Below are positions 1 to 64,000 of a stretch of DNA of 64,000 nt, piece by piece. The notes under the pieces were generated by a model. The model did not search any database. It was not told the origin of the DNA and worked only from the letters and a program-made list of their open reading frames with translations. Both the position numbers and the translations under genes were made by a program. Location: assembly GCA_040766265.1 (NCBI GenBank), contig JAXGQW010000014.1:2494-66493 (forward strand), read 5' to 3'. The stretch comes from Verrucomicrobiota bacterium (GTDB lineage: Bacteria > Verrucomicrobiota > Verrucomicrobiia > Limisphaerales > J093). Within the stretch, counting starts at the first letter, position 1; every line of letters begins with the position of its first letter.

Positions 1-1
1 C

Positions 2-184
2 GACTACCACGACCTCCTCAGCCGGAATTATGTCAACCAAGGGCTCTACGCCGATGCCCTCGCCGCCGCCCAGACCGCACATCGGCTCGCCCTGGCCGCC
101 GGACGCGCGCAACAGGCCGCCAAACTCGAACGGCGAATCGAGTTGTGCCGAAGTCGGTTGGCCGGGAACTCGAAGGACAAGTGA
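2..184 (+). CDS. 3' end of a CDS cut by the window edge; Ala/Leu-rich helical (TPR-like) C-terminus
   Basis: Frame is open from the window start to TGA at 182-184 (...YADALAAAQTAHRLALAAGRAQQAAKLERRIELCRSRLAGNSKDK*). No start codon is visible. Confidence 0.35.
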   Translation, partial: DYHDLLSRNYVNQGLYADALAAAQTAHRLALAAGRAQQAAKLERRIELCRSRLAGNSKDK

Positions 185-504
185 GGGGGCATGAGGGTTG
201 AAACCTCTTCGTGCTCTTCGTGTCCTTCGTGGTGGATGCCTCTTTTCCGTGCCCCCAGTTTTTGTTGCCCGTTTTTTACTTGCCCGCCCTTGCGATTTCT
301 TCAGAGTGTGCGCATGGCCATCCGCAAGGTTTTCAACACCCGTACGGTGTCGTGTGCCCAGTGCGCGAGGAGGGAGCTCGACGCATTCCGGCACAGCCTG
401 CGGAGGGCTCATTCACAGACCACAAGTGCGCCGTCCGGGCATCGACTCGGGACGGGCACGACAACGGAGTAACCCACAAGAACCAACACCATAGATACAC
501 GACC

Positions 505-3500
505 ATGAAAAGAACCACACTCATAGGCCTGGCCGCCTCGGTGTTCCTGTTCGCCGGCGCGATCCAGGCGCAAACCTTCACCGGGGTGGACCTCGGCACG
601 CCGAACTATCCCGGTTCGGTGACCGATGACGGCGGCGGTGTCAAAACCATCGTCGGCGGCGGCGCCGACATTTGGGGCACGGCCGACGCGGGGTATTACT
701 ACTACACGACCGTGACGGACCCTGTTTTCGACGCCATCGTGCATGTGCGCGACCTCGTCAACCCGGACGGCAATGACGACGGGTGGACCAAGTGCGAGTT
801 GATGGTCCGCGTGCCGGACTCGACCGGTCTTCCGCAAGCCAATGACCCGTTCATCGCCATGATGACGACGCGGTTGGCTGTGGCGAATGAGCAAAGCGAC
901 ACGGGGGTCAACATCGTCCGCCCCCAGTACCGCACCGCGCGCGCCGGCAACGCTGACCAGGACCCCTTCGGTCTCACCGTGCGGCCGGCTTACCCCGGCA
1001 CCTGGCTCCGCGTCCAACGCGTGGGCAGCGTCTTCTCGCTGTATTACGGCAGCGACGGAACCACTTGGACCAAGTACGGCGACCTCGACACTGCCAAGAC
1101 CGACGTGGTGGGGGCGGACAACGGGACTGTCTTTGGGGACCCCTGGCCGGAAACGGTCGTGGTGGGCATCGCCGTTACCGCCCATGACAACAACGACACG
1201 ACGGGCGGCATCGCCACCATCTCGAACTTGTCGGTGACCGCGACCCCAACGACCCCCAACCTGGCGATTCTCGAACAGCCTCAAGACGCTACGGCGGTCG
1301 AGGGGTCCGCAGCCTATTTTCACGTCGTCGCCACCAACCAGGCCATCGCCAACGGACTCGTGGGCGGCCTTCAGTGGTTCATGGACGGCAAGGAAATGCC
1401 TGGTGCCGTCGGCTCGCGGTTTGGCGTGATCATGGGGCAGAGTGACAACGGCAAGAAGGTCTATTGCAGGGCCTCGGTCAAGGGCGCTTCGCTCAACAGC
1501 AGCGAGGCGACCGTCACCGTCACGCCCGGGACCACCTACGCGGGTTATGCGAAGTGGGAGTGGTGGGATAATCAGACCCGGGCCAACATCGGAGCGGGCA
1601 ACAACAACCCGGCGGAGGCGATTATGACCGCGACCGGATTCGAGACCGTGACGGGCTTCTCGGACACCTATACCTCGCGCGTGAGCGCCTGGTTCTACCC
1701 GCCGGCCGATGGCAAGTATGTGTTCTTCATCGCCTCCGACGACGATGCGGATCTGTATCTGAGCACCGACGCCAGCCCGGCCAATAAACGACTGATCGCG
1801 CAGGAAGCCGGCTGGAGTGGGGCGCGAAGTTGGGTCGCCATCGGGGGAGCGCCCAGCACGGTCACCCAGAAACGATCCGATCAATGGTCCCCCGATGAGG
1901 GCATGACCACTCCGGGCGCCGAGGGCTACGACTTGGTCAAAGACACGCCGTATTACATCGAGGCCATTCACCATGAAGGCGGCGGCGGCGACAACCTCGC
2001 CGTCACCTACAAACTCATCGACGATCCCGATCCGGCGAACGGCGACGCGCCCCTACTGGTGGGGTCTGTGATCCGTTACATGACCTGGGCGGTGACCAAG
2101 CTCGATGTGGCCACCCAACCGGCGGATGCCACCGTGTTCGAGGAGCAACTCGCCCGGTTCGATGCCGCGTTCGACACGGACAGCGAGACACTGCCCGAGT
2201 TGCAGTGGCAGCGCCAAGCCCCCGGCGGCACCACGTGGGAAAACATCGGTGGCGTCATTCGGGCGACAGAGACGACCTACTCGTTCACGGCCCGACTCAC
2301 CGACAACGGCGCCAAGTTCAAATGCGTCGCCACCCTGCCCGGCCCGGCGATGACTGTGGAGACCGCCGAGGTGACCCTGACTGTCAACGAGGCCATGTTC
2401 ATCACGGGCCTCGTGAAACAGGAACTGTGGGGACCGGACACGGCGGACAACTACACGCGCGCGGCAGTCGAGGCGGGGACCGCGGGCGTACCCTGGAGCA
2501 CCAGCTACATCAACTCCTTCGCGACAACCGACTTCGCGGACTACTACGTCCAGCGCATGAGCTGTTTGTTCGTGCCGGAAGTCACGGGCCTCTACGTGTT
2601 CTTCATCTGCTCGGACGACGACAGCGATCTGTTCATCAGCACCGATGCCGACCCGGCGAACAAGTATCTGATCGCCCAGGAAACGGCGTGGAGCAATAAT
2701 CGCCAGTGGGTGACGAGCGGCGGCGGCTCGAACCTGGCCCAGAAGAGGTCCGATTCCTTCGTGGACCCCACCACCAGCGAGTCGCCAGGTGCCGCGGGCA
2801 TCTCGCTCGAGGCCGGCAAGAGATACTATCTCGAAGCCGTCCAGCATGAAGGCAGCGGTGGCGATAACCTCGCCGTGACCTACACAACCATGTATCCGAC
2901 CTATGAAGATGATCCCGTGGACGACACGTACACAAGGCTCACCGGCGAGCGCGTCGGTGTCTTGGTCCCCGCGCCGAAGAACCTCCAGATCACGGCCGAG
3001 CCGCAGGACTTTACGGCCCACGGTTGGGATCGGGCGATCTTCAGCGTCGATGCCACCGCGGAGGCCTTCTACCCGCCCACCTACCAGTGGCGGCGGAACG
3101 GCACTCCGATCCCGGGCGCTACCGCCAAGGTCTTCTCGCTGCTCACCAGTGCGAGCGATAACGGCGCCAAGTTCGATTGCGTCGTCTCGCTGGCCGGCTA
3201 TCCGACGACCGTTACGAGCCGCGAAGCCACCCTCACAGTGCTCGGCGATGCCGTTTTTGTCCCTGGCTCGCTCATGGAAGAGCGCTTCAACAATGCGAAT
3301 CGCGACGCTGTCAATATCGGCAACGTCGGCGCGCCCGACCAGGTGAACTACTGGACAAGCTTCGACGGACCGGTCGGGGTGGCGGACAACTTCTCACGGT
3401 CCGTGAGCGGCATCTTCATCCCGGCGGTGACCGGCGAGTACGTGTTCTGGACCTGCTCGGATGACGACAGTGACCTCTTCATCAGCACCAACGATCAGCC

Positions 3501-4002
3501 CAGCACCAGGCGGCTGTGCGCGCAGGAACAGAACTGGAGCGATCCGCGGCAGTGGCTCGCCGGATCGGCCACCATGAAGAGATCGGACACGTGGTCACCC
3601 GACGGCGGGACAACAATGCCCTACAGCGAAGGCATCCATCTCGAACAGGGCGTCCGGTACTTCATCCAGGGCGTGATGCATGAAGGCGGGGGCGGCGACA
3701 ACCACAGCGCCACCTTCAAGGTGGGGCTCGCGTCTCCCGACCCGGCCAACGGCGACGCGACCGCCTTCGTCTCGGGCGTCATCGGCCACATGGAAGCCCC
3801 GGTGGTCGAGCTCCCCGAGATCACGGACGTCAAAGCCAACTCTGACGGCACGCTCACCGTGACGTGGACCGGTGGCGGGACGCTCCAGTACACGACCTCT
3901 CTCACCCCGCCGGTGACCTGGACCGACGCGACCGGGGCGACCAGCCCGTTCACGTTTACGCCACCGACGAGCACGTTGTTCGGACGCATCACCAAGCCAT
4001 AG
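505..4002 (+). CDS. Large secreted protein: N-terminal lectin/LamG-like domain followed by three [Ig-like + PA14] modules and a short C-terminal domain
   Basis: ORF 211..4002. I place the start at ATG 505 because MKRTTLIGLAASVFLFAGAIQAQ is a signal peptide. The PA14 signature occurs three times (FF/FWxCSDDDSDLFxS ... HEGGGGDNLAVTY). Ig-like segments carry DNGAKFxC motifs. Confidence 0.85.
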   Translation: MKRTTLIGLAASVFLFAGAIQAQTFTGVDLGTPNYPGSVTDDGGGVKTIVGGGADIWGTADAGYYYYTTVTDPVFDAIVHVRDLVNPDGNDDGWTKCELMVRVPDSTGLPQANDPFIAMMTTRLAVANEQSDTGVNIVRPQYRTARAGNADQDPFGLTVRPAYPGTWLRVQRVGSVFSLYYGSDGTTWTKYGDLDTAKTDVVGADNGTVFGDPWPETVVVGIAVTAHDNNDTTGGIATISNLSVTATPTTPNLAILEQPQDATAVEGSAAYFHVVATNQAIANGLVGGLQWFMDGKEMPGAVGSRFGVIMGQSDNGKKVYCRASVKGASLNSSEATVTVTPGTTYAGYAKWEWWDNQTRANIGAGNNNPAEAIMTATGFETVTGFSDTYTSRVSAWFYPPADGKYVFFIASDDDADLYLSTDASPANKRLIAQEAGWSGARSWVAIGGAPSTVTQKRSDQWSPDEGMTTPGAEGYDLVKDTPYYIEAIHHEGGGGDNLAVTYKLIDDPDPANGDAPLLVGSVIRYMTWAVTKLDVATQPADATVFEEQLARFDAAFDTDSETLPELQWQRQAPGGTTWENIGGVIRATETTYSFTARLTDNGAKFKCVATLPGPAMTVETAEVTLTVNEAMFITGLVKQELWGPDTADNYTRAAVEAGTAGVPWSTSYINSFATTDFADYYVQRMSCLFVPEVTGLYVFFICSDDDSDLFISTDADPANKYLIAQETAWSNNRQWVTSGGGSNLAQKRSDSFVDPTTSESPGAAGISLEAGKRYYLEAVQHEGSGGDNLAVTYTTMYPTYEDDPVDDTYTRLTGERVGVLVPAPKNLQITAEPQDFTAHGWDRAIFSVDATAEAFYPPTYQWRRNGTPIPGATAKVFSLLTSASDNGAKFDCVVSLAGYPTTVTSREATLTVLGDAVFVPGSLMEERFNNANRDAVNIGNVGAPDQVNYWTSFDGPVGVADNFSRSVSGIFIPAVTGEYVFWTCSDDDSDLFISTNDQPSTRRLCAQEQNWSDPRQWLAGSATMKRSDTWSPDGGTTMPYSEGIHLEQGVRYFIQGVMHEGGGGDNHSATFKVGLASPDPANGDATAFVSGVIGHMEAPVVELPEITDVKANSDGTLTVTWTGGGTLQYTTSLTPPVTWTDATGATSPFTFTPPTSTLFGRITKP

Positions 4003-4023
4003 AAGCGTCCCCTCCGTTCACGA

Positions 4024-4052
4024 GAGGCCGGGATCACCCGGCCTCTTTTTTT
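4024..4052 (+). terminator. Rho-independent terminator after the PA14 gene
   Basis: GAGGCCGGG-atca-CCCGGCCTC stem followed by TTTTTTT, about 20 nt after the stop codon at 4000-4002. Confidence 0.8.
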
Positions 4053-4097
4053 GTGCGAGCGTCCTCTCTCGGAGGGACGAGCTCCGCGAGTCCCTGG

Positions 4098-4492
4098 CTT
4101 GAGACAATCGCTGTCATCGATCAGGGCCTCTCCCGCAGCCGCGCATTCGCGTCGACCTAAGCAACGCTCCTGAGTGGTTCCTGGGAGCAGCACCGTCGAG
4201 GTTTTCGAAGTCCTTGGGCCGGTGTTTGTTGTGGCAGTCGCCTCTGCTCAGTTCGGCTCCGAGGTCGCGAAGTCCCGCATTGCGGGAGAGTGCGGCGGTT
4301 GACCGCCGCTTTCCGAGAGCGGTCTCCCGTGTGTTCCCATTCCAAAGCGGTGCTGAAGCACACGCACTCTCCCGCGGCCGCGGGACTTTGCGCGACCGAA
4401 CACGCTCGTGCCCAGGCAGCTTCCGTGCAAGCTCCGCATCTCAGCCGGCCTTGGGTTTACGCGTGCGTGCGACCGCGGGATCGGCCCTCCGA
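4098..4492 (+). repeat. Structured ~300-nt intergenic repeat, copy A
   Basis: Homologous to 5621-6030 and 11414-11704. Shared core: GTCGCGAAG..GAGTGCGGCGGTTxACCGCCGCTTT..CAAAGCGGTGCTGAAGCACACGCACTC..ACCGAACACGCTCGTGCCC..CAGCTTCCGTGCAAG.TCCGCATCT. The ends are degenerate inverted repeats (GCGCATTCGCGTCGACC / GGGTTTACGCGTGCGTGC). Confidence 0.8.
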
Positions 4493-4612
4493 ATCCGGTC
4501 CTTCGAGAACGGTTCACGTTCACCGCGCAGTTCGCGAATGAACAGGCCGCCGTGCCACCCCCCTTCGGAGCATTGACGGACGCGGCGCGTCTCGTATGGT
4601 CATCCCAATCTT

Positions 4613-5542
4613 ATGAATTCCATGCTTCTTGCGATTCGCCGTTCCGCTGTGTTTGGCCTGATCATCGTCCCCTGGCTGGCTGTTGTCGCCGCGGCCAACG
4701 CCGCCCAAGACGGCGTGACGGCGCCCGACGCCAAAGTCGAGCGTTTGGCCGGCGACTTCAAGTTCACCGAGGGGCCAACGGCCGACGCCGCAGGCAACGT
4801 GTTCTTCACGGACCAACCCAACGACCGCATCCTCAAGTGGAGCGTCGACGGCAAATTGTCGGTGTCCATGCAGCCCGCCGGTCGGGCCAACGGCATGTGC
4901 TTCGATGCGCAAGGGCAGTTGATCGCCTGTGCGGACGAGAACAACGAACTCTGGTCCATCAGCCCGGACGGCAAGAAGACCGTGTTGCTGAAGGAATTCG
5001 AAGGGAAGCGGCTGAACGGCCCGAACGACGTCTGGGTGCGTCCTGGCGGCGGCCTCTACTTCACGGATCCGTTCTACAAGCGCCCGTGGTGGCAGCACAC
5101 CCAAATGCCCCAGGACGGCCAGCACGTCTATTACCTGGCCCCCGACGGCAAGACACTGAGCCGCGTGGCCGACGACCTGAAGACGCCCAACGGCATTGTC
5201 GGCACGCCCGACGGCAAATCGCTGTTCGTCGCCGATCTCGGCGCGGGAAAGACCTATCAATTCGACATCCAGGCTGACGGGCGGCTCGCGAACAAACGGT
5301 TGTTCTGTGAGTTGGGATCTGACGGCATGACCCTCGACAGCGAAGGGAATCTCTATCTCACCGGCAAAGGCGTTTCCGTGTTTGACCGCACGGGCAGGAA
5401 GATCGAGCAGATCGATGTGCCTGAGCCCTGGACTGCCAACGTCTGCTTCGGCGGGGCGGATCGCCGGACGCTGTTCATCACCGCGAGCAAGGGCCTCTAC
5501 GCGATCCGCACCCGCGTCGCGGGCACCAGGCAGGGGAAATAG
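4613..5542 (+). CDS. SMP-30/gluconolactonase/LRE-family beta-propeller protein, exported
   Basis: 309-aa ORF with an N-terminal signal/TM segment. Family-typical motifs: FTEGPTADAAGNVFFTDQPNDRI, LNGPNDVWVRPGGGLYFTDP, PNGIVGTPDGKSLFVAD. Confidence 0.85.
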   Translation: MNSMLLAIRRSAVFGLIIVPWLAVVAAANAAQDGVTAPDAKVERLAGDFKFTEGPTADAAGNVFFTDQPNDRILKWSVDGKLSVSMQPAGRANGMCFDAQGQLIACADENNELWSISPDGKKTVLLKEFEGKRLNGPNDVWVRPGGGLYFTDPFYKRPWWQHTQMPQDGQHVYYLAPDGKTLSRVADDLKTPNGIVGTPDGKSLFVADLGAGKTYQFDIQADGRLANKRLFCELGSDGMTLDSEGNLYLTGKGVSVFDRTGRKIEQIDVPEPWTANVCFGGADRRTLFITASKGLYAIRTRVAGTRQGK

Positions 5543-5620
5543 CGGGGGAAAGGGCGCTGACGAGACTGCCCCCAGGCCAAACGGATACTTCTTAGCGCGG
5601 CAAAGCCGCAACCAAACGTC

Positions 5621-6030
5621 GGAGGGCCGATCGCGCAGTCGCGCATACGCGTCAACCCAATGAGATCTCCCGCGCTGTTCCTGGGAGTAGTGCCCTCGTG
5701 GTTGTCTAAGTCATTGGGCTGGAGTTTGCTGTGGCAGTCGCCCATACTCTGGTCGGCGTCGAGGTCGCGAAGCGTGTGGAGTGCGGCGATTTACCGCCGC
5801 TTTTCGAGGACGGTTCTCTGTGCATTCCCATACCAAAGCGGTGCTGAAGCACACGCACTCCAAGCGCTCCGCGCTACCGAACACGATCGTGCCCGGGCAG
5901 CTTCCGTGCAAGGTCCGCATCTTAGCCCGCCTCAGGTTGACGCGTATGCGCAGTCGCGGGAGAGGCCCCGTCTCCAGACAATGACCGTCACCGACCAGGG
6001 CCTCTCCCGCGACTGCGGGTTCGGCCCTCC
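5621..6030 (+). repeat. Structured ~300-nt intergenic repeat, copy B (most complete, with nested terminal inverted repeats)
   Basis: Inner TIR is GCGCATACGCGTCAACC (5641-5657) / GGTTGACGCGTATGCGC (5935-5951). Outer inverted pair is GGAGGGCCGA (5621) / TCGGCCCTCC (to 6030). The core is the same as in copies A and C. Confidence 0.85.
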
Positions 6031-6280
6031 GAGATTCGTCGCCGGCTGCGCAGACTTCGGGCGATTGCACGACCGCGAGGCGAAGCAGCCAGATTGAGCC
6101 ACAACGGACGGCCTTTGCGGCATGAGACTTCTTTCAAAAAGAAAAGAAACTGCCAGAGAGTGGTACAAGGCTCGCGGTGTTAGACGTCCGGTCCGCGGAC
6201 GCGGACAGCCTGCGACGCATCCGTTCATCACAGGCGCACCTCGCGTTTTTCGCCCTTTGCGCACCGTTGGCGGGTTGCCT

Positions 6281-7171
6281 ATGCTCGGCCCGGTGTTGTT
6301 CGAGAAAGTCACGTTGGTTGGCGTCGGTCTGCTGGGCGGATCGCTCGGTCTCGCCCTGCGCCGTCGTCGGCTGGCCGCGGTCGTCACGGGCTGCGTGCGC
6401 AGGGCGGTCGGCATCAACGAATGCATCGAGGTCGGGGCGGTGGACGAGGCGACTCTCGATCTCGAAGCCGCGGTGCGCGGTGCCGATCTGGTCGTTCTCT
6501 GCACTCCCATCGGTCAGATGGCCCAACTCGCGGCGCGCTTCGGACCCGCTTTGAAACCCGGCGCATTGGTCACCGATGTCGGAAGCGTCAAAGGCAGCGT
6601 TGTGCGGGAGGTCGAACCGCTGGTTGCGTCCGCTGGGGGTCTGTTCCTTGGCAGCCACCCGATGGCCGGCGCGGAAAAGACGGGGGTTCGCGCCGCTCGA
6701 GCCGATCTCTACGAAGGCGCGGTGTGTGTCATCACGCCCACGGCGCATTCCGACAACGGGGCGCGCGAGAGAATCGAGGCGTTTTGGAAGGCGCTGGGTT
6801 CCCGCATCCTGGTGTTGTCGCCGGAGCAGCACGACGATCTCGTCAGCCGATCGAGTCACCTCGTGCAGGTGGTCGCCGCGCAGTTGGTCAACTATGTCCT
6901 CGGACCTGACCGTCCTCCCGAGCAGCGGCTGCTCTGCGCGGGTGGTTTTCGCGACGCCACCCGGATCGCCTCCGGCTCGCCCGAGATGTGGCGGGACATC
7001 GCCCTCGCCAATCGCAGGAGCCTCGCCCGTGCCCTGGATGAGTTGGCGGTCGAGTTGCACGCCGCGCGCCGGCTCATCGAGGACGGCAACCAGGAGGCCT
7101 TGGCCAGTTTCTTCGCCCGAGCCAAGCAGCGTCGCGACGCCTGGATCGGCTCGAACACCTCGCCTGAATAA
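6281..7171 (+). CDS. tyrA: Prephenate/arogenate dehydrogenase
   Basis: ORF 6122..7171. I place the start at ATG 6281 (MLGPVLFEKVTLVGVGLLGGSLG, a Rossmann GxGxxG). Also has HPMAGAEKTG and FRDATRIA motifs. The stop overlaps the aroA start (TAATG). Confidence 0.85.
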   Translation: MLGPVLFEKVTLVGVGLLGGSLGLALRRRRLAAVVTGCVRRAVGINECIEVGAVDEATLDLEAAVRGADLVVLCTPIGQMAQLAARFGPALKPGALVTDVGSVKGSVVREVEPLVASAGGLFLGSHPMAGAEKTGVRAARADLYEGAVCVITPTAHSDNGARERIEAFWKALGSRILVLSPEQHDDLVSRSSHLVQVVAAQLVNYVLGPDRPPEQRLLCAGGFRDATRIASGSPEMWRDIALANRRSLARALDELAVELHAARRLIEDGNQEALASFFARAKQRRDAWIGSNTSPE

Positions 7172-8454
7172 TGCCATTGCCCGACCTCATCGCCATTGAG
7201 CCTCTGACCGGACGCGTGCGCGCGGAGGTGACGGTCCCGGGCTCGAAGAGCGTCACCAATCGCGCCCTGGTGCTCGCCGCGTTGGCGTCCGGGACGACGA
7301 CGCTGCGCGGGGCTCTCTGGAGTGAAGACACCCAGCTCATGGCCGAGGCCCTGCGGCGGCTCGGCTTCGCCGTCGAAGTCGCGCCGGATCCGGACGAATC
7401 GAGCAATCGCACAATCGTCATCGAAGGCCGCGGCGGCGTGGTGCCGTCGGGCGGTTCGGTGGCGCAACCGCTCGATCTGGATGTGGGCAACGCAGGCACC
7501 GCCGCCCGGTTCCTGGCCGCGCTCGTCTGTCTCGGAGCGGGAGTCTACCGGCTCGAAGGCTCGCCGCGAATGCACGAGCGACCGCAGGCCGACCTCTTCG
7601 CCGCTCTGCGGGAACTCGGCTATCGCATCGACGCCCCCAATGACCGTCTGCCGGCCCGGATCCATGGCGGCGGGACGCGCCCGGGATCCTGCCGGGTGCG
7701 GATTGATCAGAGTTCGCAGTTCGCCTCGGCCCTGCTCCTGAGCGCGCGCGCCGGCGGATGGACCGTGCTGGTCGAGGATGAAAGCGCCGAGGAAGCGCCC
7801 TATGTCCGCATGACCAGGGAACTCGTCAGCCTGTTCCCCCCGTGCGGCGGCGAATGCGCCATCGAGGCCGACGCTTCGAGCGGGAGCTATTTCTGGGCGG
7901 TCAATGCGTTGGGCGCTGATCAACACACCCAGACCCATCGCGTCCGCGTCGCCCGGTGGCCGGCCTCCGGATGGCAGATCGATGAACGCTTTCCGCGCTG
8001 CATTCCCTTGCCTCTCCGACTGTCCCGCCAGAGCGACCTGGGCGACAGCATCATGACCGCGATCGTCCTCGGACCGCTCGCACCGCATCCGACGGCTTTC
8101 ACCCATTTGGGCCGGCTCCGGGTCCAGGAATGTGAGCGGGTGCGCGCCCTGCGCGCGGAGTTGGAGCGCTGCGGCGCGGCCATCGAGGAAGAGGGCGACA
8201 CCCTGCGCATCCTGCCGTCCGCCCTCCACGGCGCCGACATCGAAACCTACGGCGACCACCGCATGGCGATGTGCTTCGGGATTCTGGGATTGAAAGTCCC
8301 CGGGATCAGAATCAAGAATCCGGCCTGCGTGAAGAAGACATTCCCGGATTTTTTTCTGAAGCTGGCGGCCCTCCCGCCGAAGGGCCTCGGGGCAACAGTC
8401 CGGGATGCGCGCACGGGGTGTGTTCTGTCGCCCGGAGAGTCGATGGCTGAGTGA
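7171..8454 (+). CDS. aroA: 3-phosphoshikimate 1-carboxyvinyltransferase (EPSP synthase)
   Basis: 427 aa. Motifs: VTVPGSKSVTNRALVLAAL, LDVGNAGTAARFL, YGDHRMAMCFGILGL. Confidence 0.95.
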   Translation: MPLPDLIAIEPLTGRVRAEVTVPGSKSVTNRALVLAALASGTTTLRGALWSEDTQLMAEALRRLGFAVEVAPDPDESSNRTIVIEGRGGVVPSGGSVAQPLDLDVGNAGTAARFLAALVCLGAGVYRLEGSPRMHERPQADLFAALRELGYRIDAPNDRLPARIHGGGTRPGSCRVRIDQSSQFASALLLSARAGGWTVLVEDESAEEAPYVRMTRELVSLFPPCGGECAIEADASSGSYFWAVNALGADQHTQTHRVRVARWPASGWQIDERFPRCIPLPLRLSRQSDLGDSIMTAIVLGPLAPHPTAFTHLGRLRVQECERVRALRAELERCGAAIEEEGDTLRILPSALHGADIETYGDHRMAMCFGILGLKVPGIRIKNPACVKKTFPDFFLKLAALPPKGLGATVRDARTGCVLSPGESMAE

Positions 8455-9167
8455 GGATTGAAACTGTTCCCGTGAAGGCCCCTGCATCGCCGATTGTTAT
8501 TGCGATTGATGGCACCAGCGCCAGCGGCAAGAGCACCAACGCCAGACTGGTCGCCAAGGCCCTGAACTTCGTGTACGTCGATACCGGGGCCATGTATCGC
8601 ACGCTCGCCTGGTACTGCCTCAAGAAGCGGGTGGACATCCACGACGCCAAAGCCGTCGCCGACCTCTGCCGACGCTGGAAGACCAAGCTGATCTGCAGCG
8701 ATGGCCAGGCGCGCCTCCTGGTCGACGGGTATTACCCCGAGAGCGAGATCCGAACCACCGAGACCAGCGCCGCCGTCCCTCACGTCGCCGCCGTTCCCAA
8801 AGTGCGCGCCTGGATGAAGCGCACCCAGCGCGCCTGTCTCCAGTTCGGCAGCCTCGTCATGGAAGGCCGCGACATCGGCACGAACGTCTTTCCCGAAACC
8901 GACTACAAGTTCTACCTCGATGCCTCGTTGGAGGAGCGGACGCGCCGCCGGGTGGCCGACGGGGTGCGTGAGAACCTGGCTGCCCGGGATGAGCGTGACA
9001 GCCAGCGCGCCGCCGCGCCGCTCATGATTCCGCTGGGCGCGGTGATCGTGAACAACTCGGGCCAGACGCCCGAGGAAACCAGCGCTTTTATCCTGGCCGA
9101 AATCCGCCGGCGCCAACAGGCGCGGCGCGACCGGCTTGGCCCTCGCTTGAATGCCGAGGCGACGTAA
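8451..9167 (+). CDS. cmk: Cytidylate kinase
   Basis: GTG start overlapping the aroA stop. Motifs: IAIDGTSASGKSTNARLVA (P-loop), YVDTGAMYR, MEGRDIGT. Confidence 0.9.
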   Translation: MRIETVPVKAPASPIVIAIDGTSASGKSTNARLVAKALNFVYVDTGAMYRTLAWYCLKKRVDIHDAKAVADLCRRWKTKLICSDGQARLLVDGYYPESEIRTTETSAAVPHVAAVPKVRAWMKRTQRACLQFGSLVMEGRDIGTNVFPETDYKFYLDASLEERTRRRVADGVRENLAARDERDSQRAAAPLMIPLGAVIVNNSGQTPEETSAFILAEIRRRQQARRDRLGPRLNAEAT

Positions 9168-9218
9168 ACCAGGCCCCGTTCAGCGCCGAGCCGACTCGAG
9201 CCCGCATTCGAGTATGCG

Positions 9219-9872
9219 ATGAACCTGACCTACTACCTGGGGTGGCGCCTGGCCCAATTGGGTTCAAAGACCTACTTCCGCGGACGCGCCTATCATGCCG
9301 AAAGGGTGCCAGCCCAGGGACCGGTCATTCTCGCCGCCAACCACGCCTCGTATGTCGACCCCCTCCTCATCGGGGCGCCCCTCGCGCGCGACATCCATTA
9401 CCTGGCCCGAGCCTCTTTGTTCCGACATCCCTTCGCCAATTGGCTGCTCCGTTCCGTCAATACGGTCCCCGTCGAACGCGACAGCGGCGGCGGCGCCGGC
9501 CTCAAGGCCATCTTCGAGCGATTGCGGGCCGGGGCGGGGATTTTGCTCTTTCCGGAAGGGACCCGCACCCGCAACGGACGCCTTCAGCCGGCCCGCTCCG
9601 GGATCGGCCTGGTGGTGATCAAATCCGATTGTCCCGTCGTGCCGGTCCGTGTCTTTGGCAGCTTCGAGGCCTACGGGCGCCACATGCGGTTCCCCCTGCC
9701 CAAGCCGGTCGTTGTGAAGTTTGGATTAGCGCTCGATTTCGTTGCGCTGCGGACGGAGGCCCGGACCTGTTCCAAGGAACGACTCAAGGCCATCTACCAG
9801 AAGGTGGCGGACGAAATCATGGAAGCGATCGCCCGGCTCGAACCCTGCGCCGACCGCACGCAGTTCCCTTGA
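9219..9872 (+). CDS. plsC: 1-acyl-sn-glycerol-3-phosphate acyltransferase
   Basis: 217 aa. Has the acyltransferase motifs NHASYVDP (HX4D) and FPEGTRTRNG. Confidence 0.85.
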   Translation: MNLTYYLGWRLAQLGSKTYFRGRAYHAERVPAQGPVILAANHASYVDPLLIGAPLARDIHYLARASLFRHPFANWLLRSVNTVPVERDSGGGAGLKAIFERLRAGAGILLFPEGTRTRNGRLQPARSGIGLVVIKSDCPVVPVRVFGSFEAYGRHMRFPLPKPVVVKFGLALDFVALRTEARTCSKERLKAIYQKVADEIMEAIARLEPCADRTQFP

Positions 9873-9960
9873 AGCGCCCCTCCGACACCGATTCATGGGC
9901 GCAATTCGGTCTCGAATGAAAACCAACAAGCGAACAGGCGCTGCTTTTACTCTCAACGGG

Positions 9961-10197
9961 CTAGCCTGCATTTCTCACCACTTTTTGCCACCGCGAAGCC
10001 GGAGTTCACAAGAGAAGTCAGCATGCAGGCTAGGAAAGCAAAACCGCGCCCGAGTGGAGGGATGGAACCGGGCAACAGAGTTTCGCCGCACCCGCGAGGT
10101 TTCGGAAGCGCTCCAAACCTCGTTCTTCCCTGTGCGGGCGCGGTTTTGCCACAGCCCGGATTTCAGATGACTCCTTCAAATGGTGAGAAATCCGGGC
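9961..10197. repeat. REP/BIME-like hairpin array (modules R1-variant, R2a, R3)
   Basis: Three consecutive hairpins: CTAGCCTGCAT...ATGCAGGCTAG (9961-10033); GCAAAACCGCGCCCG...CGGGCGCGGTTTTGC (10037-10149); GCCCGGATTTC...GAAATCCGGGC (10153-10197). Confidence 0.8.
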
Positions 10198-10234
10198 CAG
10201 AGTCCGCATTGGCGCCATGCCTTCAGGCCGTGGA

Positions 10235-11131
10235 CTATTCCGTGCTTGGACGCGCAACGGTGGCGTGGTCCTGGAGCCACTTCAGGTCGCGGTTGCCTGG
10301 GTCCCAGAGGGTCCAGTGGTTCGGATTCCATGACAGCCCCGCTTCGGTGAGGGTGCGGCTCTCGATCCAACGGCGGGTTTCGACGTGCCCGTCTCCGAAC
10401 GCGACCGTCCCTCGGCCCCCGTGCTGGATCGAGGGGAGGTGATAGAACTGCCCACCCGCGCCCATGCGCACCACAAAGGCCGGCAGGCAGACATTGCCCG
10501 GAGCAACGTCAATGAAGGAAAAGAGGGTGGTCGGGGAAGCCTCTGCCAGGGCTGACCACTTCTCGAACGTCCAGTGACGCGTGCTGTTGTAGCCCGGAGG
10601 AACCCACTCGGCCCAGCCCAGGTAGCTGTTGAGGGCATACGTGCGCACCTTGGGATGGGCGCGGCCATTCAACTCGACCGTCGTGCGGTCCTCGGGACAC
10701 CGGTAGGTCGCAATCGACGGAATGTAGGGGGCGAATGCGGCGTGCTGGGGATCGATCAGGTAATTCAGATTCGTGAAGGCGGGATTGGGGGAAGGCGGCG
10801 ACGTGAATTCGTAGTGCTCCTCGCCCAGCACCCACAGTTTTTGCCCATTCAGGACCTCCGGGGATCCAGAACCGTTGGGAGGGACATGGTCGTTCGAGTC
10901 TCCCGCGTACAATGTCCCGGCGATCGCCAGTTGCTTGAGGTTGTTGATGCAGGCGATCTGCCGGGCCTTGCCCTTCGCGCGCCCGAGAGCCGGCAGGAGC
11001 AGCGCCGCCAGAATCGCAATGATCGCGATGACCACCAGCAGTTCGACAAGCGTAAAGCCGGACCCCCAAGCCCTCGACCGCACCGTTTGTGCAGCCGGGT
11101 CGCATCGCTCGAGATCACGCAGGTCGAACAT
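10235..11131 (-). CDS. Prepilin-type N-terminal cleavage/methylation domain protein (DUF1559 / H-X9-DG-like pseudopilin)
   Basis: ORF 10235..11248. I place the start at ATG 11131. Has [44 protein letters not shown] and a C-terminal VAFGDGHVE. Confidence 0.8.
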
Positions 11132-11413
11132 GGCCAACTCAATCCGCCGCGCACGGTACCACGAAAACGGGGGAGGCGAAAGGCGATCGCATTCGGACGG
11201 CCTCCGGGTGAGATGTCCGGGTCTGAGAGCCCGCATTTCAGGTGACATGTGACGGTGATCGGTCCGATGACATCAACAGTTGGTGAGAAATGCGGGCTAA
11301 GGGTCTGCGCAAAAGTGAATTCCGGTTTTGCTGGAGGGGATTTGGCTCGCTGGCGAGGCGCGACGAAGGAGCATAGCCTTGACCTCTGTGACTGAGGAGC
11401 AATCCCGCGGCTG

Positions 11414-11704
11414 CGCATACGCGTCAGCCTAATGAGGCTTCACAATCCGGGCCAAGAACACTGGGGCTCCTTGATCCCGGCTGCTGGAGCGGCAGGCATT
11501 GCCGAGGGTGCCGCCTTGGTCGAATCGGCAGCGAAGTCGCGAAGCGTTTGGAGTGCGCGCGGTTTACCGCCGCTTTTCGAACACGGTGGTCGGTATCGTC
11601 CCAGGCAAAGCGGTGCTGAAGCACTCGCACTCCAAGCGCTCCGCGCTACCGAACACGCTCGTGCCCGGACAGCTTCCGTGCAAGGTCCGCATCTTAGCCG
11701 GCCT
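11414..11704 (+). repeat. Structured ~300-nt intergenic repeat, copy C (right end truncated by an R1-type module)
   Basis: Starts GCGCATACGCGTCAGCC. The core is nearly identical to copy B through ...GTCCGCATCTTAGCCGGCCT, then runs into TAACCCGCATATTTCACACCCCG. Confidence 0.8.
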
Positions 11705-11814
11705 AACCCGCATATTTCACACCCCGTCGGATCGCCAAATGCTCCTGTCCGATCGGTGAGGGTGATTGTCTCGAGCCAGGGACTTGCGCCCTGCCGCGCT
11801 GGGAAATGTCCGGG

Positions 11815-12825
11815 CTAACCCGCTTTGAGCAACTCCTCGGCGATCTGCACCGCGTTGAGTGCGGCCCCCTTGAGCAACTGATCGCCCGAGACCCAGAAGC
11901 AAAGGCCGTTGTCGAGGGCGCAATCCAGTCGAAGGCGCCCCACCTCGCAGTTGTCCTTCTCCGCCGTGAACAGCGGCATCGGGTAGGCCTTGTTCGCCGG
12001 ATCGTCAACCACATCGAGTCCAGGCGCTTTGGCCAGCGCGGCCCGCGCGGCATCGAGTGTCGCCGGCTTCTCGAATTCGGCGCTGACGGCGATCGAGTGG
12101 GCCCGGTAGACCGGCACACGGACGCAGGTCACACTGGCCCGGAAGGTGGGGTGATGCATGATCTTGCGCCCCTCGTTCTCCATCTTCATTTCCTCCTTCG
12201 TGTAGCCGGAAGGCAGAAAAGAGTCGATGTGCGGCAGGACATTGAAGGCGATCTGATGCGGATAGACCTCCTTGGTCACCGGCTGGCCGTGAACGATCTG
12301 GTCCACCTGCCGCCGCAGTTCCTCGATCGCCTTCGCCCCGGTCCCCGACACCGCCTGATAACTCGACGCGAGAATGCGCTTGCAGAAGAACGCCTTGTGC
12401 AGCGGGTGAATGGCCATCAGCGCAATCGCCGTCGTGCAGTTCGGGTTGGCAATGATGCCTTTGTGACTTCGCACATCCGATGCGTTGATCTCAGGGACCA
12501 CCAGCGGAACCGAGTCGTCCATCCGAAAAGCGCTCGAATTGTCGATCACCACGCACCCCGCCCGGGCGGCGACAGGAGCGAACTCCCTCGAAATGCTCCC
12601 GCCGGCGCTGAACAGCGCGATGTCGATCCCCGCAAACGAATCGGGTTTCAGCTCCTTCACCGCGATCGTTTTGCCCTTGAACTCGAAGGTCTTTCCGACC
12701 GATCGGGCGGAGGCCAGCAAGGTGAGTTCGCGCAGCGGGAAACGTCGGCGTTCGAGCGTTTTCATCATCTCGACACCGACCGCGCCCGTCGCGCCGACAA
12801 CGGCAACATGCGGTTGAGCGTGCAT
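11815..12825 (-). CDS. asd: Aspartate-semialdehyde dehydrogenase
   Basis: 336 aa. Motifs: VAVVGATGAVG, VIDNSSAFR, NPNCTTI. Confidence 0.95.
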   Translation of the reverse strand: MHAQPHVAVVGATGAVGVEMMKTLERRRFPLRELTLLASARSVGKTFEFKGKTIAVKELKPDSFAGIDIALFSAGGSISREFAPVAARAGCVVIDNSSAFRMDDSVPLVVPEINASDVRSHKGIIANPNCTTAIALMAIHPLHKAFFCKRILASSYQAVSGTGAKAIEELRRQVDQIVHGQPVTKEVYPHQIAFNVLPHIDSFLPSGYTKEEMKMENEGRKIMHHPTFRASVTCVRVPVYRAHSIAVSAEFEKPATLDAARAALAKAPGLDVVDDPANKAYPMPLFTAEKDNCEVGRLRLDCALDNGLCFWVSGDQLLKGAALNAVQIAEELLKAG

Positions 12826-12901
12826 AAAGCGTCGCGGACTATACCGGCGTCGGACGGGCTGTCAAACGCTGCACACGGCCATGCCGCAGTTCTCGTATTG
12901 G

Positions 12902-13301
12902 CCTAGCCCGCATATTTCACACCCCGACGGTGCACAGGGCGGTCAGACTTCGCACGAGGACTGCAATGCGGGCTAGAAAAGCAAAACCGCGCCCGGTCCC
13001 AGAGTCAGAGAGATGCAACACACTGTTCATATGGAAGAACACCTTCAGGACCGACGGGATCCTCTTGGGTCCCTTTCCGGGCGCGGTTTTGCCAACTAGC
13101 CCGGTTAGGAGTCCTCGCGAAGCGTGTGAAATAACCGGGCTAGCCCGCATATTTCACACCCCGATGGTGCACAGGGCACTCAGACTTCGCAAGAGGACTG
13201 CTATGCGGGCTAGGCCCCGGCGAGAACCGGCTGAAGCCGACACCCAACCGCGTCTGGGGCTGGCGCGGTGTTCGGTGTGCCGCCTTCAGGCGGCTCGTCG
13301 C
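12902..13301. repeat. REP/BIME-like hairpin array (R1, R2b, R3, R1, R4); the intact paralogue of the array split at 43.7/51.4 kb
   Basis: R1 CTAGCCCGCAT...ATGCGGGCTAG 12902-12975. R2b GCAAAACCGCGCCCGG...CCGGGCGCGGTTTTGC 12980-13091. R3 TAGCCCGGTTA...TAACCGGGCTA 13096-13141. Second R1 13140-13212. R4 13212-13301, which is the reverse complement of the unit at 29204-29288. Confidence 0.85.
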
Positions 13302-13356
13302 CAACATGAGATTCCCGGGCCGGAGTTGCTCCCCGAGGAAATCTGTGGCAAAAGAG

Positions 13357-14035
13357 TCAGGTTCTGGCGCCGCCCCGAGCTGGCGCGTGCCGCATCGCCG
13401 CTTCGCGCATCTTCCGAATCGCCGCTTTGAGGTTCCTCTGTCCAGCGCCGTCCCGCTCACAAAACGTGTCCGCTCCAGCCCGCGCGCATTCCGCCGCGGT
13501 CGACAGGTTGATCCCGCCGTCGACCTCGATGCGGAAGGGCAGACCCCGCTCGCGGCGCCATGCGTCCGCCTGTTGGATCTTCGGGATCGTCTCCTCGATG
13601 AACGACTGCCCGCCGAAGCCCGGATTCACCGTCATGATGAGGAGCAGATCAATTTGCTTGAGCAGCGGCAGGGCATTGGCGATGGGCGTGGGCAGGTTGA
13701 CGGCCAGGCCGACCTTTCGTCCGAGGCCGGATCTTCCACAGCAGATCGCCGACCCCGTTCCCCAACTCGACGTGCACGGTGATCAGCGACGCGCCCGCCC
13801 GGGCGAACGGTTCGAGCAGAGTGGCCGGACGCGAACACATCAGGTGCACGTCCAACGGCAGCCGCGTGAAACGACGCGCCGTTTCCACCACGCCGGGCCC
13901 GAATGAAATGTTCGGCACGAAATGCCCGTCCATGATGTCCACATGGATCCAATCCGCCCCGGCCCGGTCGGCGCGTTGAATCTCCGATCCCAGCCGGCCA
14001 AAATCAGCCGCGAGCAGAGACGGTGCAATAATCAT
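13357..14035 (-). pseudogene. rpe: Ribulose-phosphate 3-epimerase, reading frame broken as sequenced
   Basis: The N-terminal part (MIIAPSLLAADFG..DWIHVDIMDGHFVPNISFGP..LDVHLM..ITVHVE) is in the frame of ORF 13649..14263. The C-terminal part (LIMTVNPGFGGQSF..IEVDGGIN..AGADTF) is in the frame of ORF 13357..13635. The shift is near 13733. The conserved V-S-G-T-A-L element is readable only in a third frame, next to a TTTT run near 13465. Confidence 0.75.
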
Positions 14036-14279
14036 CGGCCACAGGCTAGCGAGGCGCGCCTCAGACCAAATCCAGTCATCCCCTTCCATAAGGAGTCCCC
14101 GTGTCTCCCGGCCCTTCTCTCCCGCGCCTCGCTCAGTAGAATCCTTGACCCCTTGAACGCAGCACAGGAACCTGACTTGTCTGCAACATGTTTCACCGGT
14201 CAAGGATTCTAGCGGACCACGGTGCCTCCCCGCAAGCGCAGGCCGCAAGTCCATGACTCTCAACTCTCAACTCGCCGGT

Positions 14280-15047
14280 TCAGGTCCTGCCCAGGAGACG
14301 GCGCTGCATCGCTCTGGCCTCACGAATCCAGACCGCATCCCGCTTCCGCTGGAATGCGGGGGCATGCGGATCGTCCGCGAGCACTTCATCGAGTTCCACG
14401 CGCGCCCGCTCGACCTGGCCCGTGGCCATGAGGAGCTTTGCGAGTTGCACTCGGGCCCGGGCATAGGTGTGGCTGGCCAGCACCCGGCGCCAGGATTGGA
14501 TCGCTTCCTCGGCGCGACCGAGGGCGCCGTAAGTCTCCGCCAACGCCATCAGCGATTGGCCATAGTCGTGGTCGGCATCCTGCCCGCAAGCCCTCTCGAG
14601 AAGGGGAAGAGCCTCCGTCGCGCGGTTCTGCCGGAGCAAACACTGCCCGTAGTGCGCCAGCGTGTCCAAATCCTCCGGATCCCTCTGGATCGCGGCGCGA
14701 TAGCACGCCTCCGCCTGGTCGAGCTTGCCCTGCCGGGAATAGATGTCTCCAAGTTGCGCGTGGTGATGGGCCTTGTCGAGATGATGGATCTGCTCCTGCA
14801 GTTCCTTGATCCGATGGCGATCCTGCGCTCCCGGCAGCTCGAATCCCCTCATCGCCGGGGCGGCCTGCCGATACACCAGAAAGAAGTAAAGCACCGCGTT
14901 GATTGGAGGAAAGAGAAAGATGAAAACCGCCCAGAGCCATTCCTGGCGGCGAATCGCGTCCGCCAGCATCCACAAAGCGAACAGCCCAAAGAGCAGGAAC
15001 AGCGGGTTGCGCCAGTCCAGGAAGCTGGTGATGAAGCCGAGCATCAT
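14280..15047 (-). CDS. Membrane-anchored tetratricopeptide-repeat protein
   Basis: 255 aa. Two N-terminal hydrophobic helices (LFLLFGLFALWMLADAI, WAVFIFLFPPINAVLYFFLVY) are followed by TPR-like helices (AEACYRAAIQRDPEDLDTLAHYGQCLL...). Confidence 0.7.
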   Translation of the reverse strand: MMLGFITSFLDWRNPLFLLFGLFALWMLADAIRRQEWLWAVFIFLFPPINAVLYFFLVYRQAAPAMRGFELPGAQDRHRIKELQEQIHHLDKAHHHAQLGDIYSRQGKLDQAEACYRAAIQRDPEDLDTLAHYGQCLLRQNRATEALPLLERACGQDADHDYGQSLMALAETYGALGRAEEAIQSWRRVLASHTYARARVQLAKLLMATGQVERARVELDEVLADDPHAPAFQRKRDAVWIREARAMQRRLLGRT

Positions 15048-15340
15048 GTTAGCCCGGCTCTGCCTTGGACCGACGAGGCGTGTGACCCATTCGTGCGCGC
15101 TGGACTTCGTCGACGGTCTGCAAACCTCGACGCCTGGCTCAGTGGCGCCGCTGCGCTGCGCAAGAACTTGATGGGGCGATAACGAGTTTCACCAGTCGAG
15201 GATTCCAGACTGCTTCGGGCGAACACAGGCCAACCGACAGACTTGCCGAGTTCGTCTTGCCCGTCCGCTTCGAGTATTCGCGCCGATTGGCTCACATCGG
15301 CCTCACCATAGGCCAGTGAGCGCCGCCTGCCAACTTCCTT

Positions 15341-15578
15341 TAGCCCGGATATTTCATGAGGCTTCGCGGGGTCTCATATCCGGGCTCTGGCAAAACCGCG
15401 CCCGCACATGGAAAAACGAAGTTCGGAGCGTTTCGAAATCTCGCGGGTCCAGCGACACTCTGTTGCCCGGTTGCCTCCCTCCACTCGGGCGCGGTTTTGC
15501 TTTTCTAACCCGCATAGCAATCATCCTGCGAGGTCTGACCGCCCTGGGCGCCGATGGGGTGTGAAAGATGCGGGTTAG
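15341..15578. repeat. REP/BIME-like hairpin array (R3, R2a, R1), inverted relative to the array at 9961-10197
   Basis: TAGCCCGGATAT...ATATCCGGGCT (15341-15386). GCAAAACCGCGCCCG...CGGGCGCGGTTTTGC (15390-15500); its interior is the reverse complement of 10052-10134. CTAACCCGCAT...ATGCGGGTTAG (15505-15578). Confidence 0.8.
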
Positions 15579-15636
15579 CCGGATGTTCCACGGAGCTTCA
15601 ACGGCGCCTCGATGTCTGGTGGGCGCTGGATCCCGC

Positions 15637-17499
15637 CTACTTCTCGATGACCAACTGGTCGCGCAGGTCGCCGTCCACGTCGTAGGCCCGATAGACCAGG
15701 CGGTCGCCCTGCCTCTGGATGTCGATCACCTGGAACGTGGACACGTTGGTCAGTCCAACCTCCGTGTACGGACGCTCGTCCTGGCGGTACATCTTGGTCC
15801 CCGAGACCGAGACGAGATAGTGCGTCCCATCCCCGGCATCCGAACTGCGCTGGCCCGCCTTCAGCGGATACGTCCGCAAATAGGCATGGTCATGACCTTG
15901 AAGAGCCAGGTCGACCTGGTACCGGTCGAACAACGGAGTCCACGCCTCCCGCAATGCAACGTTGTCGCGATTGGGCGCGGACGAATAGGCGGGATGATGA
16001 TAGGCGACAAACTTCCACTTGGCCTTGCTCCCCTCGAGTTGCGCCTCGAGCCACGCGGTCTGCGCGCCGGGCTCCGAGTTCGAGTCCAGCACGACCAGCA
16101 AAGCATTGGCGTAATGAAACGCATAGGCCCGCTCCGCTTCGAGCCCGGGCGGCCCGTTGCGCGGCAGCGCGAACTGCTTCAGGTAAAGCGTCGGATGGCC
16201 CCCCTGACAATCGTGGTTCCCAAGCGCCGGCACCACGGAGCGCCTGTTCAAGATGCCCGCGGCATTGGCGAACAGGCCGTCCCAGTCGTCCCGTTCCGCC
16301 CCGCGGTTCACCAGGTCGCCCGCCAATAGATAGAACGCCGCATCCGGCCGCTGCCGGAATGCCGTGCGCGCGAGCGTTCCCCAACGTTCGAAACCGTTTT
16401 GCGGATCCCCCATGTAAACGAAACAGAATCCCGTCGACCCGTCCGGCGCCGTGCTGAACTCGGCCAGCTCGGACCACCCGTCCGCCGAGCCGTCACCCAC
16501 GCAATAGACGTAAGCCGTGCCCGGTTCCAGATCCCTCAGCTCCGCGGTGTGCCGATGCACAATCGGGTCGTTCGCCAATCGCCCGTCCACCAGCGTGTCC
16601 GTGACCGCCCGCACCTTGTGCAGCCGGCGCGGCCTGACGGTGTTCAACTCGGCGCGCTTGCCATACGCCACCCAGCCGGACCCGACCGACGGAGCGGTCC
16701 GCCACTGAATCGCCTGGGTCGTTCGCGGATCCCCGCTCCATGTCAGCACGATCTGGTCCGGCCGCCTCGAACTGGGATGTGACGTTTCCCGAAAGCCCCC
16801 GATGAGCCGGGCCTCGTCCCGACTCTGCCGCAGTGTCTGGATGAGCCGCCAACCCCGCCATGCCTCGGGAATCTCGTCGAGGGTTTCGTCGCGATCGGCG
16901 TACGGCCTCGCCCCCGGCGCCATCTCCGTGACCCGCAAACGCTCCGGATCGAGGTGGTCGATCCGCAGCGGCGCCCCGTCTTGCTGCGCCCGCACCAGCA
17001 CCAGGTAATGCTCGCCGCCGCCGGCCAGCGAGTTGACTCCCAAACCAATCGCTCCGGACGGGAAGATCCGCTCCCAGGCTTCGAACCGCCGCTTCGCCGC
17101 GCTGAGGACCGCACCCGTCGGCGTGAATCTGCGAGAGCGCAGCCAAAACGGCTCGTCTCCGGCGGTATCGCGCAGCACGGTTACGACCACCGGCACATTG
17201 ACCTCGAACCGAATATGTTCCCCGCCCAAAATGCGCTGTTCCGCCGGCGTCAACTCCTCGAGCAGGCGCGCCGTGCTGAACGCGTTGAGATCCCCCGCCG
17301 AATGCCGCTGGCTCAGGCGCAAGGCGATCCCTCTCACCGTGTCCTGAATCGACGAATTCGTCCCAGACGCCGCCCCGCTCGACTGGGCGGCAAGACTCAG
17401 CCCCAGGATGAACCCCGCCAGCCCCGAGCCCGGACTGACCAAGGCGGCAAGCGGCGCACGCAGAACCCGACGCGCTGCTCTCATGGAGAGCGATGACAT
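15637..17499 (-). CDS. Exported metallophosphoesterase (purple-acid-phosphatase-like) with an N-terminal extension domain
   Basis: ORF 15637..17832. I place the start at ATG 17499 (MSSLSMRAARR...), with 17484 as an alternative, ahead of a signal-like segment. Motifs: FVYMGDPQNG, LAGDLVNRG, ALGNHD, VAYHHP, LQGHDHAY. Confidence 0.8.
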   Translation of the reverse strand: MSSLSMRAARRVLRAPLAALVSPGSGLAGFILGLSLAAQSSGAASGTNSSIQDTVRGIALRLSQRHSAGDLNAFSTARLLEELTPAEQRILGGEHIRFEVNVPVVVTVLRDTAGDEPFWLRSRRFTPTGAVLSAAKRRFEAWERIFPSGAIGLGVNSLAGGGEHYLVLVRAQQDGAPLRIDHLDPERLRVTEMAPGARPYADRDETLDEIPEAWRGWRLIQTLRQSRDEARLIGGFRETSHPSSRRPDQIVLTWSGDPRTTQAIQWRTAPSVGSGWVAYGKRAELNTVRPRRLHKVRAVTDTLVDGRLANDPIVHRHTAELRDLEPGTAYVYCVGDGSADGWSELAEFSTAPDGSTGFCFVYMGDPQNGFERWGTLARTAFRQRPDAAFYLLAGDLVNRGAERDDWDGLFANAAGILNRRSVVPALGNHDCQGGHPTLYLKQFALPRNGPPGLEAERAYAFHYANALLVVLDSNSEPGAQTAWLEAQLEGSKAKWKFVAYHHPAYSSAPNRDNVALREAWTPLFDRYQVDLALQGHDHAYLRTYPLKAGQRSSDAGDGTHYLVSVSGTKMYRQDERPYTEVGLTNVSTFQVIDIQRQGDRLVYRAYDVDGDLRDQLVIEK

Positions 17500-17747
17500 T
17501 CCTTGGCCAGATGCGCACGGGGGCCATAAACCCCTGTCGGAGGGCCGATCCCGCATGCGCAGGCGCGGGAGAGCCCCTGGCTCGAGGCGGTGATGGTCGT
17601 CAGTTGGGGCCTCGCGGAGCTCGACCCTTCGAGCGAGGTCAGCCGTGCGAAGGCGAGGATTCATCGGCAACGAATCGGTTGGCATGTGCGTGCCATTGAA
17701 ATCGAAGGCGACGCGGCGTGTCGAATGCGAATTCCGCCGGCTGCCCC

Positions 17748-17885
17748 GCAGTGGTCCGCATTGTGGAGTCTTCCGCTTCGCGGCGGTCACAACTCCATTG
17801 AACATGCCTTCTAGCCCGCAGGTGGTCCGCATTGTGGAGTCTTCCGCTTCGCGGCAGTCACAACTCCATTGAACATGCGGGCTAG
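17748..17885. repeat. Two tandem ~70-nt repeat units; the second is enclosed by a CTAGCCCGCA/TGCGGGCTAG stem
   Basis: GTGGTCCGCATTGTGGAGTCTTCCGCTTCGCGGC(G/A)GTCACAACTCCATTGAACATGC occurs at about 17750-17807 and about 17821-17878. The stem arms are 17811-17820 and 17876-17885, and the right arm covers the ubiE stop codon. Confidence 0.8.
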
Positions 17886-18676
17886 TGGCGCACCGCGCAA
17901 TGAATGCTCATCGCCCCGCCAATCAGGTTGATCACCCGCACGTCCATTGCGCCCAACTCCCGCAGCATCGCGCTCACCCCCTCCTGCGCGGCATACCGTT
18001 CGAGCGATTCCAGGATGTATGCGTACGCCGCAGCGTCCCCGCAAGCCAGACGCCCGAAGACCGGCACCAGGCGGCGCAGGTATGCGTAGTAGACACCGCG
18101 CCACCACCGGTTCGCCGGCTTCCCGAAATCCAGGATGACCAGCCGCCCCCCCGGCTTGGCCACCCGCCACATCTCGGCCAGCCCGCGCCGCGCATCCGCC
18201 AGGTTGCGCAGGCCATAACTGATCGTCACGGCGTCAAATTCAGACTCGGAAAAGGGGAGTTGCAGCGCATCGGCCTCGATGAACTGCACGCGGCCGCCCC
18301 ACTCCCGCCGCGCCGGCTCCCCCAGCCTCGCCACCCGTCTCTTGGCGACGGCCAGCATCGCGCCGCTGAAATCGATCCCGATCGCCTCCGCACCCGTCCG
18401 CGCCAGCGCGAAGGTGACATCCCCCGTGCCGCAACAGAGATCCAGCGCCCGCTGCGCGCGCCCGACTCGAGCCAGACGCACAAGGCGCCGCTTCCAGAAC
18501 CGGTGCAGGCCCAGGCTCTGGATGTCATTGATGAGATCGTATCGAGCCGCCACACCGGCGAAGAGATCGCCCACGCGCTCGGCCCGACGATCGCGCGGGG
18601 CAAAGTAGGAGTTGGAATCGACGTCTCTCAAGGGCGATGGGCGGCCGCGACAACAGCCTTTCGACGACGCGAGCAC
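17882..18676 (-). CDS. ubiE: Demethylmenaquinone/ubiquinone C-methyltransferase (UbiE/MenG family)
   Basis: 264 aa. Motifs: VAARYDLINDIQSLGLHRFWKR, LDLCCGTGD (SAM motif I), ISYGLRNLAD, GGRLVILDFGKP. Confidence 0.85.
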   Translation of the reverse strand: MLASSKGCCRGRPSPLRDVDSNSYFAPRDRRAERVGDLFAGVAARYDLINDIQSLGLHRFWKRRLVRLARVGRAQRALDLCCGTGDVTFALARTGAEAIGIDFSGAMLAVAKRRVARLGEPARREWGGRVQFIEADALQLPFSESEFDAVTISYGLRNLADARRGLAEMWRVAKPGGRLVILDFGKPANRWWRGVYYAYLRRLVPVFGRLACGDAAAYAYILESLERYAAQEGVSAMLRELGAMDVRVINLIGGAMSIHCAVRH

Positions 18677-18684
18677 CGCGCAAT

Positions 18685-20550
18685 CTACTTCTTCTGCGCA
18701 GCCGTGCGGGCGGTGGCGATAGCGAGGTATTTCACGGCGAACTCATTGTCGTAAGGCTTGATTTGCCAGGACCGCTCGAACCAGGCCTTGGACGCCTCAA
18801 AATCGCCTTTCTGCATCTCATGCCAGCCTCGAAGCATGACCAGATAGTGGTTGTTCGGATCCAAAGCCAGGGCCTGATCGAAATAGCGCTCGGCGTCGTC
18901 ATGGTGCTTCTGCCAGTCGAGGCACATCCCGTACCGGGCCACGGGAAAGGGATCAAAACGATTCAACGCGATGGCCCTCTCGAACCAGCGTTTCGCCTCC
19001 TCGATCTGCTGCTCCCAGTCCTCTTCCCCCTCCCAACTGATGAGGCGATGACATTCGCCCACCTTCGCGACCGTCTCCGCATTGTTCGGTTCCACCACGC
19101 TCGCCGCGCGCAACAGCGCGACCCGGTGGATTCCGACGTTCGGCTCCTCGGACTTGGTCAACAGGCGCCCTTCGCGATACAGACACGCCAGCCGCGGCAC
19201 CAGGTAGACGAACGTGCCACAGGCCAACAGCGTGACCAGGATGCGCCCCGTCCAGCGCGGTGTGACCCAGTAACGGTCCGTGGCGAAGCGCAGGTGGCTG
19301 GTCAGGCTTGCCATCAGGGTGACGGCGACGATGGCGTTGGCCGGGATCTGCATGTTGAAATCGAGGAACGAATGCACCAGCAGGGCCAGCAGACCCAGGC
19401 CAATGCCCAGCACCGTCGCCGCCCGGTCGCTCTTCTTCACGGTCAAATCGCTCTGGGCGCGCCGGACGTACTTCGCGGTCCTGGCAAATCCAATCGCCAG
19501 AAATGTCAAAAAGGCGCCGATGATCCCCACGCCGATCAGACCCCAGTCCGCCAGCGTGTTCATGTAATCGTTGTGCGCCCAGTACGGACGCGCCTGCACC
19601 AGGATCGGGCGATAAGCCGGGAATCGCACGTCGAAATGGCCGGGACCCACGCCCAGCACCGGGTGGTCGCGCCACATCTTGAAGGCCGGGATCCAGAGCA
19701 ACGGGCGGACCCGGATGTCCTGGTCCTGCCCCGGCAACACGTTGCGAAACCGTTTCTGAACCTCGTGGGCGCGCGTGAGTGAGAAAGCCGCTCCGATCCC
19801 AACCACCAGCACGGTCACCACCACCACCAGCCGGTAACTGCGTTGCCGAAACAACACGACGAAAAACACCAGCAACGCAAAGCCGATCGAAATCCAGCCG
19901 CCGCGGGAAATGGTCGCCCCAATCCCGATGAGCATCACCAGCGCCGCATACCCGTAAAACACCTTCGCCACCGGATTGGCCCGGCTCAGGAAGACCTGCG
20001 CGGCGGCAATGGGCAGGAGCATTTCGAGGAAACCGGCCAGGTGATTGGGGCAAATGTACGTTCCCGAGCCCCGTCCGAAGTAACCCTCCGGCTTGAGGAA
20101 ATGCCAGACGGACTGCGACTGGCTCAACGCCTGGTACACCGCGTACATGGCGTTCAAAGTCGCCAGCCCCAGCAGTGCAATCAACAGCGTCTGCGTCGTC
20201 TCCTGGTGATGCAGGTTGTTCAAGACGATGTAGAACAGCCACCCATACACCAGAATCCGCATCAGCTCCTGCCGGGCCACATACTCGACATCCGCCTGCG
20301 TGTACTGAAAAACCGCATAGGCGACGAACCCAAGCACAGCCCAACAGGCCGGCGGCCATTGGATCCGGTGGCTCGGATTCGCCCAGAATCGCACCACCCA
20401 CGCCGCCGTGCCGAGCATCGCCAACCCACCCAACACCGCAAAATCCTGGCCCCGCACCGCCCCCGTCGCCAGCGGCCCGATTGCCAGAATGGCCAAGACC
20501 ATCCCGACAATCGTCCGCTCACACCACATATCGAGCCTTTGCCGGTCCAT
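18685..20550 (-). CDS. O-antigen ligase/polymerase-like polytopic membrane protein with C-terminal TPR repeats
   Basis: 621 aa with about 10 or more hydrophobic helices. Has a Wzy_C-like segment (LIGIGATISRGGWISIGFALLVFF). The C-terminal soluble part has TPR-like repeats (RYFDQALALDPNNHYLVMLRGWHEMQKGDFEAS). Confidence 0.7.
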   Translation of the reverse strand: MDRQRLDMWCERTIVGMVLAILAIGPLATGAVRGQDFAVLGGLAMLGTAAWVVRFWANPSHRIQWPPACWAVLGFVAYAVFQYTQADVEYVARQELMRILVYGWLFYIVLNNLHHQETTQTLLIALLGLATLNAMYAVYQALSQSQSVWHFLKPEGYFGRGSGTYICPNHLAGFLEMLLPIAAAQVFLSRANPVAKVFYGYAALVMLIGIGATISRGGWISIGFALLVFFVVLFRQRSYRLVVVVTVLVVGIGAAFSLTRAHEVQKRFRNVLPGQDQDIRVRPLLWIPAFKMWRDHPVLGVGPGHFDVRFPAYRPILVQARPYWAHNDYMNTLADWGLIGVGIIGAFLTFLAIGFARTAKYVRRAQSDLTVKKSDRAATVLGIGLGLLALLVHSFLDFNMQIPANAIVAVTLMASLTSHLRFATDRYWVTPRWTGRILVTLLACGTFVYLVPRLACLYREGRLLTKSEEPNVGIHRVALLRAASVVEPNNAETVAKVGECHRLISWEGEEDWEQQIEEAKRWFERAIALNRFDPFPVARYGMCLDWQKHHDDAERYFDQALALDPNNHYLVMLRGWHEMQKGDFEASKAWFERSWQIKPYDNEFAVKYLAIATARTAAQKK

Positions 20551-21068
20551 GCGCGAATGAAACTATGCGACCCGCGGACCAGGGTCACGTGCTTTTCTCG
20601 CGGTTTGACCGTGACCCTTTCCCCTCTCGAATGGCCGAACTCCGCAAGGCCCTGATTGGCGACGGCAATTGTCTCAAGACCCGGACTCTCCCGCGGCGGC
20701 GGGAATCGCCTCTCCGACAACGGATTCACGCGCAGAGCTGGCTCTCGCTGCCTTGCCGTGCACCTTGAATCCCCTTGCCTCAACCGCGCTCGCATGGAAC
20801 AGAATCCCCCGCACTCGGGTGCCGAGCCGCCGGTCGCATGCCCCCGATCCGAGGCTCGCGTTGGGCCGGACGGCGCGCCATGCGTCCTGCCCCGTGATCC
20901 AGTGCATCTGCAAGTTGTCGGTGGGAATGGAGTTTGCGCCGCGTGGGGGCACGCGGCCTACAGCGGGAGTCTCCATCCGTTGTAGGCCCGGTGCCCTCAC
21001 CGGGCGACAGAATACCGACAACTGTCAGATGCACCGCCTGTGATCCTGAGGGCAAAACGCCACTGGAC

Positions 21069-23483
21069 ATGAACGACCTGTCAACCGCGAATCCGGCCAT
21101 GCCGCAAGCAAACGATCCTGCCGGCCCCGTCCGCGCGCGTGTGGCGATCCGCGGCCTGGTGCAGGGCGTGGGCTTTCGTCCGTTCGTATTCCAGTTGGCC
21201 ACAGAACTGGATCTGACCGGCTGGGTCGCCAATTCCCCTGAGGGCGTGTTCGTCGAAATCGAAGGGCACCCCTCGCACATTCGCCAATTCCTCCTGCGTC
21301 TCGATCCCGAGCGCCCGGCGCACAGTTGCATCCAGAGCCTCGAAACAACCTACCTCGATCCCGTCGGCTTCCACCGGTTCGAAATCCGCCCCAGCAACAC
21401 CCAGGGAGAACGAGCGGCGCTGGTCCTCCCGGATATCGCAACCTGCCCATCCTGCCTCAGCGAGGTGTTTGACCCCCAAAACCGCCGCCATAACTACCCC
21501 TTCACCAATTGCACGCACTGCGGACCGCGCTACAGCATCCTTCGCGCCCTGCCTTACGACCGCCCGAATACCTCCATGGCAGACTTTGCGTTGTGCCCAG
21601 CCTGCCGGGCCGAGTACGAAGACCCGCGCGACCGCCGCTTCCACGCCCAACCCAACGCCTGCCCACTCTGCGGCCCCCACATCGAACTGTGGCGTCCGGA
21701 CGGATCCGTCATCCGCACGCACCACGACGCATTGATCGAGGCGGCGCGCGCCGTGCGGGCAGGCGCCGTCGTCGCCGTCAAAAGCCTCGGCGGATTCCAC
21801 CTGGTTGTCCTGGCCGCGGACGATCTGGCCGTCAGCCGCCTGCGCGAGCGCAAGGGGCGCGAGGCCAAACCGTTCGCCCTCCTCTTTCAGTCGACCGATC
21901 AGGTGCGCCAAGTCTGCGCCCTCACGCCCCTCGAAGACCGCCTGCTGCGGTCGGCCGAGGCGCCCATCGTCCTCCTGCGCCGACACCGCGGACGCAGCGG
22001 AGGCGAGGCCGAGGTGGCGCCGGCGGTGGCGCCCGACAACCCTTGCCTGGGCGTGATGCTGCCCAATACCCCTCTGCACCACCTGCTCATGGCGGAAGTG
22101 GGCGGACCCGCCGTCGCCACGAGCGGCAATCGGTCCGACGAACCGCTCTGCACCGACGAACGGGAAGCGCTCGATCGGCTGGGCGGCATCGCTGACCTCT
22201 TCCTGGTCCACAATCGTCCAATCGTCCGCCACGTCGATGACTCGATCGTCCGCGTCGTCCTCGATCGCGAGTTGGTGCTGCGCCGGGCCCGCGGTTACGC
22301 CCCATTGCCCATCGCCGTCCGCGATCCGCTGCCGCCCGTCCTCGCCGTCGGAGCCCATCTGAAAAACACCGCCGCCCTGGCCCGTGGACGCCACGTCTTC
22401 CTGAGCCAGCACATCGGCGATCTCGAGACCCCCGCAGCCCACGCCGCCTTCCAGCGCGTCGTCCACGACCTCCCCGAACTCTTCAACGTCCGCCCCGCTC
22501 TCTACGCGGCCGATGCCCATCCCGACTACCTCTCCACCCAGTGGGCGCGGGCCTCCGGACGCCCCGTGCTCGCCGTGCAACACCATTACGCCCATGCCCT
22601 CGCCTGCATGGCCGAGAATGACGTCGACCCGCCGCTGCTGGGCGTTTCCTGGGATGGCACGGGACTGGGAATCGACCAGACAATCTGGGGCGGCGAATTC
22701 CTGCGCATCACCGCGCACGGATTCGAACGGGCGGGGCACCTGCGCTGCTTTCGTCTTCCGGGCGGCGACAAGGCGGCCCAAGAGCCGCGGCGCGCTGCAA
22801 TCGGTCTCCTCGAGGCGCTGCTGGGCGATGCGGCGTTCGCCAACACCAACCTCGCATCGATCGCCGCCTTCACGGCAACCGAGTTGAAGGGGATTCGCCA
22901 GATGCTCGAGCGGCGAGTCAACACGCCCGCAACCTCGAGTGCCGGCCGGCTCTTCGACGCCGTCGCCTCCCTCCTCGGCCTCCGTCAAAAGGCCGGCTTC
23001 GAAGGCCAGGCCGCCCTCGATCTCGAATTCGCTCTCGAAAACGCACAGACCGACGCCGCCTACCCGATCCACATCCGCCAGTCCACAGCGCTCGTCTCCC
23101 ATGCCGCCCCCGCCCCCGGCGCAATCCATGGCGCCACCGACACATCGAAGGACCCGCCCCCGCAGTTCGTGTTGGATTGGGCCCCGATGATCCAAGGCAT
23201 CCTCGACGATCTCCGTCTGCGGGCGCCCGCATGCGAAATCTCCGCCAGGTTTCACAACACGCTCGCCGAGGGCATCCTCGCCGCCGCGCGCTTCGCCGGA
23301 GAACGCCGCGTGGTCCTCTCCGGCGGCTGCTTCCAGAACCGCTACCTGCTCGAACAAACGGTCCGGCGCTTGCGCGTCGAGGGTTTTAGCCCATACTGGC
23401 ATCAGCGCGTTCCGACAAACGACGGCGGAATCGCCCTCGGCCAGGTGATGGCCGTCGCGCGCGTGCGAACGAAACGAAGTTGA
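21069..23483 (+). CDS. hypF: [NiFe]-hydrogenase maturation carbamoyltransferase HypF
   Basis: ORF 20934..23483. I place the start at ATG 21069. Has an acylphosphatase domain (VAIRGLVQGVGFRPFV), two zinc-finger pairs (CPSC..CTHCGPRYSI; CPAC..CPLCGP), and YrdC-like and Kae1-like domains. Confidence 0.95.
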   Translation: MNDLSTANPAMPQANDPAGPVRARVAIRGLVQGVGFRPFVFQLATELDLTGWVANSPEGVFVEIEGHPSHIRQFLLRLDPERPAHSCIQSLETTYLDPVGFHRFEIRPSNTQGERAALVLPDIATCPSCLSEVFDPQNRRHNYPFTNCTHCGPRYSILRALPYDRPNTSMADFALCPACRAEYEDPRDRRFHAQPNACPLCGPHIELWRPDGSVIRTHHDALIEAARAVRAGAVVAVKSLGGFHLVVLAADDLAVSRLRERKGREAKPFALLFQSTDQVRQVCALTPLEDRLLRSAEAPIVLLRRHRGRSGGEAEVAPAVAPDNPCLGVMLPNTPLHHLLMAEVGGPAVATSGNRSDEPLCTDEREALDRLGGIADLFLVHNRPIVRHVDDSIVRVVLDRELVLRRARGYAPLPIAVRDPLPPVLAVGAHLKNTAALARGRHVFLSQHIGDLETPAAHAAFQRVVHDLPELFNVRPALYAADAHPDYLSTQWARASGRPVLAVQHHYAHALACMAENDVDPPLLGVSWDGTGLGIDQTIWGGEFLRITAHGFERAGHLRCFRLPGGDKAAQEPRRAAIGLLEALLGDAAFANTNLASIAAFTATELKGIRQMLERRVNTPATSSAGRLFDAVASLLGLRQKAGFEGQAALDLEFALENAQTDAAYPIHIRQSTALVSHAAPAPGAIHGATDTSKDPPPQFVLDWAPMIQGILDDLRLRAPACEISARFHNTLAEGILAAARFAGERRVVLSGGCFQNRYLLEQTVRRLRVEGFSPYWHQRVPTNDGGIALGQVMAVARVRTKRS

Positions 23484-23493
23484 AGCTTTAACT

Positions 23494-23811
23494 ATGTGCC
23501 TCGCAGTTCCAGGACGGGTGATCAGCATGGCAACCGACGGCGACGACCTGTCCCGCAGCGGCAAGGTCAGCTTTGGAGGCGTCATCAAGGAGGTCAACCT
23601 CGCCTTCGTTCCCGAAGTCAAGGTCGGTGATTACGTCGTCGTGCACGTCGGCTTCGCCTTGAGCATCGTGGACGAAGCCGAGGCGAACAAGGTTTTCGAT
23701 TACCTGCGCCAGATGGACGAGTTGACGGACCTCCAGCCCGGTGAGGAGCCCGCGCTGCCGCCAGCCGAGGCTGGCCCGACGCCAAATCCCATCCAGCAAA
23801 ATCGGAATTGA
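23494..23811 (+). CDS. hypC: HypC/HybG/HupF-family hydrogenase maturation chaperone
   Basis: Begins MCLAVPGRV. Also has GDYVVVHVGFALSIVDEAEA. Confidence 0.9.
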   Translation: MCLAVPGRVISMATDGDDLSRSGKVSFGGVIKEVNLAFVPEVKVGDYVVVHVGFALSIVDEAEANKVFDYLRQMDELTDLQPGEEPALPPAEAGPTPNPIQQNRN

Positions 23812-23826
23812 TTTCGCCACAGACCC

Positions 23827-23873
23827 TTAGCCCGGATGTTTCATAAGGCTTCGCGGGGTCTCATATCCGGGCT
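23827..23873. repeat. R3-type REP hairpin just downstream of hypC
   Basis: TTAGCCCGGATGTTTCATAAGGCTTCGCGGGGTCTCATATCCGGGCT, nearly identical to 15341-15386. Confidence 0.8.
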
Positions 23874-23888
23874 GTACCGATTCAGCGG

Positions 23889-24053
23889 CCACGGATGGAA
23901 CACGGATGGAACACGGATGGAACATGGATCAGGCAAACCGTTTGGCACCGTTGATCGAGGGCCGTTTTCGGCCACTGGTCAGTGACTGCAAACCGGTCCG
24001 GCAACCGAATCGCAAGCGACTCAATCCGTGGGCTATCCGTGTTTGATCCGTGG
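23889..24053. repeat. Palindromic element whose arms are built from 11-mer tandem repeats
   Basis: Left arm is CCACGGATGGAA CACGGATGGAA CACGGATGGAA CATGGATCAGG (23889-23932). Right arm is ATCCGTGGGCTATCCGTGTTTGATCCGTGG (24024-24053). The loop is about 90 nt. Confidence 0.75.
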
Positions 24054-24074
24054 CTTTGACTGAATGGACGCGGC

Positions 24075-25202
24075 TTAGCCCGGCAGCGCCGATGCCCTCT
24101 CCTCTTCCCAAACCCTGATCGGCTCGTAAAAGGTGTTGCGACGCACGGGAATTCGCCCCGCGTCGCGAATGGCCCCGACCATGTCCGCCTCCGTCTGCAC
24201 CTGCGGCGACCGCGCGCCTGCCATGTGGAAAATGTGCTCCTCGACGATTGTGCCGTGCAGGTCGTCAGCCCCATGGTTGAGTGCAACTTGCGCCAGCTTC
24301 AGCCCCATCCCCACCCAGTACGCCGTGATGTGATCGATGTTGTCCAGGTACAACCGGCTCACGGCAATCGTCCGCAACACATCGAATCCGGTCGGCGCGT
24401 GCCGCACAGGAATGGCGTTGTTCTCGGGCTGATACGGCAGGGGAATGAAGCCGGTGAAGCCGTGGGTTTCATCCTGCAATGCCCGCAGGCGCCGCAGATG
24501 ATCCACCCGGTCGGACGCGGACTCGACATGCCCGAACAACATCGTGCAGGTGCTGCGCCCGCCAAGCCGATGCCACGTCCGATGCACATCCGCCCATTCC
24601 TCAGCCGTCTCCTTGCCGCGCGCAATGGCTTGCCGCACGGTCGGATTGAAGATCTCGGCGCCGCCGCCTGTGAGCGAATCCAGGCCGGCCTCCTTGAGGG
24701 CCACAAGCGTGTCCCGCACCGATTGCCCTGAGAGCCAGCTCAGGTGCAGAACCTCGATCGCCGTGAAGCATTTGAGCTGCAACCGGGAATCGAGCGCCTT
24801 CAACGCCCGCAGCAGGCCCGTATAGTAGTCGAACGGCAACGAGGGATGCAGCCCCCCCACGATGTGCAGCTCAGTAATGCCGAGCGCCAGGGCTTTCCGA
24901 GCCTTCTCGACCATCTGCTCGATCGACAACTCGAAACCGTCCGCATCCCGCTTCTTCCGGGCAAACGCGCAGAACTGGCAACTCAGGATGCAGTAGTTCG
25001 AGTAGTTGATGTACCGGTTGAGAATGTAACTGGCGCGGCGGCCGACTTTCCGCTCGGCTGCACGGTCCGCCAACACGCCCAGGCTGTTCAAATCGCTGCT
25101 GGCAAACAGACGTCCCGCGTCCTCGTCGCACAGCCTCGCGCCGGCCTCGACCTTGTCTTCGAGGTCGCGCCACTCGCTCCGCTCGATCAAGCCATGCATC
25201 AT
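24075..25202 (-). CDS. Radical-SAM menaquinone (futalosine-pathway) enzyme of the MqnC/MqnE/CofH family; I cannot tell which paralogue
   Basis: 375 aa. Motifs: NYSNYCILSCQFCAF (CxxxCxxC), ITELHIVGGLHP, STCTMLFGHVE, FIPLPYQPENN. Confidence 0.8.
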   Translation of the reverse strand: MMHGLIERSEWRDLEDKVEAGARLCDEDAGRLFASSDLNSLGVLADRAAERKVGRRASYILNRYINYSNYCILSCQFCAFARKKRDADGFELSIEQMVEKARKALALGITELHIVGGLHPSLPFDYYTGLLRALKALDSRLQLKCFTAIEVLHLSWLSGQSVRDTLVALKEAGLDSLTGGGAEIFNPTVRQAIARGKETAEEWADVHRTWHRLGGRSTCTMLFGHVESASDRVDHLRRLRALQDETHGFTGFIPLPYQPENNAIPVRHAPTGFDVLRTIAVSRLYLDNIDHITAYWVGMGLKLAQVALNHGADDLHGTIVEEHIFHMAGARSPQVQTEADMVGAIRDAGRIPVRRNTFYEPIRVWEEERASALPG

Positions 25203-26428
25203 GCCTCATCCTGTCCAAGCAGATGGCTGAAAAGGCCGTCGCGCAGCTTCGGCTCGAACCATGTGCTCTTGGGCGGCATCGTTTCACCCCGATCCGCAAT
25301 GACCATCAGGTCCTCGATCACCGTCGGAAACAAGGCGAAGGCACACGCGCTCGAACCGCAGTCGACCAATCGCTCCAGCTCCGCCGTCCCGCGCACCCCC
25401 CCCACGAATCCAATCCGATCGCTTGTCCGCGGGTCGCCAATGGCCAACACCGGCTCGAGTACATGCCGCTGCAACAACGTCACGTCCAGACGATCCATCG
25501 GGTCCGCACCCCCGATGAGGCGCTGACGGAACCGCAACTTGCGCCAATGCCCGGCCATGTAGAGGCTCACCTCGTGTTTCGCGCCGGGGTGGTCCGGCAA
25601 GCCGGGCGCGGGCTCGAAGATCGACTCGAACCGGGTCGAGAGCGTCGCGGGCGTATGGCCGTTGAGATCTTTCACAACCCGATGATAGGCCAGAATCCGG
25701 AGCTGGTTGTGCGGGAAGATCACCGCCAGAAAATGACCGCTCCCTCCCCGTCCACCCCGGGCGCGACAGACTCGGGCGGCGGCGGCGGTCCGATGATGGC
25801 CGTCGGCGATGTACAAACACGGCATGCGCGCGAAGGTCCGTTCGATGAACTCGAGATCACGCCCGTCCTCGATGACCCACGCGGCGTGGCCCACACCGTC
25901 CCGTGCGGTCCACTCGACCTGTGGAGGCGCTTCAGCGCGGCGCGCGACCAGGCGATCCAGTGCATCGTCGGCCCGGGAGACAAGAAACGCCGGACCGGTC
26001 TGGGCGCCCAGCGCGTCAATGTGGCGCATGCGGTCGTCCTCCTTCTCGATCCGGGTCAATTCGTGCCTCTTGATCAGGCCGGCCTCGTAATCGGCGCAAC
26101 TGGCCACCCCCACGATCCCAGTCTGCTGGTGCGGCCCCATGGTCTGGCGATACAAATAGAACCGAGGCGCCACATCCCGCACCAGAACGCCATCCGCGAC
26201 CAAACGCGCCAGATTCTCATGGCCCCGATCATACACCGCTGCCGAATAAGGATCCGTGCCGACGGCGAGGTCGATCTCCGGCTTGCTCACATGCAGGAAG
26301 CTCAGCGGATTCCCGGACGCCTGCGTTCGGGCCTCTTCAGTCGAAATGACGTCATAGGGCAATTCGCAGACGCGATCCGCGGCGTCCGCCCGCGGTCTCA
26401 GTGCCGCGAAGGGTTTCACCTCAGGCAT
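25199..26428 (-). CDS. DUF1015-family protein (function unknown)
   Basis: 409 aa. Begins MPEVKPFAALRPRADAADRVCELPYDVISTEEAR. Also has CLYIADGHHRTAAA. The stop overlaps the start of the downstream mqn gene by 4 nt. Confidence 0.8.
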   Translation of the reverse strand: MPEVKPFAALRPRADAADRVCELPYDVISTEEARTQASGNPLSFLHVSKPEIDLAVGTDPYSAAVYDRGHENLARLVADGVLVRDVAPRFYLYRQTMGPHQQTGIVGVASCADYEAGLIKRHELTRIEKEDDRMRHIDALGAQTGPAFLVSRADDALDRLVARRAEAPPQVEWTARDGVGHAAWVIEDGRDLEFIERTFARMPCLYIADGHHRTAAAARVCRARGGRGGSGHFLAVIFPHNQLRILAYHRVVKDLNGHTPATLSTRFESIFEPAPGLPDHPGAKHEVSLYMAGHWRKLRFRQRLIGGADPMDRLDVTLLQRHVLEPVLAIGDPRTSDRIGFVGGVRGTAELERLVDCGSSACAFALFPTVIEDLMVIADRGETMPPKSTWFEPKLRDGLFSHLLGQDEA

Positions 26429-26658
26429 ACCGGAGAATCAGACTAGGGACCACCCGGCCCAAACGCACGCCGAAAGTGAGCGCCCAAAGCGGGCAAGCGG
26501 GCCAAGCGCGGGACAAACCGGTGGGGGTTGAGTATGGAATAAGGCAGTCAATAGAGATAAAGTGACAGGTTTTTAATTATTGACATGTCTTTGGCGTTAG
26601 AGCACGTTTACCGCAGGCGATGGCAAGGTAATGGAGTGAGTTGAAAGAGAGGCATTGT

Positions 26659-27630
26659 ATGCGGATGGCACGGATCAAGATCAGCGGGCGCGGGGCGGTG
26701 TATCACTGCATGTCGCGTGTGGTGGGCGGGCAGAGGCTTTTGGGGGCGCTGGAGAAGGAGAAGCTGCGGGAGATGCTCTGGCAGCAGGCGGCTTTCAGCG
26801 GGGTGGAGATCATCACCTACTGCCTGATGGCCAACCATATCCACCTGCTGGTGCGCATTGGGGTCGAGACCGGGGCCAGCGACGCGCAACTGGTGGATCG
26901 GGCGCTCAAGTTCTACGGCAAGAAGAGCCTCTACGTGCAGACGCTGCGCCAGGCGTTGGAGAAGCAGGGGGCGCTGCCCGAGGATCTGCGGGAGGGGTTG
27001 CGGGAGCGGATGGGGGATGTGTCGGCGTTCATGAAGGAACTCAAGCAGCGGTTCAGCAAGTGGTACAACCGGCAACAGAACCGGTACGGGACGCTGTGGG
27101 CGGAGCGGTTCAAGAGCGTGTTGGTGGAGGATCAGCCCAGCGCGGTGCAGGCGGTGGCGGCGTACGTGGACTTGAATGGGGTGCGAGGGGGGCTGGTGAA
27201 GGATCCCAAGGAGTACCGGTGGTGCGGGTACGCGGAGGCTGTAGGGGGGAATGGATTGGCGCGCAAGGGATTGGGGAGCATCTATGGGTGGGGGGATTGG
27301 GGGAGAGTGGGGAGGGAATATCGGCAGGTGTTGTTGGTGAGCAGCGGGAGTGCGGGGAGTGCGGGCAAGGTGGTGCTGGATGCGGAGGAGATTCGGCGTG
27401 AGTTGAAGAGGAAGGGGGAGTTGAAGCTGGGACAGGTGTTGCGGTTGCGGGTGAGGTATTTCAGCGACGGAGTGGTGCTGGGGTCGCGGAACTACGTGAA
27501 CGAGGTATTCCGGGAGTTCCGGGATCGGTTTGGGGCGAGGCGGCGGGATGGGGCGCGACCGATGCGGGGATTGGGAGCGTTGGGGGAGTTGGCGACGATG
27601 CGGGATTTGCAGGTGAATGTCGTGGGATAG
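26659..27630 (+). CDS. IS200/IS605-superfamily Y1 HUH transposase-like protein (RAYT-like), single-copy, not inside a recognisable IS
   Basis: Start at ATG 26659 (MRMARIKISGRGAVYHCMSRV). HUH motif CLMANHIHLLV. Tyr-region KWYNRQQNRYGTLWAERFKSVLV. Has a long C-terminal extension. I saw no terminal hairpins of IS200 type beside the gene. Confidence 0.75.
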   Translation: MRMARIKISGRGAVYHCMSRVVGGQRLLGALEKEKLREMLWQQAAFSGVEIITYCLMANHIHLLVRIGVETGASDAQLVDRALKFYGKKSLYVQTLRQALEKQGALPEDLREGLRERMGDVSAFMKELKQRFSKWYNRQQNRYGTLWAERFKSVLVEDQPSAVQAVAAYVDLNGVRGGLVKDPKEYRWCGYAEAVGGNGLARKGLGSIYGWGDWGRVGREYRQVLLVSSGSAGSAGKVVLDAEEIRRELKRKGELKLGQVLRLRVRYFSDGVVLGSRNYVNEVFREFRDRFGARRRDGARPMRGLGALGELATMRDLQVNVVG

Positions 27631-27703
27631 GGGCCCAGGTCCTCGGGTGAGCCGCGCTGAGGCGCGTCGGGAGGCGTGATGTCCACGACCGCCAGGATTC
27701 GGG

Positions 27704-27742
27704 GGCCGTTGCGCACAGGGAGAGCGCAACGGCCGGTTTTTT
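27704..27742 (+). terminator. Rho-independent terminator after the RAYT-like gene, abutting the tyrS stop
   Basis: GGCCGTTGCGC-acagggaga-GCGCAACGGCC stem, then GG and TTTTTT. Confidence 0.75.
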
Positions 27743-27743
27743 G

Positions 27744-29030
27744 TTATCCGTTGGCCACGGAGAGCACGACGTAGTTGCGTTTGCCTTTGCGGAGCAGGAG
27801 GTGCCTGCCAAAAAGGAGGTCGCCGGCGGTCAGAGCCCGGGTGGCGCCGGCTTCGCGGACATTGTTGATGTAGATGCCGCCTCCGTCGAGGTCCTTTCGG
27901 GCCTGCCCTTTGCTGGAGCAGAGGCCGGCGTGAACCAAGGCCTCGACCAGTGGCAGGCCGGGCCCGGCGAGGCGTGACGCCTCGATGGTCTGTGTAGGCA
28001 CTTCGCCGACGATCTCGTTGAAAGTCGACTCGGACACACCCTCGAGACCGCCGCCGAACAGGATTTCGCTGGCGCGCTGGGCTTCCTGCGTTGCGGTCGG
28101 GCCGTGAATCATGTCGGTGACGGCCTTGGCGAGGGCCCGATGGGCCATGCGCGCTTCCGGCCTTTCGAGGTGTTGTCGATCGAGGTCATTGATTTCCTCG
28201 TGGCTGAGGAACGTGAAGTACTTGAGGTAGCGGATGACATCCCGATCGTCGGTGCGGATCCAGAACTGGTAGAATCGGTAGGCGCTGGTGCGCTTGGGAT
28301 CGAGCCAGACGGCGCCGGCGACCGTCTTGCCGAACTTGGACCCGTCGGCGTTTGTGATGAGCGGGAGGGTGAGGCCGAAGGCCGATCGCGCGAGCTTCTT
28401 GCGGATGAGGTCGGTGCCGGCGGTGATATTGCCCCATTGATCGCTGCCGCCGATTTGAAGTTCGCAGGTGCGCTCTTTGCAGAGGTGATAGAAGTCGAAT
28501 GCCTGGAGGAGCATGTAGCTGAACTCGGTGTAGCTGATGCCGCACTCGCGGTCTTCCATGCGTGCGCGGACGCTCTCCTTGCTGACCATCATATTGATCG
28601 AAAAGTGCTTCCCGACCTCGCGCAGGAAATCGAGGTAGCTGACCGGCGCGGTCCAGTCATTGTTGTCGAGGAGTCGCGCGGGATTGATCGGGGAGTCGAA
28701 ATCGAGCAGGCGGCGGAGTTGTTGTTTGACGCAGGCGATATTGCGGGCGAGGACGTCGGCGTTAAGCAATTGGCGTTCTTGTGTGCGGCCGCTGGGATCG
28801 CCGATGGACCCTGTGGCGCCGCCGGCCAGAGCGATCGGGTGGTGGCCGAAGATCTGGAACCGGCGCAAGGCAATCAGAGGCACGAGGTTGCCCGCGTGGA
28901 GGCTGTCGGCGGTCGGGTCGAAACCGCAATACAGCACAATCGGGCCGGACGCGAGCCGCTTTGACAGTTCGGCTTCGTCGGTGCAGTCCGCCCACAGACC
29001 CCGCCACTTGAGATCATCCAGGATGTTCAT
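27744..29030 (-). CDS. tyrS: Tyrosine--tRNA ligase
   Basis: 428 aa. Motifs: YCGFDPTADSLHAGN (HIGH-type), KFGKT (KMSKS-type). Has a C-terminal S4-like domain. Confidence 0.95.
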   Translation of the reverse strand: MNILDDLKWRGLWADCTDEAELSKRLASGPIVLYCGFDPTADSLHAGNLVPLIALRRFQIFGHHPIALAGGATGSIGDPSGRTQERQLLNADVLARNIACVKQQLRRLLDFDSPINPARLLDNNDWTAPVSYLDFLREVGKHFSINMMVSKESVRARMEDRECGISYTEFSYMLLQAFDFYHLCKERTCELQIGGSDQWGNITAGTDLIRKKLARSAFGLTLPLITNADGSKFGKTVAGAVWLDPKRTSAYRFYQFWIRTDDRDVIRYLKYFTFLSHEEINDLDRQHLERPEARMAHRALAKAVTDMIHGPTATQEAQRASEILFGGGLEGVSESTFNEIVGEVPTQTIEASRLAGPGLPLVEALVHAGLCSSKGQARKDLDGGGIYINNVREAGATRALTAGDLLFGRHLLLRKGKRNYVVLSVANG

Positions 29031-29183
29031 CGGGTTGAGTTAACCCAGCCCGACGGGAACCGGACAAGGGGAAAAAGCGGTCCGCTGCGCCTTTCCGTGT
29101 CGGCCGCCGGTTCTGGGGAGGCTGGGACACGGCGGGGCGTCCGCTGCGGAACCCAGGGGCCAGGGGTCCAGAGGTGTGGGGGT

Positions 29184-29316
29184 CAGCGGTTCTCATTTTG
29201 GCCACGAGCCGCCTGAAGGCGGCACACCGAACACCGCGCCGAAGCGTCGGACGTGGTTGGGTGTTCCGGCTTCAGCCGGTTCTCGCCGGAGGCCCAGGCC
29301 AAAATGAGAACTGCTG
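29184..29316. repeat. Long hairpin enclosing an R4-type repeat unit
   Basis: Outer stem CAGCGGTTCTCATTTTGGCC (29184-29203) / GGCCAAAATGAGAACTGCTG (29297-29316). The interior ACGAGCCGCCTGAAGGCGGCACACCGAACACCGCGCC...GGTTGGGTGTTCCGGCTTCAGCCGGTTCTCGCCGG is the reverse complement of 13212-13301. Confidence 0.8.
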
Positions 29317-29463
29317 GTGGGGCGTTCTTGGCGCTCGACATTGTTGGCGGGGCGGTGCGAAGGTGGCGCCGTTTGTTGCTGAACATCGGGGACTGCCCGG
29401 TCAGCGAAATCGGAATTCTCATTCAGAGCGAGCCGCGATCGTCTCGAACAACGTCTCTTTTTC

Positions 29464-30150
29464 ATGCAAACCTCGACTTCCCCCCTGAACTTGTTTTGGA
29501 CACCTCAGACGGCAGGCACACTGCCCAACTTCGCTCTGAGTCTGGTTGTGGCGGCCCTGCTCGCCTATGTGCTTGGACTGGTGTATCGGCGCTTTGGCGA
29601 GTCGCTGTCGAATCGGCGTTTGTTTGCACGCAACTTCCTTTTGTTGACGGTGACGACGACGCTGATCATCAGCATCGTGAAATCGTCCTTGGCGCTCTCG
29701 CTCGGCCTGGTGGGGGCGTTGTCGATCGTGCGATTCCGGGCGGCGATCAAGGAGCCGGAGGAGCTGACGTACCTGTTTCTGGCCATCAGCATTGGATTGG
29801 GCCTGGGCGCCGGTCAGATGACCGTGACGCTTCTGGCGTTTGGGGTGATTGTGGTTTTGATTCTCCTGCGGGCTTTGGTCACGCCGCGGCGCGAGCAGCC
29901 CAATCTTTTCCTGACCGTGCATTCGTGCGCCGGTCAGAAACTGAGCGCGAGTCAGATTCTGTCGGAACTGGCGCACGTGGGAGCGACGGCGAGTTTGAAG
30001 AGAATGGACGACACCTCGGAGTCGATCGAGGCCATGTTTCGTGTGAGTTTTCCGGATGTCGGGAAGGTCGAGGAGTTAAGCCGGCGTTTGCGGGCGCAGT
30101 GCGAGGGTGTGAGGATCAGCTACATCGAGGACCGTGGCCTGGCCCTTTAG
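29464..30150 (+). CDS. DUF4956-family membrane protein
   Basis: 228 aa. Has hydrophobic helices and the family-typical SLGLVGALSIVRFRAAIKEPEELTYLFLAISIGLGLGAG. Confidence 0.8.
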   Translation: MQTSTSPLNLFWTPQTAGTLPNFALSLVVAALLAYVLGLVYRRFGESLSNRRLFARNFLLLTVTTTLIISIVKSSLALSLGLVGALSIVRFRAAIKEPEELTYLFLAISIGLGLGAGQMTVTLLAFGVIVVLILLRALVTPRREQPNLFLTVHSCAGQKLSASQILSELAHVGATASLKRMDDTSESIEAMFRVSFPDVGKVEELSRRLRAQCEGVRISYIEDRGLAL

Positions 30151-30169
30151 AGCGCGGACGGAGGCTGGC

Positions 30170-30880
30170 ATGGAGACCGGGCTTGCCAATGCGCGTTTCG
30201 AGCGCAAGTTCCTGCCATTGGGCCTGTCCGTGGCGGAGACCCTCGCCCTGGTGCGGCGGCATCCGGCGCTTTTCCGCGAGCCGTACCCGGAGCGGATCGT
30301 CAACAATGTGTATTTCGACACCCCGGACCTGCGGCACTTTCACGACCACGTGGGCGGGACGGCGCGAAGATTCAAAGTGCGGATCCGGTGGTACGGCGAC
30401 TTTGCCGGGGCCATTGCCCGACCGCGTCTGGAATTCAAGCTGCGGCGGGGAACGGTGAGCGGGAAGGAGGGGCATCCGTTTCCGCCATTCGAACTGAACG
30501 ATCACTTTCCACGCGGCATTTTCGAGGCGGCATGGCATGGCGACGCGCTGCCCGAGCAGGCCAGACTCCGCCTGCATGCAGTGCAGCCGGTGCTCGGCAA
30601 TAGGTACCGGCGGCGGTATTTCTGCACCGCGGACGGCACGATCCGTCTGACGGTTGACTGGGGACTCGAGTTTGTCGATCTGCGGGGAGTTCGAGCTTCT
30701 CTGCGTCCGCTCTCGGGTCAGGACCATGGCGTGATTGTCGAGGTGAAGTATGCTGACACCTGTGCAATCGACGCCGCGGCTGTCACGGCCGGCTTTCCTT
30801 TCCGGTTGGTCCGTTGTTCGAAGTACGTGCTGGGCGTTCAGCGCCTTGACGGGATGTCAGATTGCGGGGCTTGCTTCTGA
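30170..30880 (+). CDS. VTC-domain (CYTH-like, polyphosphate-polymerase-type) protein
   Basis: ORF 30134..30880. I place the start at ATG 30170 (METGLANARFERKFL). Motifs: VNNVYFDTPDL, FKVRIRWY, RLEFKLRRG, VIVEVKY. Confidence 0.75.
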   Translation: METGLANARFERKFLPLGLSVAETLALVRRHPALFREPYPERIVNNVYFDTPDLRHFHDHVGGTARRFKVRIRWYGDFAGAIARPRLEFKLRRGTVSGKEGHPFPPFELNDHFPRGIFEAAWHGDALPEQARLRLHAVQPVLGNRYRRRYFCTADGTIRLTVDWGLEFVDLRGVRASLRPLSGQDHGVIVEVKYADTCAIDAAAVTAGFPFRLVRCSKYVLGVQRLDGMSDCGACF

Positions 30881-31017
30881 GCCCCCGGACAGCGTAGGGT
30901 GCCTATTGTGTAATGAGCGACAGATGGAAGACAGTTCTTGGCAAAGGCCGTCCTTGCGGCTGCCCGCTCCGTTCGGGTGAGAACGAATGACACGCGGCGG
31001 CGCGCCTGTTGCATTTC

Positions 31018-34000
31018 ATGATGGATATGACCCTATTAAGCACTCGATGGTTCCTGGAGCGATGGTTGAGACTGCCGCTGGCCGCCTTGGTGGTCGGTTG
31101 TCATGCACAGATGCTCGAGGGGCATGCAGCGGCCAGATCCGCCCCGATACCGGCGGAGCAGGTCGGCATGGTGGCTGAGAGACAGTATCGGGGGGAGGGC
31201 GCGTCGGTTGAGGCCACCCTCGAGGGGGCGCGGCTGATCTGCACGTTTCAGCGCATCGAGGGGGAGGCGACGGGCGAGGGCCTCTGGCTGAGTTCGCTGC
31301 CTCGAGAGTTCGGGGAGGAGGGGCTGCGTGTTATCGCGCTCGAAGTGGGACGCGGGGGCGACATGGGTTCGGGCAGCGCTGGTTCGGACATTGAACTGCA
31401 AGGAGGCGGTGGCGTGCTCCCGGCGGTCGGACGTGTCGAGGTGGCGGGTTCAACGGCGCGTTTCATCCGTCCGGGTTTGACCGAGGAATACTCGGTGAGC
31501 ATCGAGGGAGTGCGGCAGGATTTTGTCATCGAGCAGAGGCCGGGGGGTGCGGGCCGATTGCGCGTGGAACTGGGTGTCGACGGGGCTCGAGTCAAGGCGT
31601 CGGCGGATGGGGCTCGGCTGGTGGCGGATCGCTCGGGGCGTGAATTGACCTACAACCGCTTGCGTGTGGTCGACGCCCGGGGGCAGGAACTTGATGCAAG
31701 AATGGAAGTGCGGGGCGAGAGCCGTCTGGCGGTCGTTGTGGAAGATGCGGCGGCTGCATATCCGGTGCGGATTGATCCGGTGTTCAGCGATGCGAATTGG
31801 GTGAGTTTGGGGGGTGTATGCGGAGCCAATGGCGAGGTGTACGCGGTTGCGGCCGACGATTCGGGCAACGTGTACATAGGCGGCGAGTTCGCCGTTGTGG
31901 GAGATGCCGTGGCCAACGGCATTGCCAAATGGGACGGAACTGGCTGGTCGGCCTTGGACACCGGGCTTGGGGGGACCGAATTCCTTGCCGTCTATGCATT
32001 GGCGGTATCGGGCACAGACCTCTATGTCGGTGGCTCGTTCAAGACGGCTGGCGGGGTTGAGGCGCAGCATATTGCCAAGTGGGACGGCAGCGCGTGGACG
32101 GCCTTGGGCTCCGGGGTCAATGGGTGGGTTTACGCCCTGTGTCTGATCGGCACGGATCTCTATGCGGGGGGCGATTTCACCTTGGCCGGCGGTGTCGAGG
32201 CCAATTCGATTGCCAAATGGGACGGAAGCGCCTGGTCAGCTTTGGGATCGGGAATGGGCGGCACCGAATCACCGAGCGTGTACGCCCTGGCGGCATCCGG
32301 CGGCGATCTTTATGCCGGAGGCTGGTTCGTCACGGCGGGCGGGATCGAGGCGAACTACGTCGCCAAGTGGGATGGAAGCGTCTGGTCGGCGCTGGGACCG
32401 GGCATTGGCGGGGGTTTCTCGGCCTCCGTCCACGCGCTGGCGGTGTCGGGCACCGATCTCTATGTCGGAGGTCAGTTTTACATGGTGGGTGACGTCTATG
32501 CGGGTCACATCGCGAAATGGGACGGCAACGCGTGGTCGGGTCTGGGGTGGGGTCTGATGAGCATGGATCTTTACACGATGGTTTATGCCCTTGCAGTGTC
32601 CGGCAGCGACCTTTACGTGGGGGGGCGGTTCACGATGGCGGACGATGTTCCGGCGGATCACATTGCGAGGTGGGATGGGGCCGCGTGGTCGGCCGTGGAT
32701 TCCGGGGTCGGGGGGGTGGAGTATCCGGCTGTTCGGGCGCTTGCGTTGTCGCCGAGCGCCGACCTGTATGCGGGAGGCGTGTTTACGCAGGCCGGAGGCG
32801 TTGGTGTCAGTCACATCGCCCGTTGGAACCGGAGCGGATGGTCAGCCCTGGGTCAGGGGATGAACGATACGGTGAGTGCGCTGGCACTGTCCGGCAACGA
32901 TCTCTACGTCGGAGGCAGTTTCACGACGGCGGGCGGGGTTGCGGCCAAAGCCGTCGCCCGATGGGACGGGACGGCTTGGGCGGCCTTGGGATCTGGGATG
33001 AACGATGCGGTGTGGGCGCTCGCGGTGCATGGCACAGACTTGTATGCGGGGGGCGGATTCACCATGGCTGGGGGTGTTCCGGCCGATTCCATTGCGAAGT
33101 GGGATGGCAACACCTGGTCGGCCTTGGGAACCGGCATGAACGGCCCGGTTCGTGCCCTGGCAGTATCGGGCAACGCGCTGTATGCGGGCGGCGTGTTCAC
33201 GACGGCCGGAGGCGTGCCGACCAGCTCGATCGCGCACTGGGATGGGGCCAAGTGGTCGGCTTTGGGGGCGGGTTTGGACGGGGAGGTGCGCGCGTTGGCG
33301 GTCTCCGGCAAGAGCCTGTACGCGGGGGGCAATTTTGCCAGGGCAGGCGCGCTCGTCGTCAACTCGATCGCGCACTGGGACGGGGCCAAGTGGTCGGCTT
33401 TGGGGGCGGGTTTGGACGGTGGAGTGCGGGCACTGGCGCTGTCGGGCGATGATCTGTATGTGGGAGGCTGGTTCGCGAAAGCCGGCGGCATTGAGGTGAA
33501 CTGCATTGCCAAATGGGATGGACGGGTATGGTCGGCTCTGGGGGGGGGGATGAACGGAGAGGTTCGCGCACTGGCCCTGTCCGGGAGCGCTCTCTACGCG
33601 GGAGGATCGTTTGCGAAGGCGGGCGGCATCGAGGCCAATCGCATTGCCACGTGGGATGGACGGGCGTGGTGGGCTCTTGGGCTGGGCATGGATCGAGGTG
33701 TCGAGGCCTTTGTGTTGTCCGGCAAGAGCCTGATTCTCGGCGGCGACTTCACCATGGCCGGCACGCACGCCTCCGGTTACGCCGTCGAAGCGCGAATCGA
33801 CGAGGGTGAGAAAGTGATTGGGGGAGAATTCAGCGCGTTGACCTACACGCCGGACGCGGGTTTCAGTTGCACCTTTCAGAACGCCACCATCGGTCAGTGG
33901 TACCGCATCCAGACCTCCGCGTCGCTGATTGGGGACACATGGACGGACCTGATGATTCTGCGATACAAGGAGCCGATTGTCATCAAGCAGGAATCCCCCA

Positions 34001-34098
34001 AGGCCCAGGCCAACGGCCTTTTCCGTGCAGTGACTGATGACGGCCCGTCTTCGGCGACTGGCGTCGGACTCGGATCCGCAGGATCGGAAGCGCGTTAG
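31018..34098 (+). CDS. Large exported protein with about 13 tandem ~46-55-aa repeats (predicted beta-propeller/Kelch-like)
   Basis: Start at ATG 31018 with a signal-like N-terminus. The repeat unit IAKWDG(S/T)AWSALGSGMNGxVYALAVSGxDLYAGGxFTxAGGVxAxx recurs from about 31.8 to 33.7 kb. Confidence 0.8.
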   Translation: MMDMTLLSTRWFLERWLRLPLAALVVGCHAQMLEGHAAARSAPIPAEQVGMVAERQYRGEGASVEATLEGARLICTFQRIEGEATGEGLWLSSLPREFGEEGLRVIALEVGRGGDMGSGSAGSDIELQGGGGVLPAVGRVEVAGSTARFIRPGLTEEYSVSIEGVRQDFVIEQRPGGAGRLRVELGVDGARVKASADGARLVADRSGRELTYNRLRVVDARGQELDARMEVRGESRLAVVVEDAAAAYPVRIDPVFSDANWVSLGGVCGANGEVYAVAADDSGNVYIGGEFAVVGDAVANGIAKWDGTGWSALDTGLGGTEFLAVYALAVSGTDLYVGGSFKTAGGVEAQHIAKWDGSAWTALGSGVNGWVYALCLIGTDLYAGGDFTLAGGVEANSIAKWDGSAWSALGSGMGGTESPSVYALAASGGDLYAGGWFVTAGGIEANYVAKWDGSVWSALGPGIGGGFSASVHALAVSGTDLYVGGQFYMVGDVYAGHIAKWDGNAWSGLGWGLMSMDLYTMVYALAVSGSDLYVGGRFTMADDVPADHIARWDGAAWSAVDSGVGGVEYPAVRALALSPSADLYAGGVFTQAGGVGVSHIARWNRSGWSALGQGMNDTVSALALSGNDLYVGGSFTTAGGVAAKAVARWDGTAWAALGSGMNDAVWALAVHGTDLYAGGGFTMAGGVPADSIAKWDGNTWSALGTGMNGPVRALAVSGNALYAGGVFTTAGGVPTSSIAHWDGAKWSALGAGLDGEVRALAVSGKSLYAGGNFARAGALVVNSIAHWDGAKWSALGAGLDGGVRALALSGDDLYVGGWFAKAGGIEVNCIAKWDGRVWSALGGGMNGEVRALALSGSALYAGGSFAKAGGIEANRIATWDGRAWWALGLGMDRGVEAFVLSGKSLILGGDFTMAGTHASGYAVEARIDEGEKVIGGEFSALTYTPDAGFSCTFQNATIGQWYRIQTSASLIGDTWTDLMILRYKEPIVIKQESPKAQANGLFRAVTDDGPSSATGVGLGSAGSEAR

Positions 34099-34203
34099 CC
34101 CGGCATTCTACCACCTGGGGCGTGATCCCGGCGTGGAGGCTGTGGCAACACCGCGCCCAGAATGGGGACCGGGGACATTCTGGCGCCAAGCTGTCCAGGG
34201 GCA

Positions 34204-35193
34204 TCAATTGGCTTTAACAACCCAGCCTGTTTTGACGTCTGCGGGGCCGGTGAAGGCGGCTTTGCTGCGGTCTTCCTGAACGGCATCGAGGGTGATTTCG
34301 CCGACCAGTTTCTCCTCGGTGAACACGACAGCGCCCTTGTCGTCTTTGAGGTCGACGGTTTCGTAGAGTTTGAGTTTGTCGCCGGCCTTGAACCCATGCT
34401 GGGAGCCGAGGGATACAATGAGGACGCCTTTGGCGGGGACTGCGAGCACCTTGCCTGGCGTTTGGCGCAAGGCTTGGGCGGCTGCCGTCACAGACTCCTG
34501 AGCCGCTGCCGCGGCATTGCTCTTCTGGGCTTGGCGCGCTCCAGGGCGAACCGTCAACCGACTCATCTCGCTGACGATCTGGTTGAGAGCTTTCACGGTC
34601 GCTTTGCCCAGTGCGCTTTCCATGAACTCCTTGTTGTCGAAACCGATGTTCCCGCCGTGTCCGGTCACAGCGACGTCGATCTTGAAGCCGAGTCCGGTCT
34701 CCGAGCCCACCGCCTGACCGGTCTTGAAGATCTTTCGGTTCGCGACGTCGACGATCCGCCAGTCAATGCGGACGTCCGATTTGTTCTTCTTGAGGCCGAG
34801 GCCGCCGAGGCTTCCCGGAACGAATCCGCCCAGGTCGACACCGGTTGATTTGGCGCCGAACCGGGTGACTTTGCCGCGGAACATGTAGTCCGCGCCGGCC
34901 CATCCCCCCTTTTCCACACGCTCATCCTTGGCCACCCAGCCATCCTCGCCCATCCTGATTTCATCTTTGAGAGACTCGATTGCGGTCGATTCCAGCATTT
35001 GGAACTTTCCTGTCTTGCTGATTTCGGTGATCAACATCTCGGCGAGGCCTTCGCCCAAGGCGGGCTGCCAATAGGAAATCTCAGACCTGTCACCGTCGAA
35101 CGGGGCGACAAAAAGGGTTGGAAGGTTGTCGTCCTGGGCTCGGAGGAGGCAGAGCGAGGCGCACAGTGTGAGGAAGAGGCGAACTGATTTCAT
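34204..35193 (-). CDS. CsgG/HfaB-family periplasmic/outer-membrane lipoprotein-like protein with an extra C-terminal domain
   Basis: 329 aa with a signal peptide (MKSVRLFLTLCASLCLLRA). CsgG-like core: LFVAPFD..GEGLAEMLITEISKTGKFQMLE..ADYMFRGKVTRFG. Confidence 0.65.
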   Translation of the reverse strand: MKSVRLFLTLCASLCLLRAQDDNLPTLFVAPFDGDRSEISYWQPALGEGLAEMLITEISKTGKFQMLESTAIESLKDEIRMGEDGWVAKDERVEKGGWAGADYMFRGKVTRFGAKSTGVDLGGFVPGSLGGLGLKKNKSDVRIDWRIVDVANRKIFKTGQAVGSETGLGFKIDVAVTGHGGNIGFDNKEFMESALGKATVKALNQIVSEMSRLTVRPGARQAQKSNAAAAAQESVTAAAQALRQTPGKVLAVPAKGVLIVSLGSQHGFKAGDKLKLYETVDLKDDKGAVVFTEEKLVGEITLDAVQEDRSKAAFTGPADVKTGWVVKAN

Positions 35194-35337
35194 GGCGTGA
35201 GCTTAGCACAAAGGGCGCGGGCGATTCAAGCCATCGAGACAGCTTTCAAGACGCCACGACCGGAGGGGGTGGCGTCGCGTTCGAGGATCAACGCCTCTGG
35301 CTTTGACAGGCATGGCCTCAATCGCTAGCGTCTCAAC

Positions 35338-35910
35338 ATGGAACACCTCCACGCCCCATGGCGTATCGAGTACATACTTGCGCCCAAGCCGCCGCCCAGC
35401 GATGAATCGCTGTTCACGCACATCGCGCAGGCGGCGGACGACGTGGCCAACCATGTGCTCGTGCGGGAGAAGAGCTGTTTTGCCGTGCTCAACACCTACC
35501 CCTACACCGGGGGGCATCTGATGGTCGTCCCGTACCGGCGGACGGCGGATCTGAACGATCTGACCGAGCAGGAGCTCACCGATCTGATGGTTCTGACCCG
35601 TCGGTGTCTGAATGCGCTCACCCGGGCGATGAAGCCGGAGGGATTCAACGTGGGAATCAACCTGGGGCGGGTCGCGGGGGCGGGCGTGGTTGACCACCTT
35701 CACATCCACATCGTACCGCGGTGGAACGGGGACACCAATTTCATGCCCGTGGTGGCCCAGACGACCGTCATGCCGGAGGCGCTTGGTGATGTGGCCGCCA
35801 GGCTTCGCGCTGCCCTGGCCAGGGACAACGAGGAGGGCGTCCGAACGTCCCATGCCCCGGACGCGCCTGTCATCGGGGCGGGCGGGGGAGAGACCGGGAA
35901 TCGGTCTTGA
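35338..35910 (+). CDS. HIT-family nucleotide hydrolase/transferase
   Basis: 190 aa. Motifs: VLNTYPYTGGHLMVVP and the histidine triad VVDHLHIHIVPRW. Confidence 0.85.
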   Translation: MEHLHAPWRIEYILAPKPPPSDESLFTHIAQAADDVANHVLVREKSCFAVLNTYPYTGGHLMVVPYRRTADLNDLTEQELTDLMVLTRRCLNALTRAMKPEGFNVGINLGRVAGAGVVDHLHIHIVPRWNGDTNFMPVVAQTTVMPEALGDVAARLRAALARDNEEGVRTSHAPDAPVIGAGGGETGNRS

Positions 35911-35925
35911 GCGCGCACTTTTCGA

Positions 35926-36888
35926 ATGCCTACTGAGACACTTCATTTCGACAACGCCCGTCTTGCGCAGCAGTTGTTCAACAATGACGCGCGGAACCTG
36001 TCGGCGTTGGAACGGCAACTGGGGGTGAAGGCCACCGCTCGGGACGCCTGGATCAAACTCGAGGGGGAAACCGACGCCGTGACGCGGGCCCGGCATTTAT
36101 TTCAGTTGCTCGAAGGGACGCTCAAGACGGGCGGGCATGTGCGGACCCAGGACTTCGCGATGGCGCTGAGCGTGGTGCGGAACGAGGGCGTTGCGGCTCT
36201 CGAGAGCCTCCAGGCCGAGCGCATCCAAACCTCGCCGAAGAAGGCCACTGTCACCCCGAAGACCACGGGGCAACGGCGTTACATCGAGGCGATTCGGCAG
36301 CACGATATCACTCTGGGTGTGGGCCCGGCCGGCACGGGCAAGACATACCTCGCGATGGCCATGGCCACGGCGGCGCTGCGCGGTGCGAAGGTGAACCGGC
36401 TGATTCTGACCCGGCCGGCGGTCGAGGCGGGGGAGGCGCTGGGTTTTCTGCCGGGGGATTTGCAGGAGAAACTGGCGCCGTACCTTCGCCCTTTGTATGA
36501 CGCGCTCCACGACATGCTGCCTGCGGAGGAGATCCAGCGCTTGATGGAGCGGGGCACGATCGAGATCGCGCCGCTGGCCTACATGCGCGGGCGCACGCTG
36601 AACAATTCCTTCATCATCTTCGACGAGGCGCAGAACTCGACGACCGAGCAGATGTTCATGTTTCTGACTCGTCTGGGCCACAATTCGAAGGCGGTCATTA
36701 CCGGCGACATCACCCAAATCGACCTCCCCAGGCACAAGCCGTCCGGCTTGATCGAAGCCCGTCAGGCCCTCGCCCAGGTCGAGGGGATCGCCGTCATCGA
36801 GTTGGGCAAGAAGGACGTCATCCGCCATCCTCTGGTCGCCCGCATCGTGCATGCCTACGAACAGCATCGCGCTTCGCAGCCGGCGTGA
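35926..36888 (+). CDS. phoH: PhoH-like ATPase
   Basis: 320 aa. Motifs: Walker A GVGPAGTGKTYLAMAMA, IFDEAQN, ITGDITQIDLP. Confidence 0.9.
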   Translation: MPTETLHFDNARLAQQLFNNDARNLSALERQLGVKATARDAWIKLEGETDAVTRARHLFQLLEGTLKTGGHVRTQDFAMALSVVRNEGVAALESLQAERIQTSPKKATVTPKTTGQRRYIEAIRQHDITLGVGPAGTGKTYLAMAMATAALRGAKVNRLILTRPAVEAGEALGFLPGDLQEKLAPYLRPLYDALHDMLPAEEIQRLMERGTIEIAPLAYMRGRTLNNSFIIFDEAQNSTTEQMFMFLTRLGHNSKAVITGDITQIDLPRHKPSGLIEARQALAQVEGIAVIELGKKDVIRHPLVARIVHAYEQHRASQPA

Positions 36889-37540
36889 ACTGACGCTCGT
36901 TCAGCGGCATCCCCGAATCCGGGTCGACCGCAGGTTGCTTCGCCGCATCTTGCGCGCGGCTCTCGCCGACCCTGTGTTCTCGCGGCCAGCCCCCGAGGCC
37001 GTGCCTCGGCGCGGGCGCCGCGCGTTTCGAGTTCGGACGCCGCGGTCTGGCGCATCCGACAGCCCCCGCGCCCGGATTTGCTACGAACTGGGCTGTTTCC
37101 TGGTGGGCGCCGACGAGATGACGGCGCTCAATGGGCGCTATCTGGCCCACGCGGGTGTGACGGATGTGATTGCATTCGACTATGGCCCGCCGCCGGGCGC
37201 CCGGCCCGGCGATCCCTGGCTGTGCGGCGAGGTTTTTGTGTGTCTGGATGAGGCTGGCCTTCAGGCGCGCCGGTATCGGACCACCTGGACATCCGAGCTG
37301 GTGCGCTACCTGCTCCACGGATTGCTCCACCTCCGCGGCTACGACGACGTCAAGCCGGGCTGGCGCCGGAGGATGAAGCGGATCGAGGGCCGTTTGGTGC
37401 GCGAGATGAGATCGAAGTTCGATCTCACCCGCCTCGGGCTGCCGGCGGTTCGAGCGACCAGGCGGGGCGCACATCGCCGTCGGGATCCTCAGGCGGCACG
37501 CCCGACGCCAGCTTCCACTCGGCCAGGAGCCCGACCATAG
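36851..37540 (+). CDS. ybeY: rRNA maturation RNase YbeY with unusually long N- and C-terminal extensions
   Basis: 229-aa ORF. The YbeY core is present (MTALNGRYLAHAGVTDVIAFDY..GEVFVC, zinc motif HGLLHLRGYDD). The 3' end overlaps convergent tsaD by about 116 nt. Confidence 0.75.
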   Translation: MPTNSIALRSRRELTLVQRHPRIRVDRRLLRRILRAALADPVFSRPAPEAVPRRGRRAFRVRTPRSGASDSPRARICYELGCFLVGADEMTALNGRYLAHAGVTDVIAFDYGPPPGARPGDPWLCGEVFVCLDEAGLQARRYRTTWTSELVRYLLHGLLHLRGYDDVKPGWRRRMKRIEGRLVREMRSKFDLTRLGLPAVRATRRGAHRRRDPQAARPTPASTRPGARP

Positions 37541-38471
37541 CCGCGTTGTCCGTGCAGAAGGCCGTCGGCGCCAGGCGCAAGTCGAGGCCGTCGCGGGCGC
37601 ACGCGAACGCCAGATCGCGGCGCAAAGCGCGATTGCAGGTGACGCCGCCCGAGGCGGTGACGACACGAACGCCGAGGTCGCGGGCGGCGCGGGTGGTCTT
37701 GGCCAGGAGCACCTCGACGATCGCCGCCTGCACGCTCGCGCAGAGGTCGCGCAGGGCTTGTGGGTCGTCCGCCAAACCCGGGTGGTCTCGCAGGAAATAG
37801 CGCACGGAGGTCTTGAGGCCGCTGAAACTGAAATCGTATGCCGCATCGTTCAGCAGCGGACGCGGGAAAGGAAACGCAGCCGGGTTGCCTTCAGCGGCGA
37901 GCCGGTCCATGACCGGTCCGCCCGGGTAGGGCAGGCCGAGCAGTTTCGCGGTCTTGTCGAAGCATTCCCCCGCGGCGTCGTCGAGGGTCGAGCCCAGGAC
38001 GCGATGGCGCAAGCCTTCGGGGACATGGATGAGGAGCGTGTGGCCGCCGCTTACGATCAACGCCACATGCGGTTGGATGGCGGGGAAGTCGGCGTGCGGC
38101 GGGTCCCCTTTGACCCATGCGGAATAGAGATGGGCTTCGTGGTGGTGAATGCCCAGGAAAGGCCGCCGCAGCGCGCACGCGATCCCCTGGGCGGCTTTCA
38201 ATCCTACCATGAGCGCGTTGGGCAAACCGGGACCCTGCGTCGCCGCGAGGGCTTCGAGCGCAGGCGGGTCGGTCCCCGCCTCGCGCAGGGCGGCCTGGAT
38301 CAGCACGGGGAGGTTGCGCAAGTGCTCACGAGTCGCCAACTCGGGGACGACACCGCCGTACTCCGCGTGCAGGCTGGTCTGGGAGGAAACCAGGTTCGCC
38401 AGAACGTGGCCGTTGCGCACCACGGCGACCCCGGTTTCATCGCAGGAGGTCTCGATGGCAAGCAGGGTCAC
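37425..38471 (-). CDS. tsaD: tRNA N6-adenosine threonylcarbamoyltransferase
   Basis: 348 aa. Motifs: LAIETSCDETGVAVV, HHHEAHLYS, LIVSGGHT. Confidence 0.95.
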   Translation of the reverse strand: MTLLAIETSCDETGVAVVRNGHVLANLVSSQTSLHAEYGGVVPELATREHLRNLPVLIQAALREAGTDPPALEALAATQGPGLPNALMVGLKAAQGIACALRRPFLGIHHHEAHLYSAWVKGDPPHADFPAIQPHVALIVSGGHTLLIHVPEGLRHRVLGSTLDDAAGECFDKTAKLLGLPYPGGPVMDRLAAEGNPAAFPFPRPLLNDAAYDFSFSGLKTSVRYFLRDHPGLADDPQALRDLCASVQAAIVEVLLAKTTRAARDLGVRVVTASGGVTCNRALRRDLAFACARDGLDLRLAPTAFCTDNAAMVGLLAEWKLASGVPPEDPDGDVRPAWSLEPPAARGG

Positions 38472-38474
38472 CGG

Positions 38475-39806
38475 TCAGTCCGCCTTGGCGGCCATGGGCT
38501 TGGTGTGGGTCTTCCGGTCGGTGTCGATGGCTCGATGGGTGTAGAGGGTGATTCCCTTGAGGAGATCCAGGGCCCGTTCGAGCTGGAGATCGCGCACGGC
38601 GCCGAACCGTTCCTGACGTTCCGCGTCGAGCGATTCGATCAGGCCGGGAGTGCGCTGGAGGAAGAGCGCCTCGGCATCCTCGATCGGCACCGGCACCACG
38701 ATGTCGGGATCGATCCCCTTTTCGTGAATCACCTTGTGGCTGGGCGTGTAGTACTTGGCCGTCGTCAGCCGCAACGCGGCTCCGTCCTGGAGCGGAATGA
38801 TGCTCTGGACGGAGCCTTTGCCGAATGTCTTTTCGCCCACGACAACCGCGCGCTTGAGGTCCTGGAGGCATCCGGCGACAATCTCCGATGCGCTCGCGCT
38901 GCCGCCATTGACCAACACGACCATCGGGACGGTGGTCCGCTCTCCCCTGCGGCCGGCGCGGTATTCGCGCCGTTCGGAGGGATCGCGCCCCTCGGTGGTA
39001 ACGACCAACTGGCGCGGTTGAACGAACCGTTCGCACACGCGCGCGGCCTGGTCGAGAAGGCCGCCGGGGTTGTCCCTCAGATCCAGGACCAGACCGCGCA
39101 TTTCCTGGTCATGCAGTCTTTTGAGAGCGCGGTCCAGTTCCTCCTCCGTCCCTTCTCCGAATTGCGTCAATCGCACGTAGCCGAGCTTGTCGTCGTCGAG
39201 AGAAAACTCCCGCCTCCCGTGAATGTCCTTGACCGTCTCGACCGCGATGTCCGCGCGGACGAGCTTGTGGTCCTTCGTGGCGCCCGTGGACGGGCGGAGC
39301 ACGGTCAGGACCACCTCGGTGCCGGGCGCGCCGCGCATCCTGTTGACGGCCTCGGTGAGGCTGATCTTCTCCGTGCTTCGGCCGTCGATTTTGAGGATTC
39401 GGTCGCCGGACATAATCCCGGCCCGCGAGGCCGGGGTGTCGTCCATCGGGGCGATGACGGTCAGGTACTCGCCCCGCAGCCCGACCTGGATTCCGACGCC
39501 GCCGAATTTGCCTTCGGTGTCCTTCTTGAGGTCGTCGTACTTCTGGGGCTCCATGAACTCGCTGTGGGGGTCAAGTGTGCTGAGCATCCCTTTGAGCGCG
39601 CCATAGATCAGGTCCTGATACGTCAGGTTTTCGCCGTCCACGTAATCGTTGCGAACTCTCTCGAGGACGAGCGAGAACAGGCGCAGGTTCCCGTAGACGT
39701 CGTTCTTCTCGGCAACCTCGGCCGAACGCAGATAGACCTGGGCGCCGAAGAACAGGTTGACCGCCAGAGCCGTCAACAACACCGAATACATCAGTCTCTT
39801 TCTCAT
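38475..39806 (-). CDS. S41-family carboxy-terminal processing protease
   Basis: 443 aa with an N-terminal anchor. PDZ segment (GGVGIQVGLRGEYLTVIAPMDDTPASRAGIMSGDRILKIDG). Catalytic region (VLVNGGSASASEI..GEKTFGKGSVQ). Confidence 0.9.
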   Translation of the reverse strand: MRKRLMYSVLLTALAVNLFFGAQVYLRSAEVAEKNDVYGNLRLFSLVLERVRNDYVDGENLTYQDLIYGALKGMLSTLDPHSEFMEPQKYDDLKKDTEGKFGGVGIQVGLRGEYLTVIAPMDDTPASRAGIMSGDRILKIDGRSTEKISLTEAVNRMRGAPGTEVVLTVLRPSTGATKDHKLVRADIAVETVKDIHGRREFSLDDDKLGYVRLTQFGEGTEEELDRALKRLHDQEMRGLVLDLRDNPGGLLDQAARVCERFVQPRQLVVTTEGRDPSERREYRAGRRGERTTVPMVVLVNGGSASASEIVAGCLQDLKRAVVVGEKTFGKGSVQSIIPLQDGAALRLTTAKYYTPSHKVIHEKGIDPDIVVPVPIEDAEALFLQRTPGLIESLDAERQERFGAVRDLQLERALDLLKGITLYTHRAIDTDRKTHTKPMAAKAD

Positions 39807-39953
39807 AGTCCTTTCAAAGAGAAGCCATGCGCCGGAAAGTAACGGTCTTGTGGGCCGTTAGCAAGCGTGGGGGATCAGCGAGGGAGATCGCGTCGAGTCG
39901 CGGCCCCAGGTTGGATCGCCGCGATTTCCCGCGAAAGGCGTGAGCCGCCCCGA

Positions 39954-40658
39954 TCAGCCGGCTGTCCGGGGTGCGCCGTTCATCCGGCTCAGGCGCCATT
40001 CCAACAGCGCGAGGTCGTCGGGCACCGTGATCTTGGGGTTCGGGGACTGGCTCTCGACCAATTGAACCGGCTGCCCGATCAGATCGCAGGCCGCTGTGTC
40101 GTCGGTCACACGCGCCCCCCGCTCACGCACAGCCGCCAGGGCGCGTCGGATCACATCGGTTCGGAATGCCTGCGGCGTCTGCACAGCCCAGAACCTCGAC
40201 CGTTCCGGATGGCGGGCAATCACCACGCCGTCGTCGGATTCCTTGATCGTGTCGGTCACCCGGTGCGCCGCGACGGCCGCGCCCGTGGCCTGCGCCGCGT
40301 CGATGGTCGCGCGGATGAGCGCGGCGGTCGTGCAGGGCCGGGCCCCGTCCTGGATGGCCACCACTCGAACTCGATCGGACACGGCCTGAAGGCCGCTCCA
40401 GACGGAATCCTGACGCTCCGCGCCGCCTGTCACGACGCGCCACGGTTTCTGGAAACCGAAGCGAGCCGCCATCTCGCGAAAGGCCGTCTCCAGGCCCGCG
40501 CGCACCACAAGCACGATCTCGTGAATGCAGTCGGCATCCTGGAATCGCTGCCAGGTGTGCGCGATGATCGGGCGCCCCGCCGCCTCGAGAAAGAGTTTGT
40601 CCACCTCCGGCCCCATCCGGGTTCCGCGTCCCGCGGCGACGATGACGGCGGCATTCAT
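39954..40658 (-). CDS. ispD: 2-C-methyl-D-erythritol 4-phosphate cytidylyltransferase
   Basis: 234 aa. Motifs: AVIVAAGRGTRMG..DKLFL, VAIQDGARP, VQTPQAF. Confidence 0.9.
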   Translation of the reverse strand: MNAAVIVAAGRGTRMGPEVDKLFLEAAGRPIIAHTWQRFQDADCIHEIVLVVRAGLETAFREMAARFGFQKPWRVVTGGAERQDSVWSGLQAVSDRVRVVAIQDGARPCTTAALIRATIDAAQATGAAVAAHRVTDTIKESDDGVVIARHPERSRFWAVQTPQAFRTDVIRRALAAVRERGARVTDDTAACDLIGQPVQLVESQSPNPKITVPDDLALLEWRLSRMNGAPRTAG

Positions 40659-40683
40659 TAGGGCATGAAGGAGGAATCGGCCA

Positions 40684-41562
40684 TCACTCGAAGGTCATGA
40701 CGGGGAGCCCGGTGCGGGCGCGGATCACCGCGGCGATGGAGTCGAGATCCGCGCGATCGAGGCGTTCGACCCACGGTTCCGGTGTGGGGCGGGCGATGGT
40801 GTAGGCCTGCACCTCGCGGATGGATCCGCCCGCCGCGAGGATGTCGCGGAGCCGCCCGCAATAGGCTTCGAGTTCAGGGGCGGGCATCGGTTCGCCGCGC
40901 ACCTTCATGAAGAGGCTCTGGATCACGATTGGGCGCGCCTGCGCTGTGACGGTCAGGTTGCGCAGGATGCGGTCGAAGGCAACGTGACTTCGGTTGACCG
41001 ACCGGTAGTAGGCATCGGTGCCGGCATCGAGTTTGCCCCAGATCTCCCCCTGGTGGGCGTCCAGCAGCGCCAAGCCGCGCTTGACGTCGCTCTTGTCCAG
41101 GCCGGTCGCGTTCGTAATCAGCACGATCTTGGTGTCGGCCAACGCCTGGGCCCGCTTCACCTCGATCACCGCCTGCACGCAGTCGGCAAAATTCGGGACC
41201 ATGGTTGGTTCGCCGTCCCCGCTGAAGGCAATGTCCCGGATGCGGCGGGTGAGGGCCGCGACCTCGGCGAACTTGGGTGTCAGGCCCAACTGTCCGGTGA
41301 GGGCTGACTGAACCAACGCGCTCAGCTCGGCGCGCAGTCGGATGAGATCGACGTCTTTGGCTCGCCCGGGTGTTTGGCGATCGACCTCACAGTAGGCGCA
41401 GTCGAAGTTGCAGCGTTTGTCCGGGTTGAGATTGACCCCCAGCGAGAGGCCGCCCGAGCGCCGTGAGATGACGGGGTAAACGAAGACGAAACGGTCGAAC
41501 ACCCGCGCGTGGTCTCGCACAACAGGCATTGCACTGGTTATGGCATCGGTCTGATCTGACAC
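40684..41562 (-). CDS. Radical SAM protein of unassigned subfamily
   Basis: 292-aa ORF. Motifs: CNFDCAYCE (CxxxCxxC) and IAFSGDGEPT. The start is uncertain; ATG 41529 is an alternative. Confidence 0.7.
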   Translation of the reverse strand: MSDQTDAITSAMPVVRDHARVFDRFVFVYPVISRRSGGLSLGVNLNPDKRCNFDCAYCEVDRQTPGRAKDVDLIRLRAELSALVQSALTGQLGLTPKFAEVAALTRRIRDIAFSGDGEPTMVPNFADCVQAVIEVKRAQALADTKIVLITNATGLDKSDVKRGLALLDAHQGEIWGKLDAGTDAYYRSVNRSHVAFDRILRNLTVTAQARPIVIQSLFMKVRGEPMPAPELEAYCGRLRDILAAGGSIREVQAYTIARPTPEPWVERLDRADLDSIAAVIRARTGLPVMTFE

Positions 41563-41677
41563 GCCCCAACTCTAGGCGCGCGCCCGCCGCAGGGCAAGGC
41601 GCAGTGCCCGTCGCGGCAGGCAAGGCCGGGCCCGGCGCTGTGAACGCGGCCATTCGGCGGAATCAGGGATTGGCCGT

Positions 41678-42292
41678 TCAGGGTGTGCCGGACGCCCCGT
41701 CTCGAGCGGTGCGCTTGCGCTTCGAGCGCCACTGGAGCGCTTCGAACACGGTGAAAACCGCGCTGGCCTGCTCCGCCAACTCGCCGAACTCCCGCATGTC
41801 ATCGTCAAAACCGTGCGGAAGATGGTCGGGGATGGCGTCGCCCTCGCGCACGAAATAGGCAAGGGCGCGGAGCAGACGCGGTTCAACGAGAGTCCAGTCC
41901 GGGCCCGGGTCAAAGCGCCCCTGATCGACGGCTTCGAGCAGGTCGACGCTGAGCCGCACCAGACGGGCCAGTTCGCGGTGATCGGGGCAGTTCGGGTGCA
42001 ACCGATCGAGTTTCGCTTCGATCTCGGGCCGGAGCCATCCGTTCTCGTGGGTGGGGCGCAACAGCTCGATCTCGCGTGTCGACACCGACCGCACCTCGAA
42101 ATAGGCGATCACCTCCATCAGGAATCGTCCGAGTGAACTCTCGCCTCGCGTCGAGGGTCCCCCCGGCGCGGGTGCCTGGATCTCGTCGGGCCGAGGAATG
42201 GATGGCGGCTTGCTGGCCGGAGGCCGGCGTTTCGACGGGCGCAACGCGTGTTTGCGAATCATGGCTATGGCGCACTGAGCGCGGTGTATCAT
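41678..42292 (-). CDS. Hypothetical protein
   Basis: ORF 41678..42355. The start is uncertain (42292 or 42262). Non-repetitive sequence with plausible composition. I recognise no family. Confidence 0.4.
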   Translation of the reverse strand: MIHRAQCAIAMIRKHALRPSKRRPPASKPPSIPRPDEIQAPAPGGPSTRGESSLGRFLMEVIAYFEVRSVSTREIELLRPTHENGWLRPEIEAKLDRLHPNCPDHRELARLVRLSVDLLEAVDQGRFDPGPDWTLVEPRLLRALAYFVREGDAIPDHLPHGFDDDMREFGELAEQASAVFTVFEALQWRSKRKRTARDGASGTP

Positions 42293-42382
42293 GCACAGGA
42301 AGTCAAACACCGCAAGTGATCGCGAGTGATTGCCCGACCGTTCAGGGAACGCCATCCTCTGCCCGACTGGCGATGCGGGGGC

Positions 42383-43487
42383 TCACTTCGCCGGCAGAAG
42401 AACAATCGAGCGCAGGTTCACAACGGCGCCGCGAGGCATTTCCCTTGCCTTGAGGGTGATGTCCACGGGGCCGGTGGCGCGGATCTGAACTCGTCCCACT
42501 TGGGCCGTCACAAAGTCGTCCCATCCCAGGGTGGCCGGAACGGTGGCGGAATGCTCGTCGTCGCCAATTTGCATGCTCACGACACTGCCCTCGGCGCCGG
42601 GGGCACAGGCATAAGTGGCCTCGACGATGTAGTCGCCGGCTCGAGTGATGGTGACCGGCCAGGTGGCGTAGTCTTTGGCATCGATCCAGTAGCCGAGGTT
42701 CGGCTCACCGCTCCCTTTGGTCTCGGTCTTGAGCAAGTGGCCGATGATGTCGGCGTCCGCCGCTCGCAGCGTGAGGGCGCCGTTGGTCTCCTGGCGAATC
42801 CGGGACACCACCACCATGGGCGGGCCGTCGATCTCGCAGACGACCACGCCGGCATAGGGGGATGGCGGTGCGCTGGGGACCGAGATGCGTTTGCCCTCCT
42901 CCCGGTCGGTCACTGCCAAGGTCTCACCCGGTTTGGCCAGGAGGTAGGCCTTCCTGACGCGACTGACCAGCGGGACATCAAGTTGGCCGTTCCGGGGCCA
43001 ATCAAACACGTGAAGGAAGAGCTTGCCGGGCTTTTGAGTGCATCGACCCCAGGCGAGTTTCTTGAAGGGGCTGGCGGTGGTGGAATAGATCGCCTCGCCG
43101 TTGACCTTCATCCAGGCGCCGACTTCCCCAAGCCGCTGCAGCGAAGGCTCGGGGATCAGCCCCTCGCTCGTAGGACCGACATTGAGCAGGTAGTTGCCGC
43201 CTTTGCTGGCGCAGTCGATCAGGTTGCGGACGAGCACCTGGGTCGGCTTCCAGTTGTGGTCGTAGCTTTTGAAGCCCCACGTGTCATTCATCGTCATGCA
43301 CGCCCCAGTGAATGAACAGCCCGAAGCGCGCCTCGCGCCACCACTGCATGCGGGCGTCGCGTTGCCGCGGGGTCTCGTCGGCGTAGGGATCCGGAGAATC
43401 GCCCGCCTCAACCGGGACCAAAGGACCAAACACGAGAGCAGCGGCCGCGATCACCGGAGTCAGGAAGGATGAAAGCCATGCAGGCAT
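42383..43487 (-). pseudogene. GH29 alpha-L-fucosidase remnant with an internal deletion of the catalytic core
   Basis: The N-terminal piece (signal peptide, then WWREARFGLFIHWGV) ends at about 43303. It joins out of frame directly to the distal part (TMNDTWGFKSYDHNWK..CASKGGNYLLNVGPTSEGLIP) plus C-terminal beta-sandwich/CBM-like domains (ORF 42383..43429). Confidence 0.75.
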
Positions 43488-43542
43488 GGCGAGGAGTCTC
43501 CTCAGCCATTGGAAGACAACAAGGAAAAACAGATCCATGCAC

Positions 43543-43731
43543 CTAAACCGCATATTTCACACCCCGTCGGTGCACATGGCGGTCAGACTTCTGAGACCGC
43601 TATGCAGGTGAAAAGCAAAACCGCGCCCGGTCCCAGAGTCGAAGTACAACACACTGTTCATATGGAAGAACACCTTCAGGACCGACGGGATCCTCTTGGG
43701 TCCTTTCCGGGCGCGGTTTGCCAACTGGCCC
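43543..43731. repeat. REP/BIME-like array (R1, R2b, and the left stub of R3) at the left border of the island
   Basis: Colinear with 12902-13100: CTAAACCGCATATTTCACACCCCG..., GCAAAACCGCGCCCGG...CCGGGCGCGGTTTGC, then CCAACTGGCCC. Confidence 0.8.
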
Positions 43732-43913
43732 AATTGAACGAAGCCGCTCCGCGAAAGCGGCGAGGAACGCCGCCTCGAACGGCATGTTCATCTGGCGTGC
43801 GGCCCTCGGTAAGTCGTTCGGCATTGTGTCCTGCCTTCCCGCGGCGTAGTTCCGGACGCCCGGCCGCCTCCAAGGCGAACCGAAGCGTAAACCAGGCATC
43901 AACTCACGTTCGT

Positions 43914-44788
43914 ATGCATAAAAAACTCGAGCCGTTCACGCCAGCCTAATCCGCTTCACCGACGACCTGCGTTTGCTCCCGCTGCTGCCCCGCACCCAAC
44001 AGGCCTACCTGGCCTGCGTCCGGCAATTGGGCGAGCACTTCCACAAAGCCCCCGAGGAGGTCCGCCCGAGGAACTCCGTCAGTACTTCGTCCACCTCAAA
44101 ACCGAACGTCACTTCTCCCGCTCCAGCTCCGCAGGCCCTCTGCGCCATCAAGATGTTCTGGGAGAAATCCCTCCGCCGCCCCTGGCCCGCCGAGTCCAGC
44201 TGGTCCGCGCCACCCCAGGTTCAAGCTCCCTGTCATCCTCTCCGCCACCGAGGTGCCGCCAGATCCTCGCTTCCATCCCCGCCCTCGATCATCGCGTCGC
44301 GCTGACCACCATTTCACCTCCCTGCAGCCTGCGCCTGGGCGGCGCTCAGCCTGGAAGTCGGCGACATCGATGCCGGGCGCATGTTCCTCCATCCGCGCCG
44401 GCAAGGGCAACCGCGACCGCTACTCCCCCTTGCCCCAACGCACCTTGCTCCTGCGCCGTGAGGGCTGGAAGGCTCATCATCCGCGCCTCCTCTTCCCTGC
44501 CAAGGGCCACAACGGCCAAGGCGCTGCCACCGCCGCCGAACCCATGTGTCGCACCACCCTGCAAGCGCGCCTTCGTCTCGCGCTCAAGGCCAGCGGCGTC
44601 AGCCGCTCATATCCATTCGTTGCGTCACAGCTACGCAACTCACCTGCTTGAGCAAGGCGAGAACCTCCGCCAACTCCAAGTCAACCTCGGTCACAAGAGT
44701 CCCACCGCCACCCGTCATCTACACCCATCTGACCACCCTCTGTCGCACCCAGCATCAGAAACGCCTCGACGCCCTCATGGCCGATCTC
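43914..44788 (+). pseudogene. Tyrosine recombinase (phage-integrase family), frameshifted, copy 1
   Basis: Pieces in three frames: TQQAYLACVRQLGEHFHKAPEEV; GNRDRY.PLPQRTLLL; SLRHSYATHLLEQGENLRQLQVNLGHKSPTAT..YTHLT (the R..H..Y catalytic region). Confidence 0.7.
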
Positions 44789-44799
44789 TGGGCCGGCTC

Positions 44800-45983
44800 A
44801 TGTCGGGATCGGCCCTGCCGGGGCCGGCGGTGACTCGATCCGTTTCCACCAGCTGCTCCAACGCTGGGGGCCGGCTTATCTGAAACAGTTCGGCACCGCC
44901 GTGCCTGGCGAAGCCGCCAGGTGCTCAAAGCTCCTGGCCTGCCGCACCCCGCACTGGGCAACGAACTCTTCGCCTGCACCCAGCGTGCGGCCACGTTCTC
45001 CGATACACTATCCTCCTGCAACGATCGGCACTGCCCTCAGTGCGGCCAGACCGACGCCGGCCAGTGGCTGGCCAACCACGCAACCCTGCTGCTCGGTCCC
45101 TTACTTCCTGGTCACTTTCACCGTCCCGCAGCCACTGCATCGCCTCTGGATGCGCTCGCACCCCGGCCAGGATTTGGATCTGCTCTTCGCCACCTCGGCT
45201 CCATGCTCCAGGATCTGGTCCGCAACCCCCAGCCGCTCCAGGGCTTCCCTGGGCATGCTCGGCCTCCTCCACACCTGGAGCCGCACCCTCATCTACCACC
45301 CTCACGTTCACTACCTGGTTCCCGCCGGTGGCCAGGCCTCGATCAACGCCGGTGGGTTCCCAGTCGTCCCAAGTTCCTCGTCCATGTCCATCCGCTGGCC
45401 GATCACTACGCACCCTCTTTCGTCAGGCCCCTCAACGCGATGCGCCCGACCTGCTCAAGACCTTGCCCGCTCGCGTCTGGAAGCAGCGTTGGGTGGTCCC
45501 ATTGCCAGCCCGCCGGTTCCGGTGAGGCCGCCTTGCGTTATCTCAGCCGCTACGTCTTCAAAGACCGCCACGGGCGACCGCGACTTGCCCCTGCTCCCCC
45601 GATGGCCGGGTGCGCTGGCGCTATCGCGACAGCACCTCGGGGCGTGAAGAGCACCTGGACCTGGAACCCTTCGAGTTGATCCGCCGTTTCCTCCAGCACG
45701 TCTTGCCTTCCGGCTTCCCGCCGCGTCCGTCGCTTCGGCTGGCTTCACCCCGCCGCCCGCGCCAAGCTCAATCGGGTGCGCGCCTTGCTCCGCCAGGCCC
45801 CGGCGCTCACCCACGCCGAGCGTGCCGCCGCAGCGGCCTGCCCCAGCCCGACTTCCGAACCGTCGAACCGCTCCCGACCTCCCAATCCAAGCCGCTGCCC
45901 GCAGTGCCGCCAACCCATGACCCACCGGCTCCTGGCGAGCGGGGCAACCCCAGTTACGTCCCCCAGTCCGCGGCCCACCATGA
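44800..45983 (+). pseudogene. IS91-family-type Y2 HUH transposase, frameshifted, copy 1
   Basis: Recognisable blocks: CNDRHCPQCGQTDA (zinc module), LLHTWSRTLIYHPHVHYLVPAGG (HUH), and EAALRYLSRYVFK, which is readable only in another frame. Confidence 0.7.
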
Positions 45984-46389
45984 GCGCGCCCCTCCCGCCA
46001 GCATTCCTGGCAGCGGCTTCGAGGCTCACCCTCCACCGGTGGCGTGTCGGCAGTCCCCGCCCAAAACCTCTACCTCACCTTCCGCCCAGCGCGCGGGCAA
46101 GCGACCAGACCAAACCAGAGACCCTTGATGGGGACTTCCAAGGACAGCAACGCGGGCCACGCCCCCACGCCACGGCTGATCCGGGCGCACCGGCTGCACT
46201 GGGCGCAGACACTTTCCTCAAACAGATCCTCGCCGACTCCGGTTCCAGGTTGGCCGCGGCTTCGTTCAACCGGGGAATGTAAAGAACGGAGGAGGCGCTT
46301 TGACCCAGACCAAATCACGCCCTTGCCCCGCCTCCTCCGTTCTCTACATTCCTTTGGTCAGTTAGCTCCTGGCTTGAGGACGAGTGGCA

Positions 46390-46584
46390 TCATCTCAGTG
46401 CGAAGGGAGCGAAAACGCAGAGGATCAACCCGGTCACGATGATGAAGAAGCAGAGCTGACGGAACCTTGGGTAGCTCATCCCGCTCAGCTTCTCCGGCCG
46501 CGCTCGGATGTACAGCATCGCGGTCGCCCCCCAACCGACGCAGAACACCCCAATGATGACGCCGAGCAGTGCGTTCGCAGTCAT
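46390..46584 (-). CDS. Small two-helix membrane protein (64 aa), cargo ORF 4
   Basis: ATG at 46584. Two hydrophobic helices (ALLGVIIGVFCVGWGATAMLYI; LCFFIIVTGLILCVFAPFAL). Starts 6 nt after palindrome X2. Confidence 0.5.
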   Translation of the reverse strand: MTANALLGVIIGVFCVGWGATAMLYIRARPEKLSGMSYPRFRQLCFFIIVTGLILCVFAPFALR

Positions 46585-46590
46585 ATCGTG

Positions 46591-46697
46591 AGCTAACGAC
46601 CAGGTGAGGCACGGCGACCGCAGACACCACGGCAGTCACCAGGCCCGGTTCTCCAAGCGAGTGCTCGGGTCGCGGTTGCCTCGACCGTCTGGTTCGG
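46591..46697. repeat. Imperfect palindrome X2
   Basis: Plus strand: AGCTAACGACCAGGTGAGGCACGGCGACC...GGGTCGCGGTTGCCTCGACCGTCTGGTTCGG. It is the sister of X1 (48658-48765). Confidence 0.8.
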
Positions 46698-47010
46698 TGC
46701 CCCCAGCCCCAAAGGGGCGCAAGACGATAGCCCAGGGCAAGCCCCGAGTCGGCGAGGGGTGCCGCCCTGGGTAGAACGCCCGTTGAAATCAGCCAAAGCC
46801 CCAACGGGGCGGAACAATCGGGGGGAGCGTCGGCGCGCTGTGCGTCCCCGAGAGCTGGTCTCGCCCCTACAGGGCTCCGGGGTCTCTTGGGGTGGCTGAC
46901 CCAGGGCGACGCTCGCCTGGGGGCTCGCTTGCCCTGGGCTGGCGTGTCGTGGCCCTTCAGGCCACCCCGGGGTCCGCACCGGTGGATGGCGAGGGATGTA
47001 ACGCACCGAA
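46698..47010. repeat. Non-coding filler made of short G/C hairpins
   Basis: CCCAGGGC...GCCCTGGG hairpins at 46731-46771 and 46900-46938. GCCCC-AAA-GGGGC (46705-46717) and GCCCC-AAC-GGGGC (46798-46810). No credible ORF. Confidence 0.5.
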
Positions 47011-47106
47011 CGCCCCGGCTCAGGCAGGCCGGGCAAATGACGTCTGATTGCCAACCGAGAGGCGATCCCGGCCTTGCCTGCAGCCGGATGGGTAGGTGGC
47101 GAATAT

Positions 47107-47508
47107 CTAATCTGTCTTTGCATCTAGTGAACGCCTCAAGCAGACGGAAGCAACGGCAATGATACCGCCAACAGCCAAAGGCAAAAAGTGAGGAAACTCC
47201 TTCGGATGATATTCGGGCCGGATGTAATTCATGCGAACCCAAAAATACGAATAGTAGGCGAGTCCCAGCAGCAACAGAAGGACCGAGCCGACGCGTCGGC
47301 TGCCGCGCCGCAAACAAAATGTGCCAGAAAGAACCCCACTGAAGCCAACGAGCGCAAACACCACGTACAATCCCACCTCTCCAAGACCCAAGGCAATGGC
47401 CATACTGAGGAAGAGCGCCGCGAGCGAAGTAACGAACGACACTATGATGGCGGCTACGTATCTGCCGAAAAGAGAGGCGATCTGGATTGTGCGTGGTGTC
47501 ATAGCCAT
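47107..47508 (-). CDS. Four-helix integral membrane protein (133 aa), cargo ORF 3
   Basis: ATG at 47508, with four hydrophobic helices. GC is lower than in the surrounding DNA. Confidence 0.6.
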   Translation of the reverse strand: MAMTPRTIQIASLFGRYVAAIIVSFVTSLAALFLSMAIALGLGEVGLYVVFALVGFSGVLSGTFCLRRGSRRVGSVLLLLLGLAYYSYFWVRMNYIRPEYHPKEFPHFLPLAVGGIIAVASVCLRRSLDAKTD

Positions 47509-47599
47509 CTACCGACCCGGATCACCGACCCCGCGCCTGTGACGTCCGATTTGAAACTGAGGCGCTATCGCGGGGTTCGGTGCATCCGGTTTGTTCGAC
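47507..47599. repeat. Imperfect palindrome X5
   Basis: Minus-strand reading: GTCGAAC-A-AACCGGATGCACCGAACCCCGCG...CGCGGGGTCGGTGATCCGGGTC-GGTAGAT. The stem has two bulged bases. The 3' box overlaps ATG 47508. Confidence 0.75.
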
Positions 47600-48208
47600 T
47601 TGCGTTCCGTATCTTCTTCTATTCACTGCAAGCAACAGTGCTGCCCCGACTCCTGCAAGCGGTAAAACGTGCGGCTCCGGGACTGCCAACAATGAAACCG
47701 TCCCGTCGATAGGATTGGAAGTGCTCGGCCACATCGGCGGCATGCGAAGCACGGAGAATCCGACCCAGTCGTAGTCCGAAATGCTCCCGTAGCTTGTCGG
47801 GAGGCTGTCGTCCAGGACCGAGGATCGATCGTCGTCTCGAAAAAGGAAAAAGAGCGCATTCCCATCTGGCAGCGTGGAAGCAATGCCGAAGGCGGGAAAC
47901 TCTCCGGGGTCAAGGCTCACGTTGACGGAACCGCCGACCGAGTGGAACACCACTCCCTCACCAAGAACCTCCAGAGTCACGCTCAAATCCTCGGCCAGAT
48001 AAACGCCGAGATTGGCTGCGGGATCAGTGTCGGCCCACTCATCGGAATACGAAACGTGAAGCCGGAATGAATCACCCGCATCCGCGAATGGATACGTGCC
48101 GCTCCAAGCGTGATCAATCGTCCCGTCGGCAAGGAACGAAACCGTTCCCGCTTTCAGTGCGAAGCCGAAGGCAACCGTCCAGACCAGAATCAAGGCGCGC
48201 GTTTTCAT
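47522..48208 (-). CDS. PEP-CTERM-anchored exported protein, cargo ORF 2
   Basis: 228 aa with a signal peptide (MKTRALILVWTVAFGFALKA). C-terminal VPEP..LPLAGVGAALLLAVNRRR. About 30 extra codons are read out of palindrome X5. Confidence 0.7.
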   Translation of the reverse strand: MKTRALILVWTVAFGFALKAGTVSFLADGTIDHAWSGTYPFADAGDSFRLHVSYSDEWADTDPAANLGVYLAEDLSVTLEVLGEGVVFHSVGGSVNVSLDPGEFPAFGIASTLPDGNALFFLFRDDDRSSVLDDSLPTSYGSISDYDWVGFSVLRMPPMWPSTSNPIDGTVSLLAVPEPHVLPLAGVGAALLLAVNRRRYGTQVEQTGCTEPRDSASVSNRTSQARGR

Positions 48209-48214
48209 GGTGTT

Positions 48215-48319
48215 GTCGAACGCAAAGGTCAGCGACGGGAGCCAGCCGCCGATGACGTTACATTTGTGTTTGAGCTGAACGGCTGGCTCCCGTTAGCTGC
48301 ACCGCACCGTCTGGTTCGC
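48215..48319. repeat. Imperfect palindrome X3
   Basis: Stem GGGAGCCAGCCG (48237-48248) / CGGCTGGCTCCC (48280-48291). Boxes GTCGAAC (48215-48221) and GTTAGCT (48292-48298) on the plus strand. CCGTCTGGTTCGC (48307-48319) matches the X2 end. Confidence 0.7.
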
Positions 48320-48647
48320 TGCTGAATCTTGCTCCCGGAATTCGCGAGCACGTAACAACAGCCTCCTGAATATTTGTGGCAATGTCGCCCCCTGGATAAG
48401 TGTAAAAGCCTGAACTAAGAATCTCACCATCGCTGCACACGAATCCTATATCTGTCACATTAAGTTTTGCGGTGGAAATCGCCACCCACGTTTCATCCTC
48501 CTTCTTCTCAACGATTACGGCGGCCTTTTGTCGTTGCTGCACTACCGAAGTTTCACTCCAAGTCATCGGTCGCGCTTGATTGATCGTAGACGACTCCCGG
48601 CAACCAACCAGCATGATCAAAGCGAACACAGGGGATAGCAATCGCAT
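48258..48647 (-). CDS. Small lipoprotein (129 aa), cargo ORF 1
   Basis: Inside ORF 48258..48920. I place the start at ATG 48647 (MRLLSPVFALIMLVGC, a lipobox). GC is lower than the surroundings. The last ~20 codons come from the X3 arm. Confidence 0.6.
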   Translation of the reverse strand: MRLLSPVFALIMLVGCRESSTINQARPMTWSETSVVQQRQKAAVIVEKKEDETWVAISTAKLNVTDIGFVCSDGEILSSGFYTYPGGDIATNIQEAVVTCSRIPGARFSSEPDGAVQLTGASRSAQTQM

Positions 48648-48657
48648 AGCATTGTGA

Positions 48658-48765
48658 AGCGAACGACCAGGTGAGGCACGGCGACCACAGACCCCGCGGA
48701 GGTCACCGGTTCCAGCCCTCAAACCGAGTGCACGGGTCGCCGTTGCCTCGACCGCCTGGTTGAAC
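48658..48765. repeat. Imperfect palindrome X1, fused to the left tip of unit copy 2
   Basis: Plus strand: AGCGAACGACCAGGTGAGGCACGGCGACC...GGGTCGCCGTTGCCTCGACCGCCTGGTTGAAC. TTGAAC is also the first 6 nt of the unit. Confidence 0.8.
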
Positions 48766-48939
48766 GAAGCCGCTCCGCGGCGGCGAGGAACGCCGCCTCG
48801 GAGCGGCATGTTCATCTGGCGTGCGGCCCTCTGATGATCGTTCGGCATTGTGTCCGCCACCCTTCCCGCGGCATGGTTCGGACGCCCGGCCGCCTCAAGG
48901 CGAACCGGGCGCCAAACCAAAAACTCAACTCACGTTCGT

Positions 48940-49826
48940 ATGCATAAAAAAACTCGACCGTTCACGCCAGCCTAATCCGCTTCACCGACGACCTGCGTTT
49001 GCTCCCGCTGCTGCCCCGCACCCAACAGGCCTACCTGGCCTGCGTCCGGCAATTGAGCGAGCACTTCCACAAAGCCCCCGAGGAGGTCACGCCCGAGGAA
49101 CTCCGTCAGTACTTCGTCCACCTCAAAACCGAACGTCACTTCTCCCGCTCCAGCTCCACCCAGGCCCTCTGCGCCATCAAGATGTTCTGGGAGAAATCCC
49201 TCCGCCGCCCCTGGCCCGCCGAAGTCCAACTGGTCCGCGCCACCCCAGAGTTCAAGCTCCTGTCATCCTCTCCACCACCGAGTGCAGCCTGATCCTCGCT
49301 TCCATCCCCGCCCTCGATCATCGCGTCGCGCTGACCACCATTTACTCCTGCGGCCTGCGCCTGGGCGAAGCGCTCAACCTGGAAGTCGGCGACATCGATG
49401 CCGGGCGCATGTTCCTCCACATCCGCGCCGGCAAGGGCAACCGCGACCGCTACGTCCCCTTGCCCCAACGCACCTTGCTCCTGCTCCGTGAGGGCTGGAA
49501 GGCTCATCGCCATCCGCGCCTCCTCTTCCCTGCCAAGAGGCCACAACGGCCAAGGCGCTGCCACCGCCGCCGAACCCATGTGTCGCACCACCCTGCAACG
49601 CGCCTTCCGTCTCGCGCTCAAGGCCAGCGGCGTCAAGAAAGCCGCTCATATCCATTCGTTGCGTCACAGCTACGCAACTCACCTGCTTGAGCAAGGCGAG
49701 AACCTCCGCCAACTCCAAGTCAACCTCGGTCACAAGAGTCCCACCGCCACCGTCATCTACACCCATCTGACCACCCTCTGTCGCACCCAGCATCAGAAAC
49801 GCCTCGACGCCCTCATGGCCGATCTC
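48940..49826 (+). pseudogene. Tyrosine recombinase (phage-integrase family), frameshifted, copy 2
   Basis: N-terminal SAM-like part sits in ORF 48999..49292 (TQQAYLACVRQLSEHFHKAPEEVTPEELRQYFVHLK). The core sits in ORF 48821..49690 (ALTTIYSCGLRLGEALNLEVGDID..IRAGKGNRDRYVPLP). The C-terminus sits in ORF 49398.. (HIHSLRHSYATHLLEQGENLRQLQVNLGHKSPTATVIYTHLT). There are at least two frame changes. Confidence 0.75.
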
Positions 49827-49841
49827 ACTGGAGCCCGGCTC

Positions 49842-51020
49842 ATGTCCGGGATCGGCCCTGCCGGGGCCGGCGGTGACTCGATCCGTTTCCACCTGCTGCT
49901 CCAACGCTGGGGACCGGCCTATCTGAAACGGTTCGGCACCGCCGTGCCCTGGCGGCAACGCCAGGTGCTCCAAAAGCTCCTGGCCTGCCGCACCCCCGCA
50001 CTGGGCGGCGAACTCTTCGCCTGCCCAGCGTGCGGCACGTTCCATTACGCCTATCACTCCTGCAACGATCGGCACTGCCCTCAGTGCGGCCAGACCGACG
50101 CCGACCAGTGGCTGGCCAACCACAGCAGCTTGCTGCTCCCGGTCCCTTACTTCCTGGTCACTTTCACCGTCCCGCAGCCACTGCGCCTCTGGATGCGCTC
50201 GCATCCACGCCAGGATTTGGATCTGCTCTTCGCCACCTCGGCTCAAGCGCTCCAGGATCTGGTCCGCAACCCCCAGCGGCTCGGGGCTTCCCTGGGCATG
50301 CTCGGCCTCCTCCACACCTGGGCCGCACCCTCATCTACCACCCTCACGTTCACTACCTGGTTCCCGCCGGTGGCTTGGGCCTCGATCAACGCCAGTGGGT
50401 TCCCAGTCGTCCCAAGTTCCTCGTCCATGTCCATCCGCTGGCCGATCACTACCGCACCCTCTTTCGTCAGGCCCTCCAACGCGATGCGCCCGACCTGCTC
50501 AAGACCTTGCCCGCTCGCGTCTGGAAGCAGCGTTGGGTGGTCCATTGCCAGCCCGCCGGTTCCGGTGAGGCCGCCTTGCGTTATCTCAGCCGCTACGTCT
50601 TCAAGACCGCCACGGGCGACCGCGACTTGCCCCTGCTCCCCGATGGCCGGGTGCGCTGGCGCTATCGCGACAGCACCGGGGCGTGAAGAGCACCTGGACC
50701 TGGAACCCTTCGAGTTGATCCGCCGTTTCCTCCAGCACGTCTTGCCTTCCGGCTACTCGCGTCCGTCGCTTCGGCTGGCTTCACCCCGCCGCCCGCGCCA
50801 AGCTCAATCGGGTGCGCGCCTTGCTCCGCCAGGCCCCGGCGCTCACCACGCCGAGCGTGCCGCCGGCGGCCACCCCAGCTCCGACTTCGAACCGTCCGAA
50901 CCGCTCCCGACCTCCCAATCCAAGCCGCTTTGCCCGCAGTGCCGCCAACCCATGACCCACTGCGGCTCCTGGCGAGCGGGCAACCCCCAGTTACGTCCCC
51001 CAGTCCGCGGCCCACCATGA
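49842..51020 (+). pseudogene. IS91-family-type Y2 HUH transposase, frameshifted, copy 2
   Basis: FACPACGTFHYAYHSCNDRHCPQCGQ (zinc module). LLHTW then a frame change to GRTLIYHPHVHYLVPAGG (HUH; ORF 50030..50686). ALRYLSRYVFK (Y-x3-Y). Further shifts occur before RVRRFGWLHPAARAKL and CPQCRQPMT. Confidence 0.8.
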
Positions 51021-51399
51021 GCGCGCCCCTCCCGCCAACGTTCCTGGCAGCGGCTTCGAGGCTCACCCTCCACCGGTGGCGTGTCGGCAGTCCCCGCCCA
51101 AAACCTCTACCTCACCTTCCGCCCAGCGCGCGGGCAAGCGACCAGACCAAACCAGAGACCCTTGATGGGGACTTCCAAGGACAGCAACGCGGGCCACGCC
51201 CCCACGCCACGGCTGATCCGGGCGCACCGGCTGCACTGGGCGCAGACACTTTCCTCAAACAGATCCTCGCCGACTCCGGTTCCAGGTTGGCCGCGGCTTC
51301 GTTCAACCGGGGAATGTAAAGAACGGAGGAGGCGCTTTGACCCTCAGACCAAATCACGCCCTTGCCCCGCCTCCTCCGTTCTCTACATTCCTTTGGTCA

Positions 51400-51438
51400 G
51401 TTAGGAGTCCTCGCGAAGCGCGTGAAATAACCGGGCTA
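51400..51438. repeat. Right part of the split R3 REP hairpin at the right border of the island
   Basis: GTTAGGAGTCCTCGCGAAGCGCGTGAAATAACCGGGCTA matches 13103-13141 of the intact hairpin. Confidence 0.8.
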
Positions 51439-51734
51439 AATCGTGTCGCGATCGCGACAAGGAATTTGCACAGTGCGCAGGTGACGGTGTGGGGAAGGAG
51501 GAACCAGGAAGGCAGAGCGGGCAGCTTCGACCAGCGTCGGAAGGAAGTCCAACTCCTCCAAGCCTTCCTGGCCCGATCTGCACCGGCGCTGCCAGCCCGC
51601 CCCCACCACACACATCCCCCTGCAACCACTGCTCAAGCATATGAGAAGACCATGGGCAGGCGGGCGTCGCTGCACTGGTTCCTGAATTCGCCCTTGCTTG
51701 CCAGGCATGGGCCGCGCGCGCATGATCGGCACCC

Positions 51735-53954
51735 GTGCAGTCCGCCTCGCCCGCCACGCCTCCGGAAAGCCTCGCCGGCTTGATCGAGCGGGTGACGTTT
51801 TTCAACGAAGACACCGGGTTCGCCGTGCTGAAGGTCAAGGCGCGCGGGCACCGCGATCTGGTCTGTGTGGTCGGCGCGCTCGCATCGGTTGCTCCGGGCG
51901 AATACATCCACGGGGAAGGGCGTTGGGTGCAAGACCGCGAGTATGGACTTCAATTCCGGGCCGATGTGCTGACCAGCACGGCTCCGACGACGCGCGAGGG
52001 GATCGAGAAGTACCTGGGCAGCGGCATGGTCAAAGGGATCGGTCCCGTGTACGCACGGAAGCTGGTCGCGAAGTTCGGGGAGCAGATCTTCGACATCATC
52101 GATCGTTTCTCGGCGCGACTCGAGGAGGTCGAGGGCATCGGTCCCAAGAGACGCCATCGGATCAAGGAGGCCTGGGCCGAACAGAAGGCGGTGCGCGAGA
52201 TCATGGTGTTCCTCCACTCGCACGGGGTCAGCACCAGCCGCGCTGTCCGCATTTATAGGATCTATGGCGCTCAGGCGGTCGAAACCGTTCGGCGCGATCC
52301 GTACTGCCTGGCCCGCGACATTCATGGGATCGGATTCAAGACGGCGGATGAGATCGCCCGGAGACTTGGCGTGCCGCACGACTCGATCGAGCGGGCCTGC
52401 GCCGGTTTGGATCACGTGCTGCTCACAGCGACGAACGACGGCCACTGTGCCCTGCCGGTCGAGGCGCTGAGTGAAGAGGCGGAGAAGCTGCTCTCGGTTG
52501 GTCCGGCGGTTGTCGATGCCGCCTTGGAACGTACGTTGGCGCAAGGCAACCTCGCGCAAGAGACGATCGAAGACCAAGCCCTGCTCTTCCTCCCGCGGCT
52601 GCAAAGGGCGGAAGAGGCGATTGCCAACTCACTCTGCCGCCTTGCGGCCATGCCACCGGCATTCCCGAGCATCGATCTGGACAAGGCCGTCGCGTGGTGC
52701 CAGGCGAAGACCGGAACGGAACTGGCTCCCACCCAGCGGGAGGCGCTGCGCCAGGCCTGGTCCGCCCGCGTGTTGGTTGTCACCGGCGGACCGGGTGTTG
52801 GCAAGACGACGCTGGTCAAATCGATACTGCTCATTCTGCGGGCCAAACGGGTGCGTTGCCTGCTGTGCGCGCCGACTGGGCGGGCTGCGAAACGGATGGC
52901 GGAGGCCACAGGATTCGAGGCCAAGACCATTCACCGCCTGCTCGAGGCGCAGCCGGGCTCGGGGGGGTTTCTGCGCAACGAGGCCAATCCGCTCGATTGC
53001 GACTATCTGGTCGTTGACGAGATGTCGATGGTGGACGTGCCGCTGATGCACCAGTTGCTGCGCGCCCTGCCGCGTCAGGCCGGCCTGCTGCTGGTGGGGG
53101 ACGCGGATCAACTGCCATCGGTCGGCCCGGGTCTGGTGTTGCGCCATGTGATCGAGAGCGGGGCGATGCCGGTGGCCCGGTTGACCGAGATCTTCCGCCA
53201 GGCCGCCCACAGCCAGATCGTCATCACGGCCCATCGCGTCAACGAAGGCCAACTCCCGCCGCCGCTGCCGCCCAATGCCGCCTCGGATTTCTATTTTGTG
53301 GAGCGCAGCGACCCGGAGGCCATTCTGCGCACCGTGATCGAGATGGTGAAACGGCGCATCCCGACGCGATTTCATCTCGATCCGGTCGCGGATGTGCAGG
53401 TGCTTTGTCCCATGAACCGCGGGTTGTTGGGGATGCGCCAGATCAACGTCCGACTCCAGGCCGAGCTCAATCCGCAGCGGCCGGACCAGGCGGTGATCGA
53501 GAGATTCGGCTGGCAATTCCGGATTGGGGACAAGGTGATGCAGACCGAGAACAATTACGACAAGGAGGTGTTCAACGGGGATCTGGGGCGGGTCGAGCGG
53601 ATCGACACAATCGAGCGCGAGATGACGGTGCGATTCGACCAGCGGGATGTGATCTACGATTTTGGCGAGTTGGACGAAATCGTGCTGGCGTATGCCATCA
53701 CGGTACACAAGTCGCAGGGATCGGAGTTTCCGGCCGTGGTGATGCCGCTGGCCATGCAGCATTACCTGCTGCTGCAACGGAACCTGCTCTACACTGGGAT
53801 CACGCGCGGGAAGCGGCTTGTGGTGCTGGTGGGGCAGGCCAACGCCCTGGCGTTGGCCGTGCGGAACAACCGCACCCGGCATCGATTCTCGGGGTTGCTG
53901 GCGCGTCTGCGGCGGGAGGGCGGGCTCTGCAAAGGGCAACGTTCGTCAGTTTGA
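51735..53954 (+). CDS. recD2: RecD2-type SF1B ATP-dependent DNA helicase
   Basis: 739 aa with a GTG start. N-terminal OB-like LIERVTFFNEDTGFAVLKV. Walker A VVTGGPGVGKTT, LVVDEMSMVD, LLLVGDADQLPSVGPG, AITVHKSQGSEF. Confidence 0.9.
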   Translation: MQSASPATPPESLAGLIERVTFFNEDTGFAVLKVKARGHRDLVCVVGALASVAPGEYIHGEGRWVQDREYGLQFRADVLTSTAPTTREGIEKYLGSGMVKGIGPVYARKLVAKFGEQIFDIIDRFSARLEEVEGIGPKRRHRIKEAWAEQKAVREIMVFLHSHGVSTSRAVRIYRIYGAQAVETVRRDPYCLARDIHGIGFKTADEIARRLGVPHDSIERACAGLDHVLLTATNDGHCALPVEALSEEAEKLLSVGPAVVDAALERTLAQGNLAQETIEDQALLFLPRLQRAEEAIANSLCRLAAMPPAFPSIDLDKAVAWCQAKTGTELAPTQREALRQAWSARVLVVTGGPGVGKTTLVKSILLILRAKRVRCLLCAPTGRAAKRMAEATGFEAKTIHRLLEAQPGSGGFLRNEANPLDCDYLVVDEMSMVDVPLMHQLLRALPRQAGLLLVGDADQLPSVGPGLVLRHVIESGAMPVARLTEIFRQAAHSQIVITAHRVNEGQLPPPLPPNAASDFYFVERSDPEAILRTVIEMVKRRIPTRFHLDPVADVQVLCPMNRGLLGMRQINVRLQAELNPQRPDQAVIERFGWQFRIGDKVMQTENNYDKEVFNGDLGRVERIDTIEREMTVRFDQRDVIYDFGELDEIVLAYAITVHKSQGSEFPAVVMPLAMQHYLLLQRNLLYTGITRGKRLVVLVGQANALALAVRNNRTRHRFSGLLARLRREGGLCKGQRSSV

Positions 53955-56708
53955 GAGGAGGCCCCGCAGGAAACGGCCGGTATGAGAGCGCGGAAGGCGG
54001 GCCAACTGCTCGGGCGTGCCTTCGGCCACCACGCGTCCGCCGCCGTCGCCGCCCTCGGGCCCCAGGTCAATGACCCAGTCGGCTTCGGCGATGAGGTCGA
54101 GGTTGTGCTCGATCACGAGTACGGTATGGCCGGCGTCCACGAGGCGTTGGAGCACCTCGACCAGCCGACGCACATCCGCCATGTGCAATCCGATGGTGGG
54201 TTCTTCGAGGATGAAGAGATTCCGCTTCCCGGTGTGTTGGGGGTGCGGTTCGCGCTCCCTCAATCCGGCGAGCAGGTGGGTCACAAGTTTGACCCGCTGG
54301 GCCTCTCCGCCGCTGAGGGTCGGACTGGTCTGCCCGAGCTTCAGGTAATCGAGTCCGGTGTCGCGGAGGGCGTCGAGGGAGCGGTGGATGCGCGGGTGTG
54401 CGGCGAAGAACTCGAGGGCCTCGGAGACGCTCAGGTCGAGCACCTGGGCGACGTTCTTGCCGTGGAGGGTGATGTCGAGCGTCTCGCGGTTGAACCGCAG
54501 CCCGCCGCAACTCTCGCAACGCACAAATGCCGGCGGCAGGAAGTTCATCTCGATCCTCACCACGCCCGCCCCTTCGCACTCGGGGCAGCGACCCTGGGGG
54601 CTGTTGAACGAAAACCGCCCCGGGCCGTACCCGCGCAACCGCGCCTCGGGCAACTGGGCATAGAGCCGGCGGATGTCGTCGAAGAAACCGACGTACGTCG
54701 CCGGGATCGAGCGGGGGGTGCGTCCGATCGGCGATTGATCCACTTCGTGCACGGCGCGGATGAACTGCTGTCCCCCTGCCAATCGGGCTCCCGATTCGGG
54801 ATTCGAGGCGCGGGATTTGAGGTTGGCTTCGATCGCGGGCAACAGGCATTCGCGCACCAGCGTGCTCTTGCCCGATCCGCTCACCCCGGTGATCAGGACG
54901 AGGCGTCCGAGCGGAATCCGCACGGTGAGGTTGCGCAAGTTGTGCGCCGCCGCCCCTTCAAGCACCAGGAACGCGGGCAGGGAGGCCGCGTCGCCGTCCG
55001 GCGCACCCGCGCCGGCAGGCGCGCGTTTCCGCCCGGGACGGGCCCCGCGGGGCGGTGGCGCGACCAACCGCCGCACACCGCGGGCGGGGAACGTCTTTCG
55101 GGCGCGCAGGCATTGACCGGTAATCGAGTCGCGCTGCCGCATCAACTCATCGAGCGAGCCGCTGGCGATGAGCCGTCCGCCGTTGATCCCGGCGCCGGGC
55201 CCCAGGTCGATGACGAAGTCAGCGGACCGCATCGTGGCCTCGTCATGCTCGACCACGACCAGGGAGTTGCCGCGGGCCTTGAGTTTGGCCAGGGCGGCGA
55301 GCAGGCGCTGGTTATCGCGGGCGTGCAGGCCGATCGTGGGCTCATCGAGGACGTAGAGGACGCCGCTGAGGTTCGAGCCTAACTGGGCTGCGAGGCGAAT
55401 GCGCTGGGCTTCCCCGCCGGAGAGAGTCGTGACGGCGCGGCCCAATTGCAGGTAGCCCAAACCAACCTCGTGGAGAAACCAGAGGCGCGCCCGGATCTCC
55501 GACACGATGTCGCGGGCGATGAGAACGGCGCGGCCGGACACCCGCAAGGCGTCGAAATACGCCCGCACGCTGTCGACCGTTGCCGCGCCGAAGTCGTCGA
55601 TGGTGGGGTTCTGGCGGAGGGAGGCAGTCGGACAATTGGGGGCGTCAAAAGGGAGGCGCACGGCGCGGGCGATGGGGTTGAGGCGATGTCCGCCGCACTC
55701 GGGGCACATCTGGCGCTGGCCTTCCTGCCACCCGAACCACGATTCTTCGATGGCGTCGGCCCGCGCGCCGCGATCCACATCCTCGGGGAGGTAGAACAGC
55801 TCCCCGAAGCCGCGGCAGCGCGGGCACCAGCCGGCGGCGGAGTTGTAGCTGAACAGCTTGGGATCGAGCGGCTGAAACGACCGACCGCAGCCTGTGCAGG
55901 TCCGCTCGATCGAGTGCGGTGTCACACGGCCCGCGCGGTCCAGGGCCAGCAACGTGCCCTGTCCCAGCCGCAGGGTCTCGTCAACCAGCTTCTGCAAAGT
56001 CGCCGCCGCCCCGGCCAGCGTGGCCTGACGCCCGTCACGGCGGACGGTGCCGACGAGGATCTCGACGTGATGCTCGCGGAACCGATCGAGCCGCAGCCCT
56101 TGCGCGCTGGGTCGAAGCTGGCCATCGGCCCGGATCCGCTCGTATCCGTGCCGCGCGGCCCAGTCGGCGACCTCGGAATGAAATCCCTTGCGTCCGCGCA
56201 CCATGGGCGCCAGGAGCGAGAGCGCGCCGCGCCGCCGCGCCTCGGCCCGCAGCGCCTCGCCCACCCGGTCGCGCGTCTGCGGCTCGACCGGCTGACGGCA
56301 GTCCGGACAGTGCTGGACACCGAGGCGGGCGAAAAGGAGGCGGATGAAGTGGTGGATTTCGGTGATGGTGGCGACGGTGCTCTTGCCGCCGCCGCGGGAA
56401 TTGCGCTGTTCGATGCTGACCGTGGGGGGAATCCCGGTGATGAGGTCGACATCGGGGCGGGCCAGTTGCTCGACGAACTGCCGGGCGTAGGCGTTCATGG
56501 AATCGAGGAACCGGCGCTGGCCCTCGGCGAAGAGAAGGTCGAAGGCGAGCGTGCTCTTGCCCGAGCCGCTCACGCCGGTGATTACCACGAACTGGCCGCG
56601 GGGGATGGTGACCGAGAGATTCCTGAGATTGTGCTCGCGCGCGCCGTGGATGGTGATGCCGTCCCGGCCTGCCGCGATCGTTTCAGACACTTGCCGCACG
56701 CCCAACAA
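53946..56708 (-). CDS. uvrA: Excinuclease ABC subunit A
   Basis: 920 aa. Two ABC modules (VITGVSGSGKSTL twice; LSGGEAQR twice) and zinc modules (CPDC, CTGCG..CPRC, CPEC..CESC). The 3' end overlaps recD2 by 9 nt. Confidence 0.9.
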   Translation of the reverse strand: MLGVRQVSETIAAGRDGITIHGAREHNLRNLSVTIPRGQFVVITGVSGSGKSTLAFDLLFAEGQRRFLDSMNAYARQFVEQLARPDVDLITGIPPTVSIEQRNSRGGGKSTVATITEIHHFIRLLFARLGVQHCPDCRQPVEPQTRDRVGEALRAEARRRGALSLLAPMVRGRKGFHSEVADWAARHGYERIRADGQLRPSAQGLRLDRFREHHVEILVGTVRRDGRQATLAGAAATLQKLVDETLRLGQGTLLALDRAGRVTPHSIERTCTGCGRSFQPLDPKLFSYNSAAGWCPRCRGFGELFYLPEDVDRGARADAIEESWFGWQEGQRQMCPECGGHRLNPIARAVRLPFDAPNCPTASLRQNPTIDDFGAATVDSVRAYFDALRVSGRAVLIARDIVSEIRARLWFLHEVGLGYLQLGRAVTTLSGGEAQRIRLAAQLGSNLSGVLYVLDEPTIGLHARDNQRLLAALAKLKARGNSLVVVEHDEATMRSADFVIDLGPGAGINGGRLIASGSLDELMRQRDSITGQCLRARKTFPARGVRRLVAPPPRGARPGRKRAPAGAGAPDGDAASLPAFLVLEGAAAHNLRNLTVRIPLGRLVLITGVSGSGKSTLVRECLLPAIEANLKSRASNPESGARLAGGQQFIRAVHEVDQSPIGRTPRSIPATYVGFFDDIRRLYAQLPEARLRGYGPGRFSFNSPQGRCPECEGAGVVRIEMNFLPPAFVRCESCGGLRFNRETLDITLHGKNVAQVLDLSVSEALEFFAAHPRIHRSLDALRDTGLDYLKLGQTSPTLSGGEAQRVKLVTHLLAGLREREPHPQHTGKRNLFILEEPTIGLHMADVRRLVEVLQRLVDAGHTVLVIEHNLDLIAEADWVIDLGPEGGDGGGRVVAEGTPEQLARLPRSHTGRFLRGLLSN

Positions 56709-56831
56709 TTAGCCTGCCGCGCCCGCGAAATCCAGGATGCGGATTGTTTTGACATTCGGAATCGAGGCCCTACAGAAAAGCGCGTCAGCCGCGTGCGGAC
56801 TGACGATTGGCATTTGCTTCGAGCCGCTCCC

Positions 56832-57608
56832 ATGCATCAAATCGCGTTGACCATCGGTAAGCTGACCATCACCTGGTACGGACTCCTGGTCGTCGCCGGG
56901 TTCGTCGCCGGCCTGTGGACGGCGAGCCGACGCAGCCTGCGCAACGGCATTTCGGGCGAGGTGGTTGCCGACCTGGGCGTCTGGCTCATGATCGGCGCCA
57001 TTGTCGGCTCCCGCCTGTGGCATGTCGTCGTCTACTGGGAGGAGGATTTCGCCGGCAAACCGTGGTGGGAAATGTTCGCCATACGGCATGGCGGATTGGT
57101 GTTTTATGGCGGGCTCGCAGGAGCGTCGCTGGCAACGATCTTCTATGCCCGGCGCCATCAGGTGCCGCTCTGGAAGCTGGCCGACGCCCTCGCGCCCAGC
57201 ATCGCGCTCGGCCATGTGTTCGGACGCATCGGCTGCCTGATGAACGGATGCTGCTTCGGTCTGCCGACCTCTCTGCCCTGGGCCATCCATTTTCCGCCCG
57301 AGCACTTCACCCAGGGCGCCGGGGTCCACCCGACCCAGATCTACGAAGCGGGGGCGAACCTCGCGCTCTATGCGGCGCTGGCCTGGCAGTACCGCCAAAA
57401 GGGATTCGACGGACGGGTCTTCGCGTCGTACCTGATCGCCTACGGCGCGATGCGATTCCTGATCGAGTTTTTTCGCGGCGACTACGAGGTCTGGTATCTG
57501 GGCGGGTGGGCGACTGCTGGCCATCTGGTGAGCCTGGCGGTGATCGGGTGCGGTGTGGGCCTCTACCAGTGGCTGCGAAGCTCCGGTGCCATCGCCGAGC
57601 ACCCATGA
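56832..57608 (+). CDS. lgt: Prolipoprotein diacylglyceryl transferase
   Basis: This is the C-terminal third of ORF 55446..57608; the upstream part of that ORF is antisense to uvrA. Start at ATG 56832. Motifs: ITWYGLLVVAGF, HGGLVFYGG, GRIGCLMNGCCFG, HPTQIYE. Confidence 0.9.
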   Translation: MHQIALTIGKLTITWYGLLVVAGFVAGLWTASRRSLRNGISGEVVADLGVWLMIGAIVGSRLWHVVVYWEEDFAGKPWWEMFAIRHGGLVFYGGLAGASLATIFYARRHQVPLWKLADALAPSIALGHVFGRIGCLMNGCCFGLPTSLPWAIHFPPEHFTQGAGVHPTQIYEAGANLALYAALAWQYRQKGFDGRVFASYLIAYGAMRFLIEFFRGDYEVWYLGGWATAGHLVSLAVIGCGVGLYQWLRSSGAIAEHP

Positions 57609-58597
57609 GCGGCTCGAACGCGAATCCGGGAAGGCTGCCGCGCGTCGAGACGCTGGTCGTCGAGCCCGCGCTGGCGTTGCCGTCGATGCGGCTGGATGTG
57701 TATCTCCACGACCAGTTCCCCTGCGTGTCGCGCAACGCCCTCCAGCGGCTGATTCGCGAAGGGGCCATTCGAGTCAACGAGCGCGTGGTCAAGCCCACGC
57801 ATGCGCCGCGGGCGGGCGACACGATTGTGGTCGAATGGCCGGCGCCCAGGCCGGCGACCGTCGAGGCCCGCGAGTTGCCTCTGGACATCCTCTATGAGGA
57901 CCAGGCCCTGCTGGTGCTCAACAAGGCGGCGGGCATGGTGGTGCATCCCGCCGCGGGCACGGAGAACGACACCCTGGTCAACGCCCTTCTGCACCATTGC
58001 CAGGGCCAGCTCAGCGGCATCGGCGGCGTGGCGCGCCCGGGGATTGTCCACCGGCTGGATCAGGACACCAGCGGCGTCATGGTGGTTGCCAAACACGATG
58101 CCATCCATTTGGCGCTCTCGCGCCAGTTCGCGCATCGGCAGGTCGAGAAGATCTACCACGCCATTGTCTGCGGCGAACTCGCGTCCGCCGCCGGGGAGAT
58201 TGACGCCGCGATTGCCCGGCACCCGACGCACCGGAAGGTGATGGCTGTCCTTGCCGGCGGACGCTCCGCCCGGACGACGTATCGCACGCTCGAACGCCTG
58301 GGGTGGGCGACGTGGGTCGAGGTGCGGCTGCACACGGGGCGGACGCATCAGATCCGGGTGCATTTCAAGCATCTTGGTTTTCCGATTGTGGGCGACGCGG
58401 TCTATGGCAAGCGCCAGAATCTCCGGCTTCAAGAGTTGACCGGCTTCGCCGCGCCCCGCCAGCTTCTGCACGCCCGGCGCCTCGCCTTCACCCATCCGGA
58501 GAGCGGCAAACGCGTCGCATTCGAGGCGCCCTGGCCGGCGGACTTCCGGGGCGCGCTCGAGGCTCTGCGGGGGGCGCGTCAGCCGATGCCCGGTTGA
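57605..58597 (+). CDS. rluD: RluA-family 23S rRNA pseudouridine synthase (RluD-like)
   Basis: The ATG overlaps the lgt stop. Has an S4-like N-terminus. Motifs: LLVLNKAAGMVVHP, HRLDQDTSGVMVVAK, GRTHQIRVH. Confidence 0.9.
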   Translation: MSGSNANPGRLPRVETLVVEPALALPSMRLDVYLHDQFPCVSRNALQRLIREGAIRVNERVVKPTHAPRAGDTIVVEWPAPRPATVEARELPLDILYEDQALLVLNKAAGMVVHPAAGTENDTLVNALLHHCQGQLSGIGGVARPGIVHRLDQDTSGVMVVAKHDAIHLALSRQFAHRQVEKIYHAIVCGELASAAGEIDAAIARHPTHRKVMAVLAGGRSARTTYRTLERLGWATWVEVRLHTGRTHQIRVHFKHLGFPIVGDAVYGKRQNLRLQELTGFAAPRQLLHARRLAFTHPESGKRVAFEAPWPADFRGALEALRGARQPMPG

Positions 58598-58632
58598 CTT
58601 GGCCGAGAGCCTCCGATACGGTCCTGTGACAC

Positions 58633-59631
58633 ATGAAGCGCCGGGTCGTTCTCATCTCACTGATCGTGCTTGGTCTGTTGTCCGTGCCGTCGCGTTGCCC
58701 GGCGCCACTGGTTTACCGGCCGGGTGAAGGGTGGACGTACGAGTCGGTGGGCGGCGGCAAGTGGGTTCGGGCGCGGGCCAAAGACCAGCTTGATGTTGCC
58801 CAGGAGGCATTCGACAACAAGCAGTACGGCGTCGCCAAGAAGGCGGCCCGCCGCACCGTCAAGCGCTGGCCTTTGTCGGATTACGCCCCCCAGGCCCAGT
58901 ATCTGCTGGGCCGCGTGTACGAGGCGCGCAGGCACGACCAGCGGGCGTTCAAGGAGTACCAGAAGCTCATCGAGAAGTACCCGAAAGCGGCCGACTACGA
59001 CGCGGTGCTCCAGCGCCAGTACGAGATCGCCAATCGCTTTCTGGGCGGGCAGTGGTTCAAGCTGTGGGGCTTTATCCCGTTCTTCCGGTCGATGGAGAAG
59101 ACCGCGGACATGTTCACGAAAGTGGTGCAGAGCGGGCCGCACAGCGCGATCGCCCCCGACGCGCAGCTCAAGATCGGCGCTGCGCGCGAGAAGCAGAAGG
59201 AGTACATCCTGGCCGTGAAGGCGTACGAAAAGGCGGCCGACATCTACCACAACCGTCCCAAGATCGCCGCCGAGGCCATCTACCGCGCCGGCATGGCCTA
59301 CAGGAAGGCGGCCCAGACCGCCGAATACGATCAGAGCGCCGCCGCCTCGGCCATTGCGACCTTCACCGATCTCATCACGCTCTATCCCGACGACTCGCGT
59401 GTGGCCGAGGTCCGGGGTTACATCCGCACGCTCAAAACCGAGCAGGCCCGCGGCGCTTTCCAGACCGCCCGCTTTTACGAGAAGAAGCGCCAATGGGATG
59501 GCGCCAAGGTCTATTACAACGAGGCCGTGAGCTTCGATCCGGAATCGACCTACGCGATCGAGGCGAAGCGCCGGCTCGAAACTGTCGCGCGGCACTCCCG
59601 GGCCAAGACCGCGTCGGCACCCACGCCATGA
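58633..59631 (+). CDS. bamD: BamD-like outer-membrane-assembly TPR lipoprotein
   Basis: 332 aa with a signal peptide and TPR-like helices (DVAQEAFDNKQYGVAKKAARRTVKRWPLSDYAPQAQYLLGRVY). Sits next to rluD, as in many Gram-negative bacteria. Confidence 0.65.
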   Translation: MKRRVVLISLIVLGLLSVPSRCPAPLVYRPGEGWTYESVGGGKWVRARAKDQLDVAQEAFDNKQYGVAKKAARRTVKRWPLSDYAPQAQYLLGRVYEARRHDQRAFKEYQKLIEKYPKAADYDAVLQRQYEIANRFLGGQWFKLWGFIPFFRSMEKTADMFTKVVQSGPHSAIAPDAQLKIGAAREKQKEYILAVKAYEKAADIYHNRPKIAAEAIYRAGMAYRKAAQTAEYDQSAAASAIATFTDLITLYPDDSRVAEVRGYIRTLKTEQARGAFQTARFYEKKRQWDGAKVYYNEAVSFDPESTYAIEAKRRLETVARHSRAKTASAPTP

Positions 59632-60191
59632 ACACGCGGCGCTTCCTTGGCCTTGGCTGGTGCGGCGCGGCGATCCTCCTCGCGGGGTGCGCCGGTTACC
59701 GACTGGGCCCCACCAGCGGCAACGATGCCCGATCGAGAAGCGTCCAGGTCAACTTCTTCCGCAACGAAGCGCCCGAACCGCGCCTGAGCGAGGCGGTCGC
59801 GCATGCCTTGCGGAAGCAGCTCCAGCAGGAAGGCACCTACACGCTCGCCACACACAACGACGGCGATATTGTCGTCAACGGCGTCCTGCTTGCCTACGAA
59901 CGCACACCGGTCGCTTACCAGCCCGGCGACGTGACCACCGTGCGCGACTACGAGATCACGCTCCGCGCCCACGTGGTCGCCGAGGAGCGGTCCACCGGAC
60001 GCGTCGTTTTGGATGAAAAGGTCCGGGGCCGGGCCACGGTGCGCATCGGCGCCCGGAACCCGCTGCCTGACGGTCAGATGCCCCCGGTTCTGGCCGGCGA
60101 TCAGGCCAGCGTCGAGCGTCAGACGCTGCCCATTCTCGCCGCCGATCTCGCCCGGAATATCACCGCCCGCCTCGTCGACGGCGCCTGGTAG
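59628..60191 (+). CDS. lptE: LptE-like LPS-assembly lipoprotein
   Basis: The ATG overlaps the bamD stop. Lipobox LLAGCAGYRLG. About 187 aa. Its position after bamD supports the call. Confidence 0.55.
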   Translation: MNTRRFLGLGWCGAAILLAGCAGYRLGPTSGNDARSRSVQVNFFRNEAPEPRLSEAVAHALRKQLQQEGTYTLATHNDGDIVVNGVLLAYERTPVAYQPGDVTTVRDYEITLRAHVVAEERSTGRVVLDEKVRGRATVRIGARNPLPDGQMPPVLAGDQASVERQTLPILAADLARNITARLVDGAW

Positions 60192-60193
60192 CG

Positions 60194-61678
60194 CTAGTAC
60201 TTCGGCAGCACGTTGACTATCCCCTCGTACACCGGCATCGCGTCCGGACCGGCTTGTCGCGACTGGCGATCGAGTTCGCGACGCATCTGCCTGAGCACCT
60301 TCGCCGCAGCGGGATCGTTGATGCGATTCGTCATTTCGTATGGATCGCGGCGCAGGTCGTACAGCTCCGCCGTGAACCGGTCCGGCCCGCCGTCCCCGTG
60401 CGGGTAGCGGATGTATTTCCAGTCGGCCGTGCGCACGGCGCGCACGTTCGGCGTGTACGGGAACTGCTGCTCGTAGTTGTACTCGTAAAGGAACGCCTCA
60501 CGCCACGCGGCGGATCGGCCCTGGGCCAGCGCTTTCCATGACCTGCCCCGAATCCCCCGGAGCGGCTTGGCGCCGCAAAAGTCCAACAGGCTGGGCGCCA
60601 GATCGAGACTGAGCACCATCTCGCTCACCACTGTGCCCGGTTTCACCGCGGGCGGATACCGCACCAGCAGCGGGATGCGCAGGCTCTCCTCGTAGGCCGT
60701 CCGCTTGTCCACACGCCCGTGCTCGCCCAGAACAAAGCCATTGTCGCTGGTGAACACGATCAGCGTGCGATCGAGCTGGCCGGCGGCGCGCAACGCTTCG
60801 TAGACGCGCCCGACACTCTCGTCGACCGAAAGCAGCGTGGCCAGGTAAGCGCGCACAAACCGGTCGTACTGCTTCTGGCCGTAAAGCGGGCCGCCCGCGC
60901 CGTGCCAGGTGGGATAGCTCTCTTCGATCCAGGGGGGCTTGCCCTCGGCGGCGTGGTAGTTGCCCGCGTTGACCGGGGGGTTCACTGGGAAAGCGTCGAG
61001 CGCGTGCTCGAATCGCGGCTCGGGCTGGATCGGCCCGCCGTGGGGCGCTTTCTGTCCGAGGATCAACAGCCAGGGACTGTCGTGCGGCTGGCGGAGCCAC
61101 TCGATGGCATGGTCGGTGACGACCGTCGTGTAATAGCCGGGCACGGTGCGTCGAGTGCCGTTGAAGTTGAACTCGTTGTCGAAGTAGTTCCCCTGGCCCC
61201 GATGGCTCATCCAGTGGTCGAAGCCCGGGCGCTGTTCGTCGTTGTCCTCGCCCATGTGCCACTTGCCGATGTAGGCCGTTTCGTATCCGGCCTCCTTGAG
61301 CCGACGCGGGTAGCTGGGCAGAGCATTGGGATACTCGGTGAAGTTGTTCATCACCTGGTGCGTGCGCGCGTATTGACCGCTCAGAAACGAGGCCCGGCTT
61401 GGCGAGCACAGGGATGTCGTGACGAATACATTGGCAAACCGCGCGCCTTCGGCCGCCAGGCGATCCAGATGCGGCGTCTGAAACCAGGGGAACAAAGCGC
61501 GCTCGCCCTGCTCGCGCTGCACCACCCCCAGCGCATCCCAACGTTGGTCATCGGTGAGGATCACCAGGACGTTGGGGCGGGGCGCGCCGGACGGCGCGGC
61601 CGAGGCGATGGTCAGCGCCAGGGTCAAGGGCAGCAGCGCAATTGTGAGGCGTCCGATCTGCATGACATTCCGGTTCAT
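60194..61678 (-). CDS. Exported formylglycine-dependent sulfatase
   Basis: 494 aa with a signal peptide. Motifs: PNVLVILTDDQRWD, CSPSRASFLSG (FGly motif), GKWHMG. Confidence 0.9.
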   Translation of the reverse strand: MNRNVMQIGRLTIALLPLTLALTIASAAPSGAPRPNVLVILTDDQRWDALGVVQREQGERALFPWFQTPHLDRLAAEGARFANVFVTTSLCSPSRASFLSGQYARTHQVMNNFTEYPNALPSYPRRLKEAGYETAYIGKWHMGEDNDEQRPGFDHWMSHRGQGNYFDNEFNFNGTRRTVPGYYTTVVTDHAIEWLRQPHDSPWLLILGQKAPHGGPIQPEPRFEHALDAFPVNPPVNAGNYHAAEGKPPWIEESYPTWHGAGGPLYGQKQYDRFVRAYLATLLSVDESVGRVYEALRAAGQLDRTLIVFTSDNGFVLGEHGRVDKRTAYEESLRIPLLVRYPPAVKPGTVVSEMVLSLDLAPSLLDFCGAKPLRGIRGRSWKALAQGRSAAWREAFLYEYNYEQQFPYTPNVRAVRTADWKYIRYPHGDGGPDRFTAELYDLRRDPYEMTNRINDPAAAKVLRQMRRELDRQSRQAGPDAMPVYEGIVNVLPKY

Positions 61679-61864
61679 GACGATTCCAGGTTGACCGACA
61701 GCGATAGGGTTAGTGGCCCCTTTTAGTCAGAGTGGCCGGACGGTGCCAAGCCAATTCGAAACCAATTCGATGCCGCATCGTGCGGGGGGCTAACGAGGTG
61801 CCAGGATCGAGCGGGTTTGACGGGAACCTGGTTTGCCGGAGACCTGAAATACGCGCTTCGCCCT

Positions 61865-63883
61865 TCACGGCACGACCTCGAGGACGGCTTCGGTCCATCC
61901 GCGCAGTTCGGCCTCGTCCCACGCAACATCCGCGACGATCACCCGCAGGCCGGGAGCGGCGTGGGGAGTCACCCGGACCGTGATCGGGAGATGGCCTTCC
62001 GAGTGTCGCGGGATGAGAACCGAGCCCGCGTTGGATACGGTGAAGTCGGCCGGGGCGCGCGCGACGGCGCGAAAGGTGCGTTCGCAAGGCGAATGGTTTG
62101 TGATGCGCAATGCCAGTTCGACGGATTGGCCCGGACGCACGACGACCCAATACGGATGCAGCACGGCCCATCTCTCGTCCAGGCCGTAATTCGGGTCGTC
62201 AAAGGGAAGCAATTCGGCCAGCAACGGCATGCGTTGCCTGAGCGTCTCGCGCATTCGTGTCACCTGGGCCGCCGAGAACCGGAACGCGGGCTCGACGTGC
62301 TGATTGAGGATCAGGCAGCCGCCGGGCAGCGTGTCGAGTTGGTCGAGGCAGCGGAGCAGTCCCTGGCCTTCATGAATGAAGTTGCGATTCTGGAGGCAGT
62401 AATCGTCGATCCCGGAGGGCGTGAAGGAATCGCCCACGAAACAGGCCGACCAGTCTGCGTCGCGTCGGACCAGCAAGGCGTTGTGGTGCAGCGTTTGTCC
62501 GGGATGATCGAGAATCGTCAGCTCATACTCCTTCCAACGCCAGGCGTCGCCGTCGCGGTGTTTGCCGGTGACCGGTGTTGGATTCCTGGTCAAACAGGGC
62601 AACCGATAGTCGCCTGGGCGTTCGATCAGATCGATCAGGCTGCCGCATGCGTGCACGCGCGCGCCGAACTCGGCCACCAGCGCCGGCAGCGCATCCGTAT
62701 GGTCGTCGTGATAATGAGTCACGAACACGTGCTCGACGGACTCGAGCGTCCCGGCGGCGCGCATCTTGCGCAACTGCTCGATGATTCCCATGCTCCCGCA
62801 ATCGACCAGGAACCCCGAGCGATCCGCTGACAGGATCAGCCGCGCGTTGGAGATCGGGATGATCGTCCCGGGCAGCGGCACGGTCTCCGCCATCGGCATC
62901 CAGTCAACCTGCGCCTCGGGGCCCAGCACGCGGCGCGCCTTGACGCGGATATGTTCGTCTTTGAAATACCAGCGCAGCGCGTCAATGGACAGATAGTTGG
63001 CGTATACGGCACGAATGCGGTTCTGCAGACGGGCGATCGCCGCAGCCGGATCGCGAATGACCGAGCCACGCAGGGGCACCAGCAAATCCGGCTTCTCGGC
63101 GGCCAGCCGGTCCAGGCTCGCCATGAGATCGCCCAAGCGCCCTGCCCAGCCGTGGTAACCGCCAATCTTGGCCTCCGGGATCGCGTCCTGAAGGCTGAAG
63201 AGGTCCTGCAACTTCCCGTCGTCGCGGATCAGGTCTCCCGTGAAGGCTACGGTTCTGCCGTCGAGTTCGACCAGGAAACTCACCGCGCCGCGCGTGTAGC
63301 CGGGAGTATCGATCACCCGGATGGGAAGGCCCGCCCACGTCAGCGTCTCGCCGCCCTTCACGGTGCGGCTCACCCGAATCGGGTCGATCGGGACCTTCGT
63401 GGTCTGTTGGGTGTAATCGTGGAAGCGTTTCTCCCGCAATTCTGCCCAGAACTTCTCGGGAGTGGACAGCAGTTCGACTTCCTTCTCCGGAGCGACGATG
63501 CTGGCGCCGCGTTCCGCCAGGCTGCGCGCCACCCAAGTCACGTCCCGCCGCGCCTCGCTGAGCAGCACGGTGTCCGACAGCGGTCGCCGGCCCGACGGAT
63601 CGCCGTAGACGGCGATGGACATCCCGCCCCGCTCGATGAAAGCGCCGTTCACCGGACCCGGGACGACGCTGAGTCCTGACGGAAGGGCATCATCGGCACG
63701 AGCAGCCTCGGGCTGTCCGGATTCGTCCGTGTCGATGCCAGCCGTGTTGCGGGCAGGCGTCAGCCGCGCTGTGCTTTCAGGCGTGTCCGACGGTCGGACG
63801 GGCGGCGTCAGGAGCAATCCACAGATCGAGAGCGCGAGCAGCGCAAGCGAGGCAGACCGGGGCGGAGATTCTTGAGCGGGCAT
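61865..63883 (-). CDS. Exported protein with two MBL-fold metallo-hydrolase domains
   Basis: 672 aa with a signal-like N-terminus. Motifs: IDTPGYTRGAVSF..FTGDLI in the first domain and VTHYHDDHTD (HxHxDH) in the second. Confidence 0.75.
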   Translation of the reverse strand: MPAQESPPRSASLALLALSICGLLLTPPVRPSDTPESTARLTPARNTAGIDTDESGQPEAARADDALPSGLSVVPGPVNGAFIERGGMSIAVYGDPSGRRPLSDTVLLSEARRDVTWVARSLAERGASIVAPEKEVELLSTPEKFWAELREKRFHDYTQQTTKVPIDPIRVSRTVKGGETLTWAGLPIRVIDTPGYTRGAVSFLVELDGRTVAFTGDLIRDDGKLQDLFSLQDAIPEAKIGGYHGWAGRLGDLMASLDRLAAEKPDLLVPLRGSVIRDPAAAIARLQNRIRAVYANYLSIDALRWYFKDEHIRVKARRVLGPEAQVDWMPMAETVPLPGTIIPISNARLILSADRSGFLVDCGSMGIIEQLRKMRAAGTLESVEHVFVTHYHDDHTDALPALVAEFGARVHACGSLIDLIERPGDYRLPCLTRNPTPVTGKHRDGDAWRWKEYELTILDHPGQTLHHNALLVRRDADWSACFVGDSFTPSGIDDYCLQNRNFIHEGQGLLRCLDQLDTLPGGCLILNQHVEPAFRFSAAQVTRMRETLRQRMPLLAELLPFDDPNYGLDERWAVLHPYWVVVRPGQSVELALRITNHSPCERTFRAVARAPADFTVSNAGSVLIPRHSEGHLPITVRVTPHAAPGLRVIVADVAWDEAELRGWTEAVLEVVP

Positions 63884-64000
63884 GGGACAATGCTGGCAGG
63901 AACAGCCACGGCCTGCAAGTTCGGCAACTGTTCAAGGAGCTTCCCTGTTCCCGGAATACACGGACTCCCAAGCTCAGTGTGATCACATCCGATGACCTCA

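Follow-up and report, generated by a model that had tools for sequence, protein, structure and literature searches.

A 7.67-kb block composed of a copy A, 2.4 kb of cargo and a copy B interrupts a REP hairpin upstream of recD2 in the window (the whole 64,000-nt stretch of Verrucomicrobiota DNA analysed here). The locus raises the questions of what kind of element built this block, how it entered the hairpin and whether its broken reading frames are real. Our analysis suggests that the block is probably an IS91-type rolling-circle product of a Verrucomicrobial IS91-family element that carries a recombinase gene upstream of its HUH/Y2 transposase gene.

Units and cargo of the block

The two units are direct repeats, each with tyrosine recombinase and IS91-family HUH/Y2 transposase genes. 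Local alignment of 43734-46365 with 48760-51404 gave 2539 identities over 2688 columns (94.5%), with 50 mismatches and about 69 indel events, which bears out the homologous, same-orientation units of a preliminary description made from the sequence. The limits given there (43734-46367 and 48760-51406) are corrected as listed below, GTTAG being the target and lying outside the element.

43733..46360, + strand: IS copy A, terIS to oriIS (2628 nt; heavily frameshifted as sequenced)
43914..44790, + strand: copy A recombinase region (many frame breaks; A-run is A6)
44800..45993, + strand: copy A IS91-family transposase region (many frame breaks)
46361..48758, no strand: cargo (2398 nt; four small ORFs on the minus strand, hairpin repeats of its own)
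46390..46584, - strand: cargo ORF, 64 aa, predicted membrane protein (no family match)
46591..46694, + strand: cargo hairpin repeat H1 (84% identity with 48658-48761)
47107..47508, - strand: cargo ORF, 133 aa, multi-pass membrane protein
47522..48208, - strand: cargo ORF, 228 aa, secreted protein with PEP-CTERM-like tail (weak PEP-CTERM match)
48258..48647, - strand: cargo ORF, 129 aa, lipoprotein-like (MRLLSPVFALIMLVGC)
48658..48758, + strand: cargo hairpin repeat H2 (3' arm cut by the left tip of B, ...CGACCGCCTG^GTTGAAC; a caret marks a junction)
48759..51399, + strand: IS copy B, terIS to oriIS (2641 nt; near-ancestral sequence; about 6-8 frame-breaking indels)
48940..49833, + strand: copy B tyrosine recombinase gene (SAM-like and catalytic domains; breaks near 49259 and 49538; stop damaged)
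48940..48952, + strand: putative recombinase start and slippery A7 run, copy B (conserved ATG CAT AAAAAAA)
49842..51030, + strand: copy B IS91-family transposase gene (Zn-binding domain, HUH motif HVH, YLSRY; first frame break near 50322, more after 50670)

The transposase blocks described earlier (CxxC..HSCNDRHCPQC, HPHVHYLVPAGG and YLSRYVFK) are present in the units, and the HUH and YxxxY motifs of the transposase and the R/K/H/R/H/Y motifs of the recombinase can be read directly. Stitched transposase frames match Zn_Tnp_IS91 and Y2_Tnp in Pfam and score 332 bits (cut-off 125) with the NCBIfam model NF033538, 'IS91 family transposase'; stitched recombinase frames match Phage_int_SAM_4 and Phage_integrase. 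These profile matches support the earlier reading of IS91-type units with an upstream tyrosine recombinase. Intact relatives (L001, L050, L055) display the canonical layout, in which 9-10 nt separate the recombinase gene from the gene of a 394-aa transposase.

The GC content of the cargo is 0.52-0.585 between 47000 and 48800, whereas units and flanks have 0.64-0.72; thus, the lower GC previously ascribed to the whole bracketed region holds there but not at 46600-47000 (0.71). Homologues of the 228-aa protein (68-74%) stand alone in L048 and L049. Intact relatives of H2 read CTGGTTCG, which is a GTTC target.

Ends, target and host site

Element ends were fixed from 14 left and 11 right junctions at independent sites. 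The left tip is GTTGAACGAAGCC and the right tip is ...CCTTTGGTCA; at all 11 right junctions, the conserved ...TTTGGTCA immediately precedes GTTA, GTTG or GTTC, which is the IS91-type target adjoining oriIS. GTTAG stands 3' of both A (46361-46365) and B (51400-51404), and its proposed resemblance to the fixed flanking tetranucleotide of IS91 is therefore borne out by the junctions. The rule matches what is published on IS91, where the target tetranucleotide adjoins oriIS with T kept at position 2, no duplication is made, tnpA is downstream of terIS and one-ended transposition amounts to 1-50% (PMC13181058), and the elements 'insert 5' to a tetranucleotide' (PMC10288648).

43543..43546, + strand: CTAA, left duplication copy flanking the REP array (duplication 4-5 nt)
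43547..43732, + strand: left part of the REP array, comprising modules R1 and R2 and, of the R3 hairpin, the 5' stem (ends ...CCAACTGGCCC(A))
46256..46271, + strand: internal inverted copy of the left-tip 16-mer, copy A (GCGGCTTCGTTCAACC)
46274..46352, + strand: oriIS-side subterminal hairpin, copy A (near-identical to the folded B hairpin; one 2-nt indel, CT, at 46306)
46361..46365, + strand: GTTAG adjoining the oriIS of A, i.e., target tetranucleotide GTTA and also the first cargo bases
48761..48814, + strand: terIS-side subterminal palindrome, copy B
51293..51308, + strand: internal inverted copy of the left-tip 16-mer, copy B
51311..51391, + strand: oriIS-side subterminal hairpin, copy B
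51400..51435, + strand: right part of REP hairpin R3, starting at the native GTTAG target (intact hairpin folded at 13096-13141)
51436..51439, + strand: CTAA, right duplication copy flanking the REP array

As previously described, the 14-mer TTGAACGAAGCCGC of the left tip recurs inverted inside the right end, about 90 nt from the right tip in both copies; with GG/CC added, it forms a 16-nt inverted repeat. The right-end hairpin folds with -26.7 kcal/mol (z = -5.4 vs shuffles) and the left-end hairpin with z = -3.8. The left junction of copy A reads CCCA^ATTGAAC where CCCG^GTTGAAC is expected, and these two G-to-A differences count against our preferred explanation.

Formal alignment upholds the proposal that the block splits one REP hairpin without target duplication. 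Positions 43542-43731 align to 12902-13102 at 88% and positions 51400-51438 to 13104-13142 with 38/39 identities, G13103 being the sole base unaccounted for; the intact REP carries the native CCCG^GTTAG in its stem. The left REP part displays private 1-nt homopolymer losses relative to other copies.

In the close relatives L045-47 (Logan assemblies), whose RecD2 is 97% identical, an intact 587-aa fucosidase gene lies beside recD2 and the site, with neither REP array nor IS, reads ...CACCTAAATCGTG..., i.e., GCACCTAAATCGTG with a single CTAA(A), whereas the window has CTAA at both array ends. The REP array is no older background: it is absent from this empty site and is therefore a recent insertion itself, with CTAA duplicated; thus, the structure is nested, the array having entered at CTAA in the 188-nt fucosidase-recD2 spacer first and the IS block inside the array later. 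No relative was found to carry the cargo genes here without the units, and the island was not found in the 24 contigs read for P0001 (2 aligned; 22 grouped as similar places). The fucosidase remnant of the window is explained by a 648-nt internal deletion of the gene that is intact in L045, and displays 11% divergence.

Origin of the frame damage

Neither copy has intact frames as sequenced, as had been stated, but the picture of two decayed units is not supported, and the differences are unevenly shared. When polarised, copy A has at least 55 private indels and 42 of the 50 substitutions, against about 6 indels and 2 substitutions private to B, whose sequence is close to the ancestral state. 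With the private changes of A set aside, the copies are near-identical. Of the 50 substitutions, 33 have another difference no more than 3 nt off. The spectrum of copy A departs from those (substitutions:indels) of the adjacent pseudogene (28:0), the flanks vs L040 (708:7) and B vs L011 (77:5), the p values ranging from 1e-50 to 6e-9; a Fisher test against natural divergence at a distance of 200 nt gave p = 6e-9. In the final 364 nt of A, 1 difference is present where 19 are expected (p = 1e-7), and surrounding single-copy ORFs of up to 1263 aa are intact. The A-private bias, the excess of indels over substitutions, absent from neighbouring neutral DNA, and the clean 364 nt together point to unpolished repeat sequence. 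Judging from the sequence, it is thus doubtful that most of the broken frames, chiefly those of copy A, reflect decay, and assembly error seems the simpler reading; short-read polishing would leave just such a clean margin where the repeat meets unique sequence.

Alternatively, the damage may be biological, both units being dead relics, A old and B younger, mobilised only in trans. We consider this possible, at a rather low probability. Natural decay at the locus is evident from the fucosidase gene, related MAGs carry circulating deletion derivatives of the same element, no intact copy above 85% aa identity is present in public data, and the 3' 300 nt of the family are well conserved (95-97% in L008, L033 and L034), which fits cis-acting oriIS selection. 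The asymmetry would likewise follow from an old decayed A beside a young B, but the abundance of indels and the clean 3' end would not. Against real decay stand indel:substitution ratios of 55:42 (A) and 6:2 (B), which resemble none of the natural comparisons in these data, the clustering of substitutions beside indels, and the absence of in-frame nonsense codons from the well-aligned parts of B. Given the approximately 6-8 frameshifts of B and the lack of a closer intact copy in public data, real inactivation of B may nevertheless have occurred.

Insertion history and relatives

In the explanation we prefer, the element has a left terIS (GTTGAAC..., then a palindrome) and a right oriIS (a hairpin of about 80 nt, then the conserved tip), and inserts 5' to a GTTN tetranucleotide, without duplication; both cuts on the transferred (bottom) strand would fall after NAAC. 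The target here was GTTA in the stem of the REP hairpin. Transfer would start at the oriIS of B, pass through B without stopping at its terIS, continue through the 2.4 kb of adjacent DNA and the second copy, and end at the terIS of A. Such read-through (one-ended) or composite transposition in one event appears to be the simplest history, and the preliminary description, with a composite or serial rolling-circle event, had named the right family of explanations. Because neither a second A-cargo-B unit nor a donor site was found anywhere searched, we infer movement as a unit from the outer junctions only.

Two serial rolling-circle events are an unlikely alternative, which the sequence does not separate from the single-event history. 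A one-ended [cargo + B] would have ended leftwards at a donor GTTA, hence its start GTTAGCTCC, and inserted 5' to the GTTAG of the REP, recreating CCCG^GTTAG at its left junction; copy A would then have inserted into this regenerated target. The cargo does start with GTTAG, published one-ended products of IS91 have their ends at tetranucleotides that resemble the target (PMC5737581, PMC13181058), the regenerated junction would be identical to the original target sequence, and all four junctions are canonical. Nevertheless, two hits at the same few bases are required, and A becomes the younger copy, opposite to its apparent decay and compatible only if its damage is artefactual. It is less probable still that a single IS copy entered the hairpin and that cargo and second copy were added later, by ISCR-style homologous recombination with a circular IS+cargo molecule or by unequal exchange. 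Circular IS91-family intermediates with adjacent DNA are documented (PMC5737581, PMC11322121), the near-identity of A and B is as expected, and the left flank of B joined to the right flank of A would give ...CCTG^GTTAGCTCC, which fits the TG^GTTN target consensus and agrees with a circularly permuted cargo. However, H2 would be expected to continue with GTTCG(G/C)TGC, as its relatives at 46690 and 48310 do, not with GTTAGCTCC; therefore, the cargo ends do not obviously close into one hairpin, and no IS+cargo circle or donor was found. Very improbable is site-specific integration of the block into the hairpin by the tyrosine recombinase. This protein resembles integron integrases and Xer and surpasses the transposase in conservation across phyla, and the target lies in a hairpin stem; but it scores 169 bits with the integron-integrase model, below the 265-bit cut-off, the element ends and the REP share no core beyond GTTN, the other insertion sites are not hairpins and have only T(G/T)^GTTN in common, and the junctions follow precisely the rules of IS91 transposases.

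The element resembles IS91, IS801 and IS1294 in the Zn-binding and Y2_Tnp domains of its transposase, with HUH and YxxxY motifs, in its two unlike ends with subterminal palindromes, in the placement of terIS upstream and oriIS downstream of tnpA, in its insertion, without duplication, on the 5' side of a tetranucleotide whose second base is T, and in terIS read-through that carries adjacent DNA; as in IS801 and IS1294 (GTTC), the left-end tetranucleotide (GTTG here) resembles the target. It differs in its GTTN target (A, G or C at position 4) instead of GTTC/CTTG, in the 16-nt inverted repeat that links the left tip to a point about 90 nt inside the right end, and in the upstream tyrosine recombinase gene, where IS91 has orf121. 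ISCR/ISWz1-flanked resistance regions likewise have direct IS91-type copies that bracket passenger DNA, and direct copies around cargo have been reported to form circles in ISWz1 (PMC11322121); by contrast, the cargo here consists of four small genes for envelope or secreted proteins, to which no selective trait is known to belong, and ISCR transposases are Y1 whereas the present one is Y2. The array itself is similar to REP/BIME arrays and MITEs, as a mosaic of hairpin modules with CTAG boundaries, which recur at 11.7, 12.9, 13.1, 15.4 and 10.0 kb of the window, R1 and R3 being inverted relatives; unlike classical REPs, it is a discrete recent insertion with a CTAA duplication, and more MITE-like.

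Within the recombinase-bearing IS91 subgroup, annotated plasmid examples (Herpetosiphon pHAU01 Haur_5165/5164, Bradyrhizobium pCC829_2 and Sinorhizobium pSF25509a) likewise have the two genes adjacent and co-directional, 5-20 nt apart or overlapping. The transposase here is only about 35-41% identical to plasmid-borne annotated IS91-family proteins. ISfinder members with the recombinase-transposase pair include ISWz1, ISShvi3 and ISAzo26. In the Verrucomicrobial clade, the recombinase ORF lacks a canonical start and lies out of frame behind the conserved ATG-CAT-A7, whereas distant members have an ordinary ATG start; from the reading frames, translation of the recombinase seems to require slippage at this A7 run. 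The pair, present in 35/43 loci examined, is already annotated and widespread, and the element is of a known kind. The block upstream of recD2 is thus a clear yet ordinary example in one Verrucomicrobial strain.

Two IS91-type units, their ends and their target

Two direct repeats of a 2.63-2.64-kb unit span positions 43733-51399, flanking a stretch of cargo and lying within a hairpin of a REP array, as follows:

43733-46360: copy A, tyrosine recombinase gene and HUH/Y2 transposase gene
46361-48758: cargo, four small ORFs on the minus strand
48759-51399: copy B, same gene content and orientation as copy A
43543-43732 and 51400-51439: REP modules to the left and right of the block
10023-10167, 11700-11730, 12902-13213 and 15345-15578: other REP module sites

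Local alignment of the two copies gave 2539 identities over 2688 columns (94.5%), with 50 mismatches and 69 indel events. Protein family matches were obtained from a translation stitched across the copy B frames. The transposase matched PF14319 (93 bits, cut-off 26), PF04986 (159 bits, cut-off 21) and the NCBIfam model NF033538, "IS91 family transposase" (332 bits, cut-off 125); it thus combines an N-terminal zinc-binding domain (Zn_Tnp_IS91) and a Y2 HUH domain (Y2_Tnp) above the curated IS91 thresholds. Both copies and the intact relatives have HPHVHYLV as the HUH motif and, with the two catalytic tyrosines (YxxxY), RYLSRYVFK. The copy B recombinase matched Phage_int_SAM_4 and Phage_integrase, and its catalytic motifs are legible (GLRxxE, GKGNRDR, HSLRHSYATHLL and LGH...IYTH). 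It scored below the integron integrase thresholds (TIGR02249, 168.7 bits, cut-off 265; NF011946, 123 bits, cut-off 435) and is Xer/IntI-like, not an integron integrase.

The ends were compared over independent sites, namely copies A and B and the loci L001, L006-L011, L028, L033, L034 and L050-L054 from other genomes. The left tip (terIS) is conserved as GTTGAACGAAGCC and is preceded by T(G/T); the sole exception is the left junction of copy A, CCCA/ATTGAAC (the slash marks the junction). The right tip (oriIS) is conserved as ...CATTCCTTTGGTCA; GTTA(G), GTTG(G) or GTTC(T/G) comes next, beyond which the flanks diverge. All 11 right junctions read TTTGG(TCA)/GTTN, and the sampled junctions comprise seven GTTA, two GTTG and three GTTC. 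The tips are unlike each other (GTTGAACGAAGCC and CCTTTGGTCA) and form no simple terminal inverted repeats; each end carries a strong subterminal hairpin, and the left-tip 16-mer is present inverted approximately 90 nt inside the right end. The stem of the intact REP contains a native CCCG/GTTAG; therefore, the oriIS of copy B abuts a pre-existing target. In the IS91 family, the element lies with its oriIS against a tetranucleotide with T at position 2, no duplication is generated, and the terIS is upstream of the transposase gene (PMC13181058; PMC10288648). The element described here obeys the same target rule, being oriented 5′ to the tetranucleotide at oriIS, with no duplication. Bottom-strand cuts would both fall after NAAC, namely in CTAAC^TGACC (oriIS end) and GTTCAAC^ (terIS end). 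The preliminary description, which had reported two IS91-type units and likened the adjoining GTTAG to the flanking tetranucleotide of IS91-family elements, is in these points borne out by the alignment, the domain matches, the distinct ends and the GTTN junctions.

The split REP hairpin, the fucosidase-recD2 locus and the cargo

Against the intact REP, 43542-43731 on the left matches 12902-13102 and 51400-51438 on the right matches 13104-13142 (38/39 identities), leaving just one base of the intact hairpin unaccounted for. Since the flanks are contiguous to within one base, the whole 7.67 kb interrupts a single REP hairpin without target duplication, and the split hairpin noticed earlier holds under formal alignment.

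Close relatives were located via the neighbouring recD2 gene. In three of them (L045-L047; RecD2 97% identical, DNA approximately 94% identical to the window), an intact 587-aa GH29 fucosidase gene lies 188 nt from recD2, and the site reads GCACCTAAATCGTGTCGCG. At the same spot, the window reads GCACCTAA, the left part of the REP array, the IS block, the right part of the array and CTAAATCGTG. The REP array consists of palindromic modules with dispersed copies at 10.0, 11.7, 12.9, 13.1 and 15.4 kb; it is absent from L045-L047 and is accompanied by a duplicated CTAA in the window. The array-free empty site and the doubled CTAA indicate that the REP array is itself a recent insertion, with the IS block nested inside it. 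The expected empty site was therefore recovered in that the relatives carry the locus without the IS; what they lack as well is the array, which had been expected to be uninterrupted there. The cargo was found without the units at the fucosidase-recD2 locus in no relative examined, in agreement with the proposed insertion of the block. The array is built as a mosaic of hairpin modules bounded by CTAG; module R3 is related to R1 but shorter and inverted, giving a MITE-like unit of approximately 230 nt. At 43.5 kb, the array is a presence/absence polymorphism with duplicated CTAA.

The fucosidase remnant of the window corresponds to the L045 gene, which encodes a GH29 fucosidase with CBM6, minus 648 internal nucleotides. 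The deletion point is at 43292-43302, leaving ORFs 42383-43429 and 43284-43553 on the minus strand, and the 5′ remnant is 11% diverged versus approximately 6% for the flanks. The REP/IS insertion is located approximately 60 nt upstream of the fucosidase start codon, within the spacer that holds the divergent promoters of this gene and recD2. Positions 41696-51597 are entirely missing from two other relatives, L040 and L041, with which 22 further contigs were grouped as similar places. We rejected the reading of these 9.9 kb as one island because comparison with L045 and the relative L042 shows the fucosidase region to be ancestral, with a deletion in L040. The radical-SAM/recD2 intergenic region is unlike that of the window in every close relative examined: neither the 188/225-aa ORF nor the fucosidase gene is present in L040, L042 carries 610 nt of unrelated sequence that include another REP (7176-7785), and L045 is missing 171 nt of the window (51482-51652). 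Based on these differences, the spacer is an indel hotspot. Elsewhere in the window, the extra 1.4 kb at 60.2-61.6 kb, considered as a second IS control, was rejected, since positions 60200-61608 hold a 494-aa sulfatase gene (Sulfatase and SGSH_C) missing from the otherwise collinear L040 and L041. Tandem repeats of 138 and 150 nt (7-10 copies, 60-82% identical) at 31879-33773 lie within a 1029-aa ORF (31009-34098) and indicate a repeat-domain protein unrelated to the IS block.

The 2398-nt cargo is predicted to encode 64-aa and 133-aa membrane proteins, a 228-aa PEP-CTERM-like protein and a 129-aa lipoprotein. Its GC content is 0.52-0.585 over 47000-48800 versus 0.64-0.72 around it. A search for exact matches to two of the cargo proteins gave no recorded sequence. 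A conserved passenger module was rejected, as only the PEP-CTERM gene has homologues (68-74%, in L048 and L049), which stand alone. The cargo has its own hairpin repeats, one of which is cut by the terIS of copy B; relatives of this repeat read CTGGTTCG, itself a TG/GTTC target. The repeats at 48226-48318, 46591-46694 and 48658-48758 end in ...CGTCTGGTTCG, that is, TG/GTTC, which matches the target consensus of the element. They were not found in the other 56 kb of the window, so that their identity as the host's own REPs is without support there; similar repeats occur in L010 close to its IS copy. One non-coding stretch of the cargo, with a GC content of 0.71, shares 74% identity with L010 9692-10127. 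Within it, the lone Rfam match, Acido-Lenti-1 RNA (RF01687), lies at 46705-46748 on the minus strand (37.8 bits, gathering score 37), with an inverted partner at 46927-46957; no further RF01687 copies were found in the window, L010, L048 or L049.

The outer ends of copies A and B delimit a single contiguous target, and the DNA between them is foreign to the locus, as in composite or one-ended movement. As all four junctions are canonical, the structure is explained by IS91-type events, and three histories, which the sequence does not tell apart, are compatible with it. The simplest, which we favour, is a single transfer from the oriIS of copy B through to the terIS of copy A, which would represent read-through or composite movement. 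A serial history would also fit, in which a one-ended product of cargo and copy B arrived before copy A inserted; such a product starts with GTTAG and would regenerate the CCCG/GTTAG target for copy A. Likewise, a single IS may have been expanded later by recombination with a circle carrying IS and cargo. Direct copies of an IS91-family element around cargo, forming circles, have been described for ISWz1 (PMC11322121). Bearing on the favoured single transfer, no further instance of the A-cargo-B unit turned up in the genome and metagenome collections searched, which is absence of evidence only.

Sequence damage in copy A

The differences between the copies were polarised with outgroup copies from other genomes.

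Polarised differences between copies A and B
Indels: private to A, 55; private to B, 6; ambiguous, 9
Substitutions: private to A, 42; private to B, 2; ambiguous, 6

Substitutions tend to sit within 3 nt of another difference (33/50), and 32/69 indels fall in homopolymers. The ratio of substitutions to indels was 28:0 for the adjacent fucosidase pseudogene versus L045, 708:7 for the flanks versus L040 and 77:5 for copy B versus L011. The 42:55 ratio of copy A differs from all three natural comparisons (p 6e-9 to 1e-50). In addition, the last 364 nt of copy A, which border the unique cargo, contain one difference versus 19 expected (p = 1e-7), and the single-copy ORFs all around are intact. Symmetric in-situ decay of A and B is excluded by these counts. 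An older copy A beside a younger copy B would explain the asymmetry, but it leaves the indel-rich spectrum and the clean 364-nt margin unexplained. We consider it probable that the damage in copy A reflects a repeat in which long-read or gap-fill sequence was left unpolished. Copy B has 6-8 frameshifts with the same odd indel to substitution spectrum (6:2, p = 2e-5); they are few, and real inactivation of copy B is possible. The earlier view of two decayed units is consequently doubtful. A noisy tract reaching into the left REP array is suggestive at most, since REP copies differ naturally. A reconstruction of an intact element by choosing A or B alleles for the longest ORF was rejected: it fused the genes and lost the true frame after residue ~300, because GC-rich wrong frames stay open. 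Frames were instead assigned with intact homologous proteins as guides.

The recombinase partner and its putative recoding

Adjacent co-directional genes annotated as tyrosine-type recombinase/integrase and IS91 family transposase occur on Herpetosiphon, Bradyrhizobium and Sinorhizobium plasmids. The transposase family comprises at least 3995 proteins at E <= 1e-60, with a best match of 85% identity. In 35 of the 43 fetched loci, the recombinase is immediately upstream of the transposase, and contig ends cut five of the remainder; intact close relatives have the recombinase gene, a spacer of approximately 10 nt and a 394-aa transposase. This co-directional recombinase upstream of tnpA places the element in the IS91 subgroup defined by that arrangement, which is already known and annotated, and of which the present element is a further member. 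Over long distances, the recombinase retains approximately 50% identity where the transposase retains approximately 40%. Our literature search found no described function for an IS91-associated recombinase.

Internally deleted derivatives with identical breakpoints occur across different MAGs (L008 6002-6861, L033, L034, L011, L028 and L010); in window coordinates, 49450-50382 is deleted in L011 and L033, and 50609-51098 is deleted in L008, L033 and L034. They keep the oriIS-side 300 nt (95-97% identity), suggesting that these copies are non-autonomous and are mobilised in trans. In one relative, L058 (1-2990; JGI 3300019360), a fragment of the recombinase gene is separated from the transposase gene by a 692-aa serine recombinase gene and a 135-aa ORF, both on the opposite strand, so that the IS-borne tyrosine recombinase gene appears to have been interrupted by insertion.

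Upstream of the recombinase ORF, the sequence ATG CAT AAAAAAA is kept in all clade members, down to 66% transposase identity; the exceptions are L009, which reads ATG CCT, and L006, which has ATA before the run. The sites are as follows:

48940-48952: ATG-CAT-A7, copy B
43914-43925: corresponding site in copy A, where the run is A6
L001 5087, L050 1038 and L051 360: ATG-CAT-A7 in other loci
L055, L059, L006, L009, L010, L008 and L033: further loci with the site

In most copies, the A7 run is followed by an 11-codon mini-ORF. The recombinase ORF is out of frame with the ATG, at -1 in most and at +1 in L059 and L060. No ATG, GTG or TTG precedes the conserved first helix of the recombinase, over a stretch of 57-60 codons in L051 and L059; in distant homologues, an ordinary ATG lies approximately 8 residues ahead of the corresponding helix. 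Upstream of the first canonical start, 46% of codon differences are synonymous in the recombinase frame versus 10% and 21% in the other frames, and gene callers give the recombinase four different truncated lengths (174-273 aa). These features suggest expression through slippage on A7, either transcriptional or by ribosomal frameshifting, which would yield MHKK(K)NSTVHASLIRF..., a protein of ~297 aa, the length of homologues with a normal start. A wrong A-run length due to sequencing error was rejected because ten independent assemblies agree on A7 as the conserved state. Termination-reinitiation at an ATC that overlaps the stop of the mini-ORF was also rejected, since this ATC is not conserved (AAC in L001 and L009). 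A further proposal built on slippage, that the recombinase is made solely after it and serves as a dosed second enzyme in a two-enzyme HUH/tyrosine-recombinase pathway with a recoding switch, seems to us unlikely. By analogy, the recombinase of such a pathway might act on folded single-stranded ends, resolving or closing a circular intermediate or aiding terIS recognition. In IS91, Orf121 tunes termination.

To our knowledge, IS91-type elements have barely been described in Verrucomicrobiota. The block offers a clean natural example of such elements picking up and moving neighbouring genes, in which all four junctions are documented along with the target rule and a true empty site. The repeat hairpin array was itself a recent insertion that then served as a landing pad. 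The insertion occupies the divergent promoter spacer next to a fucosidase gene that subsequently lost 648 nt. A practical caution is that, where an assembly is otherwise clean, IS copies that look "pseudogenised" through many indels may reflect failed polishing. The one point of broader interest is the recombinase partner, which is better conserved than the transposase and is apparently expressed via an A7 slippage site in this clade.

Follow-up and report, generated by a model that had tools for sequence, protein, structure and literature searches.

Integron cassette arrays without a neighbouring integron integrase are known as CALIN (Cury et al. 2016, PMC4889954). The locus described here has in common with them at least two attC sites in the same orientation within 4 kb, R'' and R' boxes, bulged stems and cassette boundaries at G|TT, as well as small, mostly promoterless ORFs with no assigned function and one ORF-less cassette. 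Integrons have been reported previously for Verrucomicrobia.

IS91/ISCR elements, including the integrase-carrying ISShvi3, are the second group to which the locus is related. They possess a Y2 transposase with a zinc-binding N-terminal domain, insert without target duplication and in a fixed orientation, and have a hairpin end downstream of the transposase gene. The canonical target tetranucleotide of IS91 is GTTC/CTTG. In one account the target is given simply as a "tetranucleotide" (PMC10288648). Elements that invade attC sites in a site-specific manner are the IS1111-attC group and the group IIC-attC introns (cited in PMC9229058 and PMC3971601), and the introns are reported to be inserted opposite to the cassettes (PMC9229058), as are the units at this locus. 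Only one remark on attC-targeting IS91 elements was found in the literature, a single sentence that mentions ISShvi3 beside an attC (PMC9229058); no systematic description was found. The first-pass annotation of the locus knew of no account of a recombinase plus IS91-type element combined with attC sites, and this still stands, since apart from the ISShvi3 sentence only a classification of recombinases (bioRxiv 10.1101/542381) was found.

A cassette array with no integron integrase nearby

The minus strand of the window (the whole 64-kb stretch of Verrucomicrobiota DNA that was analysed) carries a CALIN between positions 46362 and 48765. The array consists of four complete cassettes, A to D, each terminated by an attC site, with X1, the attC of another cassette, upstream and a truncated cassette E downstream. 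Two units encoding a recombinase and a transposase bracket the array, and the best explanation of the locus as a whole, which we hold with good confidence, is a CALIN together with attC-inserting IS91-family units that possess their own terminal hairpin, X4.

The attC sites were identified with a covariance model, R1, which was built in this analysis, is distinct from that of IntegronFinder and was trained on 18 attCs, none of them from the window. A covariance model was adopted because a crude arm-energy scan for AAC...GTT hairpins discriminated poorly: attCs and other GC-rich hairpins were not told apart by it, and it gave an enrichment of 29% versus 11% on the flanks of the insertion sequences. 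Rfam has no attC family. The R1 structure is 90.6% paired versus 25-42% in slid controls, and 12 of its pairs are changed on both sides. The model recognized class 1 integron attCs on which it was not trained (aadA2, 46.1 bits; aadA1, 42.2 bits; cmlA1, 33.8 bits), and it found three attCs in the untrained array of L001, an integron from Verrucomicrobiae whose recombinase is a true IntI (TIGR02249, 378.7 bits versus a cutoff of 265).

Scanning the 64-kb window with R1 returned exactly five strong matches (44.8-54.4 bits). They all fall within 46.6-48.8 kb of the minus strand, and the next best match scored 15.1 bits. Four of the five, X1, X3, X5 and X2 (E = 1e-11 to 4e-9), are among the five palindromes that the first-pass annotation had listed, all of which were recovered with the stems described for them by an inverted-repeat scan and single-stranded DNA folds, and whose boxes and distances to the ATGs read as it had given them. 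That inventory was real but incomplete, as it overlooked a sixth palindrome, X6, which is the remaining match. Site X1 (48658-48765; 54.4 bits, E 1.3e-11) belongs to the same family as the attCs of the L001 integron; its R' box is G|TTCGCT, and its R'' box is a hybrid, GTTCAA|C, made by one of the bracketing units (unit 2). X3 (48320-48215; 47.4 bits) reads AGCGAAC...GTTCGAC, and X5 (47599-47507; 52.6 bits) reads GTCGAAC...GGTAGAT, with the non-canonical R' box G|GTAGAT. X6 (47097-47005; 50.8 bits), with R'' ACCTACC and R' G|TTCGGT, is similar to attC a5 of the L001 integron, and X2 (46698-46591; 44.8 bits) reads ACCGAAC...GTTAGCT. X1 and X2 are 84% identical over 104 nt and have an exact 25-mer in common where none is expected by chance.

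The five sites, all within 2.2 kb, have the attributes of attCs. They are 93-108 nt long, within the range of about 55-140 nt, and are imperfect palindromes bounded by R'' and R' boxes (RYYYAAC/GTTRRRY), several of which deviate from strict R/Y at one position. On the minus strand, which is the sense strand of the ORFs, all five fill the two single-base bulges and the 5-nt spacer of R1, and the unpaired spacer and extrahelical bases lie on the R''-L'' arm. In single-stranded DNA folds, the folding energies of X1, X2 and X5 are unexceptional for GC-rich DNA (z = 0 to -2.6), while that of X3 is exceptional (z = -4.6 and -3.1).

The cassette boundaries agree with the attC assignments. Cassette A (48221-48663) consists of attC X3 and ORF1 (48647-48258), whose product of 129 aa has a lipoprotein-like signal and gave no family match in a Pfam search; its first bases, TTCGCT, are the complement of its own R'' AGCGAA. 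Cassette B (47513-48220) has attC X5 and ORF2 (48208-47522; 228 aa), which has a weak PEP-CTERM match (18.2 bits, below the 20.7 cutoff), and its start, TTCGAC, is the complement of its own R'' GTCGAA. Cassette C (47011-47512) has attC X6 and ORF3 (47508-47107), which encodes a membrane protein of 133 aa. Look-ups of the exact ORF2 and ORF3 proteins returned no match. The start of cassette C, GTAGAT, agrees with the complement of its own R'' (GTAGGT) at five of six bases, and the ACC/GGT core change is thus compensated. Cassette D (46597-47010) lacks an ORF and ends in attC X2. The truncated cassette E (46362-46596) contains ORF4 (46584-46390; 64 aa) and ends in AGCTAA|, where unit 1 starts. 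This terminal AGCTAA corresponds to bases 1-6 of the cassette's R'' and is complementary to the cassette start TTAGCT; the rest of the cassette E attC was absent beyond the far side of unit 1 in the R1 scan. The agreement of the first six bases with the complement of the cassette's own R'' is thus 6/6 for A, B, D, E and the unit and 5/6 for C. The cassette that owned X1 is expected to start on the right of unit 2, with G|TTAGGA, and no such start was found by eye in 51406-51735.

Each ORF had been noted to be preceded by a palindrome. The position is right; as to function, the palindrome closes the cassette before it at the 3' end and is not a 5' element of the ORF. X2 had been assigned to ORF4, but 47010-46597 is an ORF-less cassette and X2 therefore belongs there. 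Cassette D is homologous to two cassettes in the L001 integron, where they lie beside the bona fide IntI, so that the window has one copy of this cassette and L001 has two, with different neighbours; the similarity begins at G|TTCGGT and ends at G|TT, and the flanks are of three different kinds. Within cassette D there is a borderline match to the Acido-Lenti-1 RNA (46748-46705; 37.8 bits versus a cutoff of 37), the sole relevant Rfam match.

Another reading is that the palindromes have nothing to do with recombination and form a family of REPs, MITEs or terminators. The window does hold a true dispersed palindromic repeat, in four copies, and some of the hairpins lie just past ORF stops. R1, however, finds X-type sites in the 64-kb window only inside the 2.2-kb array and in a single orientation, the complementarity of the cassette boundaries has a chance probability of about (1/256)^4, and the homology limits of cassette D are unexpected for REPs or terminators. 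This explanation is very improbable and is refuted within the window. The integron cassette layout suggested by the first-pass annotation, on the other hand, is supported by the attC model, the cassette boundaries and the recurrence of cassette D.

The array is classed as a CALIN because the window has no IntI: a tblastn search of the 64 kb with the L001 IntI matched only remnants of the recombinases of the insertion sequences. Cassettes of this kind are excised and inserted by an IntI, whose substrates are attC hairpins folded from single-stranded DNA and whose crossover point is G|TT in the R' box. The IntI that serves the array would be encoded elsewhere in the genome or would have been lost, and with none within 64 kb the mobility of these cassettes is putative. 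The array does not differ in any essential way from described CALIN and is of the ordinary environmental kind; its particulars are one compensated ACC/GGT core in place of AAC/GTT and the two insertion sequence copies that bracket it.

The recombinase and transposase units

Unit 2 (48760-51400, plus strand) is an IS91-family element, TTGAAC...CAG, inserted in the R'' box of X1 with junctions ...CCTGG|TTGAAC and ...GGTCAG|TTAGGA. Its first coding region (about 48941-49830) is that of an IntI-like tyrosine recombinase and its second (about 49840-50990) that of a Y2 HUH transposase, as Pfam and NCBIfam matches show. Unit 1 (43734-46361, plus strand) is a second copy that is 96% identical with many small indels; the limits of the units were taken from the alignment of the two copies and relatives. 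Both copies are frameshifted as assembled, unit 2 in the recombinase gene as well as in the transposase gene, which reflects either decay or assembly error. The right end of unit 1 lies inside the R'' box of the cassette E attC. Its left flank is non-attC DNA, with A as the base preceding the unit, which implies a later rearrangement. The left flank also contains a copy (43615-43722) of the dispersed palindromic repeat, GCAAAAC...GTTTTGC, that is present four times in the window, and the flank adjoins an internally deleted fucosidase gene.

The transposase domains of both copies, PF14319 and PF04986, correspond to the zinc-binding N-terminal domain and Y2 HUH domain of the IS91 family. Close homologues of the unit number in the thousands; they are metagenomic, mostly on contigs of 1-3 kb, and the element ends are conserved among relatives. 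Only integrase and IS91 transposase domains were found in the units, and neither a DEDD transposase nor a reverse transcriptase. The units thus differ in their enzymes, a Y2 HUH transposase and an IntI-like tyrosine recombinase, from the IS1111-attC group and the group IIC-attC introns.

The recombinase next to X1 had been read as part of an integron layout, but it is not the IntI of the array. Its best curated family is TIGR02249, but intact homologues reach only 173.7 and 191.3 bits, in two stretches, against the cutoff of 265. In an alignment with the L001 IntI (29% identity), gaps cluster in the unit recombinase opposite IntI residues about 296-355, and the extra domain that is specific to the catalytic core of IntI is absent. 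Judged by these comparisons, the recombinase is IntI-like but not IntI and is part of a 2.6-kb IS91-family element. IS91-associated recombinases have been described as the closest homologues of IntI and form an "Integron-like" subgroup (bioRxiv 10.1101/542381), and the absence of the IntI insertion from the unit recombinase agrees with that study.

Insertion into attC sites

Members of the element family enter the attC R'' box between AA and C. They leave no target duplication and are inverted relative to the array. Related copies abut attC sites at RYYYAA|C of R'' at 25 loci, 10 of which are outside the R1 training set, and are inverted in 25 of 25; no copy at R' or in the same orientation as the attC was found among these loci. 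The reconstructed targets include GCCTAA|C, GTCTAA|C, GCCCAA|C and similar sequences. One copy is inserted in GTCTAA|C of attC_aadA1 in a class 1 integron on the E. coli plasmid RCS41_p. A search for this plasmid unit elsewhere gave one full copy, plus a fragment of its right end (253 bp) on a Shewanella plasmid, and none was found in complete E. coli genomes.

As in the IS91 family, the junctions (N|TTGAAC...G|TTRRRY) show a fixed orientation and no target duplication. Directly past the right end comes (G)TTA, (G)TTG or (G)TTC; these sequences are related but not identical to the canonical IS91 target. The units differ from IS91/ISCR elements in that the target is the R'' box of an attC and the end hairpin mimics an attC, and from the IS1111-attC and group IIC-attC elements in the insertion point, exactly RYYYAA|C of R'', in the attC-like end hairpin, and in the regeneration of boxes in attC format at either side. 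Among 111 distinct left flanks, 84 have a G immediately before the element. Roughly three in four left flanks have no significant attC match with R1, and attC is therefore a frequent but not exclusive target. Non-attC flanks include other hairpins (L003, L112 and L065) and the X4 hairpin of another unit (L062), while a "GAC|" subgroup has no obvious hairpin. One head-to-tail junction was found (L040); the evidence for a circle junction is a single 18-nt contig end.

The terminal hairpin of the units

Each unit ends in an X4 hairpin on the plus strand, X4a in unit 1 (46264-46367, followed by G|TTAGCT) and X4b in unit 2 (51301-51406), which has an R''-like GTTCAAC, then the arms, then G|TTAGGA. 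The last six bases of X4b, TTAGGA, come from the target. The arms of X4b are 24 nt long and 96% complementary in the inverted-repeat scan, and the folding energy of X4a is exceptional in single-stranded DNA folds (z about -5.5). Conserved arms of the form GGAATG.A...AAC / GTT..CTACATTCC are kept in 10 diverged relatives, with 92.6% of cells paired versus 34-45% when the partners are slid; 8 pairs are changed on both sides, and the 3' arm, TCTACATTCC, is nearly invariant. Rfam miRNA matches on X4 were dismissed as noise. X4 scores 9.5-10.8 bits against R1, which removes it from the array, where it had been counted as a fifth member. It is the terminal hairpin of the element itself, conserved and covarying, with the box logic of an attC but in a separate, unit-specific family. 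The boxes had appeared to be shared because both post-insertion hybrid sites retain the attC box format.

The first-pass annotation also suggested that the palindromes of the array might be solo ends left by one-ended IS91-type transposition. The idea of an ori-type hairpin is apt for X4, with which X1, X2, X3 and X5 have AAC/GTT boxes in common. The four sites themselves, however, fit the integron attC model that X4 does not fit, have the two bulged bases and spacer of attCs, have homologues in an IntI-linked array and lack the conserved GGAATG...CTACATTCC arms. The solo-end reading is thus contradicted for these four sites and is extremely unlikely.

Catalysis of insertion

The element starts with TTGAAC and ends in X4, in which GTTCAAC lies 5' and G|TT lies 3'. 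In a circular form of the element the R box would therefore be closed and perfectly paired, as it is in a cassette. On the cut strand, the extra unpaired bases of both X4 and the target attC are predicted to sit on the arm beside the cut site, and hence the machinery of the element would choose the attC strand that IntI disfavours. In the reading we find most likely, the tyrosine recombinase performs a hairpin-by-hairpin exchange for which the Y2 Rep-type transposase supplies single-stranded circles. The unit recombinase falls in the "Integron-like" subgroup (10.1101/542381), and the crossover position is that of IntI; it would differ from IntI in using R'' and the opposite attC strand, and it is encoded inside a mobile unit.

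Almost as probable is an insertion in the style of IS91, 5' of (G)TT, with HUH chemistry alone. Here the Y2 transposase would act by itself beside a single-stranded hairpin, X4 would be oriIS, and the tyrosine recombinase would have another role, e.g. resolution or excision; we give this somewhat less than an even chance. IS91 inserts 5' to a tetranucleotide in one orientation, generally without duplication, and has hairpins or palindromes at its ends (PMC10288648). The transposase is a solid IS91-family match (NF033538, 333.8 bits versus a cutoff of 125, in the intact relative from L003), X4 lies downstream of its gene, where oriIS is expected, and the near invariance of TCTACATTCC is as expected for a putative protein-binding site. 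Set against this, the cut position and hairpin geometry match IntI chemistry exactly, the co-encoded recombinase is closest to IntI, and a closed, paired R box at the circle junction would suit a hairpin-recognizing tyrosine recombinase. None of these points is decisive, and the data fit either enzyme as the catalyst.

Alternatively, the units could be passive cassettes that a host IntI inserted by attC x attC recombination, with X4 as an unusual attC. The format of the unit, TTGAAC...GTTCAAC-hairpin-G|TT, is perfect for this, and the crossover is that of IntI, between G and TT of GTTRRRY (PMC8876359). IntI, however, uses R' of the folded bottom strand and gives a same-orientation result, whereas the units are at R'' and inverted in 25 of 25 cases. 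X4 remains below 11 bits on the attC model, the element encodes its own recombinase and transposase, and its locations also include hairpins other than attCs and a replicon region without a visible array (L003 and L127). Insertion by a host IntI is accordingly unlikely.

A specific form of catalysis by the element's own recombinase, proposed tentatively and with rather less than even confidence, is that integrase-bearing IS91 elements are self-mobilizing "mirror-image" cassettes in which X4 is an attC analogue of reversed asymmetry. Given that reversal, the recombinase would exchange at the AA|C / G|TT position of IntI on the attC strand that IntI avoids, and the Rep-type Y2 protein would supply the single-stranded circular substrate.

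Implications for integron biology

The interest of the locus lies in the element in the array and not in the array. A very abundant IS91 plus recombinase family repeatedly enters attC sites at exactly the same phosphodiester bond, the examples include a clinical class 1 integron, and the element itself bears a site in attC format. These elements form a third class of attC invaders, which can split arrays, create CALINs and put cassettes between directly repeated insertion sequence copies. They provide a testable handle on the origin of the partnership between the integron integrase and attC and on how the choice of hairpin strand is encoded. If they are indeed mirror-image cassettes, they would be one of two things: parasites dedicated to integrons, or an extant relative of the ancestor of the IntI-attC system.

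The cassette array and its attC sites

The five palindromes that the first-pass annotation described are confirmed by direct reading of the region, and single-stranded DNA folds give X1, X2 and X5 the same stem pairing as it had reported. An inverted-repeat scan finds arms of 24 nt that are 96% complementary in both copies of X4, the terminal hairpin of the IS91-family units, and arms of 14 nt that are 100% complementary in X3. X1 and X2 possess an exact 25-mer in common, which never arises in shuffled sequences, and are 84% identical across 104 nt. In ssDNA folding the energy is clearly unusual for X3 and X4 only; it is unremarkable for GC-rich DNA in X1, X2 and X5 (z of 0 to -2.6), and for this reason the case for the significance of the palindromes is not built on folding energy.

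A 20-mer from the 3' arm of X1 and X2 occurs in only two places in the GTDB representative genomes searched, both of them in Verrucomicrobia MAGs. At one of these, the locus L001, it lies inside an array that begins beside a divergent tyrosine recombinase. This recombinase scores 378.7 bits with TIGR02249 (cutoff of 265), has the extra IntI segment and ends in ...GVRSPLD; it is a bona fide integron integrase. The L001 array consists of classical cassettes whose TTRRRY start is complementary to R'', an end box of the cassette's own 3' palindrome.

The same rule is obeyed by the small gene cassettes of the window on the minus strand (46.6-48.8 kb). The first six bases match the cassette's own R'' at six of six positions in cassette A, which carries ORF1 (TTCGCT with AGCGAAC in X3), cassette B with ORF2 (TTCGAC with GTCGAAC in X5), the ORF-less cassette D (TTCGGT with ACCGAAC in X2) and the truncated cassette E with ORF4 (TTAGCT with AGCTAA, where the box breaks off at the exact start of unit 1). 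Cassette C, which carries ORF3, matches at five of six (GTAGAT with ACCTACC), and its R'' belongs to X6 (47097-47005, minus strand), an attC that the first-pass annotation overlooked. At the 5' junction of cassette C (47507-47513) and in its own R'' (47091-47097), both on the minus strand, GGT/ACC replaces GTT/AAC; the core is a compensated, non-canonical ACC/GGT variant of AAC/GTT.

A covariance model for attC, R1, was built from 18 attCs, none of them from the window (three from the L001 array and 15 from beside IS copies in metagenomes). In its structure 90.6% of cells are paired, a share that falls to 25-42% when the partners are slid; 12 pairs are changed on both sides. A search with such a model had been suggested for the region; with filters off, R1 returned exactly five strong matches in the 64 kb. 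They all lie on the minus strand and are X1 (54.4 bits), X5 (52.6), X6 (50.8), X3 (47.4) and X2 (44.8). The next-best match scored 15.1 bits (E = 0.14). All five sites fill the spacer and the two single-base bulges of R1 on the ORF-sense 5' arm, which is the canonical place of the extrahelical bases of attC. Outside its training set, R1 recognizes the class 1 integron sites of aadA2 (46.1 bits), aadA1 (42.2 bits) and cmlA1 (33.8 bits), as well as the remaining attCs of L001 (51.7-63.6 bits).

L001 contains two homologous copies of cassette D. The similarity begins at G^TTCGGT and ends at G^TT (carets mark junctions or cuts), and the left and right neighbours differ in all three places, which is evidence for the gain, loss or reshuffling that the first-pass annotation had proposed looking for. 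A match to the Rfam family Acido-Lenti-1 RNA within cassette D (46705-46748, minus strand) scores 37.8 against a gathering score of 37, and the L001 copies of the cassette fall below threshold. The start/R'' rule, the R1 matches and the limits of the cassette D homology bear out the reading of the region as an integron cassette array, which is a well-known kind of system. No IntI was found in the 64-kb window by tblastn with the L001 IntI, and the array is therefore a CALIN, an attC cluster without an integron integrase, as Cury et al. define it (PMC4889954). A RecD2 helicase gene and a fucosidase gene with an internal deletion lie on either side of it.

The IS91-family units

Unit 1 (43734-46361) and unit 2 (48760-51400), both on the plus strand, encode a recombinase of the SAM-like/phage-integrase type and a Y2 transposase of the IS91 family. 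Canonical IS91, IS801 and IS1294 lack a recombinase. The two units are 96% identical, with dozens of indels of 1-5 nt, and both are frameshifted as assembled; neighbouring genes, such as that for RecD2 (51735-53954), are intact. These frameshifts and indels are due either to true decay of the copies or to errors in the consensus of a repeated element. Homologues number in the thousands and are mainly on contigs of 1-3 kb, which is the signature of an abundant repeat.

The divergently oriented recombinase beside X1, which had been read as part of an integron layout, is not the IntI of the array. Intact homologues of the unit recombinase match TIGR02249 best, at 174-191 bits, which is under the cutoff. 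The reconstructed protein shares 29% identity with the L001 IntI and does not have the IntI-specific insertion, a feature that the first-pass annotation had proposed looking for. It agrees in this with the published IS91-associated recombinases, which were placed as the closest relatives of IntI and do not possess the insertion (bioRxiv 10.1101/542381).

Relatives with flanks (L003-L005 and a Herpetosiphon plasmid) have in common the left end TTGAACGAAGC and the right end GCTTCGTTCAAC-hairpin-G^TT. Ten diverged members retain the X4-type hairpin and show covariation in it (92.6% paired versus 34-45% when slid, with eight pairs changed on both sides). X4 scores only 9.5-10.8 bits with R1, which is no match to the attC model, and rather than the fifth member of the palindrome set that it had been thought to be, it is a conserved hairpin specific to the unit. 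The contig at L040 starts (1-42, oriented) with a unit right end joined straight to a left end (TCTACATTCCTTTGAATG^TTGAACGAAGCC), a junction that could come from a circle or a tandem. A unit circle would carry the junction ...CATTCCTTTGGTCAG^TTGAACGAAGCC, and empty-site alleles lacking the unit would read, for example, ...GAGGACTCCTAA^CCAGGCGGTCGAGG.

Targets of the units

Scanning metagenomes for the left-end pattern gave 120 loci; among 111 distinct flanks, 84 carry a G immediately before the left end. In 25 loci an inverted R1 match directly adjoins the left end; 15 of them were used in training and 10 are independent, among them the window and an E. coli plasmid. No same-orientation match abutting the left end was found in the loci scored with R1. 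At loci with both flanks, reconstruction of the target gives an R'' box that is cut behind its AA (GCCTAA^C, GTCTAA^C, GCCCAA^C or GTCGAA^C), and the reconstructed target of unit 2 in X1 is TCCTAA^C. Because the 5-nt spacer of the attC is uninterrupted, the unit includes the terminal G and starts at TT, and exchange is therefore placed at G^TT and AA^C with no duplication.

The clearest case of attC insertion is in the E. coli IncC plasmid RCS41_p (L126, NZ_LT985243.1), where an inverted unit (4283-6680) separates aadA1 from qacEdelta1 within a class 1 integron of the order aadA2-cmlA1-aadA1-unit-qacEdelta1-sul1. The junctions, ...GAACGAATTG^TTGAACGAAGCC and ...CTTATTTG^TTAGACATTATTTGCC, place the unit exactly within GTCTAA^C of attC_aadA1. 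This unit has one full copy only in PLSDB and none among complete E. coli genomes.

The attC is not the sole target of the unit family, as other hairpins also serve. At L062 (3360-3510) a unit sits in the R''-like box of an X4-type hairpin that belongs to a second unit, which shows that X4-type hairpins act as targets as well as ends. Members of a 'GAC^' subgroup (L009, L021, L038, L057, L074, L101, L102 and L114), whose interior differs after the left-end motif, have left junctions of the form ...GAC^TTGAAC, at which no attC is obvious, and may follow a different end or target rule. In Photobacterium damselae pPHDD1 (L128, 1625-5889), a related unit has as neighbours the reverse transcriptase of a group II intron and a toxin-antitoxin pair of the RelE/ParE type. 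These surroundings look cassette-like, though the attC match abutting the unit is only weak (15.1 bits).

In the window, X1 is merely interrupted by unit 2. Unit 1 interrupts the attC of cassette E, the remainder of which is missing, implying a later deletion or IS-mediated rearrangement at the left end of unit 1. The alpha-L-fucosidase gene beside unit 1 (PF01120; 42383-43553, minus strand) survives as two pieces, the N-terminal one covering profile positions 17-43 and the C-terminal one 276-345; with about 230 positions of the profile gone, it is an internally deleted pseudogene. A palindromic repeat of about 112 nt (GCAAAACCGCGCCCGG...CCGGGCGCGGTTTTGC), dispersed and unrelated to the attCs, is found at 10038-10149, 12981-13092, 15390-15500 and 43615-43722, with one copy 11 nt from the left end of unit 1. 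A second repeat (CCCGCATATTTCACACCCCGTCGGTGCAC...), often adjoining the first, occurs at 11700, 12900, 13137 and 43540. A long ORF elsewhere in the window (31009-34098, plus strand) contains at least seven tandem 138-nt (46-aa) repeats and is unrelated to the array or the units.

Possible mechanism of insertion

Elements that invade attC sites are already known, namely IS1111-attC and the group IIC-attC introns (PMC9229058, PMC3971601), but their enzymes differ from those of the unit. Apart from one sentence that places ISShvi3 beside an attC (PMC9229058), literature searches found nothing to say that members of the integrase-carrying IS91 group target attC or possess attC-like ends. Strand exchange by IntI occurs between bases 1 and 2 of GTTRRRY on the folded bottom strand (PMC8876359). 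With the unit the equivalent bond is cut, but within the R'' box. On the window minus strand X4 reads 5'-CTAA^C-9 nt-stem...stem-4 nt-GTTGAAC and the target attC reads 5'-RYYYAA^C-spacer-bulged arm..., and in both the surplus unpaired bases are on the arm beside the cut, whereas on the bottom strand preferred by IntI they are on the far arm. The unit machinery would thus recognize a mirror-image hairpin geometry, and this would account for the insertions being strictly inverted. Either the IntI-like recombinase or the Y2 HUH transposase could be the cutting enzyme; IS91 elements, too, have a short target, and they insert on its 5' side with no duplication (PMC10288648). In the model that we prefer, the recombinase would perform the exchange and the Rep-type protein would produce single-stranded circles.
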